The notes under the pieces: generated by a model
What the model saw: only the letters and a program-made list of their open reading frames with translations
Database searches by the model: none
Told to the model about the DNA's origin: nothing
Program-made: the position numbers and the translations under genes
Assembly (NCBI GenBank): GCA_030600555.1
Contig: JAUVLW010000001.1
Span: 6,411 to 70,410 of the forward strand
Length of the DNA stretch: 64,000 nt
DNA from: Candidatus Aenigmatarchaeota archaeon
Lineage (GTDB): Archaea; Aenigmatarchaeota; Aenigmatarchaeia; QMZS01
Direction: 5' to 3'
In this document: positions 1 to 64,000 of the stretch, piece by piece
How the letters are laid out: each line of letters begins with the position of its first letter
How positions within the stretch are numbered: the stretch's first letter is position 1

Positions 1-12
1 TCCCGAACATAA

Positions 13-324
13 TTATCTAAACAGAAAATAAGAGAATATAGAATATCCTATCTTAATTAGGAAATAGATAAATATCAGGTTTACGCCTGGGTTGCTGAAT
101 CCATAAGAGAACAATATAAGGAAAGGTATTGCTAAATCAACCAGTGAATATATTTTTAACAAAATTGTCAGAGGAGGCAATATCTGAATAAATGTAGTAA
201 TTCCTCTCAAAAGGATGATTGAAATTATTATAACTGCAAACAGGTTGTTTGAATAACTCATCATAAGCAGAACACCTATTATTATGTCTATAAGCCCCAT
301 CAGGTAAATTAATATCATGAACAT
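13..324 (-). CDS. hypothetical small membrane protein
   Basis: 103 aa ORF, almost entirely hydrophobic with 2-3 predicted TM helices. No recognisable motif. Confidence 0.3.
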   Translation of the reverse strand: MFMILIYLMGLIDIIIGVLLMMSYSNNLFAVIIISIILLRGITTFIQILPPLTILLKIYSLVDLAIPFLILFSYGFSNPGVNLIFIYFLIKIGYSIFSYFLFR

Positions 325-386
325 AATTATTAGACAGGTAAATATTATTATTTGGATAATTTATAAATTTAATGATATTCAGTTAT

Positions 387-574
387 GCTTCAGTAGCTCA
401 GCAGGTAGAGCATCTGGCTGTTAACCAGGAGGTCGAAGGTTCGAGGCAACCCTTTTCAAGGTAATTGTTGAAAAAGGTCTGCACCCCAAAAATGCTCATC
501 TTTAGATGGCACCCCTTTTTGCATCGCAAAAAGAAGGACTTAATTGGGGTGAAATGAAAATCCTTCCTGAAGCG
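387..574 (+). tRNA. tRNA-Asn (anticodon GTT) with ~115 nt intron inside the T-loop
   Basis: Read directly from sequence: acceptor GCTTCAG / CTGAAGC plus discriminator G; D-arm GCTC-AGCAGGTA-GAGC; anticodon arm TCTGG-CTGTTAA-CCAGG; variable loop AGGTC; T-stem GAAGG (435-439) / CCTTC (562-566). The T-loop TTCGA|..|AT is interrupted by 445..559. The region is GC-rich in an AT-rich background. Exons: 387..444 and 560..574. Confidence 0.75.
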
Positions 575-622
575 TATTTTTTTAAAATAAAAATATAAAA
601 TTCCCAAAAAATAAAATCAAAC

Positions 623-877
623 TTATTTTTTCTTTGATTTTTTATCCCCGTCAATTTCTTTCTTTAATTTTACGTCTTTGAGTTCTTCTAGTTCCACCCA
701 CATTATCAACAATCCTGTTAAAATCAGAACTATTCCAACAGAGCCTGAGAGAAGCACTTTTAGACTAAATAAAGAGTCCACTAATCCAGCCATTTCAAAA
801 GAACTATGGAATACATACCAGGCAATCCCCGACAGGGTAATTAATACCCCAATTATTAGTTTTACTATCGTGTTCAT
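623..877 (-). CDS. hypothetical small membrane protein with Lys-rich C-terminus
   Basis: 84 aa ORF with two predicted TM helices and a charged KKEIDGDKKSKKK tail. Confidence 0.35.
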   Translation of the reverse strand: MNTIVKLIIGVLITLSGIAWYVFHSSFEMAGLVDSLFSLKVLLSGSVGIVLILTGLLIMWVELEELKDVKLKKEIDGDKKSKKK

Positions 878-916
878 ATATAATATAGGTATTAAATTAT
901 TTTGATTAGTTTTATA

Positions 917-1489
917 ATGGGATTTAGTAAATATTTGAGAGAAATCTGGAAAGCACCCAAGAAAAATGAGGTTTATAAAGAGAGATTAATAACTTATAGA
1001 AGAGAAAATGTTGTTGTTAAAATAGACAAACCAACCCGATTAGATCGGGCTAAAGCGTTAGGATATAAGGCAAAACAGGGATTTGTAGTTACAAGAGCGA
1101 AAATTAAGAAAGGAACCAGAGTGAGAACCAGAATAACAAAAGGAAGGAAACCATCAAATTTAGGTACAAGAATACCGGCAAAAAAGAGCAAACAAGTCAT
1201 AATTGAAGAAAGGGTTGCGAGAAAATTCCCAAATCTTGAGGTTTTAAATTCTTATTGGATTGGCGAAGACGGTAAAAGCACTTGGTTTGAAGTAATCTTA
1301 GTGGATAAAACTCATCCTCAAATAAGGAATGATAAAGATGTTAACTGGATGCTCGAAAGACAGCATAAAGGCAGAGTTTTCAGAGGTATGACTTCAGCTG
1401 CCAAAAAATCAAGAGGTTTAAGCCGTAAAGGAAATGGTGCTGAAAAGATAAGACCAAGTATCAGGTCAAATAAAACCCAGGGGAAATAA
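917..1489 (+). CDS. rpl15e: 50S ribosomal protein L15e
   Basis: [16 protein letters not shown].. N-terminus and the basic profile along the whole length are typical of archaeal L15e (~190 aa). The ORF-track start at 902 adds 5 residues, so the internal Met is preferred. Confidence 0.88.
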
Positions 1490-1553
1490 TTAATTTTTTA
1501 AAAAATAATTGGATTTTAGGTTATTTGCTGCGGTTTTATTCCAGAGAAATAAA

Positions 1554-2000
1554 CTATTTTTTATCAGTGCTTCCAAAACCCCCCCGACTATTTTCATCAA
1601 GCAAATCTTTATCATGAATTATATTTAAATCAGGCTTTTCAAATCTCAGGAACACAATTTGCCCTATTCTCTCGCCTTTTTCAATAATAGCTTCAGTTTC
1701 CCCAAAATTGTATAAATTTAGTTTTATTGAGTCTTCTTTTCCGCAGTAATCAAGGTCAATAATCCCCACAGAATTTAACATCATCAGGTTTTTCTTCACA
1801 GGGAGAGAACTTCTTACAAATAGAGAGACAAATATATTTTTATTGTTGAGTTTAACTATCATTCCCGTATCTACCACTTTGCTTGTCTTTGGGGAAATTT
1901 TTAGAGTTTCATTTGAGCATATATCATAACCCACAGAATTCGGTGTTTTGTAGCCAATATCATCAATTCCTTCAGGTACGTAAATTGTTCCTTCTTCCAT
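1554..2000 (-). CDS. dut: dUTPase / dCTP deaminase family protein
   Basis: GIIDLDYCGKEDSIKLNLYNFGETEAIIEKGERIGQIVF matches the dUTPase/dCTP deaminase beta-barrel motifs. The ORF-track N-terminus (to 2075) overlaps tRNA-Glu exons, so the start is moved to an internal Met (MEEGTIYV at 2000, or MLLIMEEG at 2012). Confidence 0.75.
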   Translation of the reverse strand: MEEGTIYVPEGIDDIGYKTPNSVGYDICSNETLKISPKTSKVVDTGMIVKLNNKNIFVSLFVRSSLPVKKNLMMLNSVGIIDLDYCGKEDSIKLNLYNFGETEAIIEKGERIGQIVFLRFEKPDLNIIHDKDLLDENSRGGFGSTDKK

Positions 2001-2011
2001 AATTAAAAGCA

Positions 2012-2244
2012 TGCTCCCGCCGGGATTCTCATATACCCTAAAATTACTTTTTGGGGTGCAGACCTTTTTCAACAATCACGCTGAAAAGGGTTGCTTTGAA
2101 CCCGGGTCACCGGCTGTCTCCATGTCATAGACTTTGCGTCTCATACCTTTCTTTATTAACCAATTTCTTGGTTCGGGTGTCGGCCTTTTTTTAAAGGCTG
2201 ACTTCGAAAGGCCGGGATCCTGGACCGAGCTAGACTACAGGAGC
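2012..2244 (-). tRNA. tRNA-Glu (anticodon TTC) with two introns: canonical 37/38 position (~89 nt) and T-loop (~69 nt)
   Basis: Minus-strand read: GCTCCTG-TA-GTCT-AGCTCGGTCCA-GGAT (classic tRNA-Glu D-arm); anticodon stem CCGGC/GCCGG with loop CTTTCG|A; variable TGAC; T-stem CCGGG/CCCGG; acceptor 3' CGGGAGC + A. Exons: 2244..2205, 2115..2096, 2026..2012. Introns: 2204..2116 and 2095..2027. Confidence 0.7.
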
Positions 2245-2360
2245 ATAAATATTTAATTATTAATTTTTTAAAAGGTGGGTAAACAGCTTTATTGAGTATA
2301 TTCAAATAATTTTATAGATTGCCAGACCTCTATATATTTTATCTGGCTGAGATACAGAAA

Positions 2361-3083
2361 TTAATCTATTAGAGAATCCAAATATTCTTTTTCAAGGAAA
2401 TGTAGTTTACCGGGGATTATAATAACACAGAGAAAGCAATCCTGATTGAGCAGGTTTTTTATTTTATCATATCTTAAAATTTGTTCACTGCTTCCTGCTT
2501 TGCAAAAAACAACAACTTCAGTTTCTTCTGAAAGAAGATTTTTTTTGAATTTATTTTCCAGCTCAAGCAATATTTTTAACCCTTCACCACAGGTCATAAG
2601 TTTTTCTTTTGTGATATCCAGAAGGAATAATGTGTGCGCATCCTGTTTAAGATTATCTTCAAGTAGATTATAAGGCGCTTCAGAATAATAATAGGATATT
2701 GTTGAGACTTTCCCAAATTTATAAATTTGCAATCCTGTTTCTCCGATTGCGGAAAATATAGAACTTGAATGTATTATTTTTGTTTCAACTCCGGATTTTT
2801 TTGCGTCAAGCAGAATTGAATTATGAGTTGTCGCAATCAGAGAATCTCCGGGAACCAACAAAGCAACATCTTTTTCTTTTGCGGTGTCCAGAATATTATT
2901 GATATTATTTTCTAAATCTTCCCTCTCCACCGTTTCTGCATCAATACCCAGACTTTCTAAATCCCCTTTCCATAAACTTGTGTATCTTTCGATGAGAACT
3001 TTATCGCACTTTTTTGCGGCTTCCAAACCTTTAATAGAAATATCTTTTTCATCCCAGAGACCAATACCAATTAAATATAACAT
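2361..3083 (-). CDS. dph5: diphthine synthase (Dph5)
   Basis: MLYLIGIGLWDEKDISIKGLEAAKKCDKVLIERYTS.. is a tetrapyrrole-methylase-fold diphthine synthase signature, ~240 aa. The start is moved to an internal Met to avoid overlap with the upstream gene. Confidence 0.85.
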   Translation of the reverse strand: MLYLIGIGLWDEKDISIKGLEAAKKCDKVLIERYTSLWKGDLESLGIDAETVEREDLENNINNILDTAKEKDVALLVPGDSLIATTHNSILLDAKKSGVETKIIHSSSIFSAIGETGLQIYKFGKVSTISYYYSEAPYNLLEDNLKQDAHTLFLLDITKEKLMTCGEGLKILLELENKFKKNLLSEETEVVVFCKAGSSEQILRYDKIKNLLNQDCFLCVIIIPGKLHFLEKEYLDSLID

Positions 3084-3084
3084 A

Positions 3085-4209
3085 TCAACACAAAATTTCA
3101 CCTTCTCCGATTACTATTTTAGGATGGGCTCCTAATGAAAAAGGGTCTTCTTTCCACACAATTAAAGACGCGAGTTTATTTTCTTTTATTTCTCCGATTT
3201 CTTTTGCACCAATAATTTCAGCATTCTGTTTGGTTATTATTGAGATGCATTCTGCTTTGCTGAGACCAAAGTATTTGAAGAATCTTAATTGCAAAAATAA
3301 ATTTCTTTGAAGGACTACAGGATGGTCGCTTATCAAACCATATTTTAAATTAGATTTTGCAAGAAGTCCTATATTTTTCCAACTTTCATTTTTTAATTCA
3401 ACTTTAGGCGGGAAGGAATCCACAGGACCATATACCACAGGGAATCCTGAATCTTTGATTATTTTAAATCCTCTTTCTGTGTTTATGTCGCATGCGTGAT
3501 TTATCACAATGTTTTTTAGTTTGAATTCTTTTGCTATTCTAATTATTGCAATTATATCATCTTCTTTATGAACATGAATCATTAATCTTTCTTTGTTTTC
3601 AATTATCCTAATTAAATGTTCAGTTAAATAACCAATTTCTTCGGGTTTCTTTTTTTTCTTTTCAATGAGTTTTTTTGCTTTTACCGCTTCCGATAATTTG
3701 CTTCTCAAAAGATATGCTGCCCCCATTCTTGTATAAGGTCTTGAGCCTTTCCATTCAGTTGTGCTTCTTGGGTTGTAACCAAAAGCCATCTTGATTCCAG
3801 TGTATTTCATAAATGCTTCTTCGGCGTTTTTTGCGTAATTTTTTATTAAGACGCATCGCCCTCCAATTATATTTCCGCTTCCAGGCATTATATTTGAGTA
3901 TAAAATTCCATGCTCAACAGATTCTGAAAATGCTTTGTCTTCAAGATAAATTGAATCCAAAGGGTCTGCAAAAAGGAAAGGTCCCATAGGGTCGTTAGCT
4001 TCATCTTCCTGATAAGGTTCGCCGCTTCTGCATAATCCAATATGGCAATGAGAATCCACAAATGCTGGTGTAACAATTCCTTCACCAATAATTTCGCATT
4101 TTGGTTTTGTTGCGGTAATTTTTTTAATCTTTTTATCAAATATAATATAAACATTTTCTTTTGTGTTTTTTGAACCATCATACAATAATTTCGCTTTTAC
4201 CGCTTTCAT
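3085..4209 (-). CDS. amidohydrolase-family metal-dependent hydrolase
   Basis: PAFVDSHCHIG (an HxH metal-binding motif) near the N-terminus, and a C-terminal Asp-containing segment of the TIM-barrel amidohydrolase superfamily. 374 aa. Confidence 0.65.
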   Translation of the reverse strand: MKAVKAKLLYDGSKNTKENVYIIFDKKIKKITATKPKCEIIGEGIVTPAFVDSHCHIGLCRSGEPYQEDEANDPMGPFLFADPLDSIYLEDKAFSESVEHGILYSNIMPGSGNIIGGRCVLIKNYAKNAEEAFMKYTGIKMAFGYNPRSTTEWKGSRPYTRMGAAYLLRSKLSEAVKAKKLIEKKKKKPEEIGYLTEHLIRIIENKERLMIHVHKEDDIIAIIRIAKEFKLKNIVINHACDINTERGFKIIKDSGFPVVYGPVDSFPPKVELKNESWKNIGLLAKSNLKYGLISDHPVVLQRNLFLQLRFFKYFGLSKAECISIITKQNAEIIGAKEIGEIKENKLASLIVWKEDPFSLGAHPKIVIGEGEILC

Positions 4210-4231
4210 AAGTAATATTGAAATTTAATAG

Positions 4232-4570
4232 TTATAATAATTTGAGGTCTTTAATTAATTCATCAATTTTTTTGTCTTCTGCAGGACCAATCCCGAGGCA
4301 GGTAATTGTTGCGCTTGGAAGTTGGGTTAACCCGGCATCAATTACTAGATAATTTGGCAGGTTTTTTTCAAATACTCTTTTTTGTAATTCTATCAGTTCC
4401 ATTTCATCTTTAACTTTCAGAACAATTTTTTTGGCTCCTTCTTTTTCCCAGATTTCTCTCAATTGTTTATCCGCTCTTTTATAGGAACCTATGCTTGCAT
4501 GAGCAACCTGAGCCGCAATTTTTCCTTTACCCATTTTTAGATTAGTTCTAACAATAATTACTTGTTTCAT
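4232..4570 (-). CDS. pth2: peptidyl-tRNA hydrolase, archaeal type (Pth2)
   Basis: MKQVIIVRTNLKMGKGKIAAQVAHASIGSY.. is a diagnostic Pth2 N-terminus. ~113 aa after trimming a 16 aa ORF-track extension. Confidence 0.85.
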   Translation of the reverse strand: MKQVIIVRTNLKMGKGKIAAQVAHASIGSYKRADKQLREIWEKEGAKKIVLKVKDEMELIELQKRVFEKNLPNYLVIDAGLTQLPSATITCLGIGPAEDKKIDELIKDLKLL

Positions 4571-5170
4571 ATATACATTCAAATTATAATTATGCTTAAG
4601 AAAACTAATGAAATGCATGAAATTTCAAACAAAAAACTCCCTAGATTTTTAGTTTATCTAATTTCATTTGTCGCATTTTTTGTTTCTTCACTCCTGTTAC
4701 TTTTCACATTGCCTTATATGATATTTGTTTCAGATTTATTAGGTTATGCAGCAATAATTATTTTTTCTGTAATACTTGGTTTATTGTTTAAGTTTCTTTT
4801 AGATAAAAGTGAATGTAAGAATCTGGATTATATTCTATTGCCTGTTATTCTTTCAACAATAAGCACTATTGTTTTTGGTTTTCTAAAATATATGGAATTG
4901 ATGTTTCAATTTATTAGCAATGCAGATCGGGTTTTTTCAGGATTGCCAAATTCATATTCTTCATTAGTAAATTTTCCAAGTACTGATTTGTTATTTTTCT
5001 TGTTAATGGTGTTGTTTAACTTAAGTTTTGTCTACAAATATCTACAGAATTCCGGTGATAAAAGATATATCTTTTTGTATATAATTCCCATAGTCTGTTA
5101 TTTTTTAATATCTTTTGCAGTTGGGGTCTTGTTTGGCTCTTCAATGAGTATGGGTTTAGCTCCAATATAA
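4562..5170 (+). CDS. hypothetical polytopic membrane protein
   Basis: 202 aa with 5-6 hydrophobic helices. No recognisable motif. Confidence 0.4.
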   Translation: MFHIYIQIIIMLKKTNEMHEISNKKLPRFLVYLISFVAFFVSSLLLLFTLPYMIFVSDLLGYAAIIIFSVILGLLFKFLLDKSECKNLDYILLPVILSTISTIVFGFLKYMELMFQFISNADRVFSGLPNSYSSLVNFPSTDLLFFLLMVLFNLSFVYKYLQNSGDKRYIFLYIIPIVCYFLISFAVGVLFGSSMSMGLAPI

Positions 5171-5203
5171 AATCTATTTGCCAGATTACAAAAAATATTC
5201 AGC

Positions 5204-5644
5204 TTATTTCTTAGGTGTTGCTATAATTCCGCCTAAACCCGCAGAGGCAATCTGATGGATAACCCCGGAAGTCATGTTTGCGACATCTTGTATTTCTCCA
5301 GCTGAGATATTTAAGGTATTTGGTTTTAGAATTTCAATTGAACTTGGACCATAAGAAATAGTTATAACCATAAGGGTTTTCAAATCCTGAACCATTGCTT
5401 CGGTTTCAACAATCTGCGAGTATGCAAATTCAATGCCTTTCATTGGTTTTTCAACCTTTTCTATTTTGCTGAAGTCTTTTTTATAGACTAAAGATGTTTT
5501 TATTTTCTCTAGTTTATCAATATGTTCTTTCAGGCTTTTCTCCACAATTTCTTTATTCATCCCAAGAACTTCAAATATAAGGTTAACTTTCATCCATTTT
5601 TTAGCTTCAAGCTCTTTCATTTTGCATTTTAGTTCTGCGTCCAT
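5204..5644 (-). CDS. hypothetical protein (N-terminal coiled coil)
   Basis: 146 aa ORF with clean codon structure. Family not recognised. Confidence 0.4.
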   Translation of the reverse strand: MDAELKCKMKELEAKKWMKVNLIFEVLGMNKEIVEKSLKEHIDKLEKIKTSLVYKKDFSKIEKVEKPMKGIEFAYSQIVETEAMVQDLKTLMVITISYGPSSIEILKPNTLNISAGEIQDVANMTSGVIHQIASAGLGGIIATPKK

Positions 5645-5729
5645 AATTAATTAAAAAATTTAAATGGGGTTAAAAATGTTCTTCAATTTGATTATATCCT
5701 TTTCTTGAGAATTCAGCTGTGGATATAGT

Positions 5730-6038
5730 CTATTTGTAAGGGTTTCTGTAGCTTATTTCCAGTCCTCCGCCAATAGTTCTTCTGGCTTTGGTGTAATAGT
5801 TTAATTCTGTGTACTCGCCTAATAATTGGTTTATTATCGCAGTTTTCAGCTTAAATTCCGGAACTTTTTCAAGGTCCTCAAGATTGATAAAATAAGGGCG
5901 TACCCCTGAGTGGTCTTCGGTTTCATCCCATCCATATCCAATATGAGGTTTTTTACCATGAACTCTTATTTCTTCTTCATCAGGGATAAATAAGATATTT
6001 TCTCCTATATGTATAATTCGGTTTTCAGGTGATTCCAT
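5730..6038 (-). CDS. hypothetical protein
   Basis: The ORF-track version (to 6167) runs through the 3' exon and intron of tRNA-Leu, so it is trimmed to the internal Met (MESPENRIIHIG..). Confidence 0.4.
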   Translation of the reverse strand: MESPENRIIHIGENILFIPDEEEIRVHGKKPHIGYGWDETEDHSGVRPYFINLEDLEKVPEFKLKTAIINQLLGEYTELNYYTKARRTIGGGLEISYRNPYK

Positions 6039-6061
6039 AAAAATACCTAAAAGTTTAAAAA

Positions 6062-6251
6062 TGCAGGAGGGGAGACTTCCGGTAAGATGTAATTTTAGTT
6101 TCTTTTGCTTAAGGTGTTTCTTTTCTAAAGACATTCGTCCTTTGGACGATGCATCGTTGCGAAGCAACTAATGAAATCTTATTCGAACTCCCGAACCGAC
6201 TAACAGACAGAGTCCTTAGCCCTGCGCCTTTGACCACTTGGCTACCCCTGC
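6062..6251 (-). tRNA. tRNA-Leu (class II; anticodon reads AAG) with ~110 nt intron in the T-loop
   Basis: Minus-strand read: GCAGGGG-TA-GCC-AAGTGGTCAAA-GGC-G-CAGGG-CTAAGGA-CTCTG, long variable arm TCTGTTAGTCGGTTC, T-stem GGGAG ... CTCCC, acceptor 3' CTCCTGC + A73. The T-loop TTCGA.. is interrupted by ~6077..6186. The A34 anticodon is unusual for archaea. Confidence 0.65.
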
Positions 6252-6402
6252 ATAATATTAAATAAAGTAAATTCTTAAGTGAATGTTATGGTTGATTATT
6301 TGTATAGTTTTGAAAATAATGAAATTAGGGTTTTTGATGAAAATACCCGTGTAAAATTAGTTAAAGAGTTCTGCGTTTGATAATCTGAATAAGTTCAGCT
6401 AA

Positions 6403-7593
6403 TTAACAAAAATCAAATATTCTTCTTTGGGTTAATAGTTTGCTTTTTTTATTGTATTCTTCAATAGGAAGTCTTAATTTTGCGTTTAAGAAATTGAACA
6501 GTTCATTTAAATTTGTAAATTTATCATAGTTTAGTTTGAAAGCATTTCTTATCCCTTCCCTGACTTCCCACACCCCAACAGGAATTTCATATCCTTCGTG
6601 AATTTCTCTTATCACAATTGCTCTTGCTTGCTTTTTCATTCTTAACAAACCCTCGGCAACAGCGAACCTTGCGGCGTAATAACCCCCGCTCTGTGAAATT
6701 GCGTATTTTTTCCTTCCTCCGCATCCTTCATGTTCTATAGTTACACTCGGTTCTTTTCCCTGAAGGTTCCATAAAGTACCCGGGAACCAGGATTCAAATT
6801 GTTCAAATTCCCAGTTTCCCGGAATCAGGATAATGTAATAATAGTTATCAAGATAATTGTTTGTGAATAAAAAATATTCATTAACAGAATCAAAGTCATT
6901 TATTTGTTTTATAAAATGTTTCCCTAACAAATCATCCATTGCTGTGATGCTCCATCTTGTTGGCACAATTTTCTTTTTTACCCCGAGAACCCCTGAACTC
7001 AGAATTTTTGAAATCTGTGAAACTTCAAATTTTGAGTTGTAGAATTCTATTGCGGCGTCATTTGCTTTCATTTCCCCGTCAATCAGACCATAAACTTTTT
7101 TTGTGATTTTAGGATTATCCACCAGTTTTATTTTATTTACTTCCCCGCTCGCTCCCATTGGCTGAGTGATTGTTGAGAATGATTGCAAGAATGAAGGTTT
7201 CTTTGAGAAATTGATTTCCAGGTCCACAGGTTTTATTGAAAGAGTTATGTCCTGCAACTCCTGAATATATCTGTCTTTTGTGAAAATATTTTTTTTCAAT
7301 TTACCCCTTACAAGAGAATATCTGTCTTTGACAATGCTGTTAAGATCCATACCGTACATTTTTTCAGGTGTATCTTGTCTTTCAAGATTGGACTCATTCA
7401 GTGAAATCATAGGTCCGACTAATAAATTAGGATATCCTTCATGACCAACAAAAACAGATTTTGGGGAAGGTCCAAACAAAGTTTCCTTGATTTTTGGGGT
7501 TGAGATTTTTTGGTAATATATTTTTGTCAGCAATGGGCATTTATCCCTCCCACACAATTTTCTTACTCCTTTGCAGATTAAACATAAGTTCAT
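6403..7593 (-). CDS. hypothetical protein with N-terminal Cys4 zinc-ribbon motif (possibly Nre-family DNA-repair-associated protein)
   Basis: N-terminus CLICKGVRKLCGRDKCP is a CxxC..C..C motif. ~396 aa. The Nre assignment is from memory only. Confidence 0.35.
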   Translation of the reverse strand: MNLCLICKGVRKLCGRDKCPLLTKIYYQKISTPKIKETLFGPSPKSVFVGHEGYPNLLVGPMISLNESNLERQDTPEKMYGMDLNSIVKDRYSLVRGKLKKNIFTKDRYIQELQDITLSIKPVDLEINFSKKPSFLQSFSTITQPMGASGEVNKIKLVDNPKITKKVYGLIDGEMKANDAAIEFYNSKFEVSQISKILSSGVLGVKKKIVPTRWSITAMDDLLGKHFIKQINDFDSVNEYFLFTNNYLDNYYYIILIPGNWEFEQFESWFPGTLWNLQGKEPSVTIEHEGCGGRKKYAISQSGGYYAARFAVAEGLLRMKKQARAIVIREIHEGYEIPVGVWEVREGIRNAFKLNYDKFTNLNELFNFLNAKLRLPIEEYNKKSKLLTQRRIFDFC

Positions 7594-7655
7594 AAATTTT
7601 TACTGATATAAATTAAACAAATGGTATTTGTTTTTAGGTTATAAGAGAAATTTAT

Positions 7656-8678
7656 TTAAGCATAACCCGTATAATCATTTTTAGGAACATTTATTTTTTG
7701 AGGTAAAAGGTTATTTTCATTTAAATATAAATCCGGGTCATTTAGAAAACCCAATCCAATACCATAATAATCTGAACCAGGTAAGATTTTTATCTTGTCG
7801 CCTTTTTTCAGAAATATCGCAACTTTGTAGGGATTAACTACAAGGGTAGATTCATCTAAAGGCTGGGTTGGTTGCACATCAAAATACACAGCTTCTGATT
7901 GATAACCTTTGTTCTTAAGAATATGTTCTGCTATTTCTAAAGAATCATATTGGACTTCTGCAATGGATTTATTGATTTCAGGCAATTCAGTTTCATTATT
8001 TTTAAGTTCCGCAATTTTATTTATTATTTGTGTGTCTTTTGGAGCGACGAAAGCGTATTTTAATTTATTATTGGGATTAGTTTCGTTAGTTGTATACACA
8101 AGGAATTTTTCAACACCTATAGGTATTGGAACTGGTATTGTTGGATGCAATGCCATCTTTTGACTTTCTATTATATTGGAAAATTCAAGTTTATTATAAT
8201 CTTCTTTATTAATTGAAATTTTGTCTAAAACTTTTATTTTTCTTAAAGAGTCAATATCTTTAAAATCAATATATTTCAGATATTCGCGTGTTTTTTTATC
8301 GGTTTTAAACAAACCTTTGTCTGCGTTTATTTCACTTTCTCCAACTAAAGCATATATGAGTCCCGCCACATTTTTTACAGGACTTAAAGAATTTTCTGAT
8401 AAATACAATGATGAAATAACATCATCTTTATATTTTGCCACTTCAAGTTTATTTATTTCTTCTCCAGCAGTCTCAAGAAAGGTTTTAATGCAACTATTGT
8501 TTTTGTTTGATTTATTGTATATTATTGAACCTAATTGCTGTAATTCGGTTTCTGTTCCAGGAATAATTGAGCTATAAACCGTTTTTTTTGTTAATAATGA
8601 TTTTGCGTTTCCGCTTAAAAAAATTGCATTATTTTCGGGGTCAAATCCAATTCTATCTATTTTTATTCTCTTTGACAT
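7656..8678 (-). CDS. hypothetical protein
   Basis: Long ORF with good coding structure. The start is trimmed to the Met after the upstream gene's stop (the ORF track extends to 8840, overlapping 8707..9930). Confidence 0.45.
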   Translation of the reverse strand: MSKRIKIDRIGFDPENNAIFLSGNAKSLLTKKTVYSSIIPGTETELQQLGSIIYNKSNKNNSCIKTFLETAGEEINKLEVAKYKDDVISSLYLSENSLSPVKNVAGLIYALVGESEINADKGLFKTDKKTREYLKYIDFKDIDSLRKIKVLDKISINKEDYNKLEFSNIIESQKMALHPTIPVPIPIGVEKFLVYTTNETNPNNKLKYAFVAPKDTQIINKIAELKNNETELPEINKSIAEVQYDSLEIAEHILKNKGYQSEAVYFDVQPTQPLDESTLVVNPYKVAIFLKKGDKIKILPGSDYYGIGLGFLNDPDLYLNENNLLPQKINVPKNDYTGYA

Positions 8679-8706
8679 AATTAATAAGTAGCAAAATTTT
8701 AAATAA

Positions 8707-9930
8707 TCAAAATTCTCCGAGATTTTTCTGTTTATACTTGAAAAATTCAATTTCTTCGTTTTCCCCCAAAGGAAGGAGTTTTCCATATTCTCCGGCTCCT
8801 CCTGGAATCTGTTTAATTTCTTCTTTCCTGAAAGCCTCAATATATTCTCCGACTTTTAAATCAACTTTTTTTAATTCTTCTATCGGAGCGTCAATTAAAA
8901 CATTAATTTCATTTCCGAATTGCTGGACAAATTTATTCCATACTCCTGAAACTGTTTTTGAAGAGAATGTTTTAATGTTATAGACCGTTGCGATTATTTC
9001 TGTTAATGGATAGATGTGAACATATTTTACCCTGTCGGGATTTCCATCGCTGTCAGAGATTTCAAGTATTTTATCAACCACTCCTTTATTTATTATTCCC
9101 CCACATTCGCCGCATTTCCAATTTAGTTTTTTCGCGTCTTCAAGTTTGTAAAATCTTAGACAATTTTTGCATCTTGACAAATGATATTTTCCGTGTTCAG
9201 GATAAAACCCGCAGTTCATGGTTACTTTTCTCCCGTCTTTCTGGTGCAGGGCTTTTTTAAGTTCGTCGTAGGTAAGGTCTTTAATTTTGAGCCTGTTGAA
9301 TTCTCTTGCAATCCTTAATGGATAAGGCGAGTGAGCATCTGAGTTTGAAAGGAAAGTTAATTTGTGCAGTTCGGAAATTCTGTCCGCCATTTTCGAATCC
9401 GCGGAAAGACCAAGTTCAAGAAAAGAAACTTTGTCAGCGTATTTTCCGTAACATTCTTTTAGTGTGTTGAAATGCGCATACATCCCAAAGTAGGGAGTGA
9501 AAGCGTGGGCAGGTCCGAACATTCCGTCGCATTCAAGAACTTTCTCCGCAATTTCTTCACCCATTATTTTCAGCCACGGTCTGCCGTCAGCGTCAAGATT
9601 GTTTGAGTATTTTGAAAGTTTCTCTCTGAGTTCATCCGCCTTTGAGAAAGAAGGCAGCAAGATTACATGATGAACTCTTCCAAGAGCCTGCACCTCAGTC
9701 TGCAAGACAAATTTTGTCTCGCTGTTTTTGTAAGTGTAAATTCCGTCTCCTTTGAGTGTTTCTTTTAAGTGGGCAAGCCATTTGTTGTGTAAGCAGTCTC
9801 CGGTTCCAAGCAACTGAACCCCTTTCAGTTTTGCCTGTTCCGCAAGAATTGGAATTTCCATTTTTTCGGAAACAGCTCTTGCGTATTTTGAATGAATGTG
9901 CAAATCCGCGTTTATTTCAAAGAAGTCCAT
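8707..9930 (-). CDS. PHP-domain phosphoesterase with C-terminal zinc ribbon (endonuclease Q-like)
   Basis: N-terminal DLHIHSKYARAVS is the PHP His motif. The C-terminal CKNCLRFYKLEDAKKLNWKCGECGG zinc finger and the ~400 aa size fit the EndoQ architecture. Confidence 0.5.
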   Translation of the reverse strand: MDFFEINADLHIHSKYARAVSEKMEIPILAEQAKLKGVQLLGTGDCLHNKWLAHLKETLKGDGIYTYKNSETKFVLQTEVQALGRVHHVILLPSFSKADELREKLSKYSNNLDADGRPWLKIMGEEIAEKVLECDGMFGPAHAFTPYFGMYAHFNTLKECYGKYADKVSFLELGLSADSKMADRISELHKLTFLSNSDAHSPYPLRIAREFNRLKIKDLTYDELKKALHQKDGRKVTMNCGFYPEHGKYHLSRCKNCLRFYKLEDAKKLNWKCGECGGIINKGVVDKILEISDSDGNPDRVKYVHIYPLTEIIATVYNIKTFSSKTVSGVWNKFVQQFGNEINVLIDAPIEELKKVDLKVGEYIEAFRKEEIKQIPGGAGEYGKLLPLGENEEIEFFKYKQKNLGEF

Positions 9931-10102
9931 ATAAGGCTTTTCTTTTTAAAAAAGAAAAACCCTTAAGCCAAAAGAAAACAATTTTTTAATACAACAACAA
10001 TGAATTTGGTATAAGTTAATAAATATGTATATATATTATATTCTCCCCGGTATGGTTTCGGCAATGCCGGGATATTATTATTGTGTATTATTAAGTAATC
10101 TT

Positions 10103-10636
10103 ATGTCAGAGAGAGTAGTTATTTTTATAGATGGGAGTAATTTTTATCACGGGCTTAAAACCAATATTGGGGTTAAAGACATTAATTTCCTGAAGTTTGC
10201 GAGAAAACTTGCGCGAAAAAGGAAACTGGTAAGGGTATATTATTACAATGCCCCTCTTGATATAAACTGCGATAAAGAAAATTATTGGAAACAGCAGGAA
10301 TTTTTTGATAAACTAAGAAAACTTCCAAACTTTAAATTGGTGTTGGTGAGATTGCAGAAAAGAATTGTAAATGAAAAACCAATTTATACAATAAAAGGAG
10401 ATGATGTATATCTGGCAACCCACCTAATTGTTCTCGCCTACAATGATGCCTATGACACAGCGATTCTGGTTTCAGGTGATGCGGATTTTATCCCCGCAAT
10501 AAAAGCAGTCCAGGCAAAAGGAAAACAGGTGGATAATTATTATTTTAACAAAGGAGGTTCTTGGCATCTAAGACACGAATGCGATAATTCAGTGTTGATG
10601 GATGAGAAGTTCATGGAGGGATGTTTGGAAGTATGA
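10103..10636 (+). CDS. NYN-domain (LabA-like) ribonuclease
   Basis: VVIFIDGSNFYHGL ... ILVSGDADFIPAI is the NYN/LabA Asp motif pattern. The internal Met MSERVV is taken as the start. Confidence 0.65.
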   Translation: MSERVVIFIDGSNFYHGLKTNIGVKDINFLKFARKLARKRKLVRVYYYNAPLDINCDKENYWKQQEFFDKLRKLPNFKLVLVRLQKRIVNEKPIYTIKGDDVYLATHLIVLAYNDAYDTAILVSGDADFIPAIKAVQAKGKQVDNYYFNKGGSWHLRHECDNSVLMDEKFMEGCLEV

Positions 10637-10881
10637 AATCTAAAAAAGACAAAGTGGAAACTAAAAAATGTAGTTATGAATATATTCATTCAGGAATGTC
10701 ATGGAAGAAAATATTACATGATGTTTATATAAATGCACCACATTATCCTAATGAACCTAATAAGTTGAATTTTAGTGAGGATAAACATCCCATAGCAAAG
10801 AGATTAAAAATAAGTGGAGCTGAATTAGTGCAGGGGATTATTTTTTTTGGTAAAACAAAATTTAATAGAACAAACAAATAA
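10621..10881 (+). CDS. hypothetical protein
   Basis: 86 aa ORF with no recognisable motif. Confidence 0.3.
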   Translation: MFGSMKSKKDKVETKKCSYEYIHSGMSWKKILHDVYINAPHYPNEPNKLNFSEDKHPIAKRLKISGAELVQGIIFFGKTKFNRTNK

Positions 10882-11173
10882 GGGATTATTTGAATTAACA
10901 GAAAAAGGATTTGATGTTGCAAATAAAAATGAAAACCTTAAGGCAAATAAAGAATTTAATGGGTTGATAGTAATTGCAACAACCCTTATTGCTCTGATTA
11001 CTTTATTTAATTTTTTAGTTGAGGTTTTTTTAATGAGTCCTTCTGAGGACTTAAAAATAGTTCTTGTTATTATTCTAATTTTAGTTTCATTAATACTTAT
11101 TTCATTAATACTAAGACTTCTAACAAAATGGATTCCTTTATTATTTGGAAGAAAAAACGATTTATTTGATTAA
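10847..11173 (+). CDS. hypothetical membrane protein
   Basis: 108 aa: a soluble N-terminus followed by two TM helices. Confidence 0.35.
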   Translation: MVKQNLIEQTNKGLFELTEKGFDVANKNENLKANKEFNGLIVIATTLIALITLFNFLVEVFLMSPSEDLKIVLVIILILVSLILISLILRLLTKWIPLLFGRKNDLFD

Positions 11174-11198
11174 CTATTAAACCAACCAAACTATAATT

Positions 11199-11711
11199 AT
11201 GTGCCGAGGCTTCTACTGGATGTTAATTTTTATCCTAAGCATAATCACCACCAGTTTAGGAATTGGTATTTTCCTGGGTGGAACCGGAATTTATTTTGCT
11301 GGATTTACAATAACTATTTTCTTTCTATCTCTCGTTGCCATGAGTTACCTGAGTTATAGTTCAAGAATGATTCTCGAAGAGGGAAAGCAAAAAGTTAAAA
11401 ATCTCAGGGAAAATAAAAAAGACAACAAAGATGATCTTGAGCAACTTGAAATGAAATTGAAAGAACTGGAGAAATTGCCTCTTGCGGACAGAATCGCAAT
11501 GTTTTTCCCAGAGAGAACCGGGATGTTGGACAGGCACGAAATAAGAAGGGCTTTGATGATTACTTTCACTATTGTCTACTTGATTTTACTGTTCACGGAA
11601 AGCCCGATGATGGAATATATCAACTGGGTATATCTTTCAATGGTCTCATTCTACTTTGGTTCGCGGGGTATTGAGAAATATGCTGAAGCAAGAAACGCAG
11701 ATAAAAAATAA
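11199..11711 (+). CDS. hypothetical membrane protein with central coiled coil
   Basis: 170 aa: TM helices flanking a K/E-rich coiled-coil segment. Confidence 0.4.
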   Translation: MCRGFYWMLIFILSIITTSLGIGIFLGGTGIYFAGFTITIFFLSLVAMSYLSYSSRMILEEGKQKVKNLRENKKDNKDDLEQLEMKLKELEKLPLADRIAMFFPERTGMLDRHEIRRALMITFTIVYLILLFTESPMMEYINWVYLSMVSFYFGSRGIEKYAEARNADKK

Positions 11712-11799
11712 AAATCATATACTTTTTAAAATCTTCTATGAAAATATTATCTTGTTCTGGAAATCCCCGAGAATATTAATATAATTATTTAGTATTTTT

Positions 11800-12315
11800 A
11801 TGGCTCAATTTAATGAAAAATCCGGGACCGGATGTTGTCTAAGATTTAATCCAAGACCCTGGATGGATCAAAGAATTGTGTGGATGAATAAATTATTTAT
11901 TAAATACACTGTGAGAAGTCTGTTCCACATTCCGTGGAACTTAAAGAAAGTTTTGTCAGAGAAGAACGAGATAATTCAATTTGTAGGGGCTACTACACCG
12001 CAACCGCTAATACTTTCATATGAGAAGGCTTATCTAACTTCTGAAATTTACGTTGCTGTGAGTAGAGAAATTCTCGGGGAGGAAATGGTAAAATTATCAG
12101 GAACTTTTTTAACAAAAGTTTACGAAGGTTCTTCTAAAAATATGGGTGACTGGATTAAAGAGATGAAAAAATATGTAAAATCAAAAAATGAGGAGCTAGA
12201 AAGATTATATTTCTTTTTCACAACCTGTCCGGATTGCGCAAAAATATATGGCAAGAATTATGTTGTTTTCCTTGCTAAAATCAAGGAAGATCCAAACAAG
12301 AAAATTAAATTCTGA
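11800..12315 (+). CDS. hypothetical protein
   Basis: 171 aa ORF with clean codon structure. Confidence 0.4.
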   Translation: MAQFNEKSGTGCCLRFNPRPWMDQRIVWMNKLFIKYTVRSLFHIPWNLKKVLSEKNEIIQFVGATTPQPLILSYEKAYLTSEIYVAVSREILGEEMVKLSGTFLTKVYEGSSKNMGDWIKEMKKYVKSKNEELERLYFFFTTCPDCAKIYGKNYVVFLAKIKEDPNKKIKF

Positions 12316-12344
12316 TTAAGGATAATAACTTTCATTCCAAAAAT

Positions 12345-13094
12345 TTAATTAATCTTCCCGGTCTGCCAATCTCTTATAATTGTTTTTGCGGTTTTTGTAA
12401 TATCAGGTTCCCCACCTTTTCTTAGAATTCCTCTTTTTAACGCAATTTCCTTGATAGTTTCTTCTTTGTCTTTCTGAGTATCCACTCCGTAGAAATATTC
12501 AATCATGCCCGAGTATCGTTCCATTAATTTAATTACAACTATATCCGCTTCTCTTATCTGGTTGAAATCAATTGTTCCTATAAGCGCATGTTTTATATAA
12601 TCAGTTTCTGAATAAGGAATAACTCCGGGTGTGTCCATTAGCATTATCCTTTTGTGGATTCTTATCATCTGCAGATTCTTTGTGTACCCGCTGATTATGC
12701 TGGTCGGAGCTGATTTTTTCCCTTTCATTGCATTAATCAATGAAGATTTTCCAACATTTGGATAACCAAGAACCCCAACATTGATTGTATTGTAATTTTT
12801 TATTCCGGCTTTTTCGGCTTCGATTAAAATCCTGTCACGCAGAATTTTTGTTCCAAGATGTTTTTTTGCTGAGATAAAGACGCAGGGTTTTAGGTTTTTC
12901 TTGTATTTTTCAACAATATCTTTATCAACAAGGTCGCATTTGGTTATAACATAAATTAATGGTTTTTCGGAATCTTCTACTTTATCCTCCACTTCAGGAT
13001 TCATTGTTTCTTCCACAAGGCGGGCATCCAGCAATAATAGTAAAACATCTGACTCTTTTATTACTTTATCAACAAGTTTCCAGAATTTTCCCAT
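12345..13094 (-). CDS. circularly permuted GTPase (YlqF/RbgA/Nug1-like ribosome-biogenesis GTPase)
   Basis: G4 (ITKCDL) precedes G1 (GYPNVGKSSLIN) and G3 (DTPG), the cpGTPase order. 249 aa. Confidence 0.75.
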   Translation of the reverse strand: MGKFWKLVDKVIKESDVLLLLLDARLVEETMNPEVEDKVEDSEKPLIYVITKCDLVDKDIVEKYKKNLKPCVFISAKKHLGTKILRDRILIEAEKAGIKNYNTINVGVLGYPNVGKSSLINAMKGKKSAPTSIISGYTKNLQMIRIHKRIMLMDTPGVIPYSETDYIKHALIGTIDFNQIREADIVVIKLMERYSGMIEYFYGVDTQKDKEETIKEIALKRGILRKGGEPDITKTAKTIIRDWQTGKIN

Positions 13095-13114
13095 AATTAA
13101 ATTTAATTAAACTT

Positions 13115-13960
13115 TCAGTGTTTGTATTTATTAGAATACCACCTTAATATTGATGCATTTTGAATCCAGGTGTTTGGAAGGTCAACAATAAGGCAAATTA
13201 TCAGTACTGCAGCAAGTTGTCCGAATACAGATGAAAACCCGGTTATCAATAAAATCGAAATAAGCGCAACCATACTTGTTGCTGTCATTGTAAGTCCGGT
13301 TTTAAGGGCTTTTTTGTATTGTTCATCAAAACTCTTTCTTGATTTAAGGGTTCTTGTGGTAAGTAAAATATCTGTGTCAACTGAATAACCAAGGGACATT
13401 AAAAGAGCGGTAAAGGTGACTATGGATAAAGGTATTGAAAAAATATTCATAAAAAGCATTGTAATTACAATATCAGAGAATGCGCACAGGACAACTGCAA
13501 ATGATGGGATGACTGTTCTGAAAAGGAGAAATATTATAATAGCTATTGCGATGAAAGCAATAAATACAGCATAGAGTATTTCATTAAAAATCCCTGCGCT
13601 TAATTTAGGGTCTATTTTGCTGAGTTCATAACTGCTGATTTCCATGGTTGTGTTAATGTCTTTTATCAGCGCATCAACATTATCTTCAGAACATTCAACT
13701 GATAATTGGGTTTCAATTGCGCTTGTTGTTGTATAGGTATTAACATGATATTTGGTTTGAATTGTATCTCTCAAAGTGGATATTTCATTATAATTTGCGT
13801 CAGAGAATGAAAAAATAAGAAGGTTTCCACCTTCCAAATCGATACTCTTATCAATAAAACTACCCGTTGTCGCTTGTTTGTGCCCTAAAAAGGCAAGACT
13901 GATTAAAAGAAATGCCAGAGTAATATAGATAAGTTTGCTGTTCATAACCATTTTATTCAT
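13115..13960 (-). CDS. secF: protein-export membrane protein SecF-like
   Basis: N-terminal TM helix, an extracytoplasmic domain, then 5 TM helices with LMSLGYSVDTDILLTTR, a SecD/F-type segment. 281 aa. Confidence 0.55.
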   Translation of the reverse strand: MNKMVMNSKLIYITLAFLLISLAFLGHKQATTGSFIDKSIDLEGGNLLIFSFSDANYNEISTLRDTIQTKYHVNTYTTTSAIETQLSVECSEDNVDALIKDINTTMEISSYELSKIDPKLSAGIFNEILYAVFIAFIAIAIIIFLLFRTVIPSFAVVLCAFSDIVITMLFMNIFSIPLSIVTFTALLMSLGYSVDTDILLTTRTLKSRKSFDEQYKKALKTGLTMTATSMVALISILLITGFSSVFGQLAAVLIICLIVDLPNTWIQNASILRWYSNKYKH

Positions 13961-14059
13961 TAAATTAAATAAGGGGTTTTTATCCTTTATTCTGTAAAAG
14001 AAGGTTTTTAGTCTTTATTCTGTAAGATAAAGGTATTATTCTGAATTTTAGAAAAGAAG

Positions 14060-14539
14060 CTATGATTTAATAAATAGAGAAAATCCATTAACTCCGGCAA
14101 TAACCACAAAGGTCACAATCACCCCCGCAATTAACACACCAACAATATTTGCCTGAGAGAACTCTTTTCTTTTAAATCCGAGGAGGAAAGCCGCTAAAGC
14201 CCCGGTCCACACCCCTGAACCCGGGAGGGGAACTCCGATAAACAGGGCAAGACCAATTGTCCCGTATTTATCAACAGGTCCATGCATTTTTTTCTGAATC
14301 CTTTTTACGCATTTATTGTAGATTCTCTCAAGAATCTTTATTCTTAGTACATAAGGCAGAATTGTGTGAAGTGAATAAAAGATTATCTCGCCAAGAGCTA
14401 TATTTGCCAGAATAATAATAAAAAACGCAACTAAAGGATCCATTTCCAATACAACCAAAGCATAAGGGATTGAGGCTCTTAGTTCCAGTGTTGGCAAAAA
14501 GGTAAGCAAAATAACCCAGAATAAATTATAAGGTTCCAT
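14060..14539 (-). CDS. small membrane protein (putative small multidrug-export family)
   Basis: 159 aa with 4 TM helices. The pattern ELRASIPY...GVPLPGSGVWTGALAAFLLG resembles Pfam Sm_multidrug_ex. Confidence 0.45.
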   Translation of the reverse strand: MEPYNLFWVILLTFLPTLELRASIPYALVVLEMDPLVAFFIIILANIALGEIIFYSLHTILPYVLRIKILERIYNKCVKRIQKKMHGPVDKYGTIGLALFIGVPLPGSGVWTGALAAFLLGFKRKEFSQANIVGVLIAGVIVTFVVIAGVNGFSLFIKS

Positions 14540-14554
14540 TATTGTTAATTGAAA

Positions 14555-15599
14555 TTATAATGAATATTCCCAGATTCTTTTTTCTTTTGGAGTTCTTATG
14601 TTGGAGACTTCACCGCAAATATCTTTCAGAAATAATTTTTTTATCTTCTCCACATTATAATCAGGATAATTTCCCAAAATCCACATTAATTTAGTCATTG
14701 CGGTTTCGCTAATCATGTCATGACCTGGAATTGCTCCGGCATCCAAAGCCTTTTTGCCGCATTCATAAAGGTACATCCACGAGAAACCAATTGCGCACTG
14801 TGAAGACACAACAATTGGAATTCCTTTTTTCACAGCATTTTCTATTTCAGGCACAAGAGAATTTTCATCAATAGGAACATTACCCGCCCCAAAACCTTCC
14901 AAAATTATTCCTTTGTATCCAAGCTCTATTAAATTAGAGATTATTTTTGGATCGAATCCAGGCGTTATTTTTAGTACGCAGACTTTTTCCTCAAGTTTAT
15001 TAAAATATTTCAGTTCACTGTTTTCTTTTTTGAAATGTTCTCCTGTTAATCTAATATCATGTTCAATCACGCCCAATGGCAACATACCTATACTTTCAAA
15101 TGCTTCAAATTCCACTTCCCTGAATTTTTTGGTTCTGTTTCCTCTCAGAATCTTGCTGTTAAATACAATCATCACTTCGCATATATTTGTTTCTGTGGCA
15201 ATGCGAACTGAATCCAGAATATTTCTTTTTGAATCAGAACCCAGCATATGCGGAGGAACCTGTTAACACAATAGGTTTTGATAAATCCTGCAATAAGAAA
15301 GACAAGGCTGATGCGGTGTAATGCAGGGTATCAGTTCCATGAGTAATCACAAACCCATCATATTCAGAATAACTGTCTTTAATTGTTTTGGCGATTTCAA
15401 CCCAGTGTTTTGGCTGCATATTGGATGAGTCAATATTGAGTAAATCAATGGTATTAATATCCGCCAAATTCTTTATTTCAGGAATAAAATCCAGCAATTC
15501 AGTTTCATTGAATTCCCCGGGTCTCCAACTCCCGTTAACCATTTTGGCAGTAATTGTCCCTCCGGTTCCAATAAACAGAATTTTCTTCTTTTCCATCAT
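14555..15599 (-). pseudogene. ansA: L-asparaginase (type I) gene interrupted by a frameshift
   Basis: 15599..15234 encodes the N-domain (FIGTGGTITA, VITHGTDTL, PIVLTGS) and then hits a stop. The C-domain (SDSKRNILD..., GIILEGFGAGNVP) continues in a different frame from ~15247. Confidence 0.7.
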
Positions 15600-15735
15600 T
15601 AATATAGTTTATAAAATTTGATATTTTAATTTTGGTTTTATTCCCTTCAAAAAACCTATAATCTGCGAAATAACCTTTAATTATTAAATAACATCCAATC
15701 TCCGTGACTTTCAATAATAAATTATTAGGTAAATT

Positions 15736-16893
15736 ATGTACCCTGAATTAAATATCGGAATAGTCGGTCATGTTGACCATGGAAAAACAACTTTAGTGGA
15801 AGCCCTCACAGGAAAATGGGTGGATACTTTTTCAGAGGAAAAAAAGAGGGGGATAACCATCAGGTTAGGATACTCTGATTTTTCAATTTACAAATGCGAA
15901 AAATGCGGGAGATCCACAACAAACAAAAAGTGCGTTCATTGTTTTTCTGACTGCAAACATGAAAAAATATTTTCTTTAATTGATGCTCCTGGACACGAAA
16001 GTTTGATTCCAATTGTTCTTACCGGAGCCGCTTTATTTAATGCCGCAATTCTTGTGATTGCCGCAAATGAAAAATGTCCCCAGCCGCAAACTCTTGAACA
16101 TTTAAGAGCTCTGGAAATAGGAGAAATAAAAAATATTATAATTGTTCAGAATAAAGTTGACCTTGTGTCAAAGGAAGAATCCATAAAAAATTATAATGAG
16201 ATTAAAGAATTGATTAAAGGAACAATTGCTGAGAACTCAAAGATAATTCCAACTTCAGTGCAACAGGGAGTTGGGATAGAATATTTATTGGACGAACTTC
16301 TGAAACTAGAAAAACCAAATTATCCGGAAGGAGATTTTTTATTCCTTGTCGCAAGATCTTTTGACGCAAATAAACCCGGGATAAAACCCGAGAATCTGGT
16401 GGGCGGCGTAATCGGCGGAAGCGTAATAAGAGGCAAATTAAAAGAGGGAGAAGAACTAATAATAAAACCGGTTTCCATAAAAGGAAATTATGTTGAACTT
16501 GGAACAAAAATAAAAAAAATAATGCGGGATGAACTTGAAGTTGATGAAGCGACCTGCGGAGGTCTTGTTGCTTTACAGACAAGTTTTGATCCTTCAATGG
16601 CAAAGTCAGATAGACTTGCGGGATGTCTTGCAGGAACAAAAAACATGCCTGAAATTCTTTATGAAATTGAAACCGATTATAATTTATTCAAAGGCTATGA
16701 ACTTAAAACCGGAGATACTTTATTGGTTTATTGCAGGAACAGCAGAAGCACAGGAAGTATATCTTCAATAAATGATAAGAAACTAAAATTAAATTTAAAA
16801 CTGCCAATCTGCGCTGAGAAAAGAGCAAAGGTGAGTTATTCAAAACTTGTTGATGGGAAATGGCATCTGATAGGTTGGGGGAGGATAAATTAG
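15736..16893 (+). CDS. eif2g: translation initiation factor aIF2 gamma subunit
   Basis: GHVDHGKTTL G1 motif, the zinc-ribbon insertion CEKCGR...CVHC, and NKVDL G4. 385 aa. Confidence 0.9.
   Translation: MYPELNIGIVGHVDHGKTTLVEALTGKWVDTFSEEKKRGITIRLGYSDFSIYKCEKCGRSTTNKKCVHCFSDCKHEKIFSLIDAPGHESLIPIVLTGAALFNAAILVIAANEKCPQPQTLEHLRALEIGEIKNIIIVQNKVDLVSKEESIKNYNEIKELIKGTIAENSKIIPTSVQQGVGIEYLLDELLKLEKPNYPEGDFLFLVARSFDANKPGIKPENLVGGVIGGSVIRGKLKEGEELIIKPVSIKGNYVELGTKIKKIMRDELEVDEATCGGLVALQTSFDPSMAKSDRLAGCLAGTKNMPEILYEIETDYNLFKGYELKTGDTLLVYCRNSRSTGSISSINDKKLKLNLKLPICAEKRAKVSYSKLVDGKWHLIGWGRIN
16826..16893 (+). repeat. direct repeat copy A (3' end of aIF2-gamma gene)
   Basis: ~85% identical to 18839..18907 (attcaaaacttgttga.gggaaatggcatctgatag.tt.ggg..ag.at.aatta). 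Confidence 0.6.
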
Positions 16894-16959
16894 GTTGGGA
16901 CTTTTGTTGTATTTAATATAATTTCCATTGTTAGGAAGAATTGAATAATCTTATTGGTT

Positions 16960-17712
16960 TTAATTTACTTGTTCATGAGATTTCAAATATTCCTCTATTT
17001 GTTTATTCGTTTCTTTTAGATCATCTAATTTAAGCAATTCTATAATTATCTTTTTTATTTTATTTAAATCCAATTTATTTAAAACATTTTTCCAATCAAG
17101 CTTGCTTTTGTTCAACCCCAAATGTCCTTTTTCCCCATCATATCCGCTTGCATGAATATAAATAACTCTTTTTCTTACTTTTCTTAAAAATTCTTCTAAA
17201 TCCATATTCAATGTTTTATTCATTACAGCCATCCCCAAGTGGCACAAATCCAAGTTAACTTTTAATTGAGGAAGTTTCTCCAAATTATATAAAACATTCT
17301 TGCCATTGAAATTCTCATTTACTTCATAAAGAAATTCTACTTTGTTTTTTTTCGAATATTTCAATAGTCCGGAAAGGAGTTTTATTTCTTGGGCTGTTAA
17401 TTTATTTTGTTTTAGATGAACAATCAGTTCTTTGCAACCTAAATACTTGCATGCAAGAATTTCTGCCTTCAAAATATTTATTTCCATTTCCTGCAGGGTC
17501 TTTTCTTTGTAGGTGAAGACCATCGTTGTTTGGGTGTGCATACTCAAATTTTTTCCTTTCAACTTTTGTTTAATTATATCTAAATTCTTTTTTTTAAAAC
17601 CAAAATTCTTATCACTGCTAATAATTTCTGAAACATCCATATCAATTTTTTTAGGATCTTCATAAAAAATATCCCAGGTTTTAAGTCCAATTTTTGTTTT
17701 TACTTTTTTCAT
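16960..17712 (-). CDS. xylose-isomerase-like TIM-barrel protein (sugar phosphate isomerase/epimerase family)
   Basis: 250 aa with CKELIVHL and IHASGYDG...GHLGL segments resembling AP-endonuclease-2/xylose-isomerase TIM barrels. Confidence 0.4.
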   Translation of the reverse strand: MKKVKTKIGLKTWDIFYEDPKKIDMDVSEIISSDKNFGFKKKNLDIIKQKLKGKNLSMHTQTTMVFTYKEKTLQEMEINILKAEILACKYLGCKELIVHLKQNKLTAQEIKLLSGLLKYSKKNKVEFLYEVNENFNGKNVLYNLEKLPQLKVNLDLCHLGMAVMNKTLNMDLEEFLRKVRKRVIYIHASGYDGEKGHLGLNKSKLDWKNVLNKLDLNKIKKIIIELLKLDDLKETNKQIEEYLKSHEQVN

Positions 17713-17766
17713 AATTAGTATTGTTCCTGTTTTATATATTGTTTGTTGTATTTTTTCCTGAAAATG

Positions 17767-18687
17767 TTATGGAAGATTTTTCCCCGATTCTTTACGGGTT
17801 GTTGCTTCCTTTTTTTTATCAAGCAAAGAATTAAATAAGATATTCGCTACGTTTTTTCCAGAGAGTTCTTTATACAATAAGATATTTGGGTTTATACTAA
17901 TGTCAATAGCGTAATATTCTCCTTCTTTTTCTATGAAATCAACTTCACAACATAAAGATCCAACTTCTTTAGCAACCCGTTTCCCAATTTCACACAGTTC
18001 ATCTGAAGGTGTGAGAAATGTTCTTCTTTGAGCTACATTGCTTCTATCTTCTCCTTCTTTTGGAGTTTCTTCTATACCTATTACTTCTTTACCAATTACA
18101 AGAAGTTTAGTGACTTTACCTTCTATTACTTCTTGTATATAAAAAGGCTTCGATGCGCTATGCATGCTATCTATTATTGCATTTGCTGTAGACGAGTTTT
18201 TTATTACCATAATGCCATTTCCGCCATGAATATCAGAGAGTTTAAAAACAATTTTGTCAAGTTCGCTTACAATATTTTTGCTTACTTCTGGCGACAGGGT
18301 CAAATAAGTCTTTGGGTATTTTACTTTTGCTCTATCAAATACCTTTGCTAAAAGTGCTCTATTGGACGAATAAAGAGCAGCCTTTGGTTCATGAGTTAAA
18401 ATTACTTTTTTGTTTTGCAGAATATTTGATACTAAGTAACTAAATGGAAATTTATCGCAGGGAACATGCAGGATACAAAGATTATAGTTTGCGATATTTT
18501 TATCTTTATACATTACTTTTTCATTTCCTTCTATATAAAGTTTTGGAAGTGTTACTAAAACACTATTTGATATTCCTTTAAATTTTTTAGATTCTTCATA
18601 AAGATAGATGGCTGATTTATCATCCTTATTGCTAATTATGCAAAGTTCCACATCATCATTTTTTAACTTATCTATACCTTTTATCAT
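17767..18687 (-). CDS. ATP-grasp family ligase (RimK/glutamate-ligase-like)
   Basis: IMVIKNSS...PFYIQEVIEG...EVDFIEKEGEYYAIDISINPN is the ATP-grasp fold pattern. Confidence 0.55.
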   Translation of the reverse strand: MIKGIDKLKNDDVELCIISNKDDKSAIYLYEESKKFKGISNSVLVTLPKLYIEGNEKVMYKDKNIANYNLCILHVPCDKFPFSYLVSNILQNKKVILTHEPKAALYSSNRALLAKVFDRAKVKYPKTYLTLSPEVSKNIVSELDKIVFKLSDIHGGNGIMVIKNSSTANAIIDSMHSASKPFYIQEVIEGKVTKLLVIGKEVIGIEETPKEGEDRSNVAQRRTFLTPSDELCEIGKRVAKEVGSLCCEVDFIEKEGEYYAIDISINPNILLYKELSGKNVANILFNSLLDKKKEATTRKESGKNLP

Positions 18688-18838
18688 ATAAGTTATTGGA
18701 TTTAAATAAGATATTCACTTCATTTTATATATTTGTGTATATAAATAAACATATAAAGTTATTTTTTGTTAAATAGAAAATTATTGGTTTTTTGGAATAT
18801 AATATACAACGGCTAAAATTCAGAATAATAATAAGAAT

Positions 18839-18907
18839 GCGAAAGTGAATATTCAAAACTTGTTGAAGGGAAATGGCATCTGATAGATTAGGGAAGAATT
18901 AATTAAA
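18839..18907 (+). repeat. direct repeat copy B (degenerate duplicate of aIF2-gamma 3' end)
   Basis: Out-of-frame remnant (..AKVNIQNLLKGNGI*) of the aIF2-gamma C-terminal coding sequence, immediately upstream of 18921. Confidence 0.6.
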
Positions 18908-18920
18908 TAAGTTATCAATT

Positions 18921-20003
18921 ATGAGTACTCAGGAAAATTTTTATGATGTAATTGTTGTTGGTGCAGGACCTGGCGGAAGCGCAGCCGCCGAGAAATGCGC
19001 TGGACATGGACTAAAAACTCTGCTAATTGAAAAAGAAAAACTTCCGCGGGACAAACCATGCGGTGGTTTGTGTATTGATTATCTAAAAGAACTCATTGAA
19101 TTGTATGGTTCTGAAATTAATGATATCGTTGAGGGAAGGACGGAGATATTAAAAGTGTATCTTAACCAGAATATTGTATTTTCAAAAAATTATCCAATAG
19201 ATTCATTCTTGCGAAAGAAACTTGATTATTTTATTACAAACAAAGCAATTAAATCTGGGGCAAATGTGATTGACAATTGTGCAGTAAATAATATTGTAAT
19301 TGGTAGGAACAAAGTGCAGGTTTCTACGGAAAAAGGACTGTTTAATTCAAAAATAATTATCGGCGCAGACGGAGTAAATAGTATTGTTGCAAAGAAGACA
19401 GGATTAAATGAGGGTTGGAATAAAAATGATGTCTCGCTTGCAATGGAGTCTGAGATAAAAATGAGCAGCAAAGAAATTGAAAAAAGATTTGGAAATTGCA
19501 TTTTTATATATACTTATTCCAATTTCCTCGGATATGAATGGGTTATACCAAAAAAGGGATGCGTCAATATCGGGCTTGGAACTTCTGTATCCAGATCCCG
19601 TAATCTAAAAGAACGATTTGAGGATTTGGCTAAACGATTGAATATTAAAGTGAAACCAGCAGATATCAAAGCGCACATGATACCTTTGAATTTACTTAAA
19701 AAAACTTATAAAGAGAGAGTGCTTTTGTGCGGAGATGCAGGCGGATTCGTATATCCTCTTATGGGAGCTGGCATTGAAACGGCTATCAGAAGTGGCAGGG
19801 CTGCTGCTGACCTATGCAACGAAGCTGTAGAAAATAATGATTTTTCTTTAAAGAGATTTAAAAAATATGAAACCTATTGTGATTATTTTGTTAAAGAGAT
19901 AAAAAAGAGTAGATTGCAGTTAAGTATCTTTGAATTTTGCCTGAAATACAAATTGCTAAACCGTTTTTTGATAACCAGACTTTTTAGATCTATGGTGAGG
20001 TGA
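18921..20003 (+). CDS. geranylgeranyl reductase family FAD-dependent oxidoreductase
   Basis: YDVIVVGAGPGGSAAAEK is an FAD Rossmann motif, followed by PCGG. 360 aa. Confidence 0.8.
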   Translation: MSTQENFYDVIVVGAGPGGSAAAEKCAGHGLKTLLIEKEKLPRDKPCGGLCIDYLKELIELYGSEINDIVEGRTEILKVYLNQNIVFSKNYPIDSFLRKKLDYFITNKAIKSGANVIDNCAVNNIVIGRNKVQVSTEKGLFNSKIIIGADGVNSIVAKKTGLNEGWNKNDVSLAMESEIKMSSKEIEKRFGNCIFIYTYSNFLGYEWVIPKKGCVNIGLGTSVSRSRNLKERFEDLAKRLNIKVKPADIKAHMIPLNLLKKTYKERVLLCGDAGGFVYPLMGAGIETAIRSGRAAADLCNEAVENNDFSLKRFKKYETYCDYFVKEIKKSRLQLSIFEFCLKYKLLNRFLITRLFRSMVR

Positions 20004-20084
20004 ACTCCCTTTCCATTGTTTGAACTATTTTATAATTTCCCCTCAAAATTATTAACTTACTTAAAATTATAATTATAATAATTT

Positions 20085-20843
20085 ATGAAACTTGAATCAC
20101 CAGAATTAATAGCAGATCTTTTATCAAAAGACCGGAGAATAGATACCCGGAAACTGAATGAAACAAGGAAAATAGAATATAAAGTTAATTTTGTGAAAAA
20201 AGCAGAGGGGAGTTGTTATCTTTCTATGGGAAATACAAAAGTTGTTGTTGGAATTAAATTTGGCACAATGACCCCTTACCCGGACTCACCTGATAAGGGA
20301 GGTTTAATGGTTACTATTAATTATGCGCCAATTATCTGGAAGGAATTGTCAGCAAACTCAGATATTGAGATATCTCGGGTGCTTGACAGGAGCATAAGAG
20401 AGAGCAAAATGCTGGATTTAAAAGAATTCTGCGTGACAGAAGGAGAAAAAGCATTTCAGGTGTTTATAGACTGCTATGTGATGAATTATGATGGAAATCT
20501 TCTTGAAGCTCTTAATTTGGCAACCGTGAAAGCTTTAATGAACATGAATATGCCAAAACTTGAAGAAAATGACAAAATTGGGATTTCAGACAAAAAAATT
20601 GAGTTAAAATCAAAACCTGTGCTTGTAATGGTATCAGGACTTAATGACAAATACCTGTTTGATTTGAACCAATCTGAGGAAGGTGGTGTTGATTTTTCAA
20701 TTTCAATTTCATATCTTGATGAAAACACAATCTGCGCAATGCAGAAAACAGGGATTAAAGGAATTCCTGTGAGTAAAATGGATGAAATTTTCAAAATCGG
20801 AGCAGAGAAACAGAAGGAATTGAGGAAGATTTTAGATGAATAA
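20085..20843 (+). CDS. rrp42: exosome complex RNase PH-like subunit (Rrp42-like)
   Basis: DRRIDTRKLNETRKIEY...AEGSCYLSMGNTKVVVGIK is an RNase PH ring-subunit pattern. 252 aa. Confidence 0.6.
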   Translation: MKLESPELIADLLSKDRRIDTRKLNETRKIEYKVNFVKKAEGSCYLSMGNTKVVVGIKFGTMTPYPDSPDKGGLMVTINYAPIIWKELSANSDIEISRVLDRSIRESKMLDLKEFCVTEGEKAFQVFIDCYVMNYDGNLLEALNLATVKALMNMNMPKLEENDKIGISDKKIELKSKPVLVMVSGLNDKYLFDLNQSEEGGVDFSISISYLDENTICAMQKTGIKGIPVSKMDEIFKIGAEKQKELRKILDE

Positions 20844-20963
20844 TTTTTTATTTAATGAATTATTTTGTATATTGAGTTAAGTATTTAATAGGAATGTGTT
20901 TTGAAATACCTAATTAAAAATAAATGAAAATATTTTCCAATTAAAAATAATTCTAAAAAGTAA

Positions 20964-21662
20964 TTACAATCTTCTTCCTCTCCTACCCCCTTTCTTCCTC
21001 ATGTATCCATGAATCACTGGAGTTGAATCTTCAATTATGTTTATTTTTAAATCTGACCTTGAAATTGCTTTGATTGCTGATTGGGACCCTTTTCCAACTG
21101 ATGATGATTTATGTCCTCCTGGAGCCCTGATTCTTATATCAACCTCAGTAATTCCTCTTTCCAAAGTTTCTTTTACAACCCTTTGGGCCGCAAGCATTCC
21201 CTGAAATGAAGCGCTTTTTAATCTATCTGCTTTTGTAATCATACCCCCGGAAACTCTAGAGATTGTTTCTGCTCCAGTAATGTCAGTAACATGAAGTATT
21301 GTGTTATTTCCGCTTGAATAAATATGAATTACGCCTTTTTGACTTTCCTGTTTTTTTGGTTTGCTTTTAACTTCTTCAATAACCTCTTTTTTCTCTGATT
21401 TTTGGGTTTTTTTTACATTTTCTTCTGTTTTGACCTCATTTTTAATTTTAACTTTTTCTTCAACTTTAGAATCTTTTTTATATTCAGTTTTAATTTTTTC
21501 TTCTGTTTTGACCTTTTCTATCTCTTTAATTTTAACCTCTTTGGATTCGGTGTTTTCTTTTAAATCAGATTCCGGTTTAGTTTTAATTACTTCTTCTGTT
21601 TTCTCAGCTATTCCCGCTTTTTCATCCATTTTCACTTCGTTATTTTCTTTAGGCATAAACAT
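20964..21662 (-). CDS. rps11: 30S ribosomal protein uS11 with ~100 aa Lys/Glu-rich N-terminal extension
   Basis: C-terminal 130 aa (GVIHIYSSGNNTILHVTDITGAETISRVSGGM...RAPGGHKSS...GGRRGRRL) is canonical uS11. The N-terminal 100 aa are low-complexity K/E repeats. Confidence 0.85.
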   Translation of the reverse strand: MFMPKENNEVKMDEKAGIAEKTEEVIKTKPESDLKENTESKEVKIKEIEKVKTEEKIKTEYKKDSKVEEKVKIKNEVKTEENVKKTQKSEKKEVIEEVKSKPKKQESQKGVIHIYSSGNNTILHVTDITGAETISRVSGGMITKADRLKSASFQGMLAAQRVVKETLERGITEVDIRIRAPGGHKSSSVGKGSQSAIKAISRSDLKINIIEDSTPVIHGYMRKKGGRRGRRL

Positions 21663-21714
21663 AAAATAAAATTAAAAATAAAGGACTATAAAAGTTTAAT
21701 TAGAACTAATTATA

Positions 21715-21858
21715 ATGGACACAAGAAAGAAAGAATTGCCTGCGCAGTGCAGACGGTGCAAATCAACAAGCGGAGTGATAACAAAATATAACCTGTATTA
21801 TTGCAGACATTGTTTCAGGGAAATTGCAACCAGAATCGGATTTAAGAAATACGATTAA
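21715..21858 (+). CDS. rps14: 30S ribosomal protein uS14 (type Z / S29e)
   Basis: 47 aa: ..CRRC..GVITKYNLYYCRHCFREIATRIGFKKYD. Not in the ORF track because it is under 60 aa. Confidence 0.8.
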   Translation: MDTRKKELPAQCRRCKSTSGVITKYNLYYCRHCFREIATRIGFKKYD

Positions 21859-21900
21859 TTATTGCGAATTTTTAGATTATATATAAAAGGCTAGTATATT

Positions 21901-22305
21901 ATGCCCGAAGTAAATCAGAATGCTTTAGTTGTGCAGGAATTAGTAAGAAGAGCTAATTCACACACGCAAAGATTGAGAACTGTTGATGAACAGATGAGGC
22001 AGATTAATTCCAAACTTAGCAATGAAGAGCAACACAGATTGAAAATGAGTAAATTAAATACTGAAAAATTTGAGAAAATTATAGAAGATCTTGAGGGTAT
22101 TGATAATAAGATAAGCGACCTTAAAAATGAGCTTGTGAAAGTTCATGAAAAAGAAAAAGGTTTTGTAAAAGAAAAAGAAATAAATACAATTAAGAAGGAG
22201 ATGGAATTATTGTCTCCGATGAAACACGAGTTTGTGACCTGGAATGAATTAAACCGGGAAGTTAAAAAATTGAAAGATGAGTTTAAAATTGCCGTTCGGC
22301 CATAA
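21901..22305 (+). CDS. hypothetical coiled-coil protein
   Basis: 134 aa with heptad-rich, K/E-rich sequence. Confidence 0.4.
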   Translation: MPEVNQNALVVQELVRRANSHTQRLRTVDEQMRQINSKLSNEEQHRLKMSKLNTEKFEKIIEDLEGIDNKISDLKNELVKVHEKEKGFVKEKEINTIKKEMELLSPMKHEFVTWNELNREVKKLKDEFKIAVRP

Positions 22306-22315
22306 GGGGGAAGAA

Positions 22316-23053
22316 ATGGGAAGTATTCCGATTAAGGAAGTTACTTTGTTGAGAAAGCAGGGTAAATCTGATAGAGAAGTAATTACCAAATTAAAAGCGC
22401 AGGGATTTTCTTTTCAGGCAATTGAAAAAGCAATGTTGCATGTTTTAAAATCAGGTGTTGGGAATTCAAATGATCCTATCTCACAACCTGGAATGAGACC
22501 TCCTCAGAATTTTGGGCAACCACCTCAGGTAATTCCGCAGCAACCCCCAGGTATGCAACCTCCGCAACAAGGTTCCCCGCAGTTACCGCAAAGAGAGCAG
22601 GTAAATTTTGGAAGGCAGGCTCAGCCAGCCCAGGGAACTCAGGAATTAATGCCAGAACAGAAACTTGGATTTTCCGGCATGCAGGAACCAAGTCTTGAGA
22701 TGCAATCTGAACCAACTGATTTAATAGAAGAAATTGTTGAGGGTGTTGTTGAAGAAAAATTTGAGAAATTGGATACTAAATTTGAATTTATACAAAAAAA
22801 TCAGGAAAAACTAAAAGAAGAAATTGAGGCAATGAAAATTTTGTTGACAAATGAAGTTCAAAAAGTGGAGAAATTAGTTGAGGGGTCCAAAGAAGAAACC
22901 AATAAATTGGATGATGAAATAGAAACAATAGATATTAAATGCGCGGCTCTTGAAAGAGCATTCAAACAATTTTTGCCAGACCTTGCGGAGAAAGTTAGGT
23001 CAAAGACTTTGAAACAACAGGGGGTTGAGGTTGTTAATGAAGAGATGAAATAA
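22316..23053 (+). CDS. hypothetical protein: small N-terminal domain, Pro/Gln-rich linker, C-terminal coiled coil
   Basis: The PPQ/QPP low-complexity block (22480..22640) is followed by an acidic coiled coil. The start is set to the internal Met MGSIPIKE. Confidence 0.4.
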   Translation: MGSIPIKEVTLLRKQGKSDREVITKLKAQGFSFQAIEKAMLHVLKSGVGNSNDPISQPGMRPPQNFGQPPQVIPQQPPGMQPPQQGSPQLPQREQVNFGRQAQPAQGTQELMPEQKLGFSGMQEPSLEMQSEPTDLIEEIVEGVVEEKFEKLDTKFEFIQKNQEKLKEEIEAMKILLTNEVQKVEKLVEGSKEETNKLDDEIETIDIKCAALERAFKQFLPDLAEKVRSKTLKQQGVEVVNEEMK

Positions 23054-23142
23054 TCTTTTAATAAACAGATGAAATAATTATTTGAGGAATAAATATTAAA
23101 ATAAACTGGAATAAAAAATCCAACCAACAGCTATTGAAATAA

Positions 23143-23466
23143 TTAGTGCTCAATAAATTTCATTTTATATTTCCCTAACAGAATATCATTCCCGCTGTGA
23201 AGTTCAACAGGCCGATAAGAATCCAATTCTTCAGTCATAGAAAAATCCTTGCCATAACGCGTTAATTTAGTTCTGTTTTTAGAATCCAAATCTTCCAGAT
23301 AATAAATTTCATTTTCTGTAAAGATTTCTGCGTGTCTTCCTGAAACAGTTTTTAAAATTTCTTTATTTCCTTTTAGAATTATATCGCAGGTTCCATTTGT
23401 TCCTATAATAACTTTAGCGTAAACATCGTAGATTTTATTATCTTCTAAATCAAATAAGATTGCCAT
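23143..23466 (-). CDS. FHA-domain protein
   Basis: ..ILKGNKEILKTVSGRHAEIFTENEIYYLEDLDSKNRTKL.. matches the FHA core (GR/VSRxHAxI...YxLxDLxSxNGT). 107 aa. Confidence 0.65.
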   Translation of the reverse strand: MAILFDLEDNKIYDVYAKVIIGTNGTCDIILKGNKEILKTVSGRHAEIFTENEIYYLEDLDSKNRTKLTRYGKDFSMTEELDSYRPVELHSGNDILLGKYKMKFIEH

Positions 23467-23553
23467 ATATGATTATTATATAAAAGTAAATATTGCTTAA
23501 AAATAAAACATATCTTGAAAAAGTTTATTATATGAGAATTATCAGAATATATT

Positions 23554-25374
23554 ATGGATTCTATGACTTTAGATGAAGCTATAAATAAATTTAAGAAGTT
23601 TGATAATGATTTACCTGAAAAATTTAGAATCTCCAGGCAGGATATACTTAATGGGGATGTTAAAAAATTAATTAAAGCCTATCGAATATTGGCTATGAAA
23701 TATCACCCAGATAGGAATTCATTACCTGAAGCAGAAGAAAAATTTAAGGAAATGAAGTCAGTTTATGAATTTTTAATAGTGGAAGCTGAATATTACCAAG
23801 AGAAAAAAAAAGTAAGTGATCCAGAAGAAGCAAAAAGAGAAAAATCAAAAGAGAAAAAGACTTACGATGATCAGGATACTTTTGAAGAGAAAATTATTGA
23901 TTTGGAAAAACAACGAGAGCAGGGATCAGTCCAAAAGATAATTAATATGTTAACTGGAAAGTCAACACAAGGAGGCGCAATATCTAAAGGGGAACTCCAG
24001 AAAATAGTAAAAAGAATACGAAGAAAAAAAATCCCTTTGATTAAAGATGAAAAACAACGTTTTGAATATCAAAATAAATTATATTTAATAACAAAAATAT
24101 ATAAATTAATAAAAGGCGGCAGGTTTGATGAAAGTAAATCTTTGGAATGTTTTAATAGGTTAATGGATTTGGAAACCAGCATTGATAATGTTTTGATGGC
24201 TCAGGAATTGGAGGGGATAGAAAAATCACCAATGATAAGACCTGATTATGGAGTGACTTCCGTAATCAAAGAAAGAAAAACTGAAACAGAACCTTCGAAA
24301 GAACCGCTTCAACTTGGACCTGGACCAAAACCCGGAGAATATTCCCCAATTATAAGACCTGATTATACAGGAACTTCAAGACCAAAAGGTGAAGGACCTG
24401 TAATAACACCACCACCAAAAAAACCTCTCCAACTAGGTCCAGAAGTTTCTGAACCCGAACCAAACCCGGAACCCGAGCCAAAAACAAAAAAACAGAAAAC
24501 TAGAGGAACTGGAATTCCCAGAAATCTTTGGATACCTTTATTACAATTCTTCGCATTCATTCTCGGAATTTACCTGCTTTTATTTACTCCTTACTGGATT
24601 TTCGGTTTGCCTTTGGTGATTGCGGGTATTCTGCTTTTAATTGGGGTCCAAAGCGAGAGAGAAGGTTTAAGAGAACTTTTTGATTGGTTCCTGCATGATG
24701 ATACAGGGAATAAATGGGGGATGATTCTTGTGGTTGGAATAGGGAGTTTAATTGTATATTTTCAACTTGGTCCTATAATTGCTGCAATACCCCTTTTAGT
24801 AATATTTACCTATTTCGCGTTTGGAAAAAAAGTTGTTGGTGATGGACATTTTGTTGAATATGTTACTGGACTGAGCGGAGCAACGATTGTATTGTACTAT
24901 TTTTTTGGATATTATGTTGCTGCAATACCTCTTTTGTTGGTGATTATAGCCAAGATATTTGGGAGAACTGCGCTCGGTGAACATTTTACTGAATTTATAA
25001 TGACTGGGACAGGAATTGTTCTTTTCATTGGAGGCGCCCAGTATGCGGCATCTTATCTTTATGTTACTTTTTCATGGCCTTTATTGGTGGGATTTGGTCT
25101 TTTCAATGCAATGCTCTTGATAGCATTATGGTCGATGGAAGAAGGTGGTGGAAATGCAGAAAAAGATAAAGCCGAAACTGAAGAGGCTAGAGCAGCGACA
25201 AAATATTATGAAAGTAAGATGGATAGACAGGATAAAAATTTGGATGAATGGAAGGAAGGTGCTGAGAAAGAAAAATTAAAAACAGAGAAGGAAGTGGCTG
25301 AGGAGGAAAAAAAAGCCGCAAAAGCAAAGACAGATGCTGCAGAAGCGGAAGAAGAAGTTGCTAAAGAAAACTAA
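23554..25374 (+). CDS. membrane-anchored J-domain protein
   Basis: N-terminal J domain with LIKAYRILAMKYHPDRN (HPD motif). Then a K/E-rich segment, two ~38 aa Pro-rich tandem repeats, 8-9 TM helices and a K/E/A-rich C-tail. 606 aa. Confidence 0.65.
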   Translation: MDSMTLDEAINKFKKFDNDLPEKFRISRQDILNGDVKKLIKAYRILAMKYHPDRNSLPEAEEKFKEMKSVYEFLIVEAEYYQEKKKVSDPEEAKREKSKEKKTYDDQDTFEEKIIDLEKQREQGSVQKIINMLTGKSTQGGAISKGELQKIVKRIRRKKIPLIKDEKQRFEYQNKLYLITKIYKLIKGGRFDESKSLECFNRLMDLETSIDNVLMAQELEGIEKSPMIRPDYGVTSVIKERKTETEPSKEPLQLGPGPKPGEYSPIIRPDYTGTSRPKGEGPVITPPPKKPLQLGPEVSEPEPNPEPEPKTKKQKTRGTGIPRNLWIPLLQFFAFILGIYLLLFTPYWIFGLPLVIAGILLLIGVQSEREGLRELFDWFLHDDTGNKWGMILVVGIGSLIVYFQLGPIIAAIPLLVIFTYFAFGKKVVGDGHFVEYVTGLSGATIVLYYFFGYYVAAIPLLLVIIAKIFGRTALGEHFTEFIMTGTGIVLFIGGAQYAASYLYVTFSWPLLVGFGLFNAMLLIALWSMEEGGGNAEKDKAETEEARAATKYYESKMDRQDKNLDEWKEGAEKEKLKTEKEVAEEEKKAAKAKTDAAEAEEEVAKEN

Positions 25375-25524
25375 AATGACAAAAAATAATTCAATTGGGA
25401 AAATCCAAAAAAATGAAGAGATGATGAAAGAAAAAAATTTAGTTGGGAAAAAAACTTTTCAGACAAAATCTGAAAAAATGTTTTGTAAAGAGAAAAATAT
25501 TATATTTGAAAAACACGCGAAAAT

Positions 25525-27324
25525 ATGAAAGGTGGATTTAGACTTGAACCCGGGTATATAATGAAATCCGCGTTATGCGGTTTCCTTATTGCATTTAATA
25601 CAGTCCTGTTCATGAATTATTTCCTTGATATAAATATCTACGGCGGAAGTTTGTTGTGGTTTGGTTTAATAGATGCGGCTCTTATTTTATTAGTTGCTTA
25701 TCCATTTAGAGAAGGCGGCGTAATTGCAATAACAATAATATTTTTGGTTTTTGGGTATGCGCTTTATGGACCTTATGCTGAATATTTAGCCGGACCTGTT
25801 AGCGGAATTAAAGAGAGTATGTCGGATATGCCTGAATTGGCGGAGAAACAAATGCACTGTATGATGTTGATTTTCACAAACCCAATGGCTTACCAGCAGG
25901 AATGCGGACCTGATCAGGAAAAAGTAATTGAAGAGGACCCTGAAGATTTTGGTCTGGAGATTGTAGACTTTGAAGTGCTGCCGGATATTGAAATCTATGC
26001 GAAAATGCCAATACAAATACGAACTGTGCTTGAGAATATGGGTGATTATCCTGCGATTAATGTGATGATAAGCAGCGTTGGTGAAAAATTCAGGAACTGT
26101 GAGGTGGAAGTTCTTAATATCAGCAAGGTTTCCGGGGAATCTATTGATAATTTAAGATTAGGTCAGACGCATCATTATAATATGATGGGTAAAGTAAATG
26201 ATCCTTGGAAAGGAGATGGAGAATGCATTTATGCGCAAAACAAAATGGGGCTTGATGGAACAATAGAGACAACTTGTTCTTATGATTACCAGACCGAATC
26301 TTATCTTGAATTGGAAGCAGTTAGAAATATGAATGAAGTTAAGAAATTTGAAGTTGTTTCTGCAAGGGAAAAAGCCGCCCCAGCAAATGTATTAATGTTC
26401 ACTTTTATTCCTTTGATATGGAAACTTATTGAGGATGGTGAAGAAGGTTCAGTTGAAGGTTACAGGGAAGCAATAATACCAATAAGTTTCCAGAATGAGA
26501 GACAGAAAGATAAAATTGGTTTGAGAGGTGAAAATTTGTATTATACGGTGTATATGGATAATGATCATGAGGCATCTGTTTGGTGCAATGAAGTATGTTC
26601 AGAAGTAAATGAACCTGAATGCATGACGGATTGCCTTGCTAGTTATAGTAAAGAAGATTCTAAACCCCACCATTGCGAAGAGTATGCAACAGGAGAATTG
26701 TTAAAAGGAGTACCTATTGATACTTGCGGCAGTTATAGAGGAGCTCCTAGTTATAATAGTGAAGAATATGTTAGTTGCACAATGAGGGAAGAAATTGCTG
26801 CAAGCGGGGAAGATGATTGCAAGAATAAAACCGGAACTGCAATAACAAACCAAGACGGCAGTTATTGGTTCTGCGCAAATTCTAAAGATAAAAAAATAAG
26901 TATTAAATTTAGCGAGGAACTGGATTGTAAACTTGCCCGAGGCGTGGTAATTTATGAAGTGGAAGGCAATTATAAAAGAGGAAGTGGAGATAAAATCACT
27001 TTATCTATTGTGGGTGAGCAAGCGAAAGAATTTGTGGAATTAAGATGCGATGATTCAATAGAAGTTTCAGAAGATGATGTTGTTAGATGCGATGAGGTGG
27101 ATGGTGAGATTAATCTGGTCTGGTTAAATAATGATCTGGAATTAAAGAAAGGAGAGAAGAGGTTTGTGTATTCAGGTGTGATTATTTCTTTAAATGACTG
27201 GCCTGAAGAATCAACAAAAATGAATTTTGGTGTAAAATCCCACGCAACCTATAGGGTTACGATTACAAAAACAAATACTTTCAAAGTCAATAATCCTTAT
27301 TATACCAGTTCGCCTGTTGATTGA
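25525..27324 (+). CDS. hypothetical membrane protein with large Cys-rich extracytoplasmic domain
   Basis: 3 N-terminal TM helices, then a ~450 aa domain with more than 25 Cys. The stop overlaps the next gene's start (ATGA). Confidence 0.5.
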   Translation: MKGGFRLEPGYIMKSALCGFLIAFNTVLFMNYFLDINIYGGSLLWFGLIDAALILLVAYPFREGGVIAITIIFLVFGYALYGPYAEYLAGPVSGIKESMSDMPELAEKQMHCMMLIFTNPMAYQQECGPDQEKVIEEDPEDFGLEIVDFEVLPDIEIYAKMPIQIRTVLENMGDYPAINVMISSVGEKFRNCEVEVLNISKVSGESIDNLRLGQTHHYNMMGKVNDPWKGDGECIYAQNKMGLDGTIETTCSYDYQTESYLELEAVRNMNEVKKFEVVSAREKAAPANVLMFTFIPLIWKLIEDGEEGSVEGYREAIIPISFQNERQKDKIGLRGENLYYTVYMDNDHEASVWCNEVCSEVNEPECMTDCLASYSKEDSKPHHCEEYATGELLKGVPIDTCGSYRGAPSYNSEEYVSCTMREEIAASGEDDCKNKTGTAITNQDGSYWFCANSKDKKISIKFSEELDCKLARGVVIYEVEGNYKRGSGDKITLSIVGEQAKEFVELRCDDSIEVSEDDVVRCDEVDGEINLVWLNNDLELKKGEKRFVYSGVIISLNDWPEESTKMNFGVKSHATYRVTITKTNTFKVNNPYYTSSPVD

Positions 27325-27356
27325 TATGTTATTTATTATTTTGTAAAAATAAATTT

Positions 27357-27893
27357 ATGGTGACTCAGAAGGAAATTATTGATTTAGTCGAAGGTAATTA
27401 TTCTGCGAAAGTTTACCGAGAATATTCAAATCCACCAACATATATAGAAATGAATGGTGTGGATATATCGCTTTATCCTGAATTTCCATTAAATTTTGGA
27501 TTAAATATATTATATGAAAATTTAGTGGGCTGTCATCTTAAACACCCTAAAACAATAGAACCTGATACAAATTTTAAAGTAAAAGGGATTGATATTGAAG
27601 CGCCTGCAAACTATAGGGTTTTTGTTGAACAAGGAGATTGTTTAAAAGAATTTCTTGATTTAACGGCTGATAAAAGAAATTTATATCCTGTAAAGTATCT
27701 TGAGGGTGAAATAATTGATTTAAAAAAGGAAGAATTTGATGAAGAGAAATTCCTGAAAATTGTTAATTCTTTCCATGAAATAGGAGATATGGTACTTAAG
27801 ATGGACGAAAGAAAAGAAGCTGAAGAAAAAGAAGAACGCAAGTGGAGGCAGAAACATAATTTTGGAAAGTATGAATCTTGGCTAAAAGAGTAA
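27357..27893 (+). CDS. hypothetical protein
   Basis: About 180 aa. Translationally coupled to the upstream gene. The internal Met MVTQKEI is taken as the start. Confidence 0.4.
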   Translation: MVTQKEIIDLVEGNYSAKVYREYSNPPTYIEMNGVDISLYPEFPLNFGLNILYENLVGCHLKHPKTIEPDTNFKVKGIDIEAPANYRVFVEQGDCLKEFLDLTADKRNLYPVKYLEGEIIDLKKEEFDEEKFLKIVNSFHEIGDMVLKMDERKEAEEKEERKWRQKHNFGKYESWLKE

Positions 27894-27952
27894 ATTATTA
27901 CCCTAAATCCGAAAATTTCTTATATAAATATTAAATTAATTATATTATACTA

Positions 27953-28014
27953 TCCGTATTCTTAACGGTTTATTGCTGATTCTTTTATCAGATTTATGTT
28001 CTAAACCGTTTACG
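27953..28014 (+). other. nested inverted-repeat (stem-loop) element between the 27357 gene and aCPSF1
   Basis: CCGTAttcttAACGGTTTA ... TAAACCGTTTACGG, with an inner CTGATtcttttATCAG palindrome. Confidence 0.4.
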
Positions 28015-28028
28015 GCAGTTGTTTAAAT

Positions 28029-29885
28029 ATGGATTATCTGAAGACAGTTAAAGAACTTCTTCCTGAACTCCCGGATGCAAGAATTCATTACGAAGGCAGT
28101 AAAATTGTCATTTATACCCGTGATAAGGAATTCTTCTTGAGACAGGATGAAAAGGTAAGGGAAATAGTGGAGAAAATAAAAAAAAGAGTAGAGATAAGAA
28201 TCGAATCAGATACATTATCTTCCACAGAAGATACAATCAAAAAAATCAAGGAGATTGTGCCAATTGATGCTGAGATTTCAGATATATCTTTTGAGCCTGA
28301 TTTTTCAAAAGTAACAATTATAGTCAAATTTCCGCAGAAAGCTATTGGCGAGATGGGGGAAACTGTTAGAAGGATTAAACACGAAACTTTATGGATTCCA
28401 CTTGTGCAAAGAGTTGCTTCCCCAAAATCCCATCATGTTGAGGTAATTAGGAATGTTTTAGTTCAGAGTTCAAAATACAGGAAGAGATTTTTAAATAATG
28501 TTGGAAAAAATATTTATCAGGGAGAACCAAAAGAAACAAAATATGCCCGGGTTATTTCTTTAGGGAGTTGCAGGGAAGTTGGGAGAAGTTGTTTTATATT
28601 GCAAACTCCAAATTCAAATGTGATGCTTGATTGCGGACTTTCTACTGGAGCTTCCGGGGAAGATCAATATCCAATCTTTTCTTCTGATTTTAATATAGAC
28701 ACTTTGGATGCAATTGTGTTGAGCCACGCGCATCTTGACCACAGCGGATTTATACCTTATCTTTTCAAGATGGGTTATGATGGTCCGGTTTATTGCACAG
28801 AACCAACAAGAGAACTTTCCGCTCTTTTGCAATTAGATACCATACAATTGATGCAAAAAGAATATGGTAAGAGTGTGTATACCAGTTCAGATATAAAGAA
28901 AGCGATAAAGAATACAATACCTTTAAAATACAAGGAAGTTACTGATATTACTTCAGATATCAGGTTGATTTTTGAAAATGCAGGACACCTTCTTGGAAGC
29001 GCAATATCCCATTTTAATATAGCAAACGGTAAGGTAAATATAATTTATACGGGAGATATAAAATATTCAGTTTCTAATTTGCTCAACCCCGCATTCACGC
29101 AGTTTATGAGGTGCGAAGGTTTAATAATGGAAAGCACTTATGGAGCTCCAAATGATGTAACTCCCCGATTGGAGGATGCGGAAAAAGAATTAATCTCTAT
29201 AATTAAGGAGACCAGCAAAAGAGGTGGAAAAATATTAATGCCTTCTTTTGCAGTTGGAAGGGGACAGGAGATTATGGTAATTCTTGAAAAATACAAGGTA
29301 GATATACCTGTTTATGTTGACGGGATGATTTTTGATGCTTCCGCAATCCATTCAACTTATCCAAAATATCTTGCGCGGGATCTTCAAAAACAAATAATCA
29401 GCGGGAACAATCCTTTTGAATCTGACAGGTTTATCCATGTTGCCAGTTATGCTGAAAGGCAGCAGGTATTGAGTGATGAGAAACCTTATATAGTTATTGC
29501 AACTTCAGGTATGATGAATGGCGGTCCCATCCTGGAATACTTTAAGAAATTCGGGCCAGACCCAAAAAACACTTTGGTTAATGTTGGGTATCAGGCTCGC
29601 GGAACTATTGGAAGCAAGATACAAAAAGGAGATAAAGAAGTGGAGTTGCCGAGCGGGGAAAAAGTTGAGTCCAATATTGAAATAAGGACTTTAGATGGTC
29701 TTTCAGGGCACTCTGACAGGAAACAATTGCTTAATTTTATAGGTCACTTAAAAGAAAAACCAAAAAGAGTTTTAATTAATCATGGAGAATCTTCCAAAGC
29801 AATTGGACTTGCTGAAGCAATCCATAGTATATTCAATATTGAAAGTTATGCTCCGATGAATATGGAGGCTATGAGATTTCTTTAG
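28029..29885 (+). CDS. fttA: archaeal CPSF1 / FttA beta-CASP ribonuclease (KH + MBL + beta-CASP)
   Basis: N-terminal KH domains and the metallo-beta-lactamase motif LSHAHLDHSG. 618 aa. Confidence 0.9.
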   Translation: MDYLKTVKELLPELPDARIHYEGSKIVIYTRDKEFFLRQDEKVREIVEKIKKRVEIRIESDTLSSTEDTIKKIKEIVPIDAEISDISFEPDFSKVTIIVKFPQKAIGEMGETVRRIKHETLWIPLVQRVASPKSHHVEVIRNVLVQSSKYRKRFLNNVGKNIYQGEPKETKYARVISLGSCREVGRSCFILQTPNSNVMLDCGLSTGASGEDQYPIFSSDFNIDTLDAIVLSHAHLDHSGFIPYLFKMGYDGPVYCTEPTRELSALLQLDTIQLMQKEYGKSVYTSSDIKKAIKNTIPLKYKEVTDITSDIRLIFENAGHLLGSAISHFNIANGKVNIIYTGDIKYSVSNLLNPAFTQFMRCEGLIMESTYGAPNDVTPRLEDAEKELISIIKETSKRGGKILMPSFAVGRGQEIMVILEKYKVDIPVYVDGMIFDASAIHSTYPKYLARDLQKQIISGNNPFESDRFIHVASYAERQQVLSDEKPYIVIATSGMMNGGPILEYFKKFGPDPKNTLVNVGYQARGTIGSKIQKGDKEVELPSGEKVESNIEIRTLDGLSGHSDRKQLLNFIGHLKEKPKRVLINHGESSKAIGLAEAIHSIFNIESYAPMNMEAMRFL

Positions 29886-30030
29886 TTGTGTGGATTAGGA
29901 TATGCGATAATTTCTCTGAAATATAAACTATTTAAAATATATTAATGATATGAGTCTACTAAATAATTCAGTACATTTTAATTTTTTTAAAAACAAAGAA
30001 TTCAATTAATTTTACATATCAATATTTATT

Positions 30031-31097
30031 ATGAATTTTGGTGAATCTTTAATTAACATTTTCGTTCCCATCTATTTGTTTAATCAAGGTTATGAAATTT
30101 ATCATATTATAATCTTTTATTTTTTAGTTTCATTTTATTTTTTAGTGTTTTCTTATAGCGGCGCTAAATTAGTTGGAAAGATTGGAGAAAAACATTCCAT
30201 TCTTATTTCAACTATTTTCCTTATAACTTATTATTTATAAATAAATATGTTATTCTATTCTACATCTTACCTTTATTATTCTCTTTGAGGGCAATATTGT
30301 TTAACTATGGATATCATCTAAATTATATTAATCATTCTCAAAGAAAAAAGAGGGGAAAAGAATTGGCTTTTATAGGGATTATTATTTTATTATCCACAGC
30401 ATCTGCTCCGTTGATAGGGAGCGTAATTGCAAATATTAATTTTACAATTGTATTTATAATTAGTTCTTTATTGGTAATTATTGGGACGGTTCCACTTTTC
30501 TTTACAAAAGATTCATATGAAAAAGTAAATTTTACTTTTGATAATCTAGCAGAAAAATTATTCTCAAAGAAAGATAGGGGAAATTTTATTAGTTTTTCAG
30601 GTTATGCTATAGAATCAATAATTGGTAGAACTATCTGGACTATTTTTTTAATAATAATAATAGGATCAATTTTTAAAACTGGTTTAATAATTTCGTTAAC
30701 ACTCTTAATTTCTCTCGGGATATTTTATTTTATGGGTAGAATTACAGACAAATATGATAAGATAAAACTCATAAAAATAGGAACTATTTTATACTTTTTT
30801 GCATGGATTGGTCGTATTTTTGCGGATACCTATTATAAAATATTATTTATTGATTCTTATAAAAATTTGAGTGAAAAAATAGTGCATATCCCTTGGTCAT
30901 CGCATAGTTATGATTTGGCAGAAAAAGAAGATTATTTTTGTTTCATAGTGTCAAGAGAGATAATATTTAATTTTATTAGAGTTTTAATCTTACCTGTTTT
31001 ATCTTTCATTTTTTGGATAGATTACAATCCTTTTCTTATTAGTTTTTTTATTGCTGCTATATTTAGTCTCGGGTATGTATTTATTAAAAAAGAATAG
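30031..31097 (+). pseudogene. MFS-type transporter split by stop/frameshift (fragments 30031..30240 and 30285..31097)
   Basis: Fragment 1 has TM1-3 and an MFS motif-A-like GAKLVGKIGEKHSIL. Fragment 2 has ~8 TM helices and a second motif-A-like GRITDKYDKIKLIKIG. The fragments are in different frames and separated by TAA. Confidence 0.4.
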
Positions 31098-31151
31098 ACT
31101 GTTGTTGGATTTAGGTTTATAATTTGATTATTTCTTATTAGATATAAAAAT

Positions 31152-33737
31152 CTATTTTACAATAACCCCTTCCGCAGAACTTAAATTAATTTCTCTGTAG
31201 ATAACAGGTCTCTCAGTTGAACTTAATATTTCACCCCTCCATTTTTCATCTGTTAACCTGTCGTCCATAGGCCATGCGAATTCATAGTAACTAAAAATTG
31301 GACCTACTGCAATTCCAATCCTTCCATCTTTTGCTTTATGCGCAACAACAATCCAGTCAACTTTTCCGGTTCCAACCTCAAGGACTTTCTTTGTATTTGA
31401 TTCTGTGTGAACATCCGCAATCATGCTTGTTTTAAAAGCCTCATCTTTTCCTTCAAGAACTGTTTTTTTAGTGCATTGTTTTCCAACAGGGCATCCTCCT
31501 GATTGTATTTCCAAAGCGGACGCAAGATTTTCAAGTATTGAATCAAATCTTGAATTAATAGATTTTATATAATCATAATCTTCTTCTGTTAAATTTTCCG
31601 CTTTCAGTTCTTTCTCGGAAATTATTCTCAATTTTTCCATCATTTCAGAACTTTGCTCAAGGGAACTTCGGACTTCGTCAGTTATAATCTCTTGTTCACC
31701 TAGTCCTTGTTTAAGGAAATCAATGGCGTATTTTGCTCTTGCAAATAATTCGGGGTTTGGTTCAACATAACCATAATATTTTGCTTCAATTGGATCTGGC
31801 ATTGAAGTGATTCCAAGTGCGGTTGCCCAAGTATAACTTTGCTTTACATACAAAATTGTGTCATGTCTTAATTCAGCCCAGCTTGACAAACTTGTAATTA
31901 AATCCTTTAATTTCCAGGTTTCATTTCTCATCCAGTTTGGATATCCTTCAGGTTTCTCTTTCAGAACCGGTTGTAACATCCAGAGCCAGGTATTATATAA
32001 ATTCTTTGTCCACATTTCTTCGGAGTATGAATCTATAAGGGTTCTTAGTTCATACTGTTTTTTATCATAACCGCAGTATCCATTATTATAATATTCATTT
32101 AGTGTCTGTTCTGCTTTTTTAGAACCCAGAATATTTATAACATCCAATCCTGTTGGCATAAATCTGCACACAGAATATAATTGAGATTCATTTAATCCCC
32201 CGCAAAATCCGGCGGTATGCATTTCCAATGCTTTGCTGCAGACTTCATTCCAGTACTTTGTGCGGTCTTCATCCATATAAGTGCATGTGGTATAGAATCC
32301 TTTTGGTTTTGAAAGTTTTGAATAAGTTGATTCGCAGTCCAGAACTTTTTGGTAATACGGCGATTTTACATTAGGTCCAACATTTTTGTAAACCAAATCC
32401 CCAAGTATTTGAGAATCAATTGCGTATCTTTGCCCGATTAATCTTAAACCCTGCGTCAGTTCTTTTAGGTTTCCTGCAAGGTCGATTTCAAATCCCCCGA
32501 GAATTTTCGGACCTTCTGAGTTATTTAGTTCTTTCTGTATTTTTTTTGCGACATTTACTGTAAGAGTCATTTCTTCATCAAATTCATAACCATAAACTTT
32601 TTTTATAGCTTCGTCATAATCATAAAAAGTAAAGTCATCCGATACTCCGGCAAAGAAACTTGTTATTGAATATATCTTGTTGTAGATTTCTGAAGCCGGA
32701 TAAATTTTTCCTTCAAATTTAACTTCTGCTGATTTTACTGCATCGGTCAATAGAATTGCCTGTTTTGTCCAACCATCCCCTCTTGTTTTAAAAGTAATTC
32801 TTCCAAGCCACATCATTGATTTGAAATATTGTTTTAGTCCTTCTGAACTCGTGTAATGACCTCTTGGAACATATTGCGAATAATCTTCACAGTAACATTC
32901 TCTTGTGCAGATTTCACTGTAAAATTCAACAGAGTCCCATTCTTTTCCCTGATAAAATATTTTTCCGCCTTTTATCTCCTGGCTGCATTTTTCATTTTCC
33001 CATTTAGGAAAAGCGAGCCTTAAGCATTCATCTGGGCAGTCTTTACTCATGATTTCAGATTTGAAAAATCCTTCATGCTTTTCTATTCTATCAAGTTCTT
33101 TGTTCACATCATCTGCGACAAAATAAGTGACTACATAATTAGGGTCGAGCAGTTTCATTGCAACGCTCAGGTAAGCAATATTTCTTTTTGAAAGTTCTTT
33201 TAGTTCTCCATCTTCAAACCCATTGTATTGCCTCATGGATTCTTTTATCAAAGATTTTAAAAATTCTTTTAACATTGGGGATAATTTTTTAATTTCAAGA
33301 TTCTTGAGAATCTCATTAAATTCAAGGTGGAATAAATGCAATATTGAATCTGAGGTTATAAATACAGGTATGTCTTTTTGGTTGAGGTTTAAATAAGCAT
33401 GTTCAAATCGGTCATATTCAGTTCCAGATAAAATTATGGCTCCATTATTTAGTAAAGTCTGTATTTGTTCTTCGCTTAGATTATTTCCAAATCTTTCAAC
33501 TAAATCTCTTTGGTAATTTTCCGGCAATTCTGTTAAAGGCAATTCATATTCGGAATTGTTATAAGTTTCAGGCGTATATTCATAATCTGACAGGAACATT
33601 GAAAGTCTTGGTTGTGGGATTGCGCCTGAGGAATAAACCGATTCTTTTTCACCCAGCACCGTCGGAGGGTTTGTGTAATAAAAAACTGTATAAATCGCCA
33701 CCAGAATAACTAAGGTGATTATAATTAGTTTTTTCAT
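31152..33737 (-). CDS. large secreted/extracytoplasmic protein, Cys-rich, unknown function
   Basis: 861 aa with an N-terminal signal/anchor helix and many Cys. No catalytic motif recognised. Confidence 0.5.
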   Translation of the reverse strand: MKKLIIITLVILVAIYTVFYYTNPPTVLGEKESVYSSGAIPQPRLSMFLSDYEYTPETYNNSEYELPLTELPENYQRDLVERFGNNLSEEQIQTLLNNGAIILSGTEYDRFEHAYLNLNQKDIPVFITSDSILHLFHLEFNEILKNLEIKKLSPMLKEFLKSLIKESMRQYNGFEDGELKELSKRNIAYLSVAMKLLDPNYVVTYFVADDVNKELDRIEKHEGFFKSEIMSKDCPDECLRLAFPKWENEKCSQEIKGGKIFYQGKEWDSVEFYSEICTRECYCEDYSQYVPRGHYTSSEGLKQYFKSMMWLGRITFKTRGDGWTKQAILLTDAVKSAEVKFEGKIYPASEIYNKIYSITSFFAGVSDDFTFYDYDEAIKKVYGYEFDEEMTLTVNVAKKIQKELNNSEGPKILGGFEIDLAGNLKELTQGLRLIGQRYAIDSQILGDLVYKNVGPNVKSPYYQKVLDCESTYSKLSKPKGFYTTCTYMDEDRTKYWNEVCSKALEMHTAGFCGGLNESQLYSVCRFMPTGLDVINILGSKKAEQTLNEYYNNGYCGYDKKQYELRTLIDSYSEEMWTKNLYNTWLWMLQPVLKEKPEGYPNWMRNETWKLKDLITSLSSWAELRHDTILYVKQSYTWATALGITSMPDPIEAKYYGYVEPNPELFARAKYAIDFLKQGLGEQEIITDEVRSSLEQSSEMMEKLRIISEKELKAENLTEEDYDYIKSINSRFDSILENLASALEIQSGGCPVGKQCTKKTVLEGKDEAFKTSMIADVHTESNTKKVLEVGTGKVDWIVVAHKAKDGRIGIAVGPIFSYYEFAWPMDDRLTDEKWRGEILSSTERPVIYREINLSSAEGVIVK

Positions 33738-33868
33738 AATGATATTCGGAATTTTGATTATATAAGGAATTTGATAATTTCAATATTTGGTTTTGTTTCA
33801 GAAGATCTCCAGATTTCCTGTAAATTTGGGTATTTATAATTTAAATTACTATTAATTAGTGGAACAAA

Positions 33869-34438
33869 ATGGACAATAGAATTTATAGGAAAAGAGTTGA
33901 GCAAAGTTGGAGAAAAAATATAGGAAGAGATGTTGGAGGGAATCCTGAGCGAAAGGGAACTGGATCTGAGGTTGAACAAGATCAAGGGGATTATATTCAT
34001 TCAGGTCGCATGGATTTATTAAATGATACTTTTAAACATATTATTACAAGAATTAAAGAAGAACCTATAGGAAATAAATATATTGATATTTTGTTTGGTC
34101 ATGATGTCTGGGGTGTTTTTAAATATGATTGCCTTAAAATTGAAGAAACTGAACTTGGGTATGCGCCAACAAAATTCATCTATTATACTGAAAATTCTGA
34201 AAAGAAGGAAATAGATTTATTTTCAAAAATAGGCCTCGATTCAGAAGATCCTTATGAACCTGTTTTTGGACCTATTAGTAAATATTTTGAAAGAAGCGGT
34301 TCAGATATTAAATATGGCAATTTAGTTGAAAGATATATCAATGCGAAAGAACGATTAAGAGAGCATACAGAATTAACTGAAAATAATGTATTTTTTGTTG
34401 AACAACGTTCAGATTGGTATCTAAGTTATTCTAAATAA
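33869..34438 (+). CDS. hypothetical protein
   Basis: 189 aa ORF. Confidence 0.35.
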   Translation: MDNRIYRKRVEQSWRKNIGRDVGGNPERKGTGSEVEQDQGDYIHSGRMDLLNDTFKHIITRIKEEPIGNKYIDILFGHDVWGVFKYDCLKIEETELGYAPTKFIYYTENSEKKEIDLFSKIGLDSEDPYEPVFGPISKYFERSGSDIKYGNLVERYINAKERLREHTELTENNVFFVEQRSDWYLSYSK

Positions 34439-34452
34439 AATAAATAATAAGA

Positions 34453-34851
34453 TTATTTTATTTTAACAATTAATTCTCTGTTTCTGGGTTTATTGTCAAA
34501 GTCAATGAATATAATCTGCTGCCAGGTTCCTAAAACTAAATCACCATTTTCCACTGGAATGCACATTGATGGTTTTAGCAAAGCGCTTCTTATGTGGGCA
34601 TAACCATTGCCGTCGCCCCATCTTTTATTGTGCTCATAATTTTCGTTCATAGGAGCAATTTTTTCAAGAACATTTTTCAAATCAGAAATAGCTCCGCTTT
34701 CAAATTCAATTGTTGTGATTCCTCCAGTTGAACCAGGGCAGAAAACAAGGCAGATGCCCTCTTTGACTTTTGAGTCTTTTACAATTTCCCTGACTTTATT
34801 TGTGATGTCAATTATATCACTGAATCCTTTTGTCTGAATCGAGAAGTTCAT
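34453..34851 (-). CDS. YjbQ/UPF0047 family protein (secondary thiamine-phosphate synthase-like)
   Basis: 132 aa; ..GICLVFCPGSTGGITTIE...GDGNGYAHIRSAL...LVLGTWQQIIFIDFD.. matches the YjbQ pattern. Confidence 0.7.
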   Translation of the reverse strand: MNFSIQTKGFSDIIDITNKVREIVKDSKVKEGICLVFCPGSTGGITTIEFESGAISDLKNVLEKIAPMNENYEHNKRWGDGNGYAHIRSALLKPSMCIPVENGDLVLGTWQQIIFIDFDNKPRNRELIVKIK

Positions 34852-34869
34852 AATTTAAAAGAAATATTT

Positions 34870-36267
34870 CTAAAAATATGGCTGAAAGAGAATAATTATA
34901 ATAAGTAAGCTAATCAAAATCAGTAAACTGCTTATCCAAACCCATTTTTTTGAATTTTTATGCGCTGCGTAAAATCCAGCCAACAAACTAAGACCTTCAA
35001 TAAATATTAATTGTTTTGGCAGTTGCGTGGATAATATAATGCACCCCAGTAAAGATAGGAATAAAAGTGTATAATAAACATATTTGTTTTTTAGTTTAGT
35101 TAAACCCATTTTGGCAAAATAACCAACAATAAAAGGAAGACCTGCTATTATGAAACATATGCCTGAGAGTAAACTGAGGATTAAGGTAAATTCTAAAACA
35201 GGGAAAACCAAATTCCTAATTTTTTCGTTTAGGGAAATATAATTTGGGTCCAAATCTGAGTTGTATTTCGTTGATGCGAAATAAGAATCTTCTTTTAAGT
35301 CTTTCAAATCACCGTCATATGTTAATTGAGTAATATATTTTTCATTTGTTAAGTTATATTTATCTTTTAAGGAATTGGTTAAAGGGGTCATTTTTGCAGT
35401 AGATAAAACATTTCTTTCATCCTCTACAGGTGTTTCTGAAAAAACATACACTTTTACTTCAGTATCTCCGTCATTGATACTTGAAATTTTCATTGGATAA
35501 AAGGGTTTTTCTGGTTGGAAGGTGAATTTTAATGGTGTGGAAATTCCTTGTTTTAATTCGTAAAGAATTTTTATTGCAGAGCTCGATGCATTTTCACATT
35601 CAGTTTCATATTCTAACCAATATTTTATATATTCTTCCAAGTATTCATCTTCAATAAGATAATCCGGAATGGAAATTGCTTCAGCGCATATTCTATCCAT
35701 ATTTGTAATTTTCAAATTTTCATATTTATTTGTTAGATTAATTTTGTTTGCAATAAAATAAAAATCTCCTCTATCGCAATAATCCTGCAAAATAGGTATT
35801 GCGGTTTCAGGTGTATTGTATCCATTCTCATTCAACCAATCAACAAGAACTGAAGCATCGGTGGCTTTCAGAATTGTAATATCATAAATGTCAACTTTCT
35901 TGGTTTCTATAACCTGGATTCCCTGATTTCGCATTCCACCATCCATAACTCCGAGACCCCAACCTTTAGAAGTATCTATTGGATTAAATAAGTCCGTTAA
36001 TTCATAAAATATCTGTATATCTCCTTCATCAACTTCTGGTTTTACTTTGGAAGGAATTGGCACAACCCAAGCCAGATTAGTTAAGTTATCAACGCTTATT
36101 TTTGTGGATAAAATCATTGTTTCTGTTGTCCCGTCCCAGAAAATTGCCGCCTTTTGCGAGGGGGCATAGACTTCGCTGTAATCCGGAATAAATACGCAGC
36201 CATCAGCAATAGTTAAAGGCAATAAACAAATCGCAATTAATAAAAAGGTAAATAATTTTTCATTCAT
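34870..36267 (-). CDS. hypothetical extracytoplasmic protein with signal peptide and C-terminal TM anchors
   Basis: 465 aa: an N-terminal signal peptide and 2-3 C-terminal TM helices. Confidence 0.45.
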   Translation of the reverse strand: MNEKLFTFLLIAICLLPLTIADGCVFIPDYSEVYAPSQKAAIFWDGTTETMILSTKISVDNLTNLAWVVPIPSKVKPEVDEGDIQIFYELTDLFNPIDTSKGWGLGVMDGGMRNQGIQVIETKKVDIYDITILKATDASVLVDWLNENGYNTPETAIPILQDYCDRGDFYFIANKINLTNKYENLKITNMDRICAEAISIPDYLIEDEYLEEYIKYWLEYETECENASSSAIKILYELKQGISTPLKFTFQPEKPFYPMKISSINDGDTEVKVYVFSETPVEDERNVLSTAKMTPLTNSLKDKYNLTNEKYITQLTYDGDLKDLKEDSYFASTKYNSDLDPNYISLNEKIRNLVFPVLEFTLILSLLSGICFIIAGLPFIVGYFAKMGLTKLKNKYVYYTLLFLSLLGCIILSTQLPKQLIFIEGLSLLAGFYAAHKNSKKWVWISSLLILISLLIIIILFQPYF

Positions 36268-36298
36268 AAGGATATCTGTTTAGAATTATATTAAATAA

Positions 36299-36985
36299 TT
36301 AAAATCCATTTGGTACAACGAAAATCAAATCCCTCTTAAAGATTTTATCTTCTCCATTAATTTCAATCTCAGCTCTTTGACCCTGCAGGTCTTTGTTGAT
36401 AATTATTTTTTTGAGTTTTCCTTTCACTCCTTTATTTCTACCTCTTATAATTAAAACCTCAGAGCCTTCTTTGTAAGGCACAACTTCCAGAATTTTTTTG
36501 GATTTAATTGAAATTTTTATTGTGTCAGAAACCATATATTTGTCTTTGTCTTCTTTTGACAATAAGATATTTTTACCATTATGTAAGTTTAACTGAAGAC
36601 CTTTTTTTACCATGGTTTTGCCTATAATTTTGCAGTATTTTGAATCTGCGTCTTTATCGCTGATTTTTTTTAATTCAAAACTTTTCTTTGAAGGAAGCAC
36701 GAGATAATTCTCTTTGTTTCCCTTATTTGTTATAATATCCATCAATCCAACCGGAAACCTTCTTTCTGTAATTTCTTTACCATCCACCAAAATTTCTTTG
36801 TTATTTAGGATTTTCTTTGCGTCTCTGCTTGTTTTACCAAGTTTTAGGATATCCCTGATAACTATTGTAATAGGTATTGATGTTGCTTTTGGATGAGGTC
36901 CCGGGATAGGAACCACTGCAAATCTTTCCTCTTTTCTTGCCAAAGGCCAAAACCCAGGCATTTTTTGTCTTTTTAGGTGTGTCAT
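36299..36985 (-). CDS. rps4e: 30S ribosomal protein S4e
   Basis: MTHLKRQKMPGFWPLARKEERFAVVPIPGPH.. is the eS4 N-terminus. 228 aa. Confidence 0.9.
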   Translation of the reverse strand: MTHLKRQKMPGFWPLARKEERFAVVPIPGPHPKATSIPITIVIRDILKLGKTSRDAKKILNNKEILVDGKEITERRFPVGLMDIITNKGNKENYLVLPSKKSFELKKISDKDADSKYCKIIGKTMVKKGLQLNLHNGKNILLSKEDKDKYMVSDTIKISIKSKKILEVVPYKEGSEVLIIRGRNKGVKGKLKKIIINKDLQGQRAEIEINGEDKIFKRDLIFVVPNGF

Positions 36986-37167
36986 AAATTAGATAAAATT
37001 AAATAAATAAGCCTTGTTTGAATTATAAAACCCGTTATTTAATAAGATTATTTTTTATTATGACTGGAATTTGCGTTTACCTGCGAATTTTTGCAGAATA
37101 TAAATTATATATATCAAAAGTTATTCTATTATGGTAGTAAATATATTAGAATTAATTGGTGTGAATT

Positions 37168-37797
37168 ATGGTAAATAAAAGATGGATGTGTGGTGAAGAA
37201 ATGTATTTTAGATCAGTCCGACCAGAGAATTCTATAAAAATTACTGATATGGTAAAACCCACAAAAGAGGGTTTAAACGGTAACGGTGTTTATGCAACAA
37301 CCAGTTTACAGGATGCTGTCTTAGAATGGGGTAGAGTAAAATTTGGGGATAACTCGGAAGATGGGACTATAATGTTACTAAAACCTAAAGGAAAGTGGTA
37401 TAAACCAAGATATACTGGCAACATAACGCCAAAATATAGTAAGAAAGCCCACCATCTTGAAAAAACAGTTAGAGTTTATAAAGATAATGATTCATCCCTT
37501 CCCGATGTGGAAGGTATAGTGAATTATAGAATACTTATTAACTGTAATGATGGTGATGATTCCTTTGAAGTAGAGCAAAAATCCCAGAAAGTTGATGGCA
37601 GACAAATTGAAATATATGACATAACCTTAAAATCAAGTGATGCCAATTACAGTACGGTATTGGAAAAAGATATGGCTCATTACATCTCTTCATATCTCCA
37701 CAATGACAGAAAATTTAATGAAATGTGCAGTAATAATAGTATTTGGAGTTATACTCCAAAGGAAGAAGAATTAAAAGCTAATGTTATGTTTGGATAA
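37168..37797 (+). CDS. hypothetical protein
   Basis: 209 aa ORF. Confidence 0.35.
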   Translation: MVNKRWMCGEEMYFRSVRPENSIKITDMVKPTKEGLNGNGVYATTSLQDAVLEWGRVKFGDNSEDGTIMLLKPKGKWYKPRYTGNITPKYSKKAHHLEKTVRVYKDNDSSLPDVEGIVNYRILINCNDGDDSFEVEQKSQKVDGRQIEIYDITLKSSDANYSTVLEKDMAHYISSYLHNDRKFNEMCSNNSIWSYTPKEEELKANVMFG

Positions 37798-38161
37798 ATA
37801 TTATATAGCTCCAGATAATTTACTTAAGTGTAAAAAAGGAGACCCTAGATTTAAAATCAGATTAGATTCTTTTTTGGAGGAGTGCGGTTTAACTGAAAAA
37901 TATCGTGGATTGTTTTATGATTAGTTTGCAAGAGTTTCTTGTTTTTATAGGGTATTTTAAATTTGCAATTAAATAAAAATAAATAAGGTTTTTTAGTTTT
38001 TTTAATCCATATATTTTTTAGTTATTTGTTTTTCAACTAATTCATTCAAATCAATTCCTTTATAGGTTGTTCCATATCCAGGTCCTAAATAGGCACTGTT
38101 ATCCAGTCTATTGTCTTTGAGTTCCATATTATTAAATGATAATAAAGGGTTTAAATATTCA

Positions 38162-39343
38162 TTATTCTCCAAAAATCTTAGCCCAGAACCCTTTTTTCTT
38201 CTTTTTCTTAAGTTCTACTTCAAGTTTCTTGTTATAAGCATCAATTTTCTTTTCCGCAATCTCCGCGGCTTTTTTGTTGTTTCCTACTCCAACTGTAAGC
38301 CCAACACCAATGATTATAACTTTCTTTTTCACTTCTTTCATGCACCTCCATACTGCTTCATCAACAAAGGGCAGAGCTTCTTTAATCTCTTTTTTCATTG
38401 GCATTAATGCCTGTTCAGGTTTCATTTTAACTATAACCCCGTCAACAGGAATGTTTTTATCTGTGAGGAAAGTCTCTGCAAAGAATCTTTCTGCTCCTCT
38501 TGGACCCATTGCAAACCCAACTCCTTCCGCAACCAATCCTATCTTCTCGCTTTCAAGAGCCCCGCTCGCATCTATTGTGATTATTTTATCTATTTTGTTC
38601 TTTGCGACAATTTTCCTGATTGCTTCATCAATATTTCCAAGGTTTGCTCCAGGACCGTCAGCTTTTAAAATGAAAACATCTTTCCCATCAAGTTTTTTCT
38701 TTGCGACAATTGTTCCTTCAGATATTTTTTCGGTTTTTGTATCCCCGATTATATTTGCGGCGTAAAGCGGACCAATGCAATCTCCAACAGGAATGCTTTC
38801 AATTAAAGCAGGGATAGAGCTATACAATGCTTTCATCTGTTTGTCAATAAAAGGTAATTGCATTTGCAGTATCATCCCTATCTGGAAATTTTTTGTTTGT
38901 TTTATAAGTTCAATAAAATGTTTAATAATCTTTGTTATCTGGTATAAACCGATTGTGTGCGTTATGCTTGCGGCTAAGTTTCTTTGGTATTCTTTTGAAA
39001 ATCCTTCTGTGATATCTTCAACAAATAAATCTAATTTTTTGTCGTGCCTGTTTGTGATATATCTGACTTTCTTTGCAATCCCATTTGGATCTATGGAATC
39101 AGGCTCAACAACAAAAGTTTCCATTATCCGGTCAATACTAGCTTTTAGTTGTTTGTTTGTGAGTTTTGTTTTTTTATCTATTTTTTTAAGTATTAATTTC
39201 TGCGCTTTTGTAGTCATTTCCTCGTAACTTGCGGCTTTGGCATTCAATAATGTAAGAATCTGGTATAGCATTATTCTTGGAAACAAGAACATGAATGCAA
39301 TAAAAAGCACAAAACTAATTATCTCAAATACGCCTCCGAACAT
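38162..39343 (-). CDS. hypothetical membrane-anchored protein (possibly archaeal DUF1512-like)
   Basis: 393 aa with an N-terminal TM helix and a KKKKKK tail. The family assignment is tentative. Confidence 0.4.
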   Translation of the reverse strand: MFGGVFEIISFVLFIAFMFLFPRIMLYQILTLLNAKAASYEEMTTKAQKLILKKIDKKTKLTNKQLKASIDRIMETFVVEPDSIDPNGIAKKVRYITNRHDKKLDLFVEDITEGFSKEYQRNLAASITHTIGLYQITKIIKHFIELIKQTKNFQIGMILQMQLPFIDKQMKALYSSIPALIESIPVGDCIGPLYAANIIGDTKTEKISEGTIVAKKKLDGKDVFILKADGPGANLGNIDEAIRKIVAKNKIDKIITIDASGALESEKIGLVAEGVGFAMGPRGAERFFAETFLTDKNIPVDGVIVKMKPEQALMPMKKEIKEALPFVDEAVWRCMKEVKKKVIIIGVGLTVGVGNNKKAAEIAEKKIDAYNKKLEVELKKKKKKGFWAKIFGE

Positions 39344-39386
39344 TATACTATTAGATTAAATTAAATATAGTTCAAATTGGTTGTTT

Positions 39387-40130
39387 TTATTTTTTTATCT
39401 CAGGTTTTACTTCAGTTTCTTTTTTTGATTCTTCAGTTTTTTTTACTTCAACTTTTTCTTCAGATTTTGACTCAATCTTTTTCTCTTTTGATTCTTCTTT
39501 TTTGCTTTCGGTTTTCTCAACCTTTTTTTCTTCAGTTTTAGGTTTTTTAGCAATAGGTTTTGTTTCTATTTTTTCCTCAACTTTGGTTTTCTCTGCCACA
39601 GGAACTTTTGTCTCAGTCTTTTTTGCTTCTTCAATCTGGGTTTTCATTTTTGTTTCAAGTTCTTTGGTTATCTGTGTTTTTAAATCTTTTTTTATTTTGT
39701 CTTTAACTTCTGTTTCAATCTTTGTTTTGGATTCAACTACTTTTTTCCCGGTTTTTTCCTTAAGAATTATTTCAAGATGAGCTGCTTTTATCCTTGAACC
39801 TATATTCCTTTTGTGCCTTCTCCTGTGCATATGAGTTCCTTCCAAAGGCGCTATGTGCAGAATGTACATGTTTTCAGTATCAAGATTCTTAAACTCCGCA
39901 TTCTTTTCAGCGGATAAAATAATATTTAGGACTTCCTTGGTTGTTTTAGGATAATATCGACCCTCAATACTCCTTTTTGATTTCAAAACATCTTCAAGGA
40001 ACTGTTTTGCCACAGGCAAACCAAGACCTCTTACTGATTTGCACACTGGTTTAGCGTTTTTAACCGATATTCTCAGGTTATTTGAGTATGCTTTTGCCAC
40101 ATTATCCCCCTCAACTTTTCTACTATACAT
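39387..40130 (-). CDS. rpl22: 50S ribosomal protein uL22 with ~100 aa Lys/Glu-rich C-terminal extension
   Basis: The N-terminal 150 aa (..ENMYILHIAPLEGTHMHRRRHKRNIGSRIKAAHLEIILKEK) are canonical archaeal uL22. They are followed by a K/E/T low-complexity tail. Confidence 0.8.
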   Translation of the reverse strand: MYSRKVEGDNVAKAYSNNLRISVKNAKPVCKSVRGLGLPVAKQFLEDVLKSKRSIEGRYYPKTTKEVLNIILSAEKNAEFKNLDTENMYILHIAPLEGTHMHRRRHKRNIGSRIKAAHLEIILKEKTGKKVVESKTKIETEVKDKIKKDLKTQITKELETKMKTQIEEAKKTETKVPVAEKTKVEEKIETKPIAKKPKTEEKKVEKTESKKEESKEKKIESKSEEKVEVKKTEESKKETEVKPEIKK

Positions 40131-40132
40131 AA

Positions 40133-40519
40133 TTATTTCTTGGATGCGCTAAACTTTGTCCCCTTTGAAGCGCCTATACCAGCAGAACCATGATGAAGTG
40201 ATTTTCTTGTTAATGCGAATTCACCAAACCTGCGTCCCACAAGTTCTTCAGTAATATCAACTGCGACAAATTCTTTTCCATTATGAATCCCGATTTTGTG
40301 TCCTATCATTTCAGGTAAAATTATCATATCTCTACAATGGGTTTTAATAAATTTTCGCCCTTTCTGCTCTTTAAACTTGTCTATTGCGGCTAATACTCTA
40401 TTTTCTTCTTCTGTAAGCCCTCTCTTAAATTTCCTTCTTATTTCAGAGGGTAATAACTCTACAAATTCTTCTCTTGAGAGTTCTTTTGGCTTTTTCCCCT
40501 TGTAAATAAATTCTGCCAT
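40133..40519 (-). CDS. rps19: 30S ribosomal protein uS19
   Basis: ..[26 protein letters not shown].. is the uS19 signature. It sits immediately upstream of uL22, as in the S10 operon. Confidence 0.9.
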
Positions 40520-40585
40520 AATTAAGAATAAAAATTAAATAGTTATCTAATTACTGATATTTCAATATTATTTGGGGTATTATAT

Positions 40586-42373
40586 ATGAATCTAAAAAAA
40601 TTGCAGGAATTCCTCGGTTCTGGCAAGGATTTGGGTGAATTGCCCGATTATTTTTCAATAATTGTTGATGAGAGAAAATTTGAGTTTAAAAGAACCCCCA
40701 AAAAGCCCCAAAAACTGGTAAAATACCCAAGAGACAAATTAATGGAAGAAATAAAATGGCCTCAGAATGCGGGAACCTATGATATTGGGGATGTTGCAAA
40801 TCCGGTTATGTTAATCTGCCCTTCTCAGGACAGGGAATTGCAGGAACATGCAATTTATGCGGGAGTTTGCGCAACAGGACCTTGTTTAACCCCGAGAGGA
40901 GTTGAACTCCTGATAACAAACACAATCTCAAACCCAAACATAAGGTTTTTAATTCTTGCGGGAAGAGATTCCGGGCATTTAACCGGTGATTTAATTGAAA
41001 ATTTAATACTGAACGGGGTTGATGAAAACAGAAAGGTAATAGGCTCAAAGTGCCCTTCTTTCCCTTATCTCCCAAACCTGAGTCTGGAAGCAATAAATAG
41101 ATTTAGGGAACAGCTGGAAGTTATAGATTTGATTGGGGTTTTTGATTCCACCCTGATAACTTTAATAATTAGGCTTTGTTTGCAGGAACCGATTAATGCT
41201 TATGAATTGACCTATGAAGAAAAACCTTCATCTCTCTTTAAACAAATTGAGGACCCTAAGAAAATCACTCACATCTTATTTGATAAAGGTGCTGTGAGCA
41301 AAGAACCCATGGTCTTATCTTATTCTTTAGTGGATTTGCAGTCCCTTCCTTACGAAGCATTTTCAACAACAGGAACCACGGTTTACGCTTCCACTGTTGA
41401 GGAAGCCCACAAAATACTTGTTGACTTTTTAAAAAGAGCGGGGGTGTGGGTAAAACAGGAGAGCAATAGGATGGGTCTGGATGTAATCGCAACAACAATT
41501 GTTGTGGAAAATCTTGAGCAGGGTCTTTACCCAAAAAATTACAAACCTGTGGAATGGGTTGATTCTGATGAAAAAATGAAACAATATTTGAAAGCTTATG
41601 GTGTGTGGAATTACTTAGTTCCCTGGAGCAATGTTGTGTTTGATGAAAATCTTGAGAAGACAGTTCCTTCAATTCCGGACATGAAATATTTATCTTATTC
41701 TTACGGAACGAGGATTACCGCAAAGGGAATGGATTCCTGCAAAAAAGAAGAGAGGGGAGGAATTATTAAATTGGTGAAATCTTTCCAGGAAAAACATTAT
41801 GAAAAAGTTCCTAATTTTAAATCAATCCTAAATTTTTATCATGATTTGGAAAGTGTTCAAAAACAAAGTTTTAATCAGTTGCTGGCAATTACCAAAGCAT
41901 GTTCGATTATTGTTAAGGATAATATTACCGGGACTTACAGACCTTACCTGCAGTTGCACGTTGCGGATGATTTAAAACCAATTGACCCAAGAAAAATGCA
42001 TAATCCATGTTATTGCATGTTTGTTCCGTTTTTCAGGAAAACTTATTATAGGGAATATAATAAGGATGGAATTACTCGCAGGTTTTTAGTTCCTTCTTTG
42101 AGCGTGGAGAAAGAAACAGATTTGAAATATGATTGGTTGTTTATGCCATCGGCTTATTTGAGAGCCCATGACTGGTTTGCTTTTCCCGCAAATGTCCACG
42201 GGTCTTTAGCTATGGGGAATTTTATATTGCAGAATATTGAACAGGAGACCGGGAAGAAAATTCCCTGGGGTTGTTATTCACATCATGCTTCGTCATTGCA
42301 TCTTGTTGATTATTCTTTTGATAAAAATATGCTTGAAAAACTTAACCGAACTTTACCTTCAGACAAACATTGA
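40586..42373 (+). CDS. large fusion protein with thymidylate-synthase-like C-terminal domain
   Basis: C-terminal HNPCYCMFV (compare ThyA PCH), DWLFMPSAYLRAHDWFAFPANVHGSLAMGNF (compare DVFLGLPFNIASYALL) and CYSHHASSLHLVDY (compare GDTHLY). The N-terminal ~350 aa are of unknown family. Confidence 0.4.
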   Translation: MNLKKLQEFLGSGKDLGELPDYFSIIVDERKFEFKRTPKKPQKLVKYPRDKLMEEIKWPQNAGTYDIGDVANPVMLICPSQDRELQEHAIYAGVCATGPCLTPRGVELLITNTISNPNIRFLILAGRDSGHLTGDLIENLILNGVDENRKVIGSKCPSFPYLPNLSLEAINRFREQLEVIDLIGVFDSTLITLIIRLCLQEPINAYELTYEEKPSSLFKQIEDPKKITHILFDKGAVSKEPMVLSYSLVDLQSLPYEAFSTTGTTVYASTVEEAHKILVDFLKRAGVWVKQESNRMGLDVIATTIVVENLEQGLYPKNYKPVEWVDSDEKMKQYLKAYGVWNYLVPWSNVVFDENLEKTVPSIPDMKYLSYSYGTRITAKGMDSCKKEERGGIIKLVKSFQEKHYEKVPNFKSILNFYHDLESVQKQSFNQLLAITKACSIIVKDNITGTYRPYLQLHVADDLKPIDPRKMHNPCYCMFVPFFRKTYYREYNKDGITRRFLVPSLSVEKETDLKYDWLFMPSAYLRAHDWFAFPANVHGSLAMGNFILQNIEQETGKKIPWGCYSHHASSLHLVDYSFDKNMLEKLNRTLPSDKH

Positions 42374-42640
42374 GAAAAATAAGAAGAATATGAATAGCGT
42401 GAGCAGGGCAATTAATGCAATTCTTGCGCTTCCAACCGCAAACTTGCTGAGAAAATATACTAAAGGGGTTAATACAAGGAATGCAAGGATAACCCCGGAT
42501 GGACCTCCAACAGTAATTCCATAAATAAGGGAGTTGATGAGTTGTATGAATAATGAGAATACTGAGACAATTGTTGAGACTGTGTTTGATAAGATTACAT
42601 AAAAAATCTGGAATAAAATCGACAATGGCGAATCTACCAT
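42359..42640 (-). CDS. hypothetical small membrane protein
   Basis: 93 aa with 3 TM helices. Convergent with the upstream gene. Confidence 0.3.
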   Translation of the reverse strand: MVDSPLSILFQIFYVILSNTVSTIVSVFSLFIQLINSLIYGITVGGPSGVILAFLVLTPLVYFLSKFAVGSARIALIALLTLFIFFLFFSMFV

Positions 42641-42763
42641 ATACTATTTAGTTCTTAATGGATAATATGTAATTTTTGCATTATTCTTAATTGCAGGGAT
42701 TAGTTTTAGACAAACTTAAAAATGAATTAATTTTGGATAACTCCATTATAAATAATCTATTTT

Positions 42764-43639
42764 ATGGAGTGGTATGTATTTGCTTTTGCCTGCGCTTTTG
42801 TGGTTTCACTTGCCGCCATAACCGAAAAAAGAACATTAATCAAAGAGCATGCAATGGAATTCTCCACAGTTCTTGCAATATTCAACTTTATATTATCCAT
42901 CCCTTTATTGGTCTTTGCGGATTTTAGCATATTTTATAACTCAATAGATTTGCTTATTTTAATTTATTGCGCCTCGCTTCTTGGAAGTATTGCTTTTCTG
43001 TTAATTGCGAAAAGCATGAGACATATGGATATTTCAAGGGTATCCCCATTACTTAATTTCAGTCCTGCTGTAGTGGCTGTATTGGCATTTGTACTTTTAG
43101 GTGAAAAACTTACTTTGATTCAAATATTTGGTATTGTGATCCTCATGATTGGCGCTTATCTGTTAGAATCAAAAAATGGCATGAAAACTTTTTCAAAAAC
43201 AATGAAAGAGTTTACGACTTCAAAATATATTTTTTATATTGTTATTTCTTTTTTTCTCTATGGTTTAAGTTCAATAATTGATAAGTATTCCCTTGGGTTT
43301 ATGACTCCTGTTACTTATCTGGCAACCCTGCAATTTTTTATAGCAATAAATTTTATTGTGATGATAAGTCTATTTCATAATGGGGTCTCTGGAATAAAAA
43401 ACGGGATTAATAGAGCCGGGAAATGGATATTCCTTGTTGCTGTATTTACTGTATCTTATAGACTTCTGCAGTTGCAGGCAGTATCAATGGCATATGTAAG
43501 TCTGGTAATACCAATTAAAAAATTAGGAACTCTTTTTTCAACAATAATCGGAGGTAAAGTGTTCCATGAAAAAGATTTATTGAAAAAAGGTATTGCCTGT
43601 CTGGTTATGCTTATTGGGGTGTATTTGATAGTTATCTGA
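42764..43639 (+). CDS. EamA/DMT-superfamily transporter
   Basis: 10 TM helices. ..VLLGEKLTLIQIFGIVILMIGAYLL.. is typical of EamA domains. Confidence 0.7.
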   Translation: MEWYVFAFACAFVVSLAAITEKRTLIKEHAMEFSTVLAIFNFILSIPLLVFADFSIFYNSIDLLILIYCASLLGSIAFLLIAKSMRHMDISRVSPLLNFSPAVVAVLAFVLLGEKLTLIQIFGIVILMIGAYLLESKNGMKTFSKTMKEFTTSKYIFYIVISFFLYGLSSIIDKYSLGFMTPVTYLATLQFFIAINFIVMISLFHNGVSGIKNGINRAGKWIFLVAVFTVSYRLLQLQAVSMAYVSLVIPIKKLGTLFSTIIGGKVFHEKDLLKKGIACLVMLIGVYLIVI

Positions 43640-43686
43640 GTTGGAATTTCTTAAAAGTTGTATGAACTAAGAAATAATAGTTTGGT

Positions 43687-44202
43687 TTATAATTTCCCTA
43701 ATTTTTCAAGAATTTTGACACCTCTTTCAATATAAGCAGGTGTTTCACGCCTTTCCAGATCTTGTTTTATTATATCATCAATATTTCTTGGTTGGTAAGA
43801 ATAATAGCGTGTATTTCCTGAATCATCATTTGTTTTTTCTGTGCCCAATTCATAATCTTTTCTTCTCAAATTATTTGCAGAGATAAATGGATTTTCTTCA
43901 CTTATTTTTGTTGGGTTTTTGGAGGTCAATATTTCAGTAAAATAAGGGTCTCCAAGATATTGTAGGTGTTCTGTAAAATCTTTATAAGGTGCGGAATTTT
44001 CTGTATGGACCTGATGAAGAGCTACAGTAAAATCATCTTCTGTAACACCGTTTGTTTTATGGTAAAGTTCATACGCTTCAAGTATTTCTTCAGGTACTCC
44101 AAAACCCCTGTTTTGAAAATTGGAATAAATCTGTTCTGGTGATTTTCCTAGGTCAAACAAGCTACCAGCTAAATGTAATTCTTCCATAAAATTAAAACCC
44201 AT
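43687..44202 (-). CDS. hypothetical protein (paralog of 44244..44711)
   Basis: Shares NPF(I/M) and a C-terminal RG(V/I)(K/E)IL(E/T)(K/E)L motif with its neighbour. Confidence 0.4.
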   Translation of the reverse strand: MGFNFMEELHLAGSLFDLGKSPEQIYSNFQNRGFGVPEEILEAYELYHKTNGVTEDDFTVALHQVHTENSAPYKDFTEHLQYLGDPYFTEILTSKNPTKISEENPFISANNLRRKDYELGTEKTNDDSGNTRYYSYQPRNIDDIIKQDLERRETPAYIERGVKILEKLGKL

Positions 44203-44243
44203 AAGTTTTTAAAGGAACAACTGGTTTTTTGAATAAAATTCAA

Positions 44244-44711
44244 TTATATTCTTTCTAATTCTGTAAGAATTTCAATACCTCTTCGTACGTATTCATTATC
44301 TTCTGGTCCATCTATCAAATCTCCAAAGGCATATATATCCATAAAAGGATTATTGTCATTTATTTTGTTTGAATGATAAATAATTCTAAAATTATCATCT
44401 CCTGTGTAGAGTTCATATTCTTCAATATCTCTGAATACATTTGAATGTTTCTCAAAATCCTCCTGCATTTCAGCAGGTTCTTTATATCTTTTACTATTCT
44501 TATCAAACTCAGATTTACTTATAAATCTTCTTTTTATTTCAAGATGCTCGAGATAGGCGCCATAACTTGGAAATCCCCCATTATAAGCTCTGTGATAAGC
44601 TCTAATAGTATTTAGTGAACAGGATATATTTTTCTCTAAAAGTCTGTTATAAATTTCTCTGGGAATTAACCCTTCTGTGCAATATTCTTTCACTAATTTT
44701 TCTATACCCAT
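44244..44711 (-). CDS. hypothetical protein (paralog of 43687..44202)
   Basis: 155 aa. See the neighbouring paralog. Confidence 0.4.
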   Translation of the reverse strand: MGIEKLVKEYCTEGLIPREIYNRLLEKNISCSLNTIRAYHRAYNGGFPSYGAYLEHLEIKRRFISKSEFDKNSKRYKEPAEMQEDFEKHSNVFRDIEEYELYTGDDNFRIIYHSNKINDNNPFMDIYAFGDLIDGPEDNEYVRRGIEILTELERI

Positions 44712-44726
44712 AAAGTAATAAAATAA

Positions 44727-45419
44727 TCATTTATTAAGGTAATATTTTCTCTTAGTTTCATCAAATTTTTCAATTGAATACCGCAACATTGTCCTTGGCA
44801 TGGTTTTATGGTATTTTTCAAGGAAAGTTTCCTCTGTTTTTTGGTCTCTTTTTCCGATTTCTCTCAGCATCCACCCAACCGCTTTGTGGATTAAATCGTG
44901 GTTGTCGTTTAGGAGAATTTCTGATATTTTTAGGGTATCTTCAAATTCGTTGTTTTTTATGAATGTATGTGTTGAGATTATTGAAATTCTTTTTTCCCAC
45001 AGGTTTTTTGAGTTGGCGAGTTTGTATAGAATTTTTCTGTCTTTGTTTAGGAGGTAGTTTCCAATAATATGGGGGGCTGAGATATCAACCAAATCCCAGT
45101 TATTGATATTGGTTGTGTTCTTCAGGTAAAAGTCAAATATTTTTTTCTTTTCGGTTTCATCTGATTTCCTGTATTTGTCAATGAGTATAAATAAGGAACA
45201 TGCCCTGTATTCGTGGATGTTTGTTGATAATAATTCCTGCAATTCTTCAAGGGATAAGTTGATATATTTCTTTGCAATCTTTCTTTGCTCGGGAACAATG
45301 ATTCCAAGAAAAGTATCTCCTTCTCCATACTCGCCTTTTCCAGTTTTAAAAAATCTTAGATAAACTTTTGCTTTCTCCGGGTTTTTTAGGGATTGGAGTT
45401 CTTGTTTTAGTGTTGGCAT
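44727..45419 (-). CDS. DNA alkylation repair enzyme (AlkD/AlkC HEAT-like repeat family)
   Basis: ..NNWDLVDISAPHIIG...LWEKRISIIST...HDLIHKAVGWMLREIGK.. is the AlkD-family pattern. Confidence 0.75.
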   Translation of the reverse strand: MPTLKQELQSLKNPEKAKVYLRFFKTGKGEYGEGDTFLGIIVPEQRKIAKKYINLSLEELQELLSTNIHEYRACSLFILIDKYRKSDETEKKKIFDFYLKNTTNINNWDLVDISAPHIIGNYLLNKDRKILYKLANSKNLWEKRISIISTHTFIKNNEFEDTLKISEILLNDNHDLIHKAVGWMLREIGKRDQKTEETFLEKYHKTMPRTMLRYSIEKFDETKRKYYLNK

Positions 45420-45509
45420 AATATTTTTGACATATTAATTTAGTTGTGGGTTGATGAACCCACTTATTTTTCAAGCAGACAATTTTTACCTTCCAGCATA
45501 AAAAATAAA

Positions 45510-46463
45510 TTATGCGCGGGAAGATGGTTTAAGCAGTTGTTTGTAAAAGGATATGTTGATTGTTTCCCCCTCAATATCTTCAATATATCTTGTTATGTCA
45601 TCCAGATAATTTTGGATGGTTTTATTATTAATCTGCGAGATAAGATTATTTATTTTTTTGAAGTCACTATCTTTTGTCTTTTCAAAAATTTTAGATGTTT
45701 TATGGATGAGATGACTTATAGTTCCGTTAAGTTTATATTTAATAAATGTTAAAATTTCTTTTTTGTTTTCAAAACAGGTTTCATGTTTATTTAAATATTC
45801 TCCGAGTCTGTAAAGATCATCTCCAATATTCTCTAATTTCTTGCTTATCAAAAAATATGAAGGAATCAACGATGTATTTTTTATTTTTGATGAATGCAGA
45901 ATCTTTGAATCTGTAAGCGATAATGAAATAAGTTTTGTCCCCAGATGATATAATCTGTCAATTTCATTTTCATTTATTCTTATTTCTTCAATATCTATTT
46001 CATTTAAAATGTTTGAAAGAGATAATTCAAGTATGGTATTTATCCGGTAAAATATTTGGTAAATGGTGACTTTTGATTCGTCCAGCAGTATTTTTAGGGT
46101 AATCTTTTTATTGTCTTCATAGGTTATTTCAGTCCCGCTCATATGCGCCAGAGTTTTTCTGATTTTTGTTTTGACTTCTTTTGTCAACTCTTTTTTGGAA
46201 TATAGATTGATATTTTCAATTCCAAGGTAATATAATACAAATACAATCTGGTCGATATTATTGAGGTATTCATCAATATTCAGGGAAATCTCATCCATTT
46301 TTTTTCTTTTGATTAAATGAGAAGACAAGAGCAATGTTTGGTTATCTTTTTCATAAATCAATAGTTCATCTTTTTCTTTTAATTTATTCTTTTTAACCCA
46401 TTCCTTTGGCAATGAAATGGAATAAGTGCTGCCCGCAATCAATTGTATTTTTCTCCTGTGCAT
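45510..46463 (-). CDS. phoU: phosphate uptake regulator, AbrB/SpoVT N-terminal domain fused to PhoU-like domain
   Basis: The N-terminal RKIQLIAGSTYSISLPKEWVKKNKLKEKDEL is a swapped-hairpin AbrB/MazE-like domain. The rest is a helical PhoU-like repeat region. Divergent from pstS. Confidence 0.6.
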   Translation of the reverse strand: MHRRKIQLIAGSTYSISLPKEWVKKNKLKEKDELLIYEKDNQTLLLSSHLIKRKKMDEISLNIDEYLNNIDQIVFVLYYLGIENINLYSKKELTKEVKTKIRKTLAHMSGTEITYEDNKKITLKILLDESKVTIYQIFYRINTILELSLSNILNEIDIEEIRINENEIDRLYHLGTKLISLSLTDSKILHSSKIKNTSLIPSYFLISKKLENIGDDLYRLGEYLNKHETCFENKKEILTFIKYKLNGTISHLIHKTSKIFEKTKDSDFKKINNLISQINNKTIQNYLDDITRYIEDIEGETINISFYKQLLKPSSRA

Positions 46464-46478
46464 AATTGTAAAAGAAAA

Positions 46479-46531
46479 GTAACTATATAAATATTTATGT
46501 AACTATATAGTTTATATAGGATAACTATATA
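46479..46531. promoter_or_regulatory. three direct repeats (G)TAACTATATA spaced 20-22 bp in phoU/pstS divergent promoter region
   Basis: Copies at 46479-46489, 46499-46509 and 46522-46531. Confidence 0.5.
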
Positions 46532-46593
46532 TATTATCCTACCATATGAGTATATGGAAATTAAAGTTGCAGAAGCAATAGATTGGGTGAATT

Positions 46594-47535
46594 ATGGGAG
46601 ATAATAAAAAATTGAACGGTGTTTATTTAGCGGGCGCATTATTATTGATTATTTTAGTGTCCGGGTGCACCACTGAAAATAAGATTACGGGAGATCATGT
46701 AAAAATTGTTGAGAACATTGAGATAAAAGGTTCGGATACTTTATTGCAGTTGGTTTCAAATATGGCTGAAGCTTATATTGAAAATAAACCTGATGCAAAA
46801 ATATCTGTAACAGGCGGAGGTTCTGGAACAGGCATTGCCGCGTTGATTAATGGCGAAATTGATATTGCGGATGCTTCCAGAAAAATTAAAGAAGAAGAAT
46901 TGGAACAGGCAAAGGGAAGAGGAATAAATCCATGGGAGTTTATAATTGCAAGAGATATGTTGTCAGTAATTGTAAGCAAGAACAATCCTGTGTCGGAGTT
47001 GACTCTAGGACAGATAAGCAAAATTTACAAAGGAGAGATTACTAATTGGAATGAAGTTGGGGGAAATAATCAGAAAATTACTCTCTACGGAAGGCAGAGC
47101 ACTTCAGGAACATATTCATATTTTATGAAAAAAGTTGTGGAAGGAGATTATTCTCCTCATATGATGAATCTGGAAGGAAATCAGGCAATTGTGGATGCGG
47201 TTAAACAGGATAAAGAAGGGATAGGATATGTTGGGCTTGGTTATATTGCGGACGAGAATGGCAATCCTGTTGGAGGCATAAAAATAGTGGAAATAGCAAA
47301 GGATAAAAATTCCCAGTATGTTTCTCCTTTGGATGAATCAAAGCATTCCTTATATCCGATTTCCAGACCATTGCTTCAGTATCTGGCAGAAAAACCAATT
47401 AAAAATTCCGGGGTTTACAACTTTTTAAAATTTGAGTTGAATGCTGAAGGGCAGGAGATTGTAAAAAAAGCGGGATTTGTTCCAATAACTTCAGAAGACA
47501 GGAACCACAATAAAGAGTTGTGGAATAAGATTTAG
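46594..47535 (+). CDS. pstS: phosphate ABC transporter substrate-binding protein PstS
   Basis: Signal peptide plus Cys (LVSGC), then ..SVTGGGSGTGIAALINGEIDIADASR...TSGTYSYF.. PstS motifs. Confidence 0.85.
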   Translation: MGDNKKLNGVYLAGALLLIILVSGCTTENKITGDHVKIVENIEIKGSDTLLQLVSNMAEAYIENKPDAKISVTGGGSGTGIAALINGEIDIADASRKIKEEELEQAKGRGINPWEFIIARDMLSVIVSKNNPVSELTLGQISKIYKGEITNWNEVGGNNQKITLYGRQSTSGTYSYFMKKVVEGDYSPHMMNLEGNQAIVDAVKQDKEGIGYVGLGYIADENGNPVGGIKIVEIAKDKNSQYVSPLDESKHSLYPISRPLLQYLAEKPIKNSGVYNFLKFELNAEGQEIVKKAGFVPITSEDRNHNKELWNKI

Positions 47536-47547
47536 GTTGCAAATAAT

Positions 47548-48438
47548 ATGTTCAATTACAAGAATACAAAAGAAAAATTAATTGAACTGTTTTTTTCAAC
47601 AACGGGAATCCTGACCTTATTGATATTGATTGGAATCTTTGTTTTTCTTTTTGTTACGGGAATACATACTTTTGCAAAGATAACTCCAACAGACTTTTTT
47701 TTGGGTGAGCAATGGAACCCGGATGCATATGGAACACCAAAATGGGGCATTTTGAGTTTGATAATCGGAACTTTAATGATAGCGTTTGGCTCTTTGGTTA
47801 TGTCAATACCCTTGGGACTGGCGGGCGCTGTTTATTTATCTGAAATTGCGGGCTCAAGAACAAGAGAATTGTTAAAGCCGGCCATAGAAATGATTGCGGG
47901 CATCCCGTCGGTTGTGCTGGGTTTAATTGGCATATTATTTCTTTCGCCGTTGATTGCCAATGTTTTTGGGTTGAGCCATGGACTTAATGCGTTTACTTCT
48001 TCAGTTATAGTCGGGGTGATGGTGTTGCCCACAATAATCAGCATCTCAGAAGATGTTTTGACTTCACTGCCAAATGAATTTAGGGAAGCCAGTCTCGCAT
48101 TGGGGGCGACAAAATGGCAAATGATAAGGATGACTTTGCTCCCGGCTGCTTTGTCCGGAATTGTGGCAGCTGTAATGCTTGGGTTGGGAAGGGCGATTGG
48201 AGAAACAATGGTGGTCCTGATGGTGGCGGGCAATTCAATAGCAATGCCCACCTCATTTTTTAGTCCAGTAAGACCAATGACCGCCAATATTGCAATAGAA
48301 ATAAAAGAGGTTGTGACCGGAAGCCTTCATTATGATGCTCTTTTCGCTATCGGGCTTGTGTTATTTGTCATGACTTTTATTGTAAATTTCATTTCGGACA
48401 TTATTGTAGAAAAACATGTGAGGAAATACAGATGGTAA
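47548..48438 (+). CDS. pstC: phosphate ABC transporter permease PstC
   Basis: 6 TM helices and an EAA-like loop ..EASLALGATKWQMI.. Confidence 0.85.
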   Translation: MFNYKNTKEKLIELFFSTTGILTLLILIGIFVFLFVTGIHTFAKITPTDFFLGEQWNPDAYGTPKWGILSLIIGTLMIAFGSLVMSIPLGLAGAVYLSEIAGSRTRELLKPAIEMIAGIPSVVLGLIGILFLSPLIANVFGLSHGLNAFTSSVIVGVMVLPTIISISEDVLTSLPNEFREASLALGATKWQMIRMTLLPAALSGIVAAVMLGLGRAIGETMVVLMVAGNSIAMPTSFFSPVRPMTANIAIEIKEVVTGSLHYDALFAIGLVLFVMTFIVNFISDIIVEKHVRKYRW

Positions 48439-49286
48439 GTGAACAATCAAAACAGGCAATATATTTTACGCTTTTCAAGTCAGCCACAGTTTTATCAGTC
48501 GCAATTTTATTATTTGTGCTGCTGTTTATTTTTTGTGAGGGAGCGGGAGTTGTGGATATTAAATTTCTTACAAGTATGTGGTCTCACCGGGAGATTACTC
48601 AGGGAGGAATTCTCCCCGCAATTATGGGAACCTTTTTTCTGGCAATCGGAGTTTCTGTTGTATCAATACCCCTCGGTATTTGCACCGCTATTTATTTGAA
48701 TGAGTATGCGAAAGAAAATCTTCTTACGCGGACAATTAAACTCGCAATAAGAAATCTTGCGGGCGTGCCGTCAATAGTTTATGGAATTTTTGGTCTGGCT
48801 TTTTTTGCCCTGTTCCTGAAGCTCGGTGGCTCATTGATTGCCGCATCATTGACCCTCGGATGCATGACCCTGCCGTGGATAATAACCGCAAGCGAAGAGT
48901 CTCTTAAAGCAGTTCCTAATTCATTCAGAGAAGGAAGCTATGCATTGGGAGCCACAAAATGGCAGACTATAAAAACCAATGTTCTGCCCCATTCTTTTAG
49001 CGGAATAATGACCGGAGCAATACTGGGTTTATCCAGAGCTATGGGAGAAACCGCTCCAATTATCATGGTCGGAGCCACATTTTTCATAGCTCATTTGCCA
49101 AATTCTCCTTTTGATAAATTTATGGCAATGCCTTATCATTTATATATTCTGGCAACCCAGCATTCCAGTCCTTATGCGAGAGAATATGCTATGGGAACTG
49201 CTCTGGTATTGGTTGCTTTAATATTTATGCTGAACTTGGGGGTATTTGCATTAAGATATAATTTGAGGAAGAAAAAGGCGTGGTAA
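48432..49286 (+). CDS. pstA: phosphate ABC transporter permease PstA
   Basis: ..EGSYALGATKWQTI.. EAA loop. Overlaps the pstC stop. Confidence 0.85.
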   Translation: MVSEQSKQAIYFTLFKSATVLSVAILLFVLLFIFCEGAGVVDIKFLTSMWSHREITQGGILPAIMGTFFLAIGVSVVSIPLGICTAIYLNEYAKENLLTRTIKLAIRNLAGVPSIVYGIFGLAFFALFLKLGGSLIAASLTLGCMTLPWIITASEESLKAVPNSFREGSYALGATKWQTIKTNVLPHSFSGIMTGAILGLSRAMGETAPIIMVGATFFIAHLPNSPFDKFMAMPYHLYILATQHSSPYAREYAMGTALVLVALIFMLNLGVFALRYNLRKKKAW

Positions 49287-49287
49287 T

Positions 49288-50049
49288 ATGAAAGAGAAAG
49301 TAAAGATAGGGTTTAAAGATATGGGTTTTTGGTATGGCAGTAAACAGATTTTGTCTGAGGTTAATCTAAAGTTTTATTCAAAAAAGATTACCGCGTTGAT
49401 TGGTCCTTCGGGATGCGGAAAATCCACATTGATTCGGTGCATCAACAGGATGAATGATTTAGTTCCAACTGCGAAAATTGACGGCAGGATAATCTACAAT
49501 AATGAAGATATTTACGGAAAAAATGCGGATGTTATTGAACTAAGGAAAAAAATCGGGATGGTGTTTCAAAAGCCAAATCCTTTTCCCATGTCTATATTTG
49601 AGAATGTTGCGTATGGTTTGAGAATACAAAATATGAAGGATAAAAATGAGATTGCCCGGATTGTTAAAAAAAGTTTGGAGAAAGCGGATTTGTGGAATGA
49701 AGTCAAAGACTGTTTAAGTCGTTCAGCTTTTGGACTTTCCGGGGGTCAGCAACAAAGATTGTGCATTGCAAGGACTTTGGCAAATGACCCCGAGGTTGTT
49801 TTGCTTGATGAACCCTGCTCATCTTTGGATCCAATTGCCACAGCAAAAATAGAAGTTTTATTAAAAAAAATAAAACGCGAAAAAACCATTATTATTGTTA
49901 CGCACAATATGCAGCAGGCAAAAAGAATCTCGGATTATTCCTGCTATTTGCTGAATGGAAAAATTATTGAATATTCAAAAACAGAAAATATGTTTACTCA
50001 CCCGAAAAACAAATTAACAAAAGATTATCTTGATGGGCGGTTTGGTTGA
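49288..50049 (+). CDS. pstB: phosphate ABC transporter ATP-binding protein PstB
   Basis: Walker A GPSGCGKST, ABC signature LSGGQQQRL, and Walker B LLDEP. Confidence 0.9.
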   Translation: MKEKVKIGFKDMGFWYGSKQILSEVNLKFYSKKITALIGPSGCGKSTLIRCINRMNDLVPTAKIDGRIIYNNEDIYGKNADVIELRKKIGMVFQKPNPFPMSIFENVAYGLRIQNMKDKNEIARIVKKSLEKADLWNEVKDCLSRSAFGLSGGQQQRLCIARTLANDPEVVLLDEPCSSLDPIATAKIEVLLKKIKREKTIIIVTHNMQQAKRISDYSCYLLNGKIIEYSKTENMFTHPKNKLTKDYLDGRFG

Positions 50050-50672
50050 GTTTATTTTCTAAATATTCTGAGGCTCTGCTTCAATCGGGTATTATAAATT
50101 TATTTTTAGTGGTAAAGATTATGTCTGAATTAATTGTATTTTGCAATCCCCGGCAGGTTTATGCGGGGAAATTAGAACTGGATATTGCCAGAGAGTACAC
50201 TAAAATGGCTATTGATGACTATGATAAACTAATCTCTTTTGATGAAAAATACCTGCCTTTTGTTGAAACTCCTGATTATGAATTTTGCATTGGGAAAAAA
50301 GGCAGTAGAAATTTATTATTAAATTTGTTTGCGCAACAACCAATGACAAGGGTTGGGGATGTTTATGAGAATTTTAAATCATCAAGTTATCTTTTCAATC
50401 CGGAATCAAAAGAAGAATTGTGTTTGCCTGATTTGGATGTTGTTCAAATAGAAGGAGATTATCAGGTTCGGGATGCCGCAAAAACCATTAAACAATTTTA
50501 TGAAAGTTTTGGGTGGGAGGCTTACATTTTTGATGGTCAAATTGAGGAGAGGATTGTGGTAAATCCAATTTCTGATAGATATGATGGGCCTATTGAAATA
50601 ATACCCCCGGGAATTCTTCGAGAGATTGCGGAAGAAACTGTTGGATATGATGTTGAGGGGTTGTGTTTTTAA
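50046..50672 (+). CDS. hypothetical protein translationally coupled to pstB (not PhoU-like)
   Basis: ATGA overlap with the pstB stop. 208 aa with no recognisable family. Confidence 0.4.
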   Translation: MSLFSKYSEALLQSGIINLFLVVKIMSELIVFCNPRQVYAGKLELDIAREYTKMAIDDYDKLISFDEKYLPFVETPDYEFCIGKKGSRNLLLNLFAQQPMTRVGDVYENFKSSSYLFNPESKEELCLPDLDVVQIEGDYQVRDAAKTIKQFYESFGWEAYIFDGQIEERIVVNPISDRYDGPIEIIPPGILREIAEETVGYDVEGLCF

Positions 50673-50706
50673 TAACAAATGATGTTCGAAAGATATTGGA
50701 TGAAAA

Positions 50707-51540
50707 TTAGGAATTCGTAATATTTCCACTCGTCCAATTTTTTGGTTCTCTATTCTCTTGAGCAGTTAAACTAATAAAAAGTAATTTTTTAGTATTATCA
50801 AAAACGTGCTTTAGATTCTCATCTTCCAATTCTTTTTGTGGGACAAAGGCTTTCATAAATTCAAATATTTTAAGGAAAACTTCTAGTAGAATATTGTTAC
50901 TGAAACAAATAGTCCACATAAACTCCCGATAATTATATTCATTATAAGCTTTTGTCCATACAAATGTTTTTCCTTCAATATCAATCACATCTTCTTTATG
51001 GAAGTAAGGATGTACAAATTGACAAAGATATTTATAGTCATTGTAATCCTTTTTAATATGTTTAACTAAGTTGAATAGGGAATATCTTGCCAATTTCTTT
51101 TTATTACCATTACTACGTGCTTTGAGATAATCTTTTAATTTTTCAGGTTCACCTAAAAAATACTCGAGTTGTACCCCCCTCTCAAAATTAGACCTCAGTA
51201 AAGAATTTGCTTCTATATAACTACCTTGGATAATTAGGTCTTGTATAACTTTAGAAGTCTTTAACAGTCTATTGAAAAGAGACTGAATAAATAATACCAG
51301 ATTAGAATCCAGTTTTTTTGTCATATTTGGAATGTCGGCAACACAAACTAAAAACACCCAATTAATTAAATCTCTATTTTCCGTGGTAATCTCAAGTAAT
51401 TTGTAGTAATCTTTAAATGTGCTCTTTTTTACATCATACCCACAATTTTCATAGATAATATCCCAAGTCCTATTATTTAATTTCTTTTTCAATAAAAAAG
51501 GATTCTTTTTATTAAATTCGAGATTAAATCTCTTTGGCAT
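50707..51540 (-). CDS. hypothetical protein (cassette gene C)
   Basis: 277 aa ORF. Confidence 0.4.
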   Translation of the reverse strand: MPKRFNLEFNKKNPFLLKKKLNNRTWDIIYENCGYDVKKSTFKDYYKLLEITTENRDLINWVFLVCVADIPNMTKKLDSNLVLFIQSLFNRLLKTSKVIQDLIIQGSYIEANSLLRSNFERGVQLEYFLGEPEKLKDYLKARSNGNKKKLARYSLFNLVKHIKKDYNDYKYLCQFVHPYFHKEDVIDIEGKTFVWTKAYNEYNYREFMWTICFSNNILLEVFLKIFEFMKAFVPQKELEDENLKHVFDNTKKLLFISLTAQENREPKNWTSGNITNS

Positions 51541-51634
51541 GATAAATCTCTATTTGTTTTAATATAAATAAATCATACTACAATTTTAAATGTTGCAAAG
51601 GAGTTTCGGTTTTTAGATGTAGTATAAAAATCTC

Positions 51635-52615
51635 TTAAAAAACAGTATATTTATGTTCTTTGTAATTTAAATAACTCTTGATAATAGAAAGGATAAGAAG
51701 AATATAAGCCATGGTCGAATCTGTTTTGATGGTCCATCTTTCTTTTAATTTTGCATCAACTCCGTGTGCTTTTCCCATAGAACGAATATTTCCAAGTGCC
51801 GATGAAATATTATTTAATTTGGTTGGGAATTCTTCATATTTATTTAATTCATTTGAAATTTGGACTATTCCTGAGCATTTTTTTAGGTTTATATTATTTG
51901 CTAAATCAATTCTAAGGAAATCTTCTAAAGCTCTTCCTGCATCATTAATTGCTTCTTCATTTTTCTTATTTAATTTGGTTATTGCCGTTGCTAAATCATC
52001 CAAGACATCTTCAGAAATCTTACTGAATAATTCTCCAAACTCTTCTCTTAAAAATTTATTTGCGAGTAATTTATTATCTATAGATTTCTCAAGTGCATAT
52101 ACTGTTTCGTTCTTTGAAATTTTTTGTTTTATGTCTATTTTGAGATAAGTAATCCATTCATTAAAAATCTTAATAATTATTTTTTCGTTCTGATCTAAAT
52201 TATATATAGATTTTAGTATCTTTGCACTTTTGTCAGGATTTTGGCCAACAGAAATAAAATAAGAATATTCTATAAATTTTTTATCTTTAATCAAAAAACT
52301 TTTAATTATCTGTTCTGCACCACTGATTTGACCACTCAACTTTTGCATTAATTCTTTTTTTAAAATAAATCCTTCATTTTTGGATATAATAATTTCTTTT
52401 TCTTTTAAGAAATCCAAAGATTTGGTGATATAAGAATCTGTTTTGTTAACAAATAATCTAATTTCTTTTTCGTTACAAACCTTTTTTCTCTTTGTGCATT
52501 CATAGACATAAATTATAATTTCTGCTGTTAATTTAATTGGAGGATTTAGAATTTTTGTCATTTTATTCATCTTTTTTTGATAATTTTTTTTTGATAAGGC
52601 TGAGAGTTGCATCAA
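51635..52615 (-). CDS. hypothetical protein with N-terminal wHTH-like region and C-terminal candidate HEPN (Rx5H) motif (cassette gene B)
   Basis: ..ALGNIRSMGKAHGVD.. lies ~49 aa from the C-terminus (around 51782). The N-terminal ~70 aa resemble a winged helix. Confidence 0.35.
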   Translation of the reverse strand: MMQLSALSKKNYQKKMNKMTKILNPPIKLTAEIIIYVYECTKRKKVCNEKEIRLFVNKTDSYITKSLDFLKEKEIIISKNEGFILKKELMQKLSGQISGAEQIIKSFLIKDKKFIEYSYFISVGQNPDKSAKILKSIYNLDQNEKIIIKIFNEWITYLKIDIKQKISKNETVYALEKSIDNKLLANKFLREEFGELFSKISEDVLDDLATAITKLNKKNEEAINDAGRALEDFLRIDLANNINLKKCSGIVQISNELNKYEEFPTKLNNISSALGNIRSMGKAHGVDAKLKERWTIKTDSTMAYILLILSIIKSYLNYKEHKYTVF

Positions 52616-53267
52616 CTAAGGTTAAATGGTCTTTTTCCATAATTTCAATTGTTTGGTTGATATTTGGTCCTCTAATATGAATAAAATAATTCTCTGATGT
52701 TGTTTTTAGGTCTATTTTTGGAAGGGTTTGATCGGACTCTAAGTTTTTTTCTAGATTATTAATAAGTTTAGATTGTTCTTCTTTTGAACATTCTTTGGGT
52801 TCGTGGTTGAATGTGTTATCTTGATTAAGTATACCTATCATTTTTGCACCTTCGATAAAGAATTTCCCAACTCTAGACGCATATCTTTCATCTACCTCAA
52901 ATTCTTTGATTAAAACTTTATCTAGTATTTTAATAGGTAATTCTGAATTTTTATATTTATCAAATATCTCTTGAAACAAAGGTGCTTTGAAAAATGCTTT
53001 TTTCAATTGTATTTTTTTTTCTTGATCATTATATGCCAATTTATAATCTTTATATAATGGAGATATTGATAAAGTTCCTTTCTTGACATTAATTAAACCG
53101 AATTTTTTAGTAGCGGTAATCCTATCTACAAAACCTCCACTAAGTTTTTTCCCTAATTGTGAAGCACAGGTTTCTTTATTGCAATCTCCACCTAATTTAT
53201 CCACAACGACCGCTAGATCCATAGCAGACCTGAATGATGTTTTTGGATAGTTAACAATTCTTGGCAT
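52563..53267 (-). CDS. hypothetical protein (cassette gene A)
   Basis: 234 aa. The N-terminal ~70 aa may be helix-turn-helix-like. Confidence 0.4.
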   Translation of the reverse strand: MPRIVNYPKTSFRSAMDLAVVVDKLGGDCNKETCASQLGKKLSGGFVDRITATKKFGLINVKKGTLSISPLYKDYKLAYNDQEKKIQLKKAFFKAPLFQEIFDKYKNSELPIKILDKVLIKEFEVDERYASRVGKFFIEGAKMIGILNQDNTFNHEPKECSKEEQSKLINNLEKNLESDQTLPKIDLKTTSENYFIHIRGPNINQTIEIMEKDHLTLVDATLSLIKKKLSKKDE

Positions 53268-53685
53268 TCATATCACCTTATAATTTATTATACTAAAAAA
53301 CTTTATATACTTACTATATTTAGTTATGTATTTTAGTTCTTGAAGTCATAATAGGATTTTTTTCTATATATATTCTGTTTTGTAGATATTTATTATTTTA
53401 TCTCAAATCTAAAATTATGCGGACACAGACGTTTTCTTAAAATGTAAAAAATTGGTTAATAGGGATAAGAACCTTTTGTACTTTGAGTAATGAAAAAATA
53501 TGGACAAAAACGCACAAAATAGGCTGAAGTTACTTAGATTAACGGGATAATTAAGTTCAAAGAAGTATTTTCCTAATTAGACAATCCATTTTATCACAGA
53601 TCACATCATGATTACTTTGTATAAGATTATCTTATTTTAAATTCTAATCACAATCCCCAAATAAATCAAACCCTCTTGATTAATT

Positions 53686-54198
53686 ATGAACCAAGAACTG
53701 GAAATAAGAAGCTTCATCTCAAAGGAACAATATGAAAAACTCTTAAACTTTTTCAGAAAAAATACCAAACTGATTAAAGAGGATTATCAGGAAACATTTT
53801 ATTTTGATTCCAAAGAGGATTTGAGAATACAGAAAAACAATTTTTATTCAAAAATCTGGATGAAGAAAGGCAACTTCCATGATGAATGCAGGGATGAATT
53901 TGAAATAAAATTCAGCAGGGATGAATTTGAAAATCTTGAAAACCTGTTTGTTGGTTTGGGATATAATGTGGAAATAAAATGGTTCAGAAAAAGATATGAA
54001 TTTGAGTGGAATAAAACCAAAGTGTGTCTGGATTTCACAAAAGGATACGGTTATATAATTGAACTGGAGAAAATGTGTTCCACCGAAGAAAAACACACAA
54101 TGAAAATTCTTGAGGAATTAAAACAAAACCTAAAATCCCTCAACATCAACCCAAAAGAAGAATTCAAGAAGAAATTCGAGTATTATAAAGAAAATTGA
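53686..54198 (+). CDS. CYTH-domain protein (CyaB/thiamine-triphosphatase-like)
   Basis: N-terminal ELEIRSF (an ExExK/R-type motif), a ~170 aa size, and an acidic/basic alternating pattern. Confidence 0.55.
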   Translation: MNQELEIRSFISKEQYEKLLNFFRKNTKLIKEDYQETFYFDSKEDLRIQKNNFYSKIWMKKGNFHDECRDEFEIKFSRDEFENLENLFVGLGYNVEIKWFRKRYEFEWNKTKVCLDFTKGYGYIIELEKMCSTEEKHTMKILEELKQNLKSLNINPKEEFKKKFEYYKEN

Positions 54199-54372
54199 CC
54201 GAATAACCCAAAATTTATTTTCAATAGATACTGCAATTAAAGAGACAGAAAATAATTCAGGGAATTTACCTCCATAGAAACTTGTTTTCACTCCAAAAAC
54301 TTCTTTAAATTGCGGGTTAAATCCAATTCGTGAAAATAATCAGGTTATTAAAGGAGGAATTAATATAATCTT

Positions 54373-54720
54373 ATGAAAAATAGTTTAATTGTTGGAATTG
54401 TCGTTTTTGTTTCATTAATTGCTTTAGGAGTTTATTTTTATCCTCAACAAGAAGAATATTGTTATCTTAGAGAGAAAGAAGGATTGTCTATTCCTGAAGA
54501 TATGAATCAGGGATTATCTCTTTCTGAAGCTAAAGAAATAGCAGTCAATAGTGAATGCGGGGATAGACTTAAAGACACTTATATGTGCAATGAAGATACA
54601 GGGAGTTGGTGGATTGATTTGAATATTGAAAGAGAAGGATGTAACCCTGCATGTGTTGTTTATGTAGTATCAAAAGAAGCGGAAATAAACTGGAGATGCA
54701 CGGGTTTAATTGAACCCTGA
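54373..54720 (+). CDS. small secreted Cys-containing protein
   Basis: 115 aa with a signal/anchor helix and 6 Cys. Confidence 0.4.
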   Translation: MKNSLIVGIVVFVSLIALGVYFYPQQEEYCYLREKEGLSIPEDMNQGLSLSEAKEIAVNSECGDRLKDTYMCNEDTGSWWIDLNIEREGCNPACVVYVVSKEAEINWRCTGLIEP

Positions 54721-54925
54721 TTTTTTATAATGAGTTCGGCATAATTGCGTTTATAGGGCTATTCTTCCCAGATAAGGCAATCTATTTCATAATAGTTCCC
54801 GCAATCTTAATTGCCCTGTATACGGTAATCTACTCTTATCTTGAATTTCAAAACCAACTTAAAAAATAAACTATTTCAATTCTATTTGTCAAATTTAAAA
54901 CAAAGTTTTACTTACAAAATTAGAA

Positions 54926-55138
54926 TTATTCGGAAGTGTCCTTTTCTACATTTACTGCTTTTGGACCTTTATCTCCCTGTTCTATCTCGAACACAACTTT
55001 GTCTCCATCATTTATTTTTGTTCCTTCTTTAAGACCTGTGCTGTGCACAAAGTACTCTTTTCCATCTTCTCCAGCAATGAATCCAAAGCCTTTGAAGTCG
55101 TTGAAGAATTTTACTTCTCCTTTTATTTGATCTGTCAT
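54926..55138 (-). CDS. csp: cold-shock protein (CspA family)
   Basis: ..[30 protein letters not shown].. carries the RNP1/RNP2 motifs. 70 aa. Confidence 0.85.
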
Positions 55139-55243
55139 ATATAATTTACCTGAAAACCTTTAAGTATCATAAAATCCTTTAATTAAGCGGTTATTTTGCA
55201 AAAAGACGCATAATCCTTGAGAATAAATAAAAATAGGTAAATT

Positions 55244-56179
55244 ATGGAACTTATAGTAATAGGGCATAAAAACCCGGATACAGATTCAATTATCTCTCCA
55301 ATGATAGTATCCCATTACAGCGATTCCCTGTTTGGACGTCACGCAGTCGCAAAGAGGGCAGGAGAAGTGAATAATGAAACAAAATTTATCTTGAATTACT
55401 TAACAGACTCAACAATCAAGTTGCCTGATTTACTGGAAGAAATTAAGGAGGAAAAGGAGGTTGTTTTGGTTGACACCACAGAACAAACACAGCTTATTGA
55501 GGGGATAAATGAAAATAATCTTTTTGCGATTATAGACCACCACAATTTAGGTGGATTGAAATCTTCAAAACCAGTTTACGCAAGAATTGAGCCTCTCGGA
55601 TGCACATGCACAATATTGTATAAAATCCTGAAAGAGAAACATCTGGAAATAACCCAGGAAGTTGCTTGTTTAATGGCATCAGCAATTATCTCAGACACAT
55701 TATTTTTGAATTCCCCAACCACAACAGACGAAGACAGAACAATTCTTGAGGAATTAAATAAAATCGCGGAGCTGGATTTGGAATATTATTCAATGAAAAT
55801 GTTCAAAGCAAAATCCAGTCTTGAAGGAATAGAAACAAGTGAAATAATTGAAAAAGATTACAAGTTTTTTGAAATGGGGAGCTCAAAGGTTGGAATCGGA
55901 GTGTGGGAAACTGTGGCTCCGGAAACTGTTAATGAAAAGAAAGCGGAAATTCTCGAAGCATTAAAAATCAAAAAACAAAAAGATGGTTTGGATTATTTGT
56001 TTTTCGGTGTCGTGGATATTATCAAAGAAAATACTTATTTGTATCTGGTGGGAGATGAAGAAACTAATCTTGCAAAGGAAATATTTAAGGGCAGTCTGGA
56101 AGATAATGTGATGTTTGCGGAACATATAGTCTCAAGAAAAAAACAGATTGTGCCGCAATTAAAAGAAAAACTTGAATAA
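55244..56179 (+). CDS. ppaC: DHH-family phosphoesterase, likely Mn-dependent inorganic pyrophosphatase (family II)
   Basis: IVIGHKNPDTDSI, IIDHHNLGG, and the ~310 aa DHH+DHHA2 size. Confidence 0.7.
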   Translation: MELIVIGHKNPDTDSIISPMIVSHYSDSLFGRHAVAKRAGEVNNETKFILNYLTDSTIKLPDLLEEIKEEKEVVLVDTTEQTQLIEGINENNLFAIIDHHNLGGLKSSKPVYARIEPLGCTCTILYKILKEKHLEITQEVACLMASAIISDTLFLNSPTTTDEDRTILEELNKIAELDLEYYSMKMFKAKSSLEGIETSEIIEKDYKFFEMGSSKVGIGVWETVAPETVNEKKAEILEALKIKKQKDGLDYLFFGVVDIIKENTYLYLVGDEETNLAKEIFKGSLEDNVMFAEHIVSRKKQIVPQLKEKLE

Positions 56180-56282
56180 TGAAAATATTTGAAGAAGTCA
56201 TGAAATTAGACAAAAAACCAAAAGAGAAAGTTACTTCAGCGCTTTTAAAAATGAACGGGATTAGGGTAATTAGCGAAGAAGA

Positions 56283-56391
56283 TTATTAATCAATGTGAGA
56301 GTTAGAATAATAAATCAGGGATTTTATTAATCAATGTGAGAATCAAGATAAATAAAGGAAATTATTGACCCGAGAAAATTAATGTGAGTGA
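56283..56391. repeat. direct repeats TTATTAATCAATGTGAGA (x2, 41 bp apart) plus degenerate third copy TTAATGTGAGTGA
   Basis: Located at 56283-56300, 56324-56341 and ~56377-56391, between ppaC and the MazG-like gene. Confidence 0.5.
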
Positions 56392-56556
56392 TAAATAAAA
56401 TAACCCAAAAATGCTATTAACCTCGAATAATTACAATAATTCCAAAGAAATATTTGTTGTTATTGAGCAATGGGAATAATTGGAAAATATAATTAACAGG
56501 AGTTCCATCCACAAATATAATCTTTAAATAAAATACCTTTTAAATCCAAATAAATT

Positions 56557-56889
56557 ATGGAAATTCATCAGGCTCAACAGAAGATTAAGGAATTGCTCGG
56601 AGAAATAGAACACCCGAGACTGGCTTCATTTGTTGCTTTAACAGAAGAAGTTGGGGAAGTTGCAAATGAAGTTATGAAAAAAGAAATCTACGAGGAAACC
56701 GATGATATAAAAGAGTTGAAGGCAGAAATTGCGGATGTATTAATCTGCGTCTTAGAGCTTGCAAATGTGTATAATTTCGACCTGGATTCTGAATTTGAGA
56801 AGAAACTGGAGCACATTAAACCCAGAACAAAAAAATGGAAAGTAGATTTAAAAGACCTGCTGGAGAAGAAGAGAAATAAATTGAATTAA
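56557..56889 (+). CDS. MazG-like nucleotide pyrophosphohydrolase
   Basis: ..LTEEVGEVANEV...EIADVLICVLELA.. is the all-alpha NTP-PPase EExxE/D motif pattern. 110 aa. Confidence 0.65.
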   Translation: MEIHQAQQKIKELLGEIEHPRLASFVALTEEVGEVANEVMKKEIYEETDDIKELKAEIADVLICVLELANVYNFDLDSEFEKKLEHIKPRTKKWKVDLKDLLEKKRNKLN

Positions 56890-57789
56890 TTAAGGCAAAT
56901 CCCTTAAATTAACAACTGGTTTATCAAAAGGATTATCCAGAATTCTTGGGCATGCGGTATTCACATAAACATCAAAATCAAGCCCCATCAGTTTCTCATT
57001 TGTAATCATATCAAATATTAAAATCTTTGTTTTTTTGCCCTGTTCCCTCAGCCGGTCTTCAAATTGTTCGCAATCCTGGTAAAACTGCCCTGGTTTGGTT
57101 GACACAAGAATACCAACTTTTTTTGCGTCCTCAAATTTTGAAATTCTTGCTGCTTTTTTCATCTCTTCTTTCATAAGTTCCCTGCTTAAATCCTCAAGTT
57201 TATTTCTCTCAAGGTTCAAAAAATAAGTTTTTCCTTTCAACGCAAGAGGATGGAATTTCCCGGACCCAATGAACAGATTTAATTCCCCCGCAGGTTCAAA
57301 TTCCGAGCACCCAAGTATGATTTTCTTATCAACAACTTCTTTTCCAATATCCTCTAAATAATCTCCAAGATACTCAAGAAGTCTTCTGAAAGGTTCTGAG
57401 GAATAAATACCTATTTTTTTCTCTTCAATTTTTTCAATCTCTTTTTTCAGTTCTTCTGAAATCTCTGCTTTAATCTCAACAGGAACATAAATCACTGGAA
57501 TCTTTGTTTTAACCCCAAAATCGTAATGACCAAAATGAATAATTATGTCACATCCCAAAACTTCCGCTTCTTTAAGAGGCAAGTCGCAGGCTCCGTAACA
57601 AGGTTCAGCCGCTATAAAAACATCAACACAGCATTCTTTCTCAATTTTGGCTGAAATGCGGGAAACCTCTGTTTTTAGACCTTCAGGCACTTGAATCAGG
57701 ATTTTTTTATGGTCCTTACTTTTAATCTCTTTAATTGCTTCTGAAATATCCGCTAACATAATATTACTTGAAAATAATTGATAGTTCAA
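56890..57789 (-). CDS. dph2: diphthamide biosynthesis enzyme Dph2 (2-(3-amino-3-carboxypropyl)histidine synthase)
   Basis: Three conserved Cys segments (..CCVDVFIAAEPCYGACD.., ..ILGCSEF.., ..VNTACPR..) as in archaeal Dph2. Confidence 0.8.
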   Translation of the reverse strand: MNYQLFSSNIMLADISEAIKEIKSKDHKKILIQVPEGLKTEVSRISAKIEKECCVDVFIAAEPCYGACDLPLKEAEVLGCDIIIHFGHYDFGVKTKIPVIYVPVEIKAEISEELKKEIEKIEEKKIGIYSSEPFRRLLEYLGDYLEDIGKEVVDKKIILGCSEFEPAGELNLFIGSGKFHPLALKGKTYFLNLERNKLEDLSRELMKEEMKKAARISKFEDAKKVGILVSTKPGQFYQDCEQFEDRLREQGKKTKILIFDMITNEKLMGLDFDVYVNTACPRILDNPFDKPVVNLRDLP

Positions 57790-57824
57790 TATAAGGTAAT
57801 CTATTGGTTCTATTTGATAAAAAA

Positions 57825-58436
57825 TTAATTCAAGTTTAATTTCTTCTCAAAAACTCCGCCTCTCGGCTCAGTCTCCGAGAATATCTGCGCCTGAAATTTA
57901 TACAAACTCACGGGCTTCATAATCCATGCATCTTCATCAAGACTGGCTTTAAGACACAGTTCGCACAGATAAGTTTTTAAATCCCATTCCTGCTTAACAG
58001 GAACTTGGGGAAGGAAAATCCCCGAGTTGTATTTGTATTTAATAAACAGCCCATCTTCCCCAATTTTAATTTCATTCAGGTAATCCCTTGGATGGTAAAC
58101 AAGAATTTTCTGCATGTCGCTCAACACAGTTATTTCAATTACGATTTTATCCAGTTCTTCTACAGTTAAAGGCATAAATCTTGGGTCCTGGGTTGCGGAA
58201 CAACTTGTTTCTATAACCCCGTTAATCAGGCTTTTGTCAGATTCAATTAGTCCAATACAACCCTTTAAATCTCCTCCAGGATGTTTAAGAATTGTGCAGA
58301 AGACCCCTTTTTTTTCAAGCAGTTCAGGAAAATCGGGTTTTGGGGGTGTCATTGGGAGAAGACTTTCAAGATAATGCGCAATTGAATTTCTTGCAAGCTC
58401 CACAAGATACTCTCCTTCTTTTATATTGAGGTGCAT
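57825..58436 (-). CDS. AMMECR1-domain protein
   Basis: ..DLKGCIGLIE.. with a CxG motif. 203 aa. Confidence 0.8.
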   Translation of the reverse strand: MHLNIKEGEYLVELARNSIAHYLESLLPMTPPKPDFPELLEKKGVFCTILKHPGGDLKGCIGLIESDKSLINGVIETSCSATQDPRFMPLTVEELDKIVIEITVLSDMQKILVYHPRDYLNEIKIGEDGLFIKYKYNSGIFLPQVPVKQEWDLKTYLCELCLKASLDEDAWIMKPVSLYKFQAQIFSETEPRGGVFEKKLNLN

Positions 58437-58488
58437 AATATAATATTCTTTGAAAGCAATAATCTAAATATATATTGTTTTTGTTATT

Positions 58489-59079
58489 ATGGGTAAATGG
58501 TACAGAGGTTTTAAGGAAAGGTTGCTAGATGTTTGTGAACCGGGAAGAACATGGAAGGAATATAACTGGGACGAAGGTATTCAGGAACTGCACAATTTAG
58601 CACCAAAAAGCCGGAGGAGTATTTTTGGCATAAAAACAGATGAATTTTTAGATGAACTCTTGACTGGTAAAACACGAGAAGTTTTAAAGGACAATTATAA
58701 TAATTATTATTCCAGAAGCAAGAAATTTCCTTTTTTGCCATCATCCGCAAACATTTTAGGGGCATCATATGTGCCTTCAAACATTTTTTTATTTGATAAT
58801 AAAGAATTGCCCGAACCTCATAGGGAAGAATTAAAAGAACTGAGAAAAGATATTCCCCCTTCATATTTTTTGATAAAAAAAGGAGATTCCTATATTTTAG
58901 ATGGATTTGAATCCTGCGGTGTTGGCACAGATTTTGCTATTTTTGAATATTTAGGTTTTGATAGAAATAATATTTGGTATAAGGATCCAGAGACAAATAA
59001 GGTCTTAGTTGTAAAAAATGACAATCTTTTTAGAGACAAATTGGTGTATAATACAGTATCAGAGTTTTATGATATTTAG
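58489..59079 (+). CDS. hypothetical protein
   Basis: 196 aa ORF. Confidence 0.4.
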   Translation: MGKWYRGFKERLLDVCEPGRTWKEYNWDEGIQELHNLAPKSRRSIFGIKTDEFLDELLTGKTREVLKDNYNNYYSRSKKFPFLPSSANILGASYVPSNIFLFDNKELPEPHREELKELRKDIPPSYFLIKKGDSYILDGFESCGVGTDFAIFEYLGFDRNNIWYKDPETNKVLVVKNDNLFRDKLVYNTVSEFYDI

Positions 59080-59154
59080 TTTTTTTCTTATTTTTTAATT
59101 TATCCTTTCTAATTTGTCTGAATTTCTTCTTATCTTTTTAATTTCTGATAAATT

Positions 59155-60717
59155 ATGGTTTTTGGAAAAGAAGAGCTAATTGTGCCAGATACTTCAGTAT
59201 TAATATCAAAGAAACTTACTGAATTAATTGACAACGGACAACTGAAAAAAGTAAAAGTTCTTGTTCCTGAATTTGTTATTGATGAACTTCAGGCTCAGGC
59301 AAACAAAGGCAAAGAAATCGGTTTTCTGGGTTTGGAAGAAATTAAGGAATTAAGGAAACGAAATGTAAAACTTGAATTTGTGGGAAGGAAGCCGACAATA
59401 GACGAAATAAAACTCGCAAAGAAAGGAAGAATTGACGCATTAATAAGAGAACTCGCTCAGAAACACAAAGCAACTTTATACACAAGGGATTTTGTGCAGG
59501 CGCTTGTTGCGGAAGTTTTTGGCGTAAAAGTAAAATTCATTAAAACCCCGCATAAAAAAGCGGATCTTAAATTTTTAAAATTGCTCACAAAAGATACAAT
59601 GTCCCTGCATTTTAAAGTGAATTGCGTCCCTCTGGCAAAAAGGGGACACCCTGGAAAATGGGACTTAAAAAAAGTCGGGAAAGAAAAACTTTCAAAGTCA
59701 AAATTTGAGCAACTTGCATCCAGCATACTCAAAGAGATTAGAGGAAAGAATTTTGCTTTTGTTGAGTTTGAAGAATATGGGGCTATGGTTTTGCAGATAA
59801 GGGATATGAGAATCTCAATTACAAGACCCCCATTTTCAGACGCGGAGGAGATAACAATTGTGCGACCAATAGCGAAATTGGGCATTGATGATTATGAACT
59901 TTCAGAGAAACTTAAAAAGAGAATAACTGACGAAGCCGGAGGAATTCTTATTTCTGGGCCTCCTGGAAGCGGCAAATCAACTCTGGCCGCGAGTCTTGCT
60001 GAATTTTATCAGAAGCAGGATAAGATTGTAAAGACAATGGAACAGCCGAGGGATTTGCAGGTAAATGAAAAAATAACCCAGTACGCTCCGTTGGCAAAAT
60101 CATTCGCAAAGACCGCGGAAATATTATTATTGGTCAGACCTGATTACACAATTTTCGATGAGATAAGAACCTCTTTTGACTTTAAGATTTTTAGTGATTT
60201 AAGGCTTGCAGGCGTTGGGATGGTTGGGGTGATTCATGCTTCCAAACCAATTGATTCAATCCAGAGATTTGTTAACAAAGTTGAACTTGGGATGCTCCAT
60301 AATATCGTGGATACAATAATTTTTGTGAAGGACGGTAAAATAGAAGAAGTTTATTCCACGGATTTAATAGTGAGGGTTCCCACAGGAATGAGGGATTCTG
60401 ATCTTGCAAGACCTTTAATGGAAATCAGGTCATTTGAAACCGGAAAACTTGAGTATGAAATTTATTCTTTCGGAGACGAAACCATTGTTATTCCAATTGA
60501 AGAGTTTGATGAAAAAGAAGTGGAAAAAAAAATCAAGCAAATAAAAAAAGAAATCAGCAAGTATGATAAAAATGCTGTAATAGAACATACTTCAGGAACT
60601 GATTTCAGGGTTTATGTTAATAAAAAAATAATTGCTAAATTAATCGGTCGCGGGGGGAAAGGTATTGATAAGCTGGAAACTAAACTTAAGGCTCATCTTG
60701 ATATTCTTGAACGGTAA
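59155..60717 (+). CDS. PIN domain + PhoH/PilT-like ATPase + KH domain protein (COG1855-type)
   Basis: N-terminal LIVPDTSVLIS (PIN), Walker A ISGPPGSGKSTLA, and C-terminal IIAKLIGRGGKGIDKL (KH GXXG). Confidence 0.65.
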   Translation: MVFGKEELIVPDTSVLISKKLTELIDNGQLKKVKVLVPEFVIDELQAQANKGKEIGFLGLEEIKELRKRNVKLEFVGRKPTIDEIKLAKKGRIDALIRELAQKHKATLYTRDFVQALVAEVFGVKVKFIKTPHKKADLKFLKLLTKDTMSLHFKVNCVPLAKRGHPGKWDLKKVGKEKLSKSKFEQLASSILKEIRGKNFAFVEFEEYGAMVLQIRDMRISITRPPFSDAEEITIVRPIAKLGIDDYELSEKLKKRITDEAGGILISGPPGSGKSTLAASLAEFYQKQDKIVKTMEQPRDLQVNEKITQYAPLAKSFAKTAEILLLVRPDYTIFDEIRTSFDFKIFSDLRLAGVGMVGVIHASKPIDSIQRFVNKVELGMLHNIVDTIIFVKDGKIEEVYSTDLIVRVPTGMRDSDLARPLMEIRSFETGKLEYEIYSFGDETIVIPIEEFDEKEVEKKIKQIKKEISKYDKNAVIEHTSGTDFRVYVNKKIIAKLIGRGGKGIDKLETKLKAHLDILER

Positions 60718-60734
60718 ATCTTAAGGCTTATAAT

Positions 60735-61715
60735 ATGAATAAATCTGAATTTGTTGGGTTGCTGAACGACCTCGAATGGGAAGATTTTGAAGTCAGGGAA
60801 ACAAAAAAAGATAGTTTAAAAAACAGCATGGAATCATTAAGCGCTTTTTCAAATACTGCGGGAGGCTGGATTGTTTTTGGGGTTAAAAAAACCCCGGGAA
60901 ATTATGAAATTATTGGAGTTTCTGAACCACAGGAACTTAAACAGGACGTCTCCTTATTGTTGAAAGAAGCTGAGTTCAATCAAAAAATAAAAATAAAATG
61001 CGTGAGCTACAGGCTGAACCGAAAAATTCTTTTGGCATTTTATATCCCGCCTTCGGAAAACAAACCAGTTTATTTTAATTCCATGGAAAATACTTTTGTA
61101 AGAACTTTCAGAGGCAACAGAATCGCAACGCACGAGGAAATTGATATTATGATTACAAACACTTCTTTAGGGAAAGAAGACACTTATTCTTTGAACAGTG
61201 CAAGCGTTTTCTCTGAAAACGATGGAATTGAACCCAGAGAGTTTACAATTGATGATGTGGATTTGGAGAAAGTTAAAAATCAGGAATTGCAGTTTAGGAA
61301 TATTGCTCCGAAACGCAAACAGGAAAATATCCTTCAGGAAAAATGCAAGGAACTAAAACCAGTAGCAGATTATCCAACAGAATTAATTAAGAAAACTTCT
61401 GATTATTCCGGAGAAGTTGAATCTGTTGAATCTAAAAATAATTCTGAGGTTCCCCCAGGAAATAACAAATATGAGGGTGATTATTCAAATGGAGCCCAGA
61501 ATAATTATTCCGGCGAATCCTCAGAAGAAAAAAACAATAAAGAGTATTCAGAAAATATTAAACCTGTGAAAGACCTGCGATTAGAAAATTTTAATCATAA
61601 AGACACTTTAAAAGGTCATATAGAAGGATACACAAAGGAACAGATTATAGAATACAAAAAAGACCCAAAAAAGGATTACAAGCAGGATTACCCGAAAAAA
61701 TCAGAGGATTCTTAG
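60735..61715 (+). CDS. protein with N-terminal AlbA_2/Schlafen-like putative DNA-binding domain and low-complexity C-terminal half
   Basis: ..ESLSAFSNTAGGWIVFGVKK.. matches the AlbA_2 (PF04326) core. The C-terminal 150 aa are N/S/E/K-rich. Confidence 0.5.
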   Translation: MNKSEFVGLLNDLEWEDFEVRETKKDSLKNSMESLSAFSNTAGGWIVFGVKKTPGNYEIIGVSEPQELKQDVSLLLKEAEFNQKIKIKCVSYRLNRKILLAFYIPPSENKPVYFNSMENTFVRTFRGNRIATHEEIDIMITNTSLGKEDTYSLNSASVFSENDGIEPREFTIDDVDLEKVKNQELQFRNIAPKRKQENILQEKCKELKPVADYPTELIKKTSDYSGEVESVESKNNSEVPPGNNKYEGDYSNGAQNNYSGESSEEKNNKEYSENIKPVKDLRLENFNHKDTLKGHIEGYTKEQIIEYKKDPKKDYKQDYPKKSEDS

Positions 61716-61760
61716 AAAATTGCGGATAATTTTAAATTTTATTAAAAAAATATTTAAATT

Positions 61761-61973
61761 ATGGGATACGCTTTTAATAGAGGGATTGAAATTATTAGTA
61801 TAGGTGGTTTAGGATTAAGCGCAGATTTTATTGCAGGGCAATTTCCCGGTCCAGCAACTGTTTTGGCTGGCGGAGTATTGGCATATTCAGCATTTGTGGA
61901 TACTTTTGAATATAAACAAGGATTATCGGATGATCTGAAATGTGGACGGGATAAACTTAAAAATTATTTATAA
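61761..61973 (+). CDS. hypothetical small Gly-rich hydrophobic protein
   Basis: 70 aa. Confidence 0.3.
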   Translation: MGYAFNRGIEIISIGGLGLSADFIAGQFPGPATVLAGGVLAYSAFVDTFEYKQGLSDDLKCGRDKLKNYL

Positions 61974-62015
61974 ACTCTTTTTGATGGATATTTAAAATAA
62001 TTTACTTACTAAATT

Positions 62016-62330
62016 ATGGTAAATAATTTAGGAGAATACAAAGAAAAAATATTGGATAGATTCAGCACTAATTATCGAGACCAAGATATATCAATTGAAG
62101 GTATATTGTTTGAGGATGATGGGAGATTGTATGTGGTTGCGGGACCAACAGGCGCAGAGATTACGAATTATCATTCTTTGGATAAGACTTATAAAGATAT
62201 GTTAAACACATCCTGCGAGAAAGGAACAAACTTGGTTTTTAAGGGAAAAGAAGTAATTCTCGGGAGACCTGAGATAATATTTGGTGAGTTTGGGATTAAC
62301 TTATATTCTGTGGACTCAAATTATCCTTAG
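62016..62330 (+). CDS. hypothetical protein
   Basis: 104 aa. Confidence 0.35.
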   Translation: MVNNLGEYKEKILDRFSTNYRDQDISIEGILFEDDGRLYVVAGPTGAEITNYHSLDKTYKDMLNTSCEKGTNLVFKGKEVILGRPEIIFGEFGINLYSVDSNYP

Positions 62331-62334
62331 ATAT

Positions 62335-62952
62335 ATGAAACACGATAAAGCTGTGAGGTGGAGGAAAGATTTATATAATTCATGGAAACATTTTGGAATC
62401 AAGAGAAAAGATGTGGAATTATTTGGAGACCCCTGGCATATTGCGAGAGCAGAACAGTTTCTTAAAAATAATGAAATCGAAGTTAAATGGGTTGGGGGAG
62501 ACTGCGAAAACGGGAGCACTTTGGATATTGTACTGAGAGTTCCTTCAGAGAGCGGAAGATTTATGGGTTATGATGTGATGTTTAAACTGGAAAGAATTGA
62601 TAAGCCAGACCAAACAGGAAATCTCTTAAGACCAATAAATAATTCTCATGGTTGTAAACATACACTTTATAGCAAGGATGTTTGCAGGATTCCGGGAAAT
62701 TGCAAACACGAGATTGCAGCGAGGGAATTTATTGAAAGAAATTTTGGCAAAATTATTGAAGAATATGCCCCCAATCTCGAAGGTTATGATATTTGCAGAA
62801 TTTATGTTGATTCAGATACGCCTTATTTTGTAAGAGAAAAATATGATAAACAGGATATGGATTTATATGAGAAGTTAACAGAAAAGAAATTATTTGATAC
62901 ACTTGTTGGGAGGGATGTACTGTACGAGCATTTAAAGAGGAAGTATAATTAA
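62335..62952 (+). CDS. hypothetical protein
   Basis: The ORF track starts at 62281, but the internal Met MKHDKAVRW avoids overlap with the previous gene. Confidence 0.4.
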   Translation: MKHDKAVRWRKDLYNSWKHFGIKRKDVELFGDPWHIARAEQFLKNNEIEVKWVGGDCENGSTLDIVLRVPSESGRFMGYDVMFKLERIDKPDQTGNLLRPINNSHGCKHTLYSKDVCRIPGNCKHEIAAREFIERNFGKIIEEYAPNLEGYDICRIYVDSDTPYFVREKYDKQDMDLYEKLTEKKLFDTLVGRDVLYEHLKRKYN

Positions 62953-63038
62953 TTGTAAGTGAGTTTTATCTGAATTTCTTTGGATTATATTAAGTTAACC
63001 CTCAAATTTTTATAAATCATTTTTAAAATCAATTAATT

Positions 63039-64000
63039 ATGTTGAACATTAAATTATTTAGGGAAACTCCGGAAATAATAAAGAAAAGCGAAAAAAATAG
63101 ATTTAAGGACGTTTCTTATGTGGATAAAGTAATTGACTTTGATAAGAGATGGAGAGAAAAATTGGATGAAATCCAGAAACTGAAACACGAAAAAAACAAG
63201 ATTTCAGAAGAAATTGGAAAATTAAAAAGAGAAAAAAAAGATACAGAAGATTTAATAGTTAAGGCGAGCAAAACAGATGATGAAATTTCCAAACTGGAGC
63301 GAGAGGTTCAGTTTTTAAAAGAGGAAAGGGAAATTCATAGATACAAAATAGGAAATATTCTTGATAAAAGCGTTCCTGTTGCTTTAACAGAAGAGGATAA
63401 TGTAACCGTCAGAACTTTTGGGGACCATACTGAATTTGAGTTTACTCCGAAAGGGCACGCTGAACTTGTTGAAAGATTTGCGGAACTTGAAAGAGCTGCA
63501 AGAATTTCAGGAGCGAGAACTTATTTTCTTAAAGGAGATTTGGTTCTGTTAAATCTTGCCCTAATTGAGTTTGGGATTAAAAGTCTTATTAAAAAAGGAT
63601 TCACCCCAATATTAACGCCTTTTTTCATAAACAAAAAACACATGAAAGCCGCTGCTGAACTTGCGGATTTTGAGGAAACTCTTTATAAACTTGAGGGCGA
63701 GGATTCATATTTAATTGCGACAAGCGAGCAGTCAATTGCATCGCTTCATTCAGGAGAAGTTCTGGAAGAAGAAACGTTACCATTAAAATATGCGGGATAT
63801 TCAACTTGTTTCAGGAAAGAAGCGGGCAGTCATGGGAAAGATACAAAAGGAATTTTCAGAGTTCATCAATTTGATAAAATTGAACAGTTTATTTTTTCCA
63901 ACCCAAAAGACAGCTGGGAACTTTTTGAAGAATTGATAAAAAACACAGAAGAAATTTATCAGGCTTTGGAATTGCCTTACAGAGTTGTGAATATTGCGAG
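63039..64000 (+). CDS. serS: seryl-tRNA synthetase (5' partial; continues beyond window)
   Basis: N-terminal coiled-coil arm (MLNIKLFRETPEIIKK...), then class II motifs ..YAGYSTCFRKEAGSHGKDTKGIFRVHQFDKIEQF.. Confidence 0.85.
   Translation, partial: MLNIKLFRETPEIIKKSEKNRFKDVSYVDKVIDFDKRWREKLDEIQKLKHEKNKISEEIGKLKREKKDTEDLIVKASKTDDEISKLEREVQFLKEEREIHRYKIGNILDKSVPVALTEEDNVTVRTFGDHTEFEFTPKGHAELVERFAELERAARISGARTYFLKGDLVLLNLALIEFGIKSLIKKGFTPILTPFFINKKHMKAAAELADFEETLYKLEGEDSYLIATSEQSIASLHSGEVLEEETLPLKYAGYSTCFRKEAGSHGKDTKGIFRVHQFDKIEQFIFSNPKDSWELFEELIKNTEEIYQALELPYRVVNIA

Follow-up and report, generated by a model that had tools for sequence, protein, structure and literature searches.

Lysine- and glutamate-rich tails nearly double ribosomal proteins uS11 and uL22 in a Candidatus Aenigmatarchaeota archaeon

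Of all known proteins, those of the ribosome are the most conserved, and their length is usually taken as fixed for each domain of life. In a Candidatus Aenigmatarchaeota archaeon, two of them, uS11 and uL22, are nearly doubled by low-complexity additions rich in lysine and glutamate (K/E-rich). Are these additions real and translated, how did they arise, and what might they do on the ribosome? We addressed these questions in a 64,000-nucleotide stretch of DNA from this organism, here called the window, and in related loci. A preliminary description of the same DNA had placed extensions of about 100 residues on the N-terminus of uS11 and the C-terminus of uL22. Both are real, at ~105 and ~122 aa (the uL22 tail thus slightly exceeds the stated length), and the K/E low-complexity peptides quoted in that description are found in both translations.

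The uS11 open reading frame (ORF; positions 20964..21662, minus strand) encodes a protein of 232 aa. Residues 110-228 match the Pfam family Ribosomal_S11 (PF00411, E 3.9e-32) over the entire profile (positions 1-110 of 110), with a score of 111.4 bits (cut-off 25.1). In phmmer searches, residues 103-232 aligned with residues 9-137 of Pyrococcus uS11 (E 5e-44), and the archaeal uS11 chains among the 60 best PDB matches are all 126-141 aa long. Because the matches begin only at residues 103-110 and archaeal chains are this short, about 100-108 N-terminal residues are surplus, corresponding to a tail of ~105 aa. The tail occupies codons 1-108 (21339..21662, minus strand), upstream of the Pfam match, and the conserved core with its stop codon occupies 20964..21338 on the same strand. 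AlphaFold2 (AF2), supplied with homologue alignments, modelled the core mostly at pLDDT above 90 and the tail at 44-54. The best-conserved parts of the tail are its first ~10 residues and the junction with the core, with the middle less conserved, and relatives without the tail begin M-x-E-E-x-K-G-I-V-H-I-Y. The conserved ends and the start of the tail-less proteins suggest that the tail is an expansion within an ancestral short N-terminal segment.

The uL22 ORF (39387..40130, minus strand) encodes 247 aa and directly follows the gene for uS19 (40133..40519, minus strand; 128 aa, PF00203), which lies 2 nt from the uL22 ATG. Residues 14-107 match the Pfam family Ribosomal_L22 (PF00237, E 4e-14; 53.1 bits, cut-off 28), covering only profile positions 1-84 of 104. 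The core comprises codons 1-125 (39756..40130, minus strand). It is without an rRNA-facing loop of ~18 aa that archaeal and eukaryotic uL22 possess, as seen from a gap in the split alignment to archaeal chains. These chains, 150-156 aa long, end at about residue 125 of the query in phmmer alignments, and we therefore assign ~122 residues to a C-terminal surplus. This K/E/T-rich tail spans codons 126-247 plus the stop codon (39387..39755, minus strand), beyond the end of archaeal uL22. AlphaFold2 gave the core a pLDDT of 96-98 and the tail beyond residue 172 a pLDDT of 37-49. Residues 135-171 (39618..39728, minus strand) form a predicted helix, as indicated by the AlphaFold2 model (pLDDT 49-70) and by hydrophobic spacing, with I, V, L or M at strict four-residue intervals within residues 138-166 (138, 142, ..., 166). 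The segment is kept in the close relatives L009 and L010, and partly deleted in a third, L012.

K/E-rich segments are confined to a few proteins. The window has a GC content of 33% and its ORFs are 19% K+E, yet only 3 of ~76 ORFs reach 50% K+E or more over any 40 aa, namely uS11, uL22 and a J-domain membrane protein (23554..25374, plus strand; PF00226, DnaJ). Such segments are carried by only 1-2 of the 4-25 ORFs at each of the relatives' loci. The segment scan found no K/E-rich tail on uS19 or eS4, the other two ribosomal proteins of the window, and the window contains no rRNA. With just 3 of ~76 ORFs affected, a genome-wide K/E bias is ruled out as the sole cause. The K/E-rich tail that had been reported on the J-domain protein was confirmed by both the segment scan and the translation. 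It is a K/E/A-rich C-terminal tail (residues 547-606), and there is a shorter K/E stretch at residues 60-102. At ~60 aa, this C-terminal tail is shorter than those of uS11 and uL22; it also has more E and A, and it includes Arg. The orthologue in L006 retains it.

Several features of the two genes indicate that the tails are part of the translated products. In uS11, in-frame ATG, GTG or TTG codons precede the core only at codons 1, 3, 10 and 12. As the last of these is codon 12, any translated uS11 core would have to carry at least 97 residues of the tail. Internal starts are likewise lacking in six related genomes, with the exceptions of a TTG at codon 63 (L003) and a GTG at codon 23 (L007). 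Immediately before the uS11 ATG lies a 39-nt block (21663..21701, minus strand) that is identical in five genomes (the window and the Aenigmatarchaeota relatives L003-L006) and that contains a TATA-like octamer, TTTTATAG (21686..21693, minus strand), 23 nt before the ATG. The coding tail diverges just downstream of this block. Because the identity persists despite a synonymous divergence of 0.4-0.65 in the adjacent uS11 core, the block is under selection, and its position suggests a putative archaeal promoter giving a leaderless or near-leaderless uS11 mRNA. With no start after codon 12 and with the conserved block preceding the long ORF, an internal start or promoter for uS11 is ruled out.

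In uL22, the tail is in a frame continuous with the core, with no in-frame stop before the tail end, and the other two frames of this region contain 9 and 17 stops. At local base composition, a frame would stay open this long with a probability of 6e-5 in uS11 and 1e-4 in uL22. In orthologues from independent Aenigmatarchaeota MAGs, the frame stays open through many in-frame indels. T-runs of four or more are absent from the tails, the uL22 coding strand included, which rules out early termination within them. A database protein recorded at NCBI matches uL22 at 100% identity, and uL22 is also encoded in two assemblies made from independent read sets; its tail is therefore not an assembly artefact. 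We nevertheless considered whether the true uS11 start is internal, or whether the uL22 tail stems from a frameshift or a chimeric join. Gene callers do differ on the starts of relatives (MPKEN... versus MFMPKEN...), and long antisense 'shadow' ORFs are present. Against these points stand the lack of a usable internal start, the promoter-like block upstream of the long ORF, the identical uL22 in three independent assemblies, and the repetition of the same architecture in independent MAGs and metagenomes, so that an artefact is essentially refuted. The preliminary description had left room for true starts or stops that exclude the extensions; we found no internal start, no T-runs and a promoter-like block on the upstream side. 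Judged from the reading frames, both tails exist and must be translated, and they could be cleaved off the mature ribosomal proteins.

The two tails have a distinctive composition. Both are ~55% charged and near-neutral. The uS11 tail (106 aa counted) contains 30 K, 25 E, 3 D and no R, for a net charge of +2 (+0.02 per residue), and the uL22 tail (122 aa) contains 40 K, 28 E, 2 D and no R, for a net charge of +10 (+0.08 per residue). Arg is thus absent from all 228 residues of the two tails, an outcome with a probability of 3e-11 at local base composition and of 3e-4 at the Arg frequency of the proteome. From the base composition of the tails themselves, ~10% Arg, 8% Glu and 9% Asn would be expected, and 0%, 23% and 2% are observed, which makes Glu threefold commoner and Asn fourfold rarer than expected. 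Alanine and proline together account for ~5% of residues, and there is almost no Leu and almost no aromatic residue. The charges are mixed more evenly than in shuffled controls, with a charge-patterning kappa of 0.04-0.09 in the tails versus 0.11-0.15 in the controls. As Arg, Glu and Asn depart from random-codon values and kappa is low, mutation bias alone is insufficient to account for the composition of the tails. On these residue counts, the compositional constraint is well documented, and RNA binding through charge is unlikely.

A high charged fraction and a low kappa are shared with strongly polyampholytic disordered regions and are the signature of an expanded polyampholyte. In line with the models described above, we predict the tails to be intrinsically disordered, except for the one modest-confidence helix in uL22. 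In a charged single alpha-helix (SAH), opposite charges would be over-represented at i/i+4 and a long helix would be modelled with confidence; neither is seen in these tails. The ratios of opposite- to same-sign charge pairs in the two tails are 16:17 and 19:24 at i+4, and 24:10 and 35:10 at i+2. As opposite charges favour i/i+2 over i/i+4, and pLDDT is below 55 in the uS11 tail and at most 70 in the uL22 helix, an SAH is ruled out. KEKE motifs, in the definition reportedly given by Realini and colleagues in 1994, are stretches of at least 12 residues with more than 60% K+E/D, without W, Y, F or P and without five like charges in a row. Seven stretches, some of them overlapping, have this composition, four in uS11 and three in uL22 (for example, uL22 residues 198-242, at 69%). 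The tails thus qualify as KEKE sequences, but KEKE is only a compositional label.

Both the tails of histone H1 and the classical extensions of ribosomal proteins have a strong positive net charge and are rich in K/A/P or K/R. The resemblance to H1 tails raised in the preliminary description fails on this point, as the uS11 and uL22 tails are near-neutral, Arg-free and poor in alanine and proline; on net charge, an H1-like tail is ruled out. The rRNA-binding role implied there also fits poorly with a near-neutral polyampholyte that has no Arg and threefold more Glu than expected. [quoted passage not shown] The mosquito tails are strongly basic and K/A/P-rich, whereas those described here have about as much K as E, a net charge near zero and little alanine or proline. 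The suggested similarity to eukaryote-type extensions holds in part, in that eukaryotic uS11 (RPS14, ~20 aa at the N-terminus) and uL22 (RPL17, ~30 aa at the C-terminus) are extended at the same termini of the same proteins. Homology is not established. The eukaryotic extensions are 4-5 times shorter (~20-30 versus 105-122 aa), and where phmmer alignments run into the eukaryotic chains of 151 and 184 aa (query residues 88-232 with human uS11 7-151, and 56-152 with human uL22 80-177), the extensions match only as low-complexity K/E sequence.

Extensions longer than 20 aa occur on 11 of the 52 ribosomal proteins of Mycoplasma pneumoniae, and disorder is predicted for most of them (Xue et al. 2022, PMC9534751). 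In the same study, the extension of L22, among nine C-terminal ones, forms resolved secondary structure, disruption of the extensions affects fitness, and such extensions are common across bacteria. Extra terminal regions have also been described on ribosomal proteins of CPR bacteria (Tsurumaki et al. 2022, PMC9297842). As in these bacteria, the additions described here are lineage-specific, exceed 20 aa, lie at the N- or C-termini of universal ribosomal proteins, occur in small genomes and have a patchy distribution. They differ in being archaeal, in being longer (105-122 aa), and in nearly doubling each protein. Under the definition used for M. pneumoniae (more than 20 aa beyond the reference terminus and predicted disordered; PMC9534751), both tails count as extensions, with ~100 and 122 aa at low pLDDT. 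uL22 is extended both there and here, with C-terminal secondary structure in M. pneumoniae and a predicted helix in the archaeon; of the 11 proteins extended there, S6, L22 and L29 are named, and uS11 is not one of these three. A ribosome coat of 'flexible protein fragments', consisting of disordered, aromatic-poor and structurally unresolved termini that are Glu-enriched in bacteria, has recently been proposed (McGrath et al. 2026 preprint, 10.64898/2026.06.18.733196). That survey left out archaea and drew its fragments from solved structures, and the likeness to the present case lies in the idea of a functional surface coat. Our full-text literature searches turned up no earlier account of tails like these in DPANN or Aenigmatarchaeota. 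The tails are an archaeal example of a phenomenon already established in bacteria and eukaryotes, which they extend without overturning anything.

How widespread are such tails among archaea? The genomes closest to the window are labelled Candidatus Aenigmatarchaeota, supporting the earlier suggestion that the extensions are lineage-specific. Of the 120 best-matching uS11 homologues, 107 were suitable for scoring; 40 of these have N-terminal tails of 40 aa or more, the longest reaching 146 aa, and 62 have tails of at most 15 aa, in a search biased toward tails because the query itself carried one. The 40 long tails are unalignable between lineages but alike in physical character, with a charged fraction of 0.55±0.08 and a net charge per residue of +0.07±0.06. 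Similar tails on uS11 or uL22 occur in records labelled Altiarchaeota, Nanoarchaeota and Heimdallarchaeota, and the sources of tailed uS11 also include Aenigmarchaeota. The Heimdallarchaeota uS11 (251 aa) has a K/E/P tail of 128 aa, showing that tails extend outside DPANN. In a less biased sample of 65 usable archaeal metagenomic uS11 loci, retrieved by patterns in the core only, an N-terminal extension of at least 40 aa was present in 13 when the first ATG was taken as the start, or in 7 with the most conservative start. The tails in this sample were of K/E, Q/P/E and S/E/T flavours. When the uS11 core was searched against 50%-identity representatives, the top matches were mostly long proteins with a eukaryotic-looking core and no K/E enrichment upstream of it; we took these to be mis-predicted gene models that are uninformative about prevalence.

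C-terminal tails of ~20-140 aa are found on nearly all of 47 uL22 relatives. Some uS11 relatives, 129 aa long, have no tail, and their aligned region is 74-77% identical to the window protein; this absence from fairly close relatives means that the tails are dispensable in some lineages. Two contigs of unclassified archaea with a canonical operon (L013 and L014) encode K/E tails on eS19, eL31, eL32, uL4, uL24, uS3 and uS17, as well as on uL22. With this many tailed proteins on the contigs, the habit is ribosome-wide in some lineages.

The tails evolve ~10 times faster than the cores, with dN/dS still below 1. Comparison of uS11 with four close relatives gave dN/dS values of 0.23-0.72 for the tail and 0.03-0.08 for the core, with 14-48 gap columns per pair, and comparison of uL22 with three close relatives gave 0.23-0.41 and 0.04-0.07, respectively, with 21-61 gap columns per pair. 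The dN/dS values of the tails are lower bounds, and the strength of selection is uncertain, because the aligner inflates identity in low-complexity sequence. The copy number of short repeats differs between near-identical homologues (P0003 versus L005, and P0135 versus P0136). Tandem Repeats Finder detected only weak, short arrays in the tails of the window, and the evidence for growth by duplication thus comes mainly from the comparison of homologues.

The account that we consider probable, though by no means certain, is that these are translated, disordered, charge-balanced K/E tails on solvent-facing termini, which grew by duplication under selection on their composition and act as a coat or spacer. 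Solved homologous ribosomes suggest that both termini would point away from the ribosome core, the N-terminus of uS11 lying next to the mRNA-exit chamber, on the platform of the 30S subunit, and the C-terminus of uL22 at the solvent face of the 50S subunit. As to the mode of growth and the function, we infer that length would change by in-frame duplication or slippage in A-rich runs of AAA and GAA codons at these permissive termini. The exact sequence would then drift almost freely, and selection would hold the composition, with ~55% charged residues, similar amounts of K and E, no Arg, scarce Leu and aromatics, and mixed charges. The effect would most likely be that of a highly hydrated, non-sticky and flexible coat or spacer, rather than of a newly gained catalytic or RNA-binding element. 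At the start of the uL22 tail, ~40 residues may behave differently, as the modelled helix there probably docks on or near the 50S surface, which would parallel the structured uL22 extension of M. pneumoniae.

Alternatively, the tails may be neutral low-complexity growth, a less probable reading that we nonetheless take seriously. AAA/GAA slippage in a 33% GC genome would have lengthened tolerant termini into tails of no positive function, with filtering only against sticky or hydrophobic residues and against stop codons. Gap columns numbering up to 48-61 between close relatives, the absence of the tail from some relatives at 74-77% identity, and repeat numbers that vary between near-identical homologues are all consistent with such growth. 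The GC content of the uS11 and uL22 tails (27-28%, versus 37-38% in the cores) is as well, and so are flavours (K/E, Q/P/E, S/E/T or acidic) that vary by lineage and track local composition. Harder to explain by slippage are a dN/dS consistently below 1, the even mixing of charges, the threefold excess of Glu, and the absence of Arg, for which a single transition from AAA to AGA would suffice. Such segments are carried by only ~3 of 76 ORFs although the entire genome is AT-rich, and the same charge balance recurs over deep divergences, in records labelled as four phyla; these observations also speak against neutral growth.

Two further readings assign the tails a more specific role. That they bind rRNA or compensate for losses, wrapping rRNA or filling the space of lost proteins or rRNA in the manner of eukaryote-type extensions and mitoribosomal 'patches', seems to us quite unlikely. 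The position at the termini that are also extended in eukaryotic uS11 and uL22 fits this idea, as do the loss of the ~18-aa rRNA-facing loop of uL22, the rearrangement of ribosomal-protein operons in this lineage, and the predicted helicity of the proximal uL22 tail with its regular hydrophobic stripe. The near-zero net charge and lack of Arg are unlike RNA-binding extensions, tail sequence and length are unconserved even among close relatives, AlphaFold2 confidence is low, and the uS11 tails sit on ordinary cores and are absent in close relatives. Still more improbable, in our estimation, is that the tails serve as recruitment hubs, the uS11 tail capturing mRNA or initiation factors and the uL22 tail capturing nascent-chain factors, such as the K/E-tailed J-domain protein, through KEKE-type contacts. 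The position of uL22 near the polypeptide tunnel exit, the KEKE-like stretches in both tails, the conservation of the K/E-tailed J-domain protein in the lineage, and a uS11 tail that is better conserved over its first ~10 residues and at its junction than in the middle would all agree with recruitment. So would the location of uS11, which lines the platform side of the chamber for mRNA exit and the SD duplex (PMC7531240). We found no conserved linear motif in the tail bodies, and the many tailed ribosomal proteins on L013 and L014 argue for a generic property.

A broader version of the coat or spacer reading can be formulated, which we regard as unlikely. In this formulation, charge-neutral, Arg-free K/E tails would be a selected, ribosome-wide adaptation of DPANN and some Asgard archaea, acting in very small cells as a polyampholyte brush for spacing and solubility or for tuning the handling of mRNA or nascent chains. 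The Heimdallarchaeota tail would possibly be related to the short K/E-rich N-terminal extension of eukaryotic uS11.

Functional tails would mean that the ribosome surface in uncultured archaea departs from the picture drawn from model organisms, a difference that goes unseen in structures, where such tails average out. The tails also have practical consequences for annotation and phylogeny. Several tailed uL22 proteins are labelled 'hypothetical' by gene callers and by NCBI, and annotations disagree on where uS11 starts. The tail regions must be trimmed from concatenated alignments of ribosomal proteins.

Two further points count against the coat or spacer account. The compositional constraint might reflect only the avoidance of harmful residues, and no positive function. 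In addition, the strict four-residue hydrophobic period in the uL22 tail hints at an interaction more specific than that of a generic coat.

The proximal part of the K/E-rich C-terminal tail of uL22 (amino acids 135-171; 39618..39728, minus strand) is distinguished by a helix in the AlphaFold2 prediction and by its hydrophobic spacing. Exactly every fourth residue of the tail at positions 138, 142 and so on to 166 is I, V, L or M, a spacing that exceeds the regularity of a random coil, and the prediction confidence (pLDDT) over amino acids 135-171 is 49-70. The segment is kept at two of the relatives' uL22 loci (L009 and L010) and has been partly lost by deletion at a third (L012).

The uL22 core (39756..40130, minus strand) lacks a loop of ~18 amino acids around residues 55-60, as it does in this Aenigmatarchaeota clade. 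Archaeal and eukaryotic uL22 have this loop (consensus ...PFKRFNxxVGHRKGxG...), and so do the distant homologues P0164-P0167. Several uL22 proteins of the loop-less clade are labelled ‘hypothetical’ at NCBI.

Terminal tails also occur on uS11 of other lineages. A uS11 cluster labelled Heimdallarchaeota (P0114 and P0317; NCBI MCG3260183.1) combines a eukaryote-like core with a K/E/P-rich N-tail of 128 amino acids, and eukaryotic uS11 carries a short K/E-rich N-extension in the same place. Three further homologues (P0034, P0039 and P0040) have their core in common with this cluster and bear K/E/T-rich N-tails of 64-76 amino acids, some of which contain exact tandem repeats (KTEEKSKDKTEV in four copies). 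The cluster representatives P0232 and P0275 have strongly acidic N-extensions rich in P/D/A/E, with a net charge per residue of -0.21. Tail composition may track the overall charge style of the proteome, for example in halophiles. Across two low-GC archaeal contigs with a canonical ribosomal-protein operon (L013, 1..20756; L014, 3664..11958), K/E-rich tails are carried by eS19, eL31, uL4, uS3, uL24, eL32, uS17 and uL22. The eS19 tail has four copies of an 18-amino-acid repeat, and uS5, at 317 amino acids, has additional sequence at both its N- and C-terminal ends.

The ribosomal-protein gene clusters of the window are broken up (36299..36985, 39387..40519 and 20964..21662). The uS19-uL22 pair is on its own, with neither uL2 upstream nor uS3 downstream; eS4 is an isolated gene, and uS11 is a single gene that adjoins a divergently oriented gene for an RNase PH-domain, exosome subunit-like protein. 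In L009 (8233..10687), two unrelated inserted genes separate uS19 from uL22. A gene of 595 amino acids (40586..42373, plus strand) is divergent from uS19, and this synteny is kept in L009-L012, where its orthologues match the Pfam family MtrA (PF04208). DPANN archaea would not be expected to have an MtrA-like domain.

Each of the five close genomes keeps two ATGs at the 5' end of uS11, at codons 1 and 3 (MFMPKEN...; 21656..21662, minus strand). In the databases, the gene calls begin at the second (MPKEN...); the start may be either one. The tails of uS11 and uL22 are overlapped by long F/L/S-rich antisense open reading frames of 102 amino acids (21361..21669, plus strand) and 92 amino acids (39502..39780, plus strand), respectively. 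The purine-rich K/E coding strand yields these frames as by-products, since AAA and GAA give no stop codon when reverse-complemented; the frames should not be called genes.

ARAGORN found no tRNA over the whole window. Rfam reports a tRNA match at 394..455 (plus strand; 38.7 bits, model positions 8-63 of 71), which may represent an atypical, split or intron-containing tRNA.

Follow-up and report, generated by a model that had tools for sequence, protein, structure and literature searches.

What does a stand-alone FHA-domain protein have to do with the membrane-embedded J-domain protein that is encoded back to back with it, and which of the neighbouring genes belong with the two? DPANN archaea depend on cell-surface contact with their hosts, and to our knowledge almost no envelope protein of these organisms has been characterised. 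The locus that raises the question lies in a stretch of 64,000 nucleotides (hereafter the window) from an Aenigmatarchaeota archaeon, a tiny organism that is probably symbiotic.

The J-domain membrane protein (606 aa; 23554-25374, plus strand; identical to database entry P0001) was recognised from its open reading frame and a match to the Pfam DnaJ model. Its J domain (aa 1-85; 23554-23808, plus strand) carries the HPD tripeptide at aa 51-53 and scored 43.7 bits against PF00226 (E = 3e-11; cut-off 27.8). This bears out the J domain with HPD that a first-pass annotation had read from the letters, and both this and the FHA domain described below exceed their Pfam cut-offs, a test that had been set beforehand. 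The HPD tripeptide is conserved in all five orthologues that carry a J domain (P0001-P0005, the J-plus proteins), in which residues of helices II and III are strictly conserved as well. The domain is under purifying selection (dN/dS 0.21-0.28) and was modelled by AF2 with a pLDDT of 75-80, the AF2 model of the whole protein being poor (pLDDT 51, pTM 0.22). The NCBIfam models DnaJ, CbpA and TopJ also match over the J domain, the full DnaJ and CbpA models reaching 36-40 bits, on the J domain only, against cut-offs of 338-403. Features of class A and class B (G/F region, zinc finger PF00684, C-terminal substrate-binding domains PF01556) were not found. Since PF00226 is the sole Pfam domain and the DnaJ and CbpA models match nothing beyond it, the protein is classified as a class C J protein.

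The J domain is followed by a cytosolic linker (aa 86-321; 23809-24516, plus strand), characterised by sequence inspection, tblastn and alignment, in which a K/E-rich stretch precedes a helical region (approximately aa 145-222) held in common with relatives that lack the J domain (J-minus); in tblastn, aa 148-214 matched the upstream gene of loci L008/L009. The Pro-rich tandem repeats reported at first are present as two imperfect copies of about 39 aa (aa 226-305) with the motif PDY(T/G)xTS, namely PMIRPDYGVTS...PLQLGP and PIIRPDYTGTS...PLQLGP; TRF did not detect the diverged repeat at the DNA level. The Thr/Ser residues of the motif PDYTGTSRPK are conserved in J-plus proteins. The membrane domain (aa 322-530; 24517-25143, plus strand) is the conserved core of the family. 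Hydropathy and AF2 helices resolve it into eight TM helices, arranged as repeated two-TM hairpins, and one short amphipathic helix, which corrects an earlier count of about nine TM helices. It is under purifying selection and 66-98% identical among close relatives, and phmmer (8e-12) relates it to the gene that precedes the Cys-rich gene (see below) in distant Aenigmatarchaeota. The K/E/A-rich cytosolic tail (aa 531-606; 25144-25374 including the stop codon, plus strand), also as first described, was modelled by AF2 as a long helix at 535-605, and similar charged tails occur in distant orthologues.

The divergent gene (23143-23466, minus strand) encodes a 107-aa protein consisting of an FHA domain only, as the open reading frames and the Pfam match (PF00498; E = 5e-12, 46.5 bits, cut-off 20.7, profile positions 1-67 of 67) confirm. 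NCBIfam gave domain-level matches to FhaB/TagH/OdhI; the best sequence-level matches were to FhaB/FipA, TagH, OdhI/GarA and ArnA, all of them at the level of the domain and far below the family cut-offs. A PDB search with the single sequence yielded nothing useful. In an alignment of six family sequences the FHA hallmarks G22, S42, H45 and N64 are present and conserved. The pThr-loop set (Gly-Arg, Ser-x-x-His, Asn) is nevertheless incomplete, the canonical phosphate-binding Arg being replaced by Thr (T23) in 6/6 family members, also when aligned with the FHA domains of Rad53, GarA and Chk2. The gene is under purifying selection (dN/dS 0.13-0.24) and evolves more slowly than the J, Cys-rich and D genes; no homologue was found outside the J-plus clade, within which it always occupies the same position at the locus. 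In the P0003 lineage it is degraded (ATG lost, frameshift, S42L, H45P, G98R), as seen in two independent assemblies (L022, L024). The J protein is intact there, and the FHA protein is thus dispensable at least in that lineage. The invariant Thr at the phosphate-contacting position makes the initially proposed role of a phospho-Thr reader doubtful. The 87-bp, AT-rich region between the two genes (23467-23553, no strand assigned) is strongly conserved among J-plus loci, with long invariant blocks in a DNA alignment of five loci, and presumably holds back-to-back promoters.

Downstream of the J gene lies a Lys-rich small ORF of 50 codons without TM helix (sORF; 25376-25528, plus strand), a feature absent from the first-pass annotation. 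It begins 2 nt past the stop codon of the J gene, and its own stop codon shares an ATGA with the start of the next gene. The reading frame stays open, and is conserved, in L001, L003, L004, L012, L008 and L013, and it is an annotated gene in L008, L021 and L024. Its dN/dS of 0.36-0.81 implies weak coding constraint, and the sORF is probably a translational-coupling ORF. The next gene (25525-27324, plus strand), like the fourth one located on the same strand as the J gene, encodes a 599-aa membrane protein, here called Cys-rich, with three N-terminal TM helices, as originally reported. In the ectodomain of about 515 aa a helical segment is combined with beta-sandwich domains and with a Cys-rich insert that varies; the Cys of the protein number 18 (17 in the ectodomain), and not the more than 25 in a domain of about 450 aa that had been counted before. 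The gene has orthologues, is under purifying selection (dN/dS), and its product was modelled by AF2 with a pLDDT of 85-90 at aa 320-580; Foldseek returned local beta-sandwich matches only, and searches of Pfam, NCBIfam and PDB sequences (including a profile search) gave no match. Remote homologues of its N-terminal module are proteins of 500-1900 aa with SLT, CHAP, M23 or amidase hydrolase domains, some of them from Aenigmatarchaeota. The idea that such long, hydrolase-bearing paralogues might join the 8-TM domain to the ectodomain module (a Rosetta-stone fusion) was considered and rejected, as the TM profile found no such case.

The fourth gene, D (27357-27893, plus strand), encodes a soluble protein of 178 aa with no recognised fold, for which Pfam and PDB searches gave no match (dN/dS 0.29-0.45). 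An overlap of its start with the stop of the Cys-rich gene had been reported. Such an overlap needs TTG 27321, and the extension is not conserved: relatives have in-frame stops upstream of a conserved ATG, at which their gene calls (178 aa) start, and the real start is therefore ATG 27357, 32 nt past the Cys-rich stop. The comparison of start sites indicates that D is not translationally coupled to the Cys-rich gene. As ScpB occupies the position after the Cys-rich gene in distant relatives, D was also considered as a divergent ScpB, a candidate that was rejected (hhalign probability 0.3%, no Pfam hit to PF04079). D is found only in the window locus, L001, L003 and L010/L011 and is absent from the J-plus/FHA-plus loci L004 and L024, a distribution that marks it as a later, subclade-specific addition.

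The neighbourhood is conserved in relatives (syntenic loci L001, L003, L004 and others), a point in favour of the first-pass annotation. A total of 15 Cys-rich orthologues were found, all of them in Aenigmatarchaeota (39-73% identity, at least nine species), each with a homologue of the 8-TM domain immediately upstream; at the junction the two genes overlap by start and stop, abut, or are separated by a coupling sORF. The pair of an 8-TM protein with charged tail and a coupled ectodomain protein occurs in the window and in L001, L003, L004, L006, L008, L014-L018 and L024. Most members of this core have neither a J domain nor an FHA gene, and no DnaJ match was found in the distant 8-TM homologues. 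The 8-TM protein and the 3-TM ectodomain protein are an old, phylum-wide core that predates J and FHA. Upstream, a pair of overlapping genes for coiled-coil proteins (134 aa and 258 aa; 21901-23053, plus strand) is conserved in L001, L003, L005/6, L008/9, L015, L017 and L018. In J-minus relatives these genes immediately precede the 8-TM gene (in L021 the end of the 258-aa gene is about 150 bp away from the J-minus TM gene), whereas in the window the FHA gene intervenes before the J gene. A PDB sequence search with the 258-aa protein yielded nothing useful.

What was added to this core in the clade of the window is delimited by comparison with J-minus relatives. The FHA gene or its remnant is present in all J-plus lineages (the window locus, L001, L003, L004, L022/L024) and in 0/7 J-minus loci. 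The J-minus proteins P0006 and P0007 have TM domains that are 84% and 97.7% identical to J-plus ones, with N-termini unrelated to those of J-plus proteins (a Zn-ribbon in P0007, an unrelated head in P0006) and no FHA gene upstream. DNA homology between J-plus and J-minus forms resumes within 0-5 codons of TM1, and both forms occur together in one metagenome; a metagenome scan added one new locus only. In these few metagenomic sequences, which come from a single narrow clade, the entire cytosolic N-terminus including the J domain is one swappable cassette together with the FHA gene. That the two come and go jointly is genuine evidence of a connection between them and upholds the early proposal that FHA is linked to the membrane J protein, the part of that proposal that drew in the Cys-rich protein and D having to be given up. 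As the FHA gene adjoins the 5' end that encodes the J domain, joint gain and loss is also possible by single recombination events and is by itself no proof of a functional tie.

We propose that the locus would be an Aenigmatarchaeota-specific envelope operon. The 8-TM protein, cytosolic in its long N-terminal region and in its charged tail, would be translated in tandem with the 3-TM protein by way of the short coupling ORF, and the 3-TM protein would expose its ectodomain of about 515 aa, predicted to be beta-sandwich and disulfide-rich, at the cell surface; the pair probably forms one membrane complex for cell-surface or host contact. In the clade of the window the cytosolic N-terminus is a different one, an adaptor cassette that starts with a class C J domain and is always accompanied by the divergent gene for the 107-aa FHA protein. 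The J domain may recruit the Hsp70 (DnaK) of the cell to the cytosolic face of the complex for assembly, remodelling or client handling. The FHA protein may be a dedicated binding partner or modulator of the N-terminal region of the J protein and could plausibly target the conserved Pro-rich segment with its Thr and Ser residues; given the missing phosphate-binding Arg, binding may be phospho-independent or atypical. To this reading as a whole, an envelope operon core with a clade-specific J/FHA adaptor that would recruit Hsp70, we assign a probability of roughly 55%, based on sequence comparison. A bolder form is decidedly unlikely, namely a plug-in adaptor exchanged among strains at TM1, in which the membrane J domain and the dedicated, Arg-less FHA protein, as a two-component unit not described before, would couple Hsp70 to a surface or host-contact machine under non-canonical or phospho-independent FHA control.

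Known systems offer partial likenesses. TopJ of Mycoplasma, an organism with a reduced genome, resembles the 606-aa protein in having an N-terminal J domain followed by charged/Pro-rich low-complexity regions; the NCBIfam TopJ model matched at 6e-9, in the J domain only and with 35 bits against a family cut-off of 300. TopJ, with its J domain and acidic/Pro-rich region, is needed for the attachment organelle; it is not known to be a polytopic membrane protein or to have an FHA partner, unlike the protein described here with its 8 TM helices and FHA gene. Sec63/ERdj proteins are alike in that a polytopic membrane protein with a J domain couples Hsp70 to a membrane complex. In Sec63 the J domain sits on the luminal side, in the loop that joins TM2 to TM3, and cooperates with BiP at the translocon, and we take the TM parts of the two proteins to be without homology; topology and domain of life also differ.

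In E. coli DjlA and in DjlB/DjlC an HPD-containing J domain is likewise the sole segment that resembles DnaJ, and it is anchored at the cytoplasmic membrane. It is established that DjlA, DjlB and DjlC, as membrane-anchored class C J proteins, bring Hsp70 to the membrane, and the same role, Hsp70 for membrane clients, may be presumed here (PMC8215388). DjlA differs in having its J domain at the C-terminus and a single TM helix at the N-terminus, and DjlB/C are anchored by their tails, whereas the J domain described here is N-terminal to an archaeal-specific 8-TM domain, is part of an optional cassette and is accompanied by an FHA gene; djlB/djlC adjoin hscC, whereas no Hsp70 gene lies near the J gene of the window. 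The pair CbpA-CbpM, for which a CbpM-J-domain complex has been mentioned (PMC8215388), offers a functional analogy, in that a small protein encoded beside a J-protein gene could bind or modulate the J protein. CbpM differs in not being an FHA domain and in being co-transcribed (the FHA gene is divergent), and CbpA is soluble and of class B. FHA proteins that are small or stand alone and act on membrane complexes include Fha1/TagH (with PpkA/PppA) of the T6SS, mycobacterial FhaA-MviN and FipA (FhaB), and ArnA/ArnB of Sulfolobus. These systems have cognate Hanks kinases and phosphatases, of which none is encoded in the window, and keep the phosphate-binding Arg that is Thr here. A TagH/PpkA-PppA circuit was not found: the TagH score was 25.7 bits against 120, and T6SS genes, kinase and phosphatase are missing from the window and the syntenic loci. 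Judged by its domains, whose types are known, the system is a lineage-restricted variant of class C membrane J proteins with a dedicated small partner. A literature search for an FHA-J pairing returned nothing relevant.

Instead of a functional pair, the FHA gene and the 5' segment encoding the J domain might be mere neighbours that hitch-hike together in a recombination-prone region, the FHA protein having other targets or being on its way out and not regulating the J protein. The breakpoints exactly at TM1 and the replacement of the whole upstream segment in J-minus variants suit this explanation, as do a DDE transposase that adjoins the FHA gene in L004, the FHA pseudogene beside an intact J protein in L022/L024 and the missing Arg. 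Strong purifying selection on FHA elsewhere (omega 0.13-0.24), at a rate lower than that of J, Cys-rich and D, the highly conserved intergenic region and the confinement of FHA homologues to a single position in the J-plus clade point the other way, and we consider hitch-hiking unlikely, if by no means fanciful.

The J/FHA adaptor reading presupposes an Hsp70. Searches of the 64-kb window detected no DnaK-like or PknB-like sequence (with DnaK and PknB query sequences), no Hsp70, RIO or PP2C motif and no GrpE, in agreement with the earlier statement that neither DnaK/GrpE nor a Ser/Thr kinase is encoded nearby; Rfam found one tRNA only, and PADLOC defence models did not match FHA, J, the sORF, Cys-rich or D. 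DnaK/DnaJ/GrpE have been reported in many DPANN (PMC8204110) and are common in mesophilic Aenigmarchaeota MAGs (PMC8407114). If the organism had no Hsp70, as is the case for Aenigmarchaeota MAGs from thermal habitats (PMC8407114), the J-like N-terminus could be a helical interaction or adaptor domain, one of several heads as interchangeable as those of P0006 and P0007. The strict conservation of HPD and helices II/III under purifying selection is hard to explain without an Hsp70 partner and, with the frequency of DnaK in mesophilic relatives, renders this improbable.

Equally improbable is a reading of the core as an envelope machine of host-contact or secretion-like type, for which the FHA protein would serve as a phospho-independent cytosolic scaffold and not as a J-specific regulator, on the model of the FHA-like domains of YscD/PrgH (T3SS), EssC (T7SS) and TagH (T6SS). 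Matches of FHA to Yop-YscD_cpl (2.6e-4, weak) and TagH (9.5e-6) and the hydrolase domains in remote homologues of the Cys-rich N-terminal module would fit. Most core-family members do without FHA, however, so that it cannot serve as a scaffold for the family in general; neither a secretion ATPase nor any other gene of a secretion system was found in the window or the loci of relatives, and the 8-TM profile does not match the hydrolase-fused paralogues.

The four-gene phospho-signalling or proteostasis module of the first-pass annotation, in which a kinase would create pThr on the J protein or its clients and FHA would read it to control Hsp70 recruitment, with Cys-rich and D as integral parts, is very improbable: FHA and J domains are real and the Thr/Ser in PDYTGTSRPK and the pThr-site residues S42, H45 and N64 are conserved, but every FHA family member lacks the phosphate-contacting Arg, neither the window nor the 20-kb syntenic regions in relatives yielded a kinase or phosphatase, the Cys-rich partner, long older than J and FHA, occurs with the 8-TM protein across the phylum without them, and D is confined to a subclade (absent from L004 and L024) and has no stop/start coupling to the Cys-rich gene.

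The wider impact is limited for now by the few metagenomic sequences, the one narrow clade and a function that is read from sequence. The locus defines a phylum-specific membrane protein pair, and the cytosolic head of its 8-TM protein is exchanged between near-identical strains. Should the head with its J domain and FHA partner indeed recruit Hsp70, a polytopic membrane J protein with a small partner of its own would be described for the first time from an archaeon, and it would offer a way to study how surface machinery is assembled or regulated in reduced archaea.

The four open reading frames described in the first-pass annotation are present. The 107-aa FHA gene (23143-23466, minus strand) matches the Pfam FHA profile over its full length (5e-12), and the divergent 606-aa J gene (23554-25374, plus strand) matches Pfam DnaJ (3e-11) with HPD at residues 51-53, which bears out both domain calls. 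The 87-bp region between them is highly conserved, and both are under purifying selection (omega 0.13-0.24 for FHA, 0.21-0.28 for the J domain). Instead of the approximately nine TM helices claimed for the J protein, hydropathy and the AF2 model give eight plus one amphipathic helix (residues 326-529), followed by a long K/E/A helix. The 599-aa Cys-rich protein (25525-27324, plus strand) does carry three N-terminal TM helices but contains 18 Cys, not more than 25. The reported overlap of its stop with the start of the 178-aa gene D needs a TTG at 27321; because stop codons lie upstream of a conserved ATG in three relatives, gene D starts at that ATG (27357, plus strand), after a 32-nt spacer. 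By its sequence, the 606-aa protein belongs to class C of the J-domain proteins; it falls outside the DnaJ, CbpA and TopJ families, since its matches to them cover just the J domain and are far below the cut-offs.

Missing from the earlier description was a Lys-rich ORF of 50 codons (25376-25528, plus strand), which starts 2 nt past the stop codon of the J gene and, at its end, shares an ATGA with the start of the Cys-rich gene. A similar frame is open in six other loci, in three of which it was picked up by gene callers. Its dN/dS (0.36-0.81) suggests weak coding constraint, and it is read here as a putative translational-coupling ORF. It may derive from a frameshifted tail of the 8-TM gene, given that distant relatives show a direct overlap of the 8-TM gene with the start of the Cys-rich gene.

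The conserved core of the locus is the pair of membrane proteins, organized as a translationally coupled operon, and not the four-gene module originally proposed. Only six relatives of the J protein turned up in a search of 5.8 billion clusters; orthologues of the Cys-rich protein number 15, with identities down to 39%, and come exclusively from Aenigmatarchaeota (nine GTDB species representatives). In the distant loci L005-L009 and L013-L018, the gene immediately 5' of the Cys-rich gene is a homologue of the 8-TM domain (phmmer 8e-12), its C-terminal half matching this domain and the charged tail, and its stop either overlaps or directly adjoins the start of the Cys-rich gene. Neither a DnaJ match in these upstream proteins nor an FHA gene nearby was found, and the next gene after the Cys-rich gene is always ScpB (PF04079). 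In the window's clade that position is taken by gene D and/or FttA. Gene D is unrelated to ScpB (hhalign probability 0.3%), and ScpB-like sequence is absent from the 64-kb window; gene D occurs only in the subclade of the window, L001, L003 and L010, and is absent from L004 and L024, two J-plus loci (those whose 8-TM protein has the J-domain N-terminus). In most loci with upstream sequence (not L007/L016), the membrane pair is preceded by two coiled-coil genes, one of 134 aa and the other of about 240-260 aa; in the window these two overlap (134 aa, 21901-22305; 258 aa, 22277-23053; plus strand). L015 (2734-3963) encodes a fusion between a copy of the C-terminal coiled coil of the 258-aa protein and a truncated AAA ATPase (Pfam AAA 2e-12), whose 'KPNVKWEDIGGL...GPPGCGKS' motif resembles Vps4-type AAAs.

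Searches of Pfam, NCBIfam and PDB sequences yielded no match for the Cys-rich protein. Its AF2 model is confident at residues 320-580 (pLDDT 85-90), comprising beta-sandwich domains and a helical Cys-rich insert, the latter missing from some orthologues; Foldseek against the PDB returned generic beta-sandwich matches only. For the N-terminal module (TM helices, GY..GPY and TNP.EY motifs, first sandwich), an exhaustive profile search found about 65 remote relatives within proteins of 500-1900 aa, which places the Cys-rich protein in a putative DPANN-centred superfamily of membrane-anchored surface proteins and hints at an envelope or cell-contact function. Of eight long module-bearing proteins scanned, four, some of them from Aenigmatarchaeota, have cell-wall hydrolase domains of the SLT, CHAP, M23 or amidase type (paralogues with SLT, CHAP, M23 and Amidase_2 are P0053, P0062, P0065, P0066, P0085 and L019 3424-5568). 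The Aenigmatarchaeota annotation of several hydrolase-bearing paralogues is odd for archaea without murein.

The source organism itself is assigned to the DPANN archaea, because database proteins identical or near-identical to those of the window (GC ~33%) are labelled Candidatus Aenigmarchaeota/Aenigmatarchaeota and archaeal housekeeping genes (Rrp42-like RNase PH, ribosomal protein S11, FttA/aCPSF1) flank the locus. The S11 gene (20964-21662, minus strand) encodes 232 aa, with a K/E-rich N-terminal extension of ~109 aa before the S11 domain (110-228). The length of S11 is 198-238 aa in close relatives and no more than 129-168 aa in distant Aenigmatarchaeota. The window's clade seems to be characterized by charged low-complexity expansions, the J linker and the tail of the TM protein being further examples. 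An 861-aa ORF (31152-33737, minus strand) is syntenic with the 859-861-aa DUF3160 (PF11369) gene that follows the locus at a distance of a few kb in L001, L003, L004 and L012.

The J domain and its linker form an optional cytosolic head that always arrives with the FHA gene, and comparison of the loci identifies the two as one exchangeable cassette. FHA occupies the same divergent position in every J-plus lineage (the window, L001, L003, L004 and L022/L024, the last with a decayed copy) and in 0/7 J-minus loci. In the J-minus proteins P0006 and P0007 the TM domains share 84% and 97.7% identity with those of J-plus proteins, whereas the N-terminal regions, one with a Zn-ribbon, are unrelated and neither gave a DnaJ match. 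DNA identity begins only at TM1 (L021 vs L004 94%, L020 vs L001 82%), with breakpoints 0-5 codons from the IPLLQF motif opening TM1. In L021 just ~150 bp separate the end of the 258-aa coiled-coil gene from the J-minus gene, leaving no space for an FHA gene, and the 420-bp gap in L020 contains no FHA similarity. Both forms occur in one metagenome, and by TM-domain identity they are interleaved, from which we infer at least two independent swaps moving FHA and J head together. In L004, a DDE transposase fragment (3-560, plus strand; DDE_Tnp_1, 2e-15) replaces the coiled-coil genes directly 5' of FHA, which fits a recombination-prone region. In L001 (7540-9456) an insertion of three genes, one for a YgjP/SprT-like metallopeptidase and two for unknown proteins, separates the coiled-coil pair from FHA, which still adjoins the J gene; J-minus locus L020 also has a YgjP-like gene.

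We favour, with a probability of about 0.55, a reading in which the two coupled membrane proteins form a complex, the optional J head brings Hsp70 to the cytosolic side of this complex, and FHA is the head's dedicated partner. Membrane-anchored class-C J proteins of bacteria recruit Hsp70 (PMC8215388), and the head would act likewise; the closest functional analogues are the membrane J proteins DjlA and DjlB/C-HscC, CbpA-CbpM as a J protein paired with a small modulator from a neighbouring gene, and TagH, FhaA/FipA and ArnA as FHA proteins that regulate membrane machines. FHA would perhaps bind the conserved PDYTGTSRPK/Pro-rich segment, and such binding may bypass canonical pThr recognition. 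Aligned with Rad53, GarA and Chk2 FHA domains, it keeps G22, S42, H45 and N64, with Gly after Ser42 in five of six family members, while the Arg contacting the pThr phosphate is replaced by an invariant Thr23; it falls within the Pfam definition but lacks the Arg hallmark.

Pure hitch-hiking of FHA is one rival to this partnership. In the P0003 lineage FHA is an apparent pseudogene (L022 1795-2070 and L024 1698-1973, minus strand, identical in two independent assemblies; ATG to ATA, frameshift near codon 13, S42L, H45P, G98R) beside an intact J protein, so FHA is dispensable in at least one lineage; set against hitch-hiking are the purifying selection on FHA in the other lineages and the conserved intergenic region. 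The other rivals are an orphan J domain, a secretion-like machine in which FHA serves as scaffold, and the kinase-driven four-gene module of the first-pass annotation. As that annotation observed of DnaK/GrpE and Ser/Thr kinases, no signatures of Hsp70, GrpE, Hanks-type or RIO kinases or PP2C occur in the 64-kb window or in the relatives' syntenic 20-kb stretches. DnaK/DnaJ/GrpE are reported to be widespread among MAGs of mesophilic Aenigmarchaeota and lacking in thermal ones (PMC8407114), and many DPANN have the full system (PMC8204110). A literature search found no report of an FHA-J pairing; the J/FHA variant is confined to a handful of metagenomic sequences.

Follow-up and report, generated by a model that had tools for sequence, protein, structure and literature searches.

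Thymidylate synthesis is essential for DNA and, to our knowledge, only two classes of thymidylate synthase are known, namely ThyA, for which folate is both the one-carbon donor and the reductant, and ThyX, which relies on a flavin. The making of dTMP in archaea with modified pterins is poorly characterized, and few experiments have addressed archaeal thymidylate synthases (PMC9931769). The locus analyzed here, situated in a 64,000-nucleotide stretch of DNA (hereafter, the window) from an Aenigmatarchaeota archaeon, raises the question of whether a 595-aa protein with a thymidylate-synthase-like C-terminal part makes dTMP and, if so, from which one-carbon carrier. The original prediction envisaged an enzyme of a novel kind that transfers C1 units or modifies nucleotides and draws on an alternative C1 carrier, an idea that remains plausible and can now be sharpened because the domain fused to the ThyA-like module is of a type known to carry methyl groups.

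The ORF itself was called correctly, running from ATG to stop codon at its exact coordinates on the plus strand (Table 1). It is not a chance reading frame, because public data hold 24 full-length homologues sharing 35-92% identity with the protein, the alignment with these homologues contains many invariant columns and the AF2 model is confident (mean pLDDT 82.3), the geometry of one domain relative to the other being uncertain (pTM 0.55). That an MtrA-type domain is fused to a ThyA-like domain can be stated with near certainty. The sequence motifs noticed originally are all present (GVCATGPC at residues 93-100, LILAGRDSGHLTGD at 122-135, HNPCYC at 472-477, AFPANVHG at 532-539 and SHHASSLHL at 565-573). 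The N-terminal region, formerly ascribed to an unknown family and put at ~350 aa, amounts to ~260 aa, given that the ThyA-like domain spans residues ~263-595, and its residues 57-207 form an MtrA-type corrinoid-binding domain. The ThyA-like part does lie at the C-terminus, as anticipated, but instead of ~200 aa it covers ~330 aa and includes two insertions. A Pfam search gave no family match for the N-terminal extension (residues 1-56), and no DUF4346 similarity was found for the interdomain segment (residues 208-262). Conservation is expressed below as counts over the 25 sequences of this family, termed the long form.

Table 1. Features of the fusion gene, in window coordinates.
Feature	Residues	Position	Strand	Basis
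Complete ORF, MtrA-like + ThyA-like domain fusion	1-595	40586..42373	+	ORF list, homologues, AF2 model
N-terminal extension, helix + beta-hairpin	1-56	40586..40753	+	DSSP of model
MtrA-type Rossmann-like domain, predicted corrinoid-binding	57-207	40754..41206	+	Pfam, PDB sequence search, Foldseek
GVCATGPC, MtrA beta2-alpha2 loop (GAAIAGPC)	93-100	40862..40885	+	Pairwise alignment to 5laa
His131 codon, equivalent to MtrA His84	131	40976..40978	+	Alignment to 5laa
PSFPYLPN, MtrA 'meander'	157-164	41054..41077	+	Alignment to 5laa
Interdomain segment, two strands, low-confidence linker 249-262	208-262	41207..41371	+	pLDDT profile, DSSP
Diverged thymidylate-synthase (ThyA)-fold domain	263-595	41372..42370	+	Foldseek, hhalign, ThyA HMM
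Y338...W341.Y343..P346 aromatic motif, family-specific		41591..41623	+	hhalign mapping
YSYGTR, Y373-G374 equivalent to ThyA Y94-G95	371-376	41696..41713	+	hhalign mapping
Insertion 1 (~70 aa), three-helix insert relative to ThyA	~380-450	41723..41935	+	hhalign gap, model
TYRPY, R452 equivalent to ThyA R127	450-454	41933..41947	+	hhalign
Cys475 codon in HNPCYC, equivalent to ThyA Cys146, catalytic nucleophile	475	42008..42010	+	hhalign
Insertion 2 (~32 aa), beta-hairpin	~485-516	42038..42133	+	Alignment, hhalign gap, model
YLRAHDWFAFPANVHG	524-539	42155..42202	+	hhalign
YSHHASSLHLVDY	564-576	42275..42313	+	hhalign

Residues 57-207 are matched by PF04208, the sole Pfam match of the protein, with E 7.3e-35 and 120.6 bits versus a cut-off of 25; an HMMER search of PDB sequences retrieves 5laa, 8q3v and 5l8x (E 1e-30 to 1e-24; 5LAA, E 6e-30), and Foldseek matches the domain to 5l8x and 5laa with E 1e-12 and a TM(target) of 0.86-0.90, its alignments to 5LAA showing 38-39% identity across ~160 columns. 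The Cys/Gly-rich stretches that had seemed unassignable turn out to be MtrA loops: in the alignment to 5laa, GVCATGPC corresponds to the cobalamin nucleotide-tail loop, leading into T102 and G105, the equivalents of two nucleotide-tail contacts of MtrA, and LILAGRDSGHLTGD corresponds to the loop bearing the cobalt-ligand His. In MtrA the lower axial cobalt ligand is His84, the residues in contact with the nucleotide tail include Tyr18, Thr53, Gly57, Val61 and Asn64, and the 'meander' has the consensus GAIP(F/Y)xEN (PMC4915002). The equivalent of His84, which sits within an invariant D128-S129-G-H131 motif, is His in 25/25 sequences; the contact residues have their counterparts in Y65 (Y/F in 25/25), T102 (24/25), G105 (25/25), position 109 (L/V in 24/25) and N112 (24/25), and in the meander P157, P160 and N164 are invariant and Y161 occurs in 24/25, with flanks altered relative to MtrA. 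Taken together, conservation at the equivalents of His84, Tyr18, Thr53, Gly57 and Asn64 and in the meander ranges from 22 to 25 of 25 sequences.

The query thus resembles MtrA and its cytoplasmic homologues in methanogens (PF04208; 5LAA, 5L8X, 8Q3V) in its fold, in the His84 ligand, in the residues of the nucleotide-tail pocket and in having a meander-like motif. It departs from MtrA at the position of Glu54, which is Pro103 in 25/25 sequences, and the His84-Glu54-Ile111 hydrogen-bond relay of MtrA is not preserved, a role in which the invariant D128 and S129 beside His131 might substitute. From this pattern of conservation we infer that a B12-type cofactor (a corrinoid) is most likely bound here in the base-off/His-on state, His131 coordinating the cobalt from below. 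Whereas MtrA serves MtrH and MtrE, the MtrA domain of the query shares its polypeptide with a nucleotide-activating domain. Nanohaloarchaea, which belong to the DPANN, carry PduO salvage, which implies that DPANN archaea can handle cobalamin (PMC10266531).

As for the C-terminal domain, its original assignment to the ThyA/dCMP-hydroxymethylase fold is confirmed by Foldseek matches to the ThyA structures 2g86, 5j7w and 3kjs (E 5e-7 to 1e-5, prob 1.0) and by an hhalign comparison with E. coli ThyA and 56 stand-alone ThyA sequences (99.5%, E 3.6e-23), with an alignment that extends over residues 2-221 of the E. coli enzyme. A custom ThyA HMM run over the 64-kb window has this ORF as its sole match (E 1.2e-14), and no canonical thyA or thyX was found elsewhere in the window. 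Unlike ThyA (PF00303; E. coli ThyA, PDB 1AOB), the query has no PF00303 match even at E <= 1, reaches 15 bits (E 0.013) against TIGR03283 over residues 524-579 only (cut-off 174.55), contains two insertions and is fused to a corrinoid-binding domain. Insertion 1, located between the equivalents of Y94 and R127, is modeled as helices 387-403, 411-424 and 431-444; insertion 2, present in archaeal long forms and missing in CPR forms, is modeled as strands 483-493 and 496-501.

Judged by the alignment, the residues with which ThyA binds dUMP and activates C5 are largely kept, and those that handle methylenetetrahydrofolate are lost together with the C-terminal tail. The E. coli ThyA counterparts of the three hallmark motifs of the original prediction are P145-C146-H147, L174-P175-F176-N177 and G204-D205-T206-H207. 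Four arginines bind the dUMP phosphate in ThyA (R21, R166, R126' and R127'). Among the expected active-site residues, the nucleophile Cys475 (24/25; Pro474, which precedes it, 25/25, the pair aligning to P145-C146), R452 (25/25), whose equivalent R127 is a phosphate-binding Arg contributed by the partner subunit, and R526 (R166; 25/25) are in place, but the position of R126 is Tyr in the query and Y/N/R in 17/7/1 sequences (position 451). The equivalent of Y94, the general base for C5-H abstraction, is found along with G374 and R376 in 25/25 sequences; so are D529 (D169) and P534 (P175) within YLRAHDWFAFPANVHG, where N536, the equivalent of the uracil-specifying N177, occurs in 23/25 with Asp in 1/25, and H572 (H207) within YSHHASSLHLVDY is His in 21/25. 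The R21 column is Glu in the family, with an Arg three residues on (R295) in 21/25.

The folate-stacking F176 is replaced by A535 (Ala or Ser across the family), the position of D205 by Ser in the query and that of Y209 by Val (Val or Cys across the family); S, G, E, D and Q all occur at the E58 position, W80 has no aligned counterpart because of a gap, and the W83 position holds a family-specific invariant Tyr. In place of the folate-contacting W80/W83 segment there is an aromatic motif whose residues Y338, W341, Y343 and P346 each occur in 25/25 sequences; D575 (25/25) and Y576 (24/25) are likewise specific to the family. The C-terminal ~40 residues of ThyA are missing from the family, and with them the folate-closing tail, since the protein stops ~20 residues past the H207 equivalent.

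The best reading of this architecture, to which we give a probability of roughly 0.45, is a thymidylate synthase whose C1 chemistry proceeds via the bound corrinoid. A role as a dUMP C5 one-carbon transferase or thymidylate synthase is fairly probable, and the corrinoid as direct methyl donor is a rather doubtful proposal. The protein would then be the thymidylate synthase, or one of several, of an Aenigmarchaeota (DPANN) archaeon, converting dUMP to dTMP with two catalytic modules on one polypeptide (residues 57-207 and 263-595). In its dUMP site, Cys475 would serve as the nucleophile, the phosphate would be held by Arg452 and Arg526 and the uracil by Asp529 and Asn536, and Tyr373 would act as the base. 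Cys475 would add to C6 of dUMP, and the C5 enolate would attack the methyl group of the methyl-Co(III) corrinoid on the fused domain with release of Co(I); Tyr373 would take the C5 proton, beta-elimination would free dTMP, and Co(I) would be re-methylated by a further donor. A point against this scheme is that neither the flanks of the gene at the loci examined nor the 64-kb window yielded a methyl-loading partner (MtrH, MeTr, MtaB-like, activase).

The putative methyl transfer may be likened to the chemistry of SAM-dependent m5U/m5C methyltransferases or to the second half-reaction of MetH and MtrA. Methylcobalamin donates its methyl to carbon or thiolate nucleophiles in the second half-reactions of MetH and MtrA-MtrE and in TsrM, and the SAM enzymes TrmA and DNMT carry out Cys-dependent C5 methylation of pyrimidines; the likeness is one of mechanistic analogy only, in that a Cys-generated nucleophile attacks an activated methyl, and the catalytic domains of the enzymes named are not homologous to the query. 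We know of no enzyme that joins a ThyA-type dUMP site to a methyl-corrinoid donor, and our literature search found no report of an MtrA-ThyA fusion with corrinoid-linked dTMP synthesis. That the family adds to ThyA and ThyX a third class of thymidylate synthase with a mechanism of its own, i.e. cobalamin-dependent, operating at the methyl level and employing neither folate hydride nor flavin, is a doubtful step further.

The family has two sets of relatives that bear on these proposals. Short-form MtrA-ThyA fusions of ~425-495 aa, such as P0050, P0027 (annotated as thymidylate synthase [DPANN group archaeon]) and a 445-aa protein from Methanoperedens (locus L020), have the same domain order and in most cases the His ligand; they are homologous to the query family over both domains, the ThyA parts along their whole length (hhalign 99.6%), and match PDB ThyA chains at E 3e-7, thereby bridging the query family to ThyA. 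Unlike the long form, with its two insertions, altered motifs and lack of a Pfam ThyA match, they retain a near-canonical ThyA core with SRR, PC(F/H), RSxD and GSAH(V/I)(Y/T) motifs and are recognized by PF00303, some of them by TIGR03283. An extension ahead of the MtrA domain is also carried by the short forms. No experimental characterization of them was found in the searched literature. His-containing short forms in contigs of MAGs assigned to Methanoperedens and Archaeoglobaceae hint that corrinoid-linked dTMP synthesis, if it occurs, may extend more widely among folate-poor archaea.

The second set is a larger sister class of ~460-540 aa proteins, e.g. P0146 and P0156 (both from Aenigmatarchaeota) and P0106 (KSB1), in which an N-terminal MtrA-fold domain precedes a ThyA domain, as in the query, the latter being of the methanogen type (TIGR03283) and followed by a C-terminal PterinBD-DUF4346. 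Its members carry the annotation thymidylate synthase, and the thymidylate kinase fused to some of them (P0156 reads MtrA-ThyA-DUF4346-Tmk) ties the class to dTMP metabolism. In contrast to the query, their ThyA domains pass the curated TIGR03283 threshold of 174.55 bits, P0146, P0106 and the short-form P0050 scoring 190-210; conversely, the sister class lacks the cobalt-ligand His that is universal in the query family, and its MtrA-like domain probably carries no His-on corrinoid.

These comparisons lend substance to a more conservative, though rather doubtful, explanation, whereby the protein is a conventional methylene-pterin (folate or H4MPT-type) thymidylate synthase and the MtrA-like domain, inherited from an archaeal MtrA-ThyA(-DUF4346) architecture, is an accessory with a structural, oligomerization, regulatory or pterin-handling role and no part in a methyl relay. 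Since the sister class passes TIGR03283 without the His ligand, the role of the MtrA-like domain in the whole superfamily might indeed be structural or pterin-related. D529 is invariant, moreover, and its ThyA equivalent D169 contacts the pterin. The gene for SHMT in one CPR cluster (L003) points the same way, although the adjoining ThyX already accounts for it. Extracts of Methanosarcina and Sulfolobus make dTMP from formaldehyde and modified folates, which denotes a methylene-level, not a methyl-level, donor and counts against the methyl-corrinoid reading (PMC9931769). Such an explanation has difficulty, however, in accounting for a (near-)invariant His ligand and a nucleotide-tail pocket in a domain with no cofactor, and conservation does not extend to F176, W80/W83, E58 or the C-terminal tail. 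The query family also lacks the 'PterinBD' DUF4346 (no Pfam match to PF14251; probability 0.5% in an hhalign comparison with the DUF4346 alignment).

A corrinoid could also be retained for another purpose, namely as a redox partner that supplies two electrons to reduce the exocyclic methylene intermediate formed from a methylene-level donor. The pterin would not be oxidized and therefore no dihydrofolate reductase would be needed, by the same logic as for the flavin in ThyX; DPANN and CPR organisms commonly lack that enzyme. The loss of hydride-transfer-related ThyA residues alongside the retention of dUMP-activating ones fits such a mechanism, and the fold matches include AfhB (9iqu/9iqc), a flavin-dependent phage dCMP hydroxylase that combines a ThyA fold with a non-folate redox cofactor. 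We nonetheless regard it as improbable: we are aware of no case in which cob(I)alamin in an MtrA-type domain simply passes two electrons to a carbon electrophile, an external low-potential reductant would be required at each turnover, and the pterin-binding elements are degraded too.

About equally improbable is that the protein modifies C5 of a pyrimidine nucleotide in another way, for instance as a dUMP or dCMP hydroxymethylase for DNA hypermodification, instead of making dTMP. The CMP hydroxymethylase MilA, like AfhB, is among the fold matches (its sequence match is weak, E 0.75), and the extreme divergence from ThyA, to the point of escaping PF00303, would suit a changed activity. The base-specifying residue, on the other hand, is Asn in dUMP-specific ThyA and Asp in cytosine-specific enzymes such as the dCMP and CMP hydroxymethylases (T4 gp42, MilA), and the query family has Asn in 23/25 sequences. 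Hypermodification enzymes are usually common among viruses, and no viral relatives of the family were found in IMG/VR.

Gene order supports a role in making dTMP and argues against a C5-modifying activity of that kind as well, for CPR operons place the fusion gene downstream of dC deaminases and directly upstream of thymidylate kinase. A dC-nucleotide deaminase lies upstream in 4/4 CPR loci, in the orders dCMP deaminase > fusion > Tmk > ThyX > SHMT (L003), dCMP deaminase > kinase > fusion > Tmk (L015), dCTP deaminase > fusion > Tmk > DCD/dUTPase-like (L014) and dCTP deaminase > fusion (L013). In the L003 genome the fusion is not the sole possible source of dTMP, since ThyX and SHMT adjoin it, and a second, different activity for the fusion would be conceivable there. 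Under the favored corrinoid-linked reading, the fusion and ThyX would instead fit as paired isozymes, one needing B12 and the other not, by analogy with MetH/MetE and NrdJ/NrdAB.

Lastly, the automatic annotation of P0004 and P0014 as tetrahydromethanopterin S-methyltransferase subunit A, that is, a component of an Mtr-like energy-conserving methyltransferase, is extremely improbable despite PF04208 being the sole Pfam match, and we reject it on sequence grounds: the TIGR01111 equivalog score is 112.8 bits versus a cut-off of 249.15, a 330-aa ThyA domain stands where MtrA has its C-terminal membrane anchor, no mtrB-H genes occur near the fusion gene in any locus examined, and the hosts are non-methanogenic DPANN and CPR organisms.

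The fusion of a methyl-carrier corrinoid domain to a ThyA site that retains its dUMP chemistry and has shed its folate features makes B12-dependent dTMP synthesis a concrete hypothesis that can be tested. If true, it would provide such a route for genome-reduced DPANN archaea and CPR bacteria, add a vitamin dependency linking these ultra-small symbionts to their hosts, and assign a function outside methanogenesis to part of the pool of cytoplasmic 'MtrA homologues'. Ancestral-state studies count the latter as remnants of methanogenesis, and MtrA-ThyA fusions counted as MtrA may inflate ancestral Mtr inferences. Even if the corrinoid domain were vestigial, the family would still be a very divergent thymidylate synthase overlooked by standard annotation, which labels it 'hypothetical protein' or 'MtrA'; this matters when metabolism is reconstructed from DPANN and CPR genomes, to which dTMP synthesis would otherwise be denied. 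With 14-19 clusters among 1.84 billion representatives, the long form is rare; its hosts are Aenigmarchaeota, Nanoarchaeota and CPR bacteria. Further links to uracil and dT metabolism are a NUDIX hydrolase gene immediately downstream of the fusion gene in Nanoarchaeota and one further protein, P0019, which is a UDG-MtrA-ThyA-like fusion.

The open reading frame that encodes the 595-residue fusion protein is a real gene, as its relatives, its invariant positions and a confident AlphaFold2 model together establish. Among 5.8 billion protein clusters, 24 full-length relatives with 35-92% identity and four shorter ones were found; the alignment of the 25 family sequences has 57 invariant columns distributed along its entire length, and the model predicted from it reaches a mean pLDDT of 82.3, 239 of its residues scoring at least 90. 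The source of the window is an archaeon of the DPANN lineage Aenigmarchaeota; three Aenigmatarchaeota MAG contigs (L006, L007 and L010) share synteny with it at 85-87% nucleotide identity, and its housekeeping genes are typically archaeal (ribosomal proteins S19, L22 and S4e, Nre, FttA/aCPSF1, aIF2-gamma and Dph2). All the motifs quoted in the original prediction were located in the protein and its observation is confirmed as a whole; of its interpretation, the thymidylate-synthase-like reading of the C-terminal half has stood, whereas the reading of the N-terminal region as an unknown domain has not.

The N-terminal domain matches Pfam PF04208 (MtrA; E 7.3e-35, 120.6 bits versus a cut-off of 25) and the solved MtrA structures 5LAA, 8Q3V and 5L8X (E 6e-30 to 5e-24 among PDB sequences), and the model superposes on 5L8X/5LAA with target-normalised TM-scores of 0.86-0.90. 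In the methyl-H4MPT:coenzyme M methyltransferase of methanogens, MtrA is the subunit that carries cobalamin, and residue mapping by pairwise alignment identifies the Cys/Gly-rich stretches, formerly assigned to no family, as its two cobalamin-binding loops. In the MtrA crystal structure the lower axial cobalt ligand is His84, which belongs to a hydrogen-bond relay His84-Glu54-Ile111; the nucleotide tail is contacted by Asp17-N, Lys52-N, Thr53, Gly57-O and Asn64, its base is sandwiched by Tyr18 and Val61, and a conserved 'meander' reads GAIP(F/Y)xEN (PMC4915002). When these sites were mapped and their conservation was counted over the 25 family members, the sole clear departure was Glu54, which is not conserved and gives way to an invariant Pro; judging from position, the invariant Asp128-Ser129 beside His131 could replace its role. 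The database label 'MtrA', which would make the protein an Mtr subunit, was rejected: its equivalog score is 112.8 bits versus a cut-off of 249.15, it lacks the membrane anchor of MtrA, and there is no mtr operon, mtr genes being absent near the fusion gene at every locus examined.

The C-terminal half is a strongly diverged thymidylate-synthase fold, as four independent lines agree. Direct family searches nearly failed, so that the kinship with ThyA required a fold search and a bridged profile-profile alignment: the query has no PF00303 match in Pfam, it scores 15 bits against the NCBIfam methanogen-type thymidylate-synthase model, the family profile finds MilA alone among PDB sequences (E 0.75), and a global hhalign run against the single E. 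coli ThyA sequence gave no meaningful alignment. Foldseek, run with the model against the PDB, returned hundreds of ThyA chains (E 5e-7 to 1e-5, probability 1.0), along with the CMP hydroxymethylase MilA and the flavin-dependent phage dCMP hydroxylase AfhB. The four shorter relatives (P0025-28, 474-475 aa) contain both PF04208 and PF00303; their C-terminal domain matches PDB ThyA chains at E 3e-7, with the SRR, PC, RSxD...N and G(S/D)AHVY motifs aligned, and matches that of the query family with an hhalign probability of 99.6% (E 2e-22). Comparison of the query family with E. coli ThyA (a sequence identical to PDB 1AOB) plus 56 stand-alone ThyA proteins gave an hhalign probability of 99.5% (E 3.6e-23) over E. 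coli residues 2-221, and an HMM derived from these ThyA sequences matched, across all six reading frames of the window, the fusion gene alone (E 1.2e-14). Compared with ThyA and MtrA, the closest characterised families, the query shows the fold and the key residues of both, and it scores below the curated cut-offs for the ThyA models, for the MtrA equivalog and for the methanogen-type thymidylate-synthase equivalog.

Judged from the alignment, the half of the active site that binds and activates dUMP appears strongly conserved, while the methylene-tetrahydrofolate half appears rebuilt with other, invariant residues, as would be expected if the nucleotide chemistry had been kept and the co-substrate changed. 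The catalytic Cys475 and the dUMP-binding Arg526 and Arg452 are retained, and two further Arg positions of ThyA are changed, R126 being replaced by Tyr or Asn and the R21 column by Glu, which is followed three residues later by a mostly conserved Arg. Among the remaining ThyA positions, E58 lies in a variable column, W80 is opposite a gap, W83 is replaced by a family-specific invariant Tyr that is part of an aromatic motif (Y338, W341, Y343), F176 by Ala or Ser and Y209 by Val or Cys; the family also lacks the last ~40 residues, the segment that in ThyA closes over folate.

Coordinates of the fusion protein's domains, motifs and mapped residues, of genes in the window, and of homologue loci (genes in the order listed; conservation counted over 25 family members)
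Feature	Position	Strand	Counterpart or content	Conservation or remark
Fusion gene	40586..42373	+	595 aa	ATG start; ORF list of window
MtrA-type domain	residues 57-207
Motif GVCATGPC	93-100
Motif LILAGRDSGHLTGD	122-135
ThyA-like domain	about 263-595
Motif HNPCYC	472-477
Motif AFPANVHG	532-539
Motif SHHASSLHL	565-573
Cobalt ligand	H131		MtrA His84	25/25
Base sandwich	Y65		MtrA Tyr18	Y or F, 25/25
Tail contact	T102		MtrA Thr53	24/25
Relay position	P103		MtrA Glu54	Pro 25/25
Tail contact	G105		MtrA Gly57	25/25
Base sandwich	L/V109		MtrA Val61	24/25
Tail contact	N112		MtrA Asn64	24/25
Meander	P157..P160-Y161..N164		MtrA meander	invariant or almost
Base	Y373-G374		ThyA Y94-G95	25/25
Phosphate binding	R452		ThyA R127	25/25
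Nucleophile	P474-C475		E. coli ThyA P145-C146	Cys 24/25
Phosphate binding	R526		ThyA R166	25/25
Uracil/pterin contact	D529		ThyA D169	25/25
ThyA-type Pro	P534		ThyA P175	25/25
Uracil- rather than cytosine-specifying	N536		ThyA N177	23/25
ThyA-type His	H572		ThyA H207	21/25
Insertion 1 versus ThyA	about 380-450		three helices
Insertion 2 versus ThyA	about 485-516		hairpin	missing in CPR members
dUTPase (PF00692)	1554-2012	-
TP_methylase gene	2361-3083	-
DUF3160 protein	31152-33737	-	861 aa	E 2e-172
DUF2330 protein	34870-36267	-	465 aa
Ribosomal protein L22	39387-40130	-	247 aa
Hydrophobic membrane ORF	42359-42640	-	93 aa	convergent; overlaps fusion 3' end by 15 nt
Paralogue-like ORF	43687-44202	-	171 aa
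Paralogue-like ORF	44244-44711	-	155 aa
AlkD-type DNA alkylation repair gene	44727-45419
Solute-binding protein region	45510-50672
AbrB/MazE-PhoU fusion regulator	45510-46463
Three ORFs	47548-50049
MazG-like pyrophosphohydrolase, small	56557-56889	+
Dph2 gene	56890-57759	-
CPR locus	L003:9399-14300 (GCA_004196315.1, SDBT01000009.1)		dCMP deaminase, fusion, thymidylate kinase, ThyX, SHMT
CPR locus	L015:8800-12316		dCMP deaminase, P-loop kinase, fusion, thymidylate kinase
CPR locus	L014:4529-9046		dCTP deaminase, fusion, thymidylate kinase, second DCD/dUTPase-like gene
CPR locus	L013		dCTP deaminase, fusion
NUDIX hydrolase gene, Nanoarchaeota	L086:9785-10225; L087:9785-10225; L004:12112-12552		146 aa	directly 3' of fusion
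ORF after homologue P0005	L090:1819-2100		93 aa
Group A fusion	L020:3884-5221		445 aa	Ca. Methanoperedens sp. (ANME-2d)-assigned contig JAPMTR010000065.1
Group A fusion, truncated	L018:6621-7379			contig assigned to Archaeoglobaceae MAG

Gene context was read from the homologue loci and from the window itself. At all four bacterial (CPR) loci the fusion gene lies within a deoxypyrimidine cluster, in the very place where a thymidylate synthase would stand, after the makers of dU-nucleotides and before dTMP kinase, and the compact operons of L003, L014 and L015 look like complete dC-to-dT salvage modules. The archaeal neighbourhoods hold no conserved functional partner, barring a NUDIX hydrolase gene in Nanoarchaeota, whose start overlaps the fusion stop codon in two of the three contigs and whose product may be a dUTP/dCTP pyrophosphatase supplying dUMP, and a small membrane ORF in Aenigmarchaeota; the latter, which has no Pfam match, agrees in place, orientation and length with an ORF following a 55%-identical homologue (P0005). 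The window also encodes a dUTPase and a MazG-type enzyme, neither adjacent to the fusion gene, which could replenish the dUMP/dUTP pool or keep it clean. No further thymidylate-related gene was found in the 64-kb window by tblastn with the ThyX, SHMT, Tmk and dCMP deaminase of bacterial locus L003 or by the ThyA HMM, a weak negative. In about 65 methanogen loci no ThyA gene lies beside mtrA or an mtrA homologue, and adjacency thus lends no support to stand-alone MtrA homologues partnering ThyA.

When 1.84 billion representatives clustered at 50% identity were searched exhaustively by hmmsearch with the C-terminal profile, only 116 proteins came out at E <= 1e-3, 19 of them at E <= 1e-10 and 14 at <= 1e-30, so that the long form, to which the query family belongs, is rare. 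Among GTDB species genomes it occurs in Aenigmarchaeota, in other DPANN archaea (Nanoarchaeota, as named in source records) and in CPR bacteria (two Saccharibacteria and one Patescibacteria), and the bacterial genome of L003 supplies an additional member (P0018), a distribution suggestive of exchange between the archaeal and the bacterial ultra-small symbionts. A word-indexed search with the same profile added a few short-form fusions, no new types of relative and no stand-alone ThyA. The wider MtrA-ThyA architecture among the weaker profile matches is unremarked. Its short forms, in which ThyA is near-canonical, are the closest uncharacterised relatives and are called 'thymidylate synthase' by automatic pipelines; one occurs in Nanohaloarchaea (L017). 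Those that keep the His ligand (group A, e.g. P0027, P0043, P0050, P0070 and P0120) include fusions on ANME-2d- and Archaeoglobaceae-assigned contigs, so that corrinoid-domain-linked ThyA would not be restricted to DPANN and CPR. Group B, a sizeable and apparently undescribed architecture of about 460-540 aa (P0146, P0156, P0106, P0123, P0141 and P0143), joins a His-less MtrA-like domain to a methanogen-type ThyA, which passes TIGR03283, and to PterinBD-DUF4346; one member, P0156 (660 aa, Aenigmatarchaeota), has a C-terminal thymidylate kinase in addition. The query family sides with group A in retaining the His and is without DUF4346, which was sought in its interdomain segment and not found. 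In P0019 (735 aa; alignment columns 1-200) a uracil-DNA glycosylase domain (PF03167) precedes the MtrA-like and ThyA-like parts, a fusion that ties the family to uracil handling; together with the group B kinase fusion it points the same way as the thymidylate-synthase context.

From sequence and context we infer that the fusion protein is most likely a thymidylate synthase whose fused corrinoid participates in C1 delivery. At the methyl level, a reading to which we give a probability of roughly 0.3, Cys475 would attach to C6 of dUMP, the C5 enolate would attack methyl-Co(III) on the MtrA-type domain with release of Co(I), and Tyr373 would take the C5 proton, elimination then freeing dTMP. Such a route, the simplest chemistry, would involve no hydride transfer, and this would account for ThyA's folate and hydride-transfer elements being dispensable. 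It resembles the way in which Cys-dependent enzymes methylate pyrimidine C5 with SAM, and that in which MetH and MtrA pass on the methyl group of methylcobalamin. The scheme is weakest at the re-methylation of Co(I); no methyl-loader gene was found beside the fusion gene at any locus. Cobalamin salvage genes are known in DPANN archaea (PMC10266531). The co-occurrence with ThyX in one CPR genome means that dTMP may have other sources besides the fusion, and the L003 pair can be read, by analogy with MetH/MetE, as B12-dependent and B12-independent isozymes.

Tentatively, the protein might instead be a conventional methylene-pterin-dependent thymidylate synthase with an accessory MtrA-like domain, as the His-less group B and old extract work in which dTMP was formed from formaldehyde and modified folates (PMC9931769) would favour, although the query family has lost the folate contacts and keeps the His and the tail-pocket residues invariant. 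It is improbable that the corrinoid serves as a reductant, following a ThyX-like logic, and equally so that the enzyme is a hydroxymethylase or other C5 modifier, against which stand the Asn at the base-specifying position, the adjacency to Tmk and the absence of relatives from the viral contigs scanned. Should the corrinoid be the methyl donor of a cobalamin-dependent thymidylate synthase, the fusion would represent a new mechanistic class of an essential enzyme. In 8 million full texts we found no description of an MtrA-ThyA fusion or of a cobalamin-dependent thymidylate synthase, and nothing relevant on DUF4346; a B12-carrier domain joined to ThyA would surprise the specialist, and the hypothesis is directly testable.

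Other genes in the window deserve brief mention. The TP_methylase gene (tetrapyrrole methylase superfamily) was rejected as a corrin biosynthesis enzyme, and hence as evidence of B12 synthesis, on account of the Dph2 gene; given the latter, we take it to be most likely diphthine synthase (Dph5). Ribosomal protein L22 carries an extremely Lys/Glu-rich C-terminal tail of ~130 aa, its Pfam match being restricted to residues 13-106. Side by side next to the AlkD-type gene lie ORFs of 171 and 155 aa without a Pfam match; they resemble paralogues, with similar helix-turn-helix-like N-terminal starts and similar C-terminal '...RG(I/V)(E/K)IL..L...' ends. An unusual AbrB/MazE-PhoU fusion regulator precedes a PBP-type periplasmic solute-binding protein gene (Pfam PBP_like_2) and three ORFs whose sequence and position suggest the remainder of a PstSCAB-type phosphate transporter operon, after which comes a 183-aa ORF with no Pfam match. 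The DUF3160 and DUF2330 proteins are apparently secreted or membrane-bound, families of this type being typical of the cell-surface proteins of ultra-small archaea.
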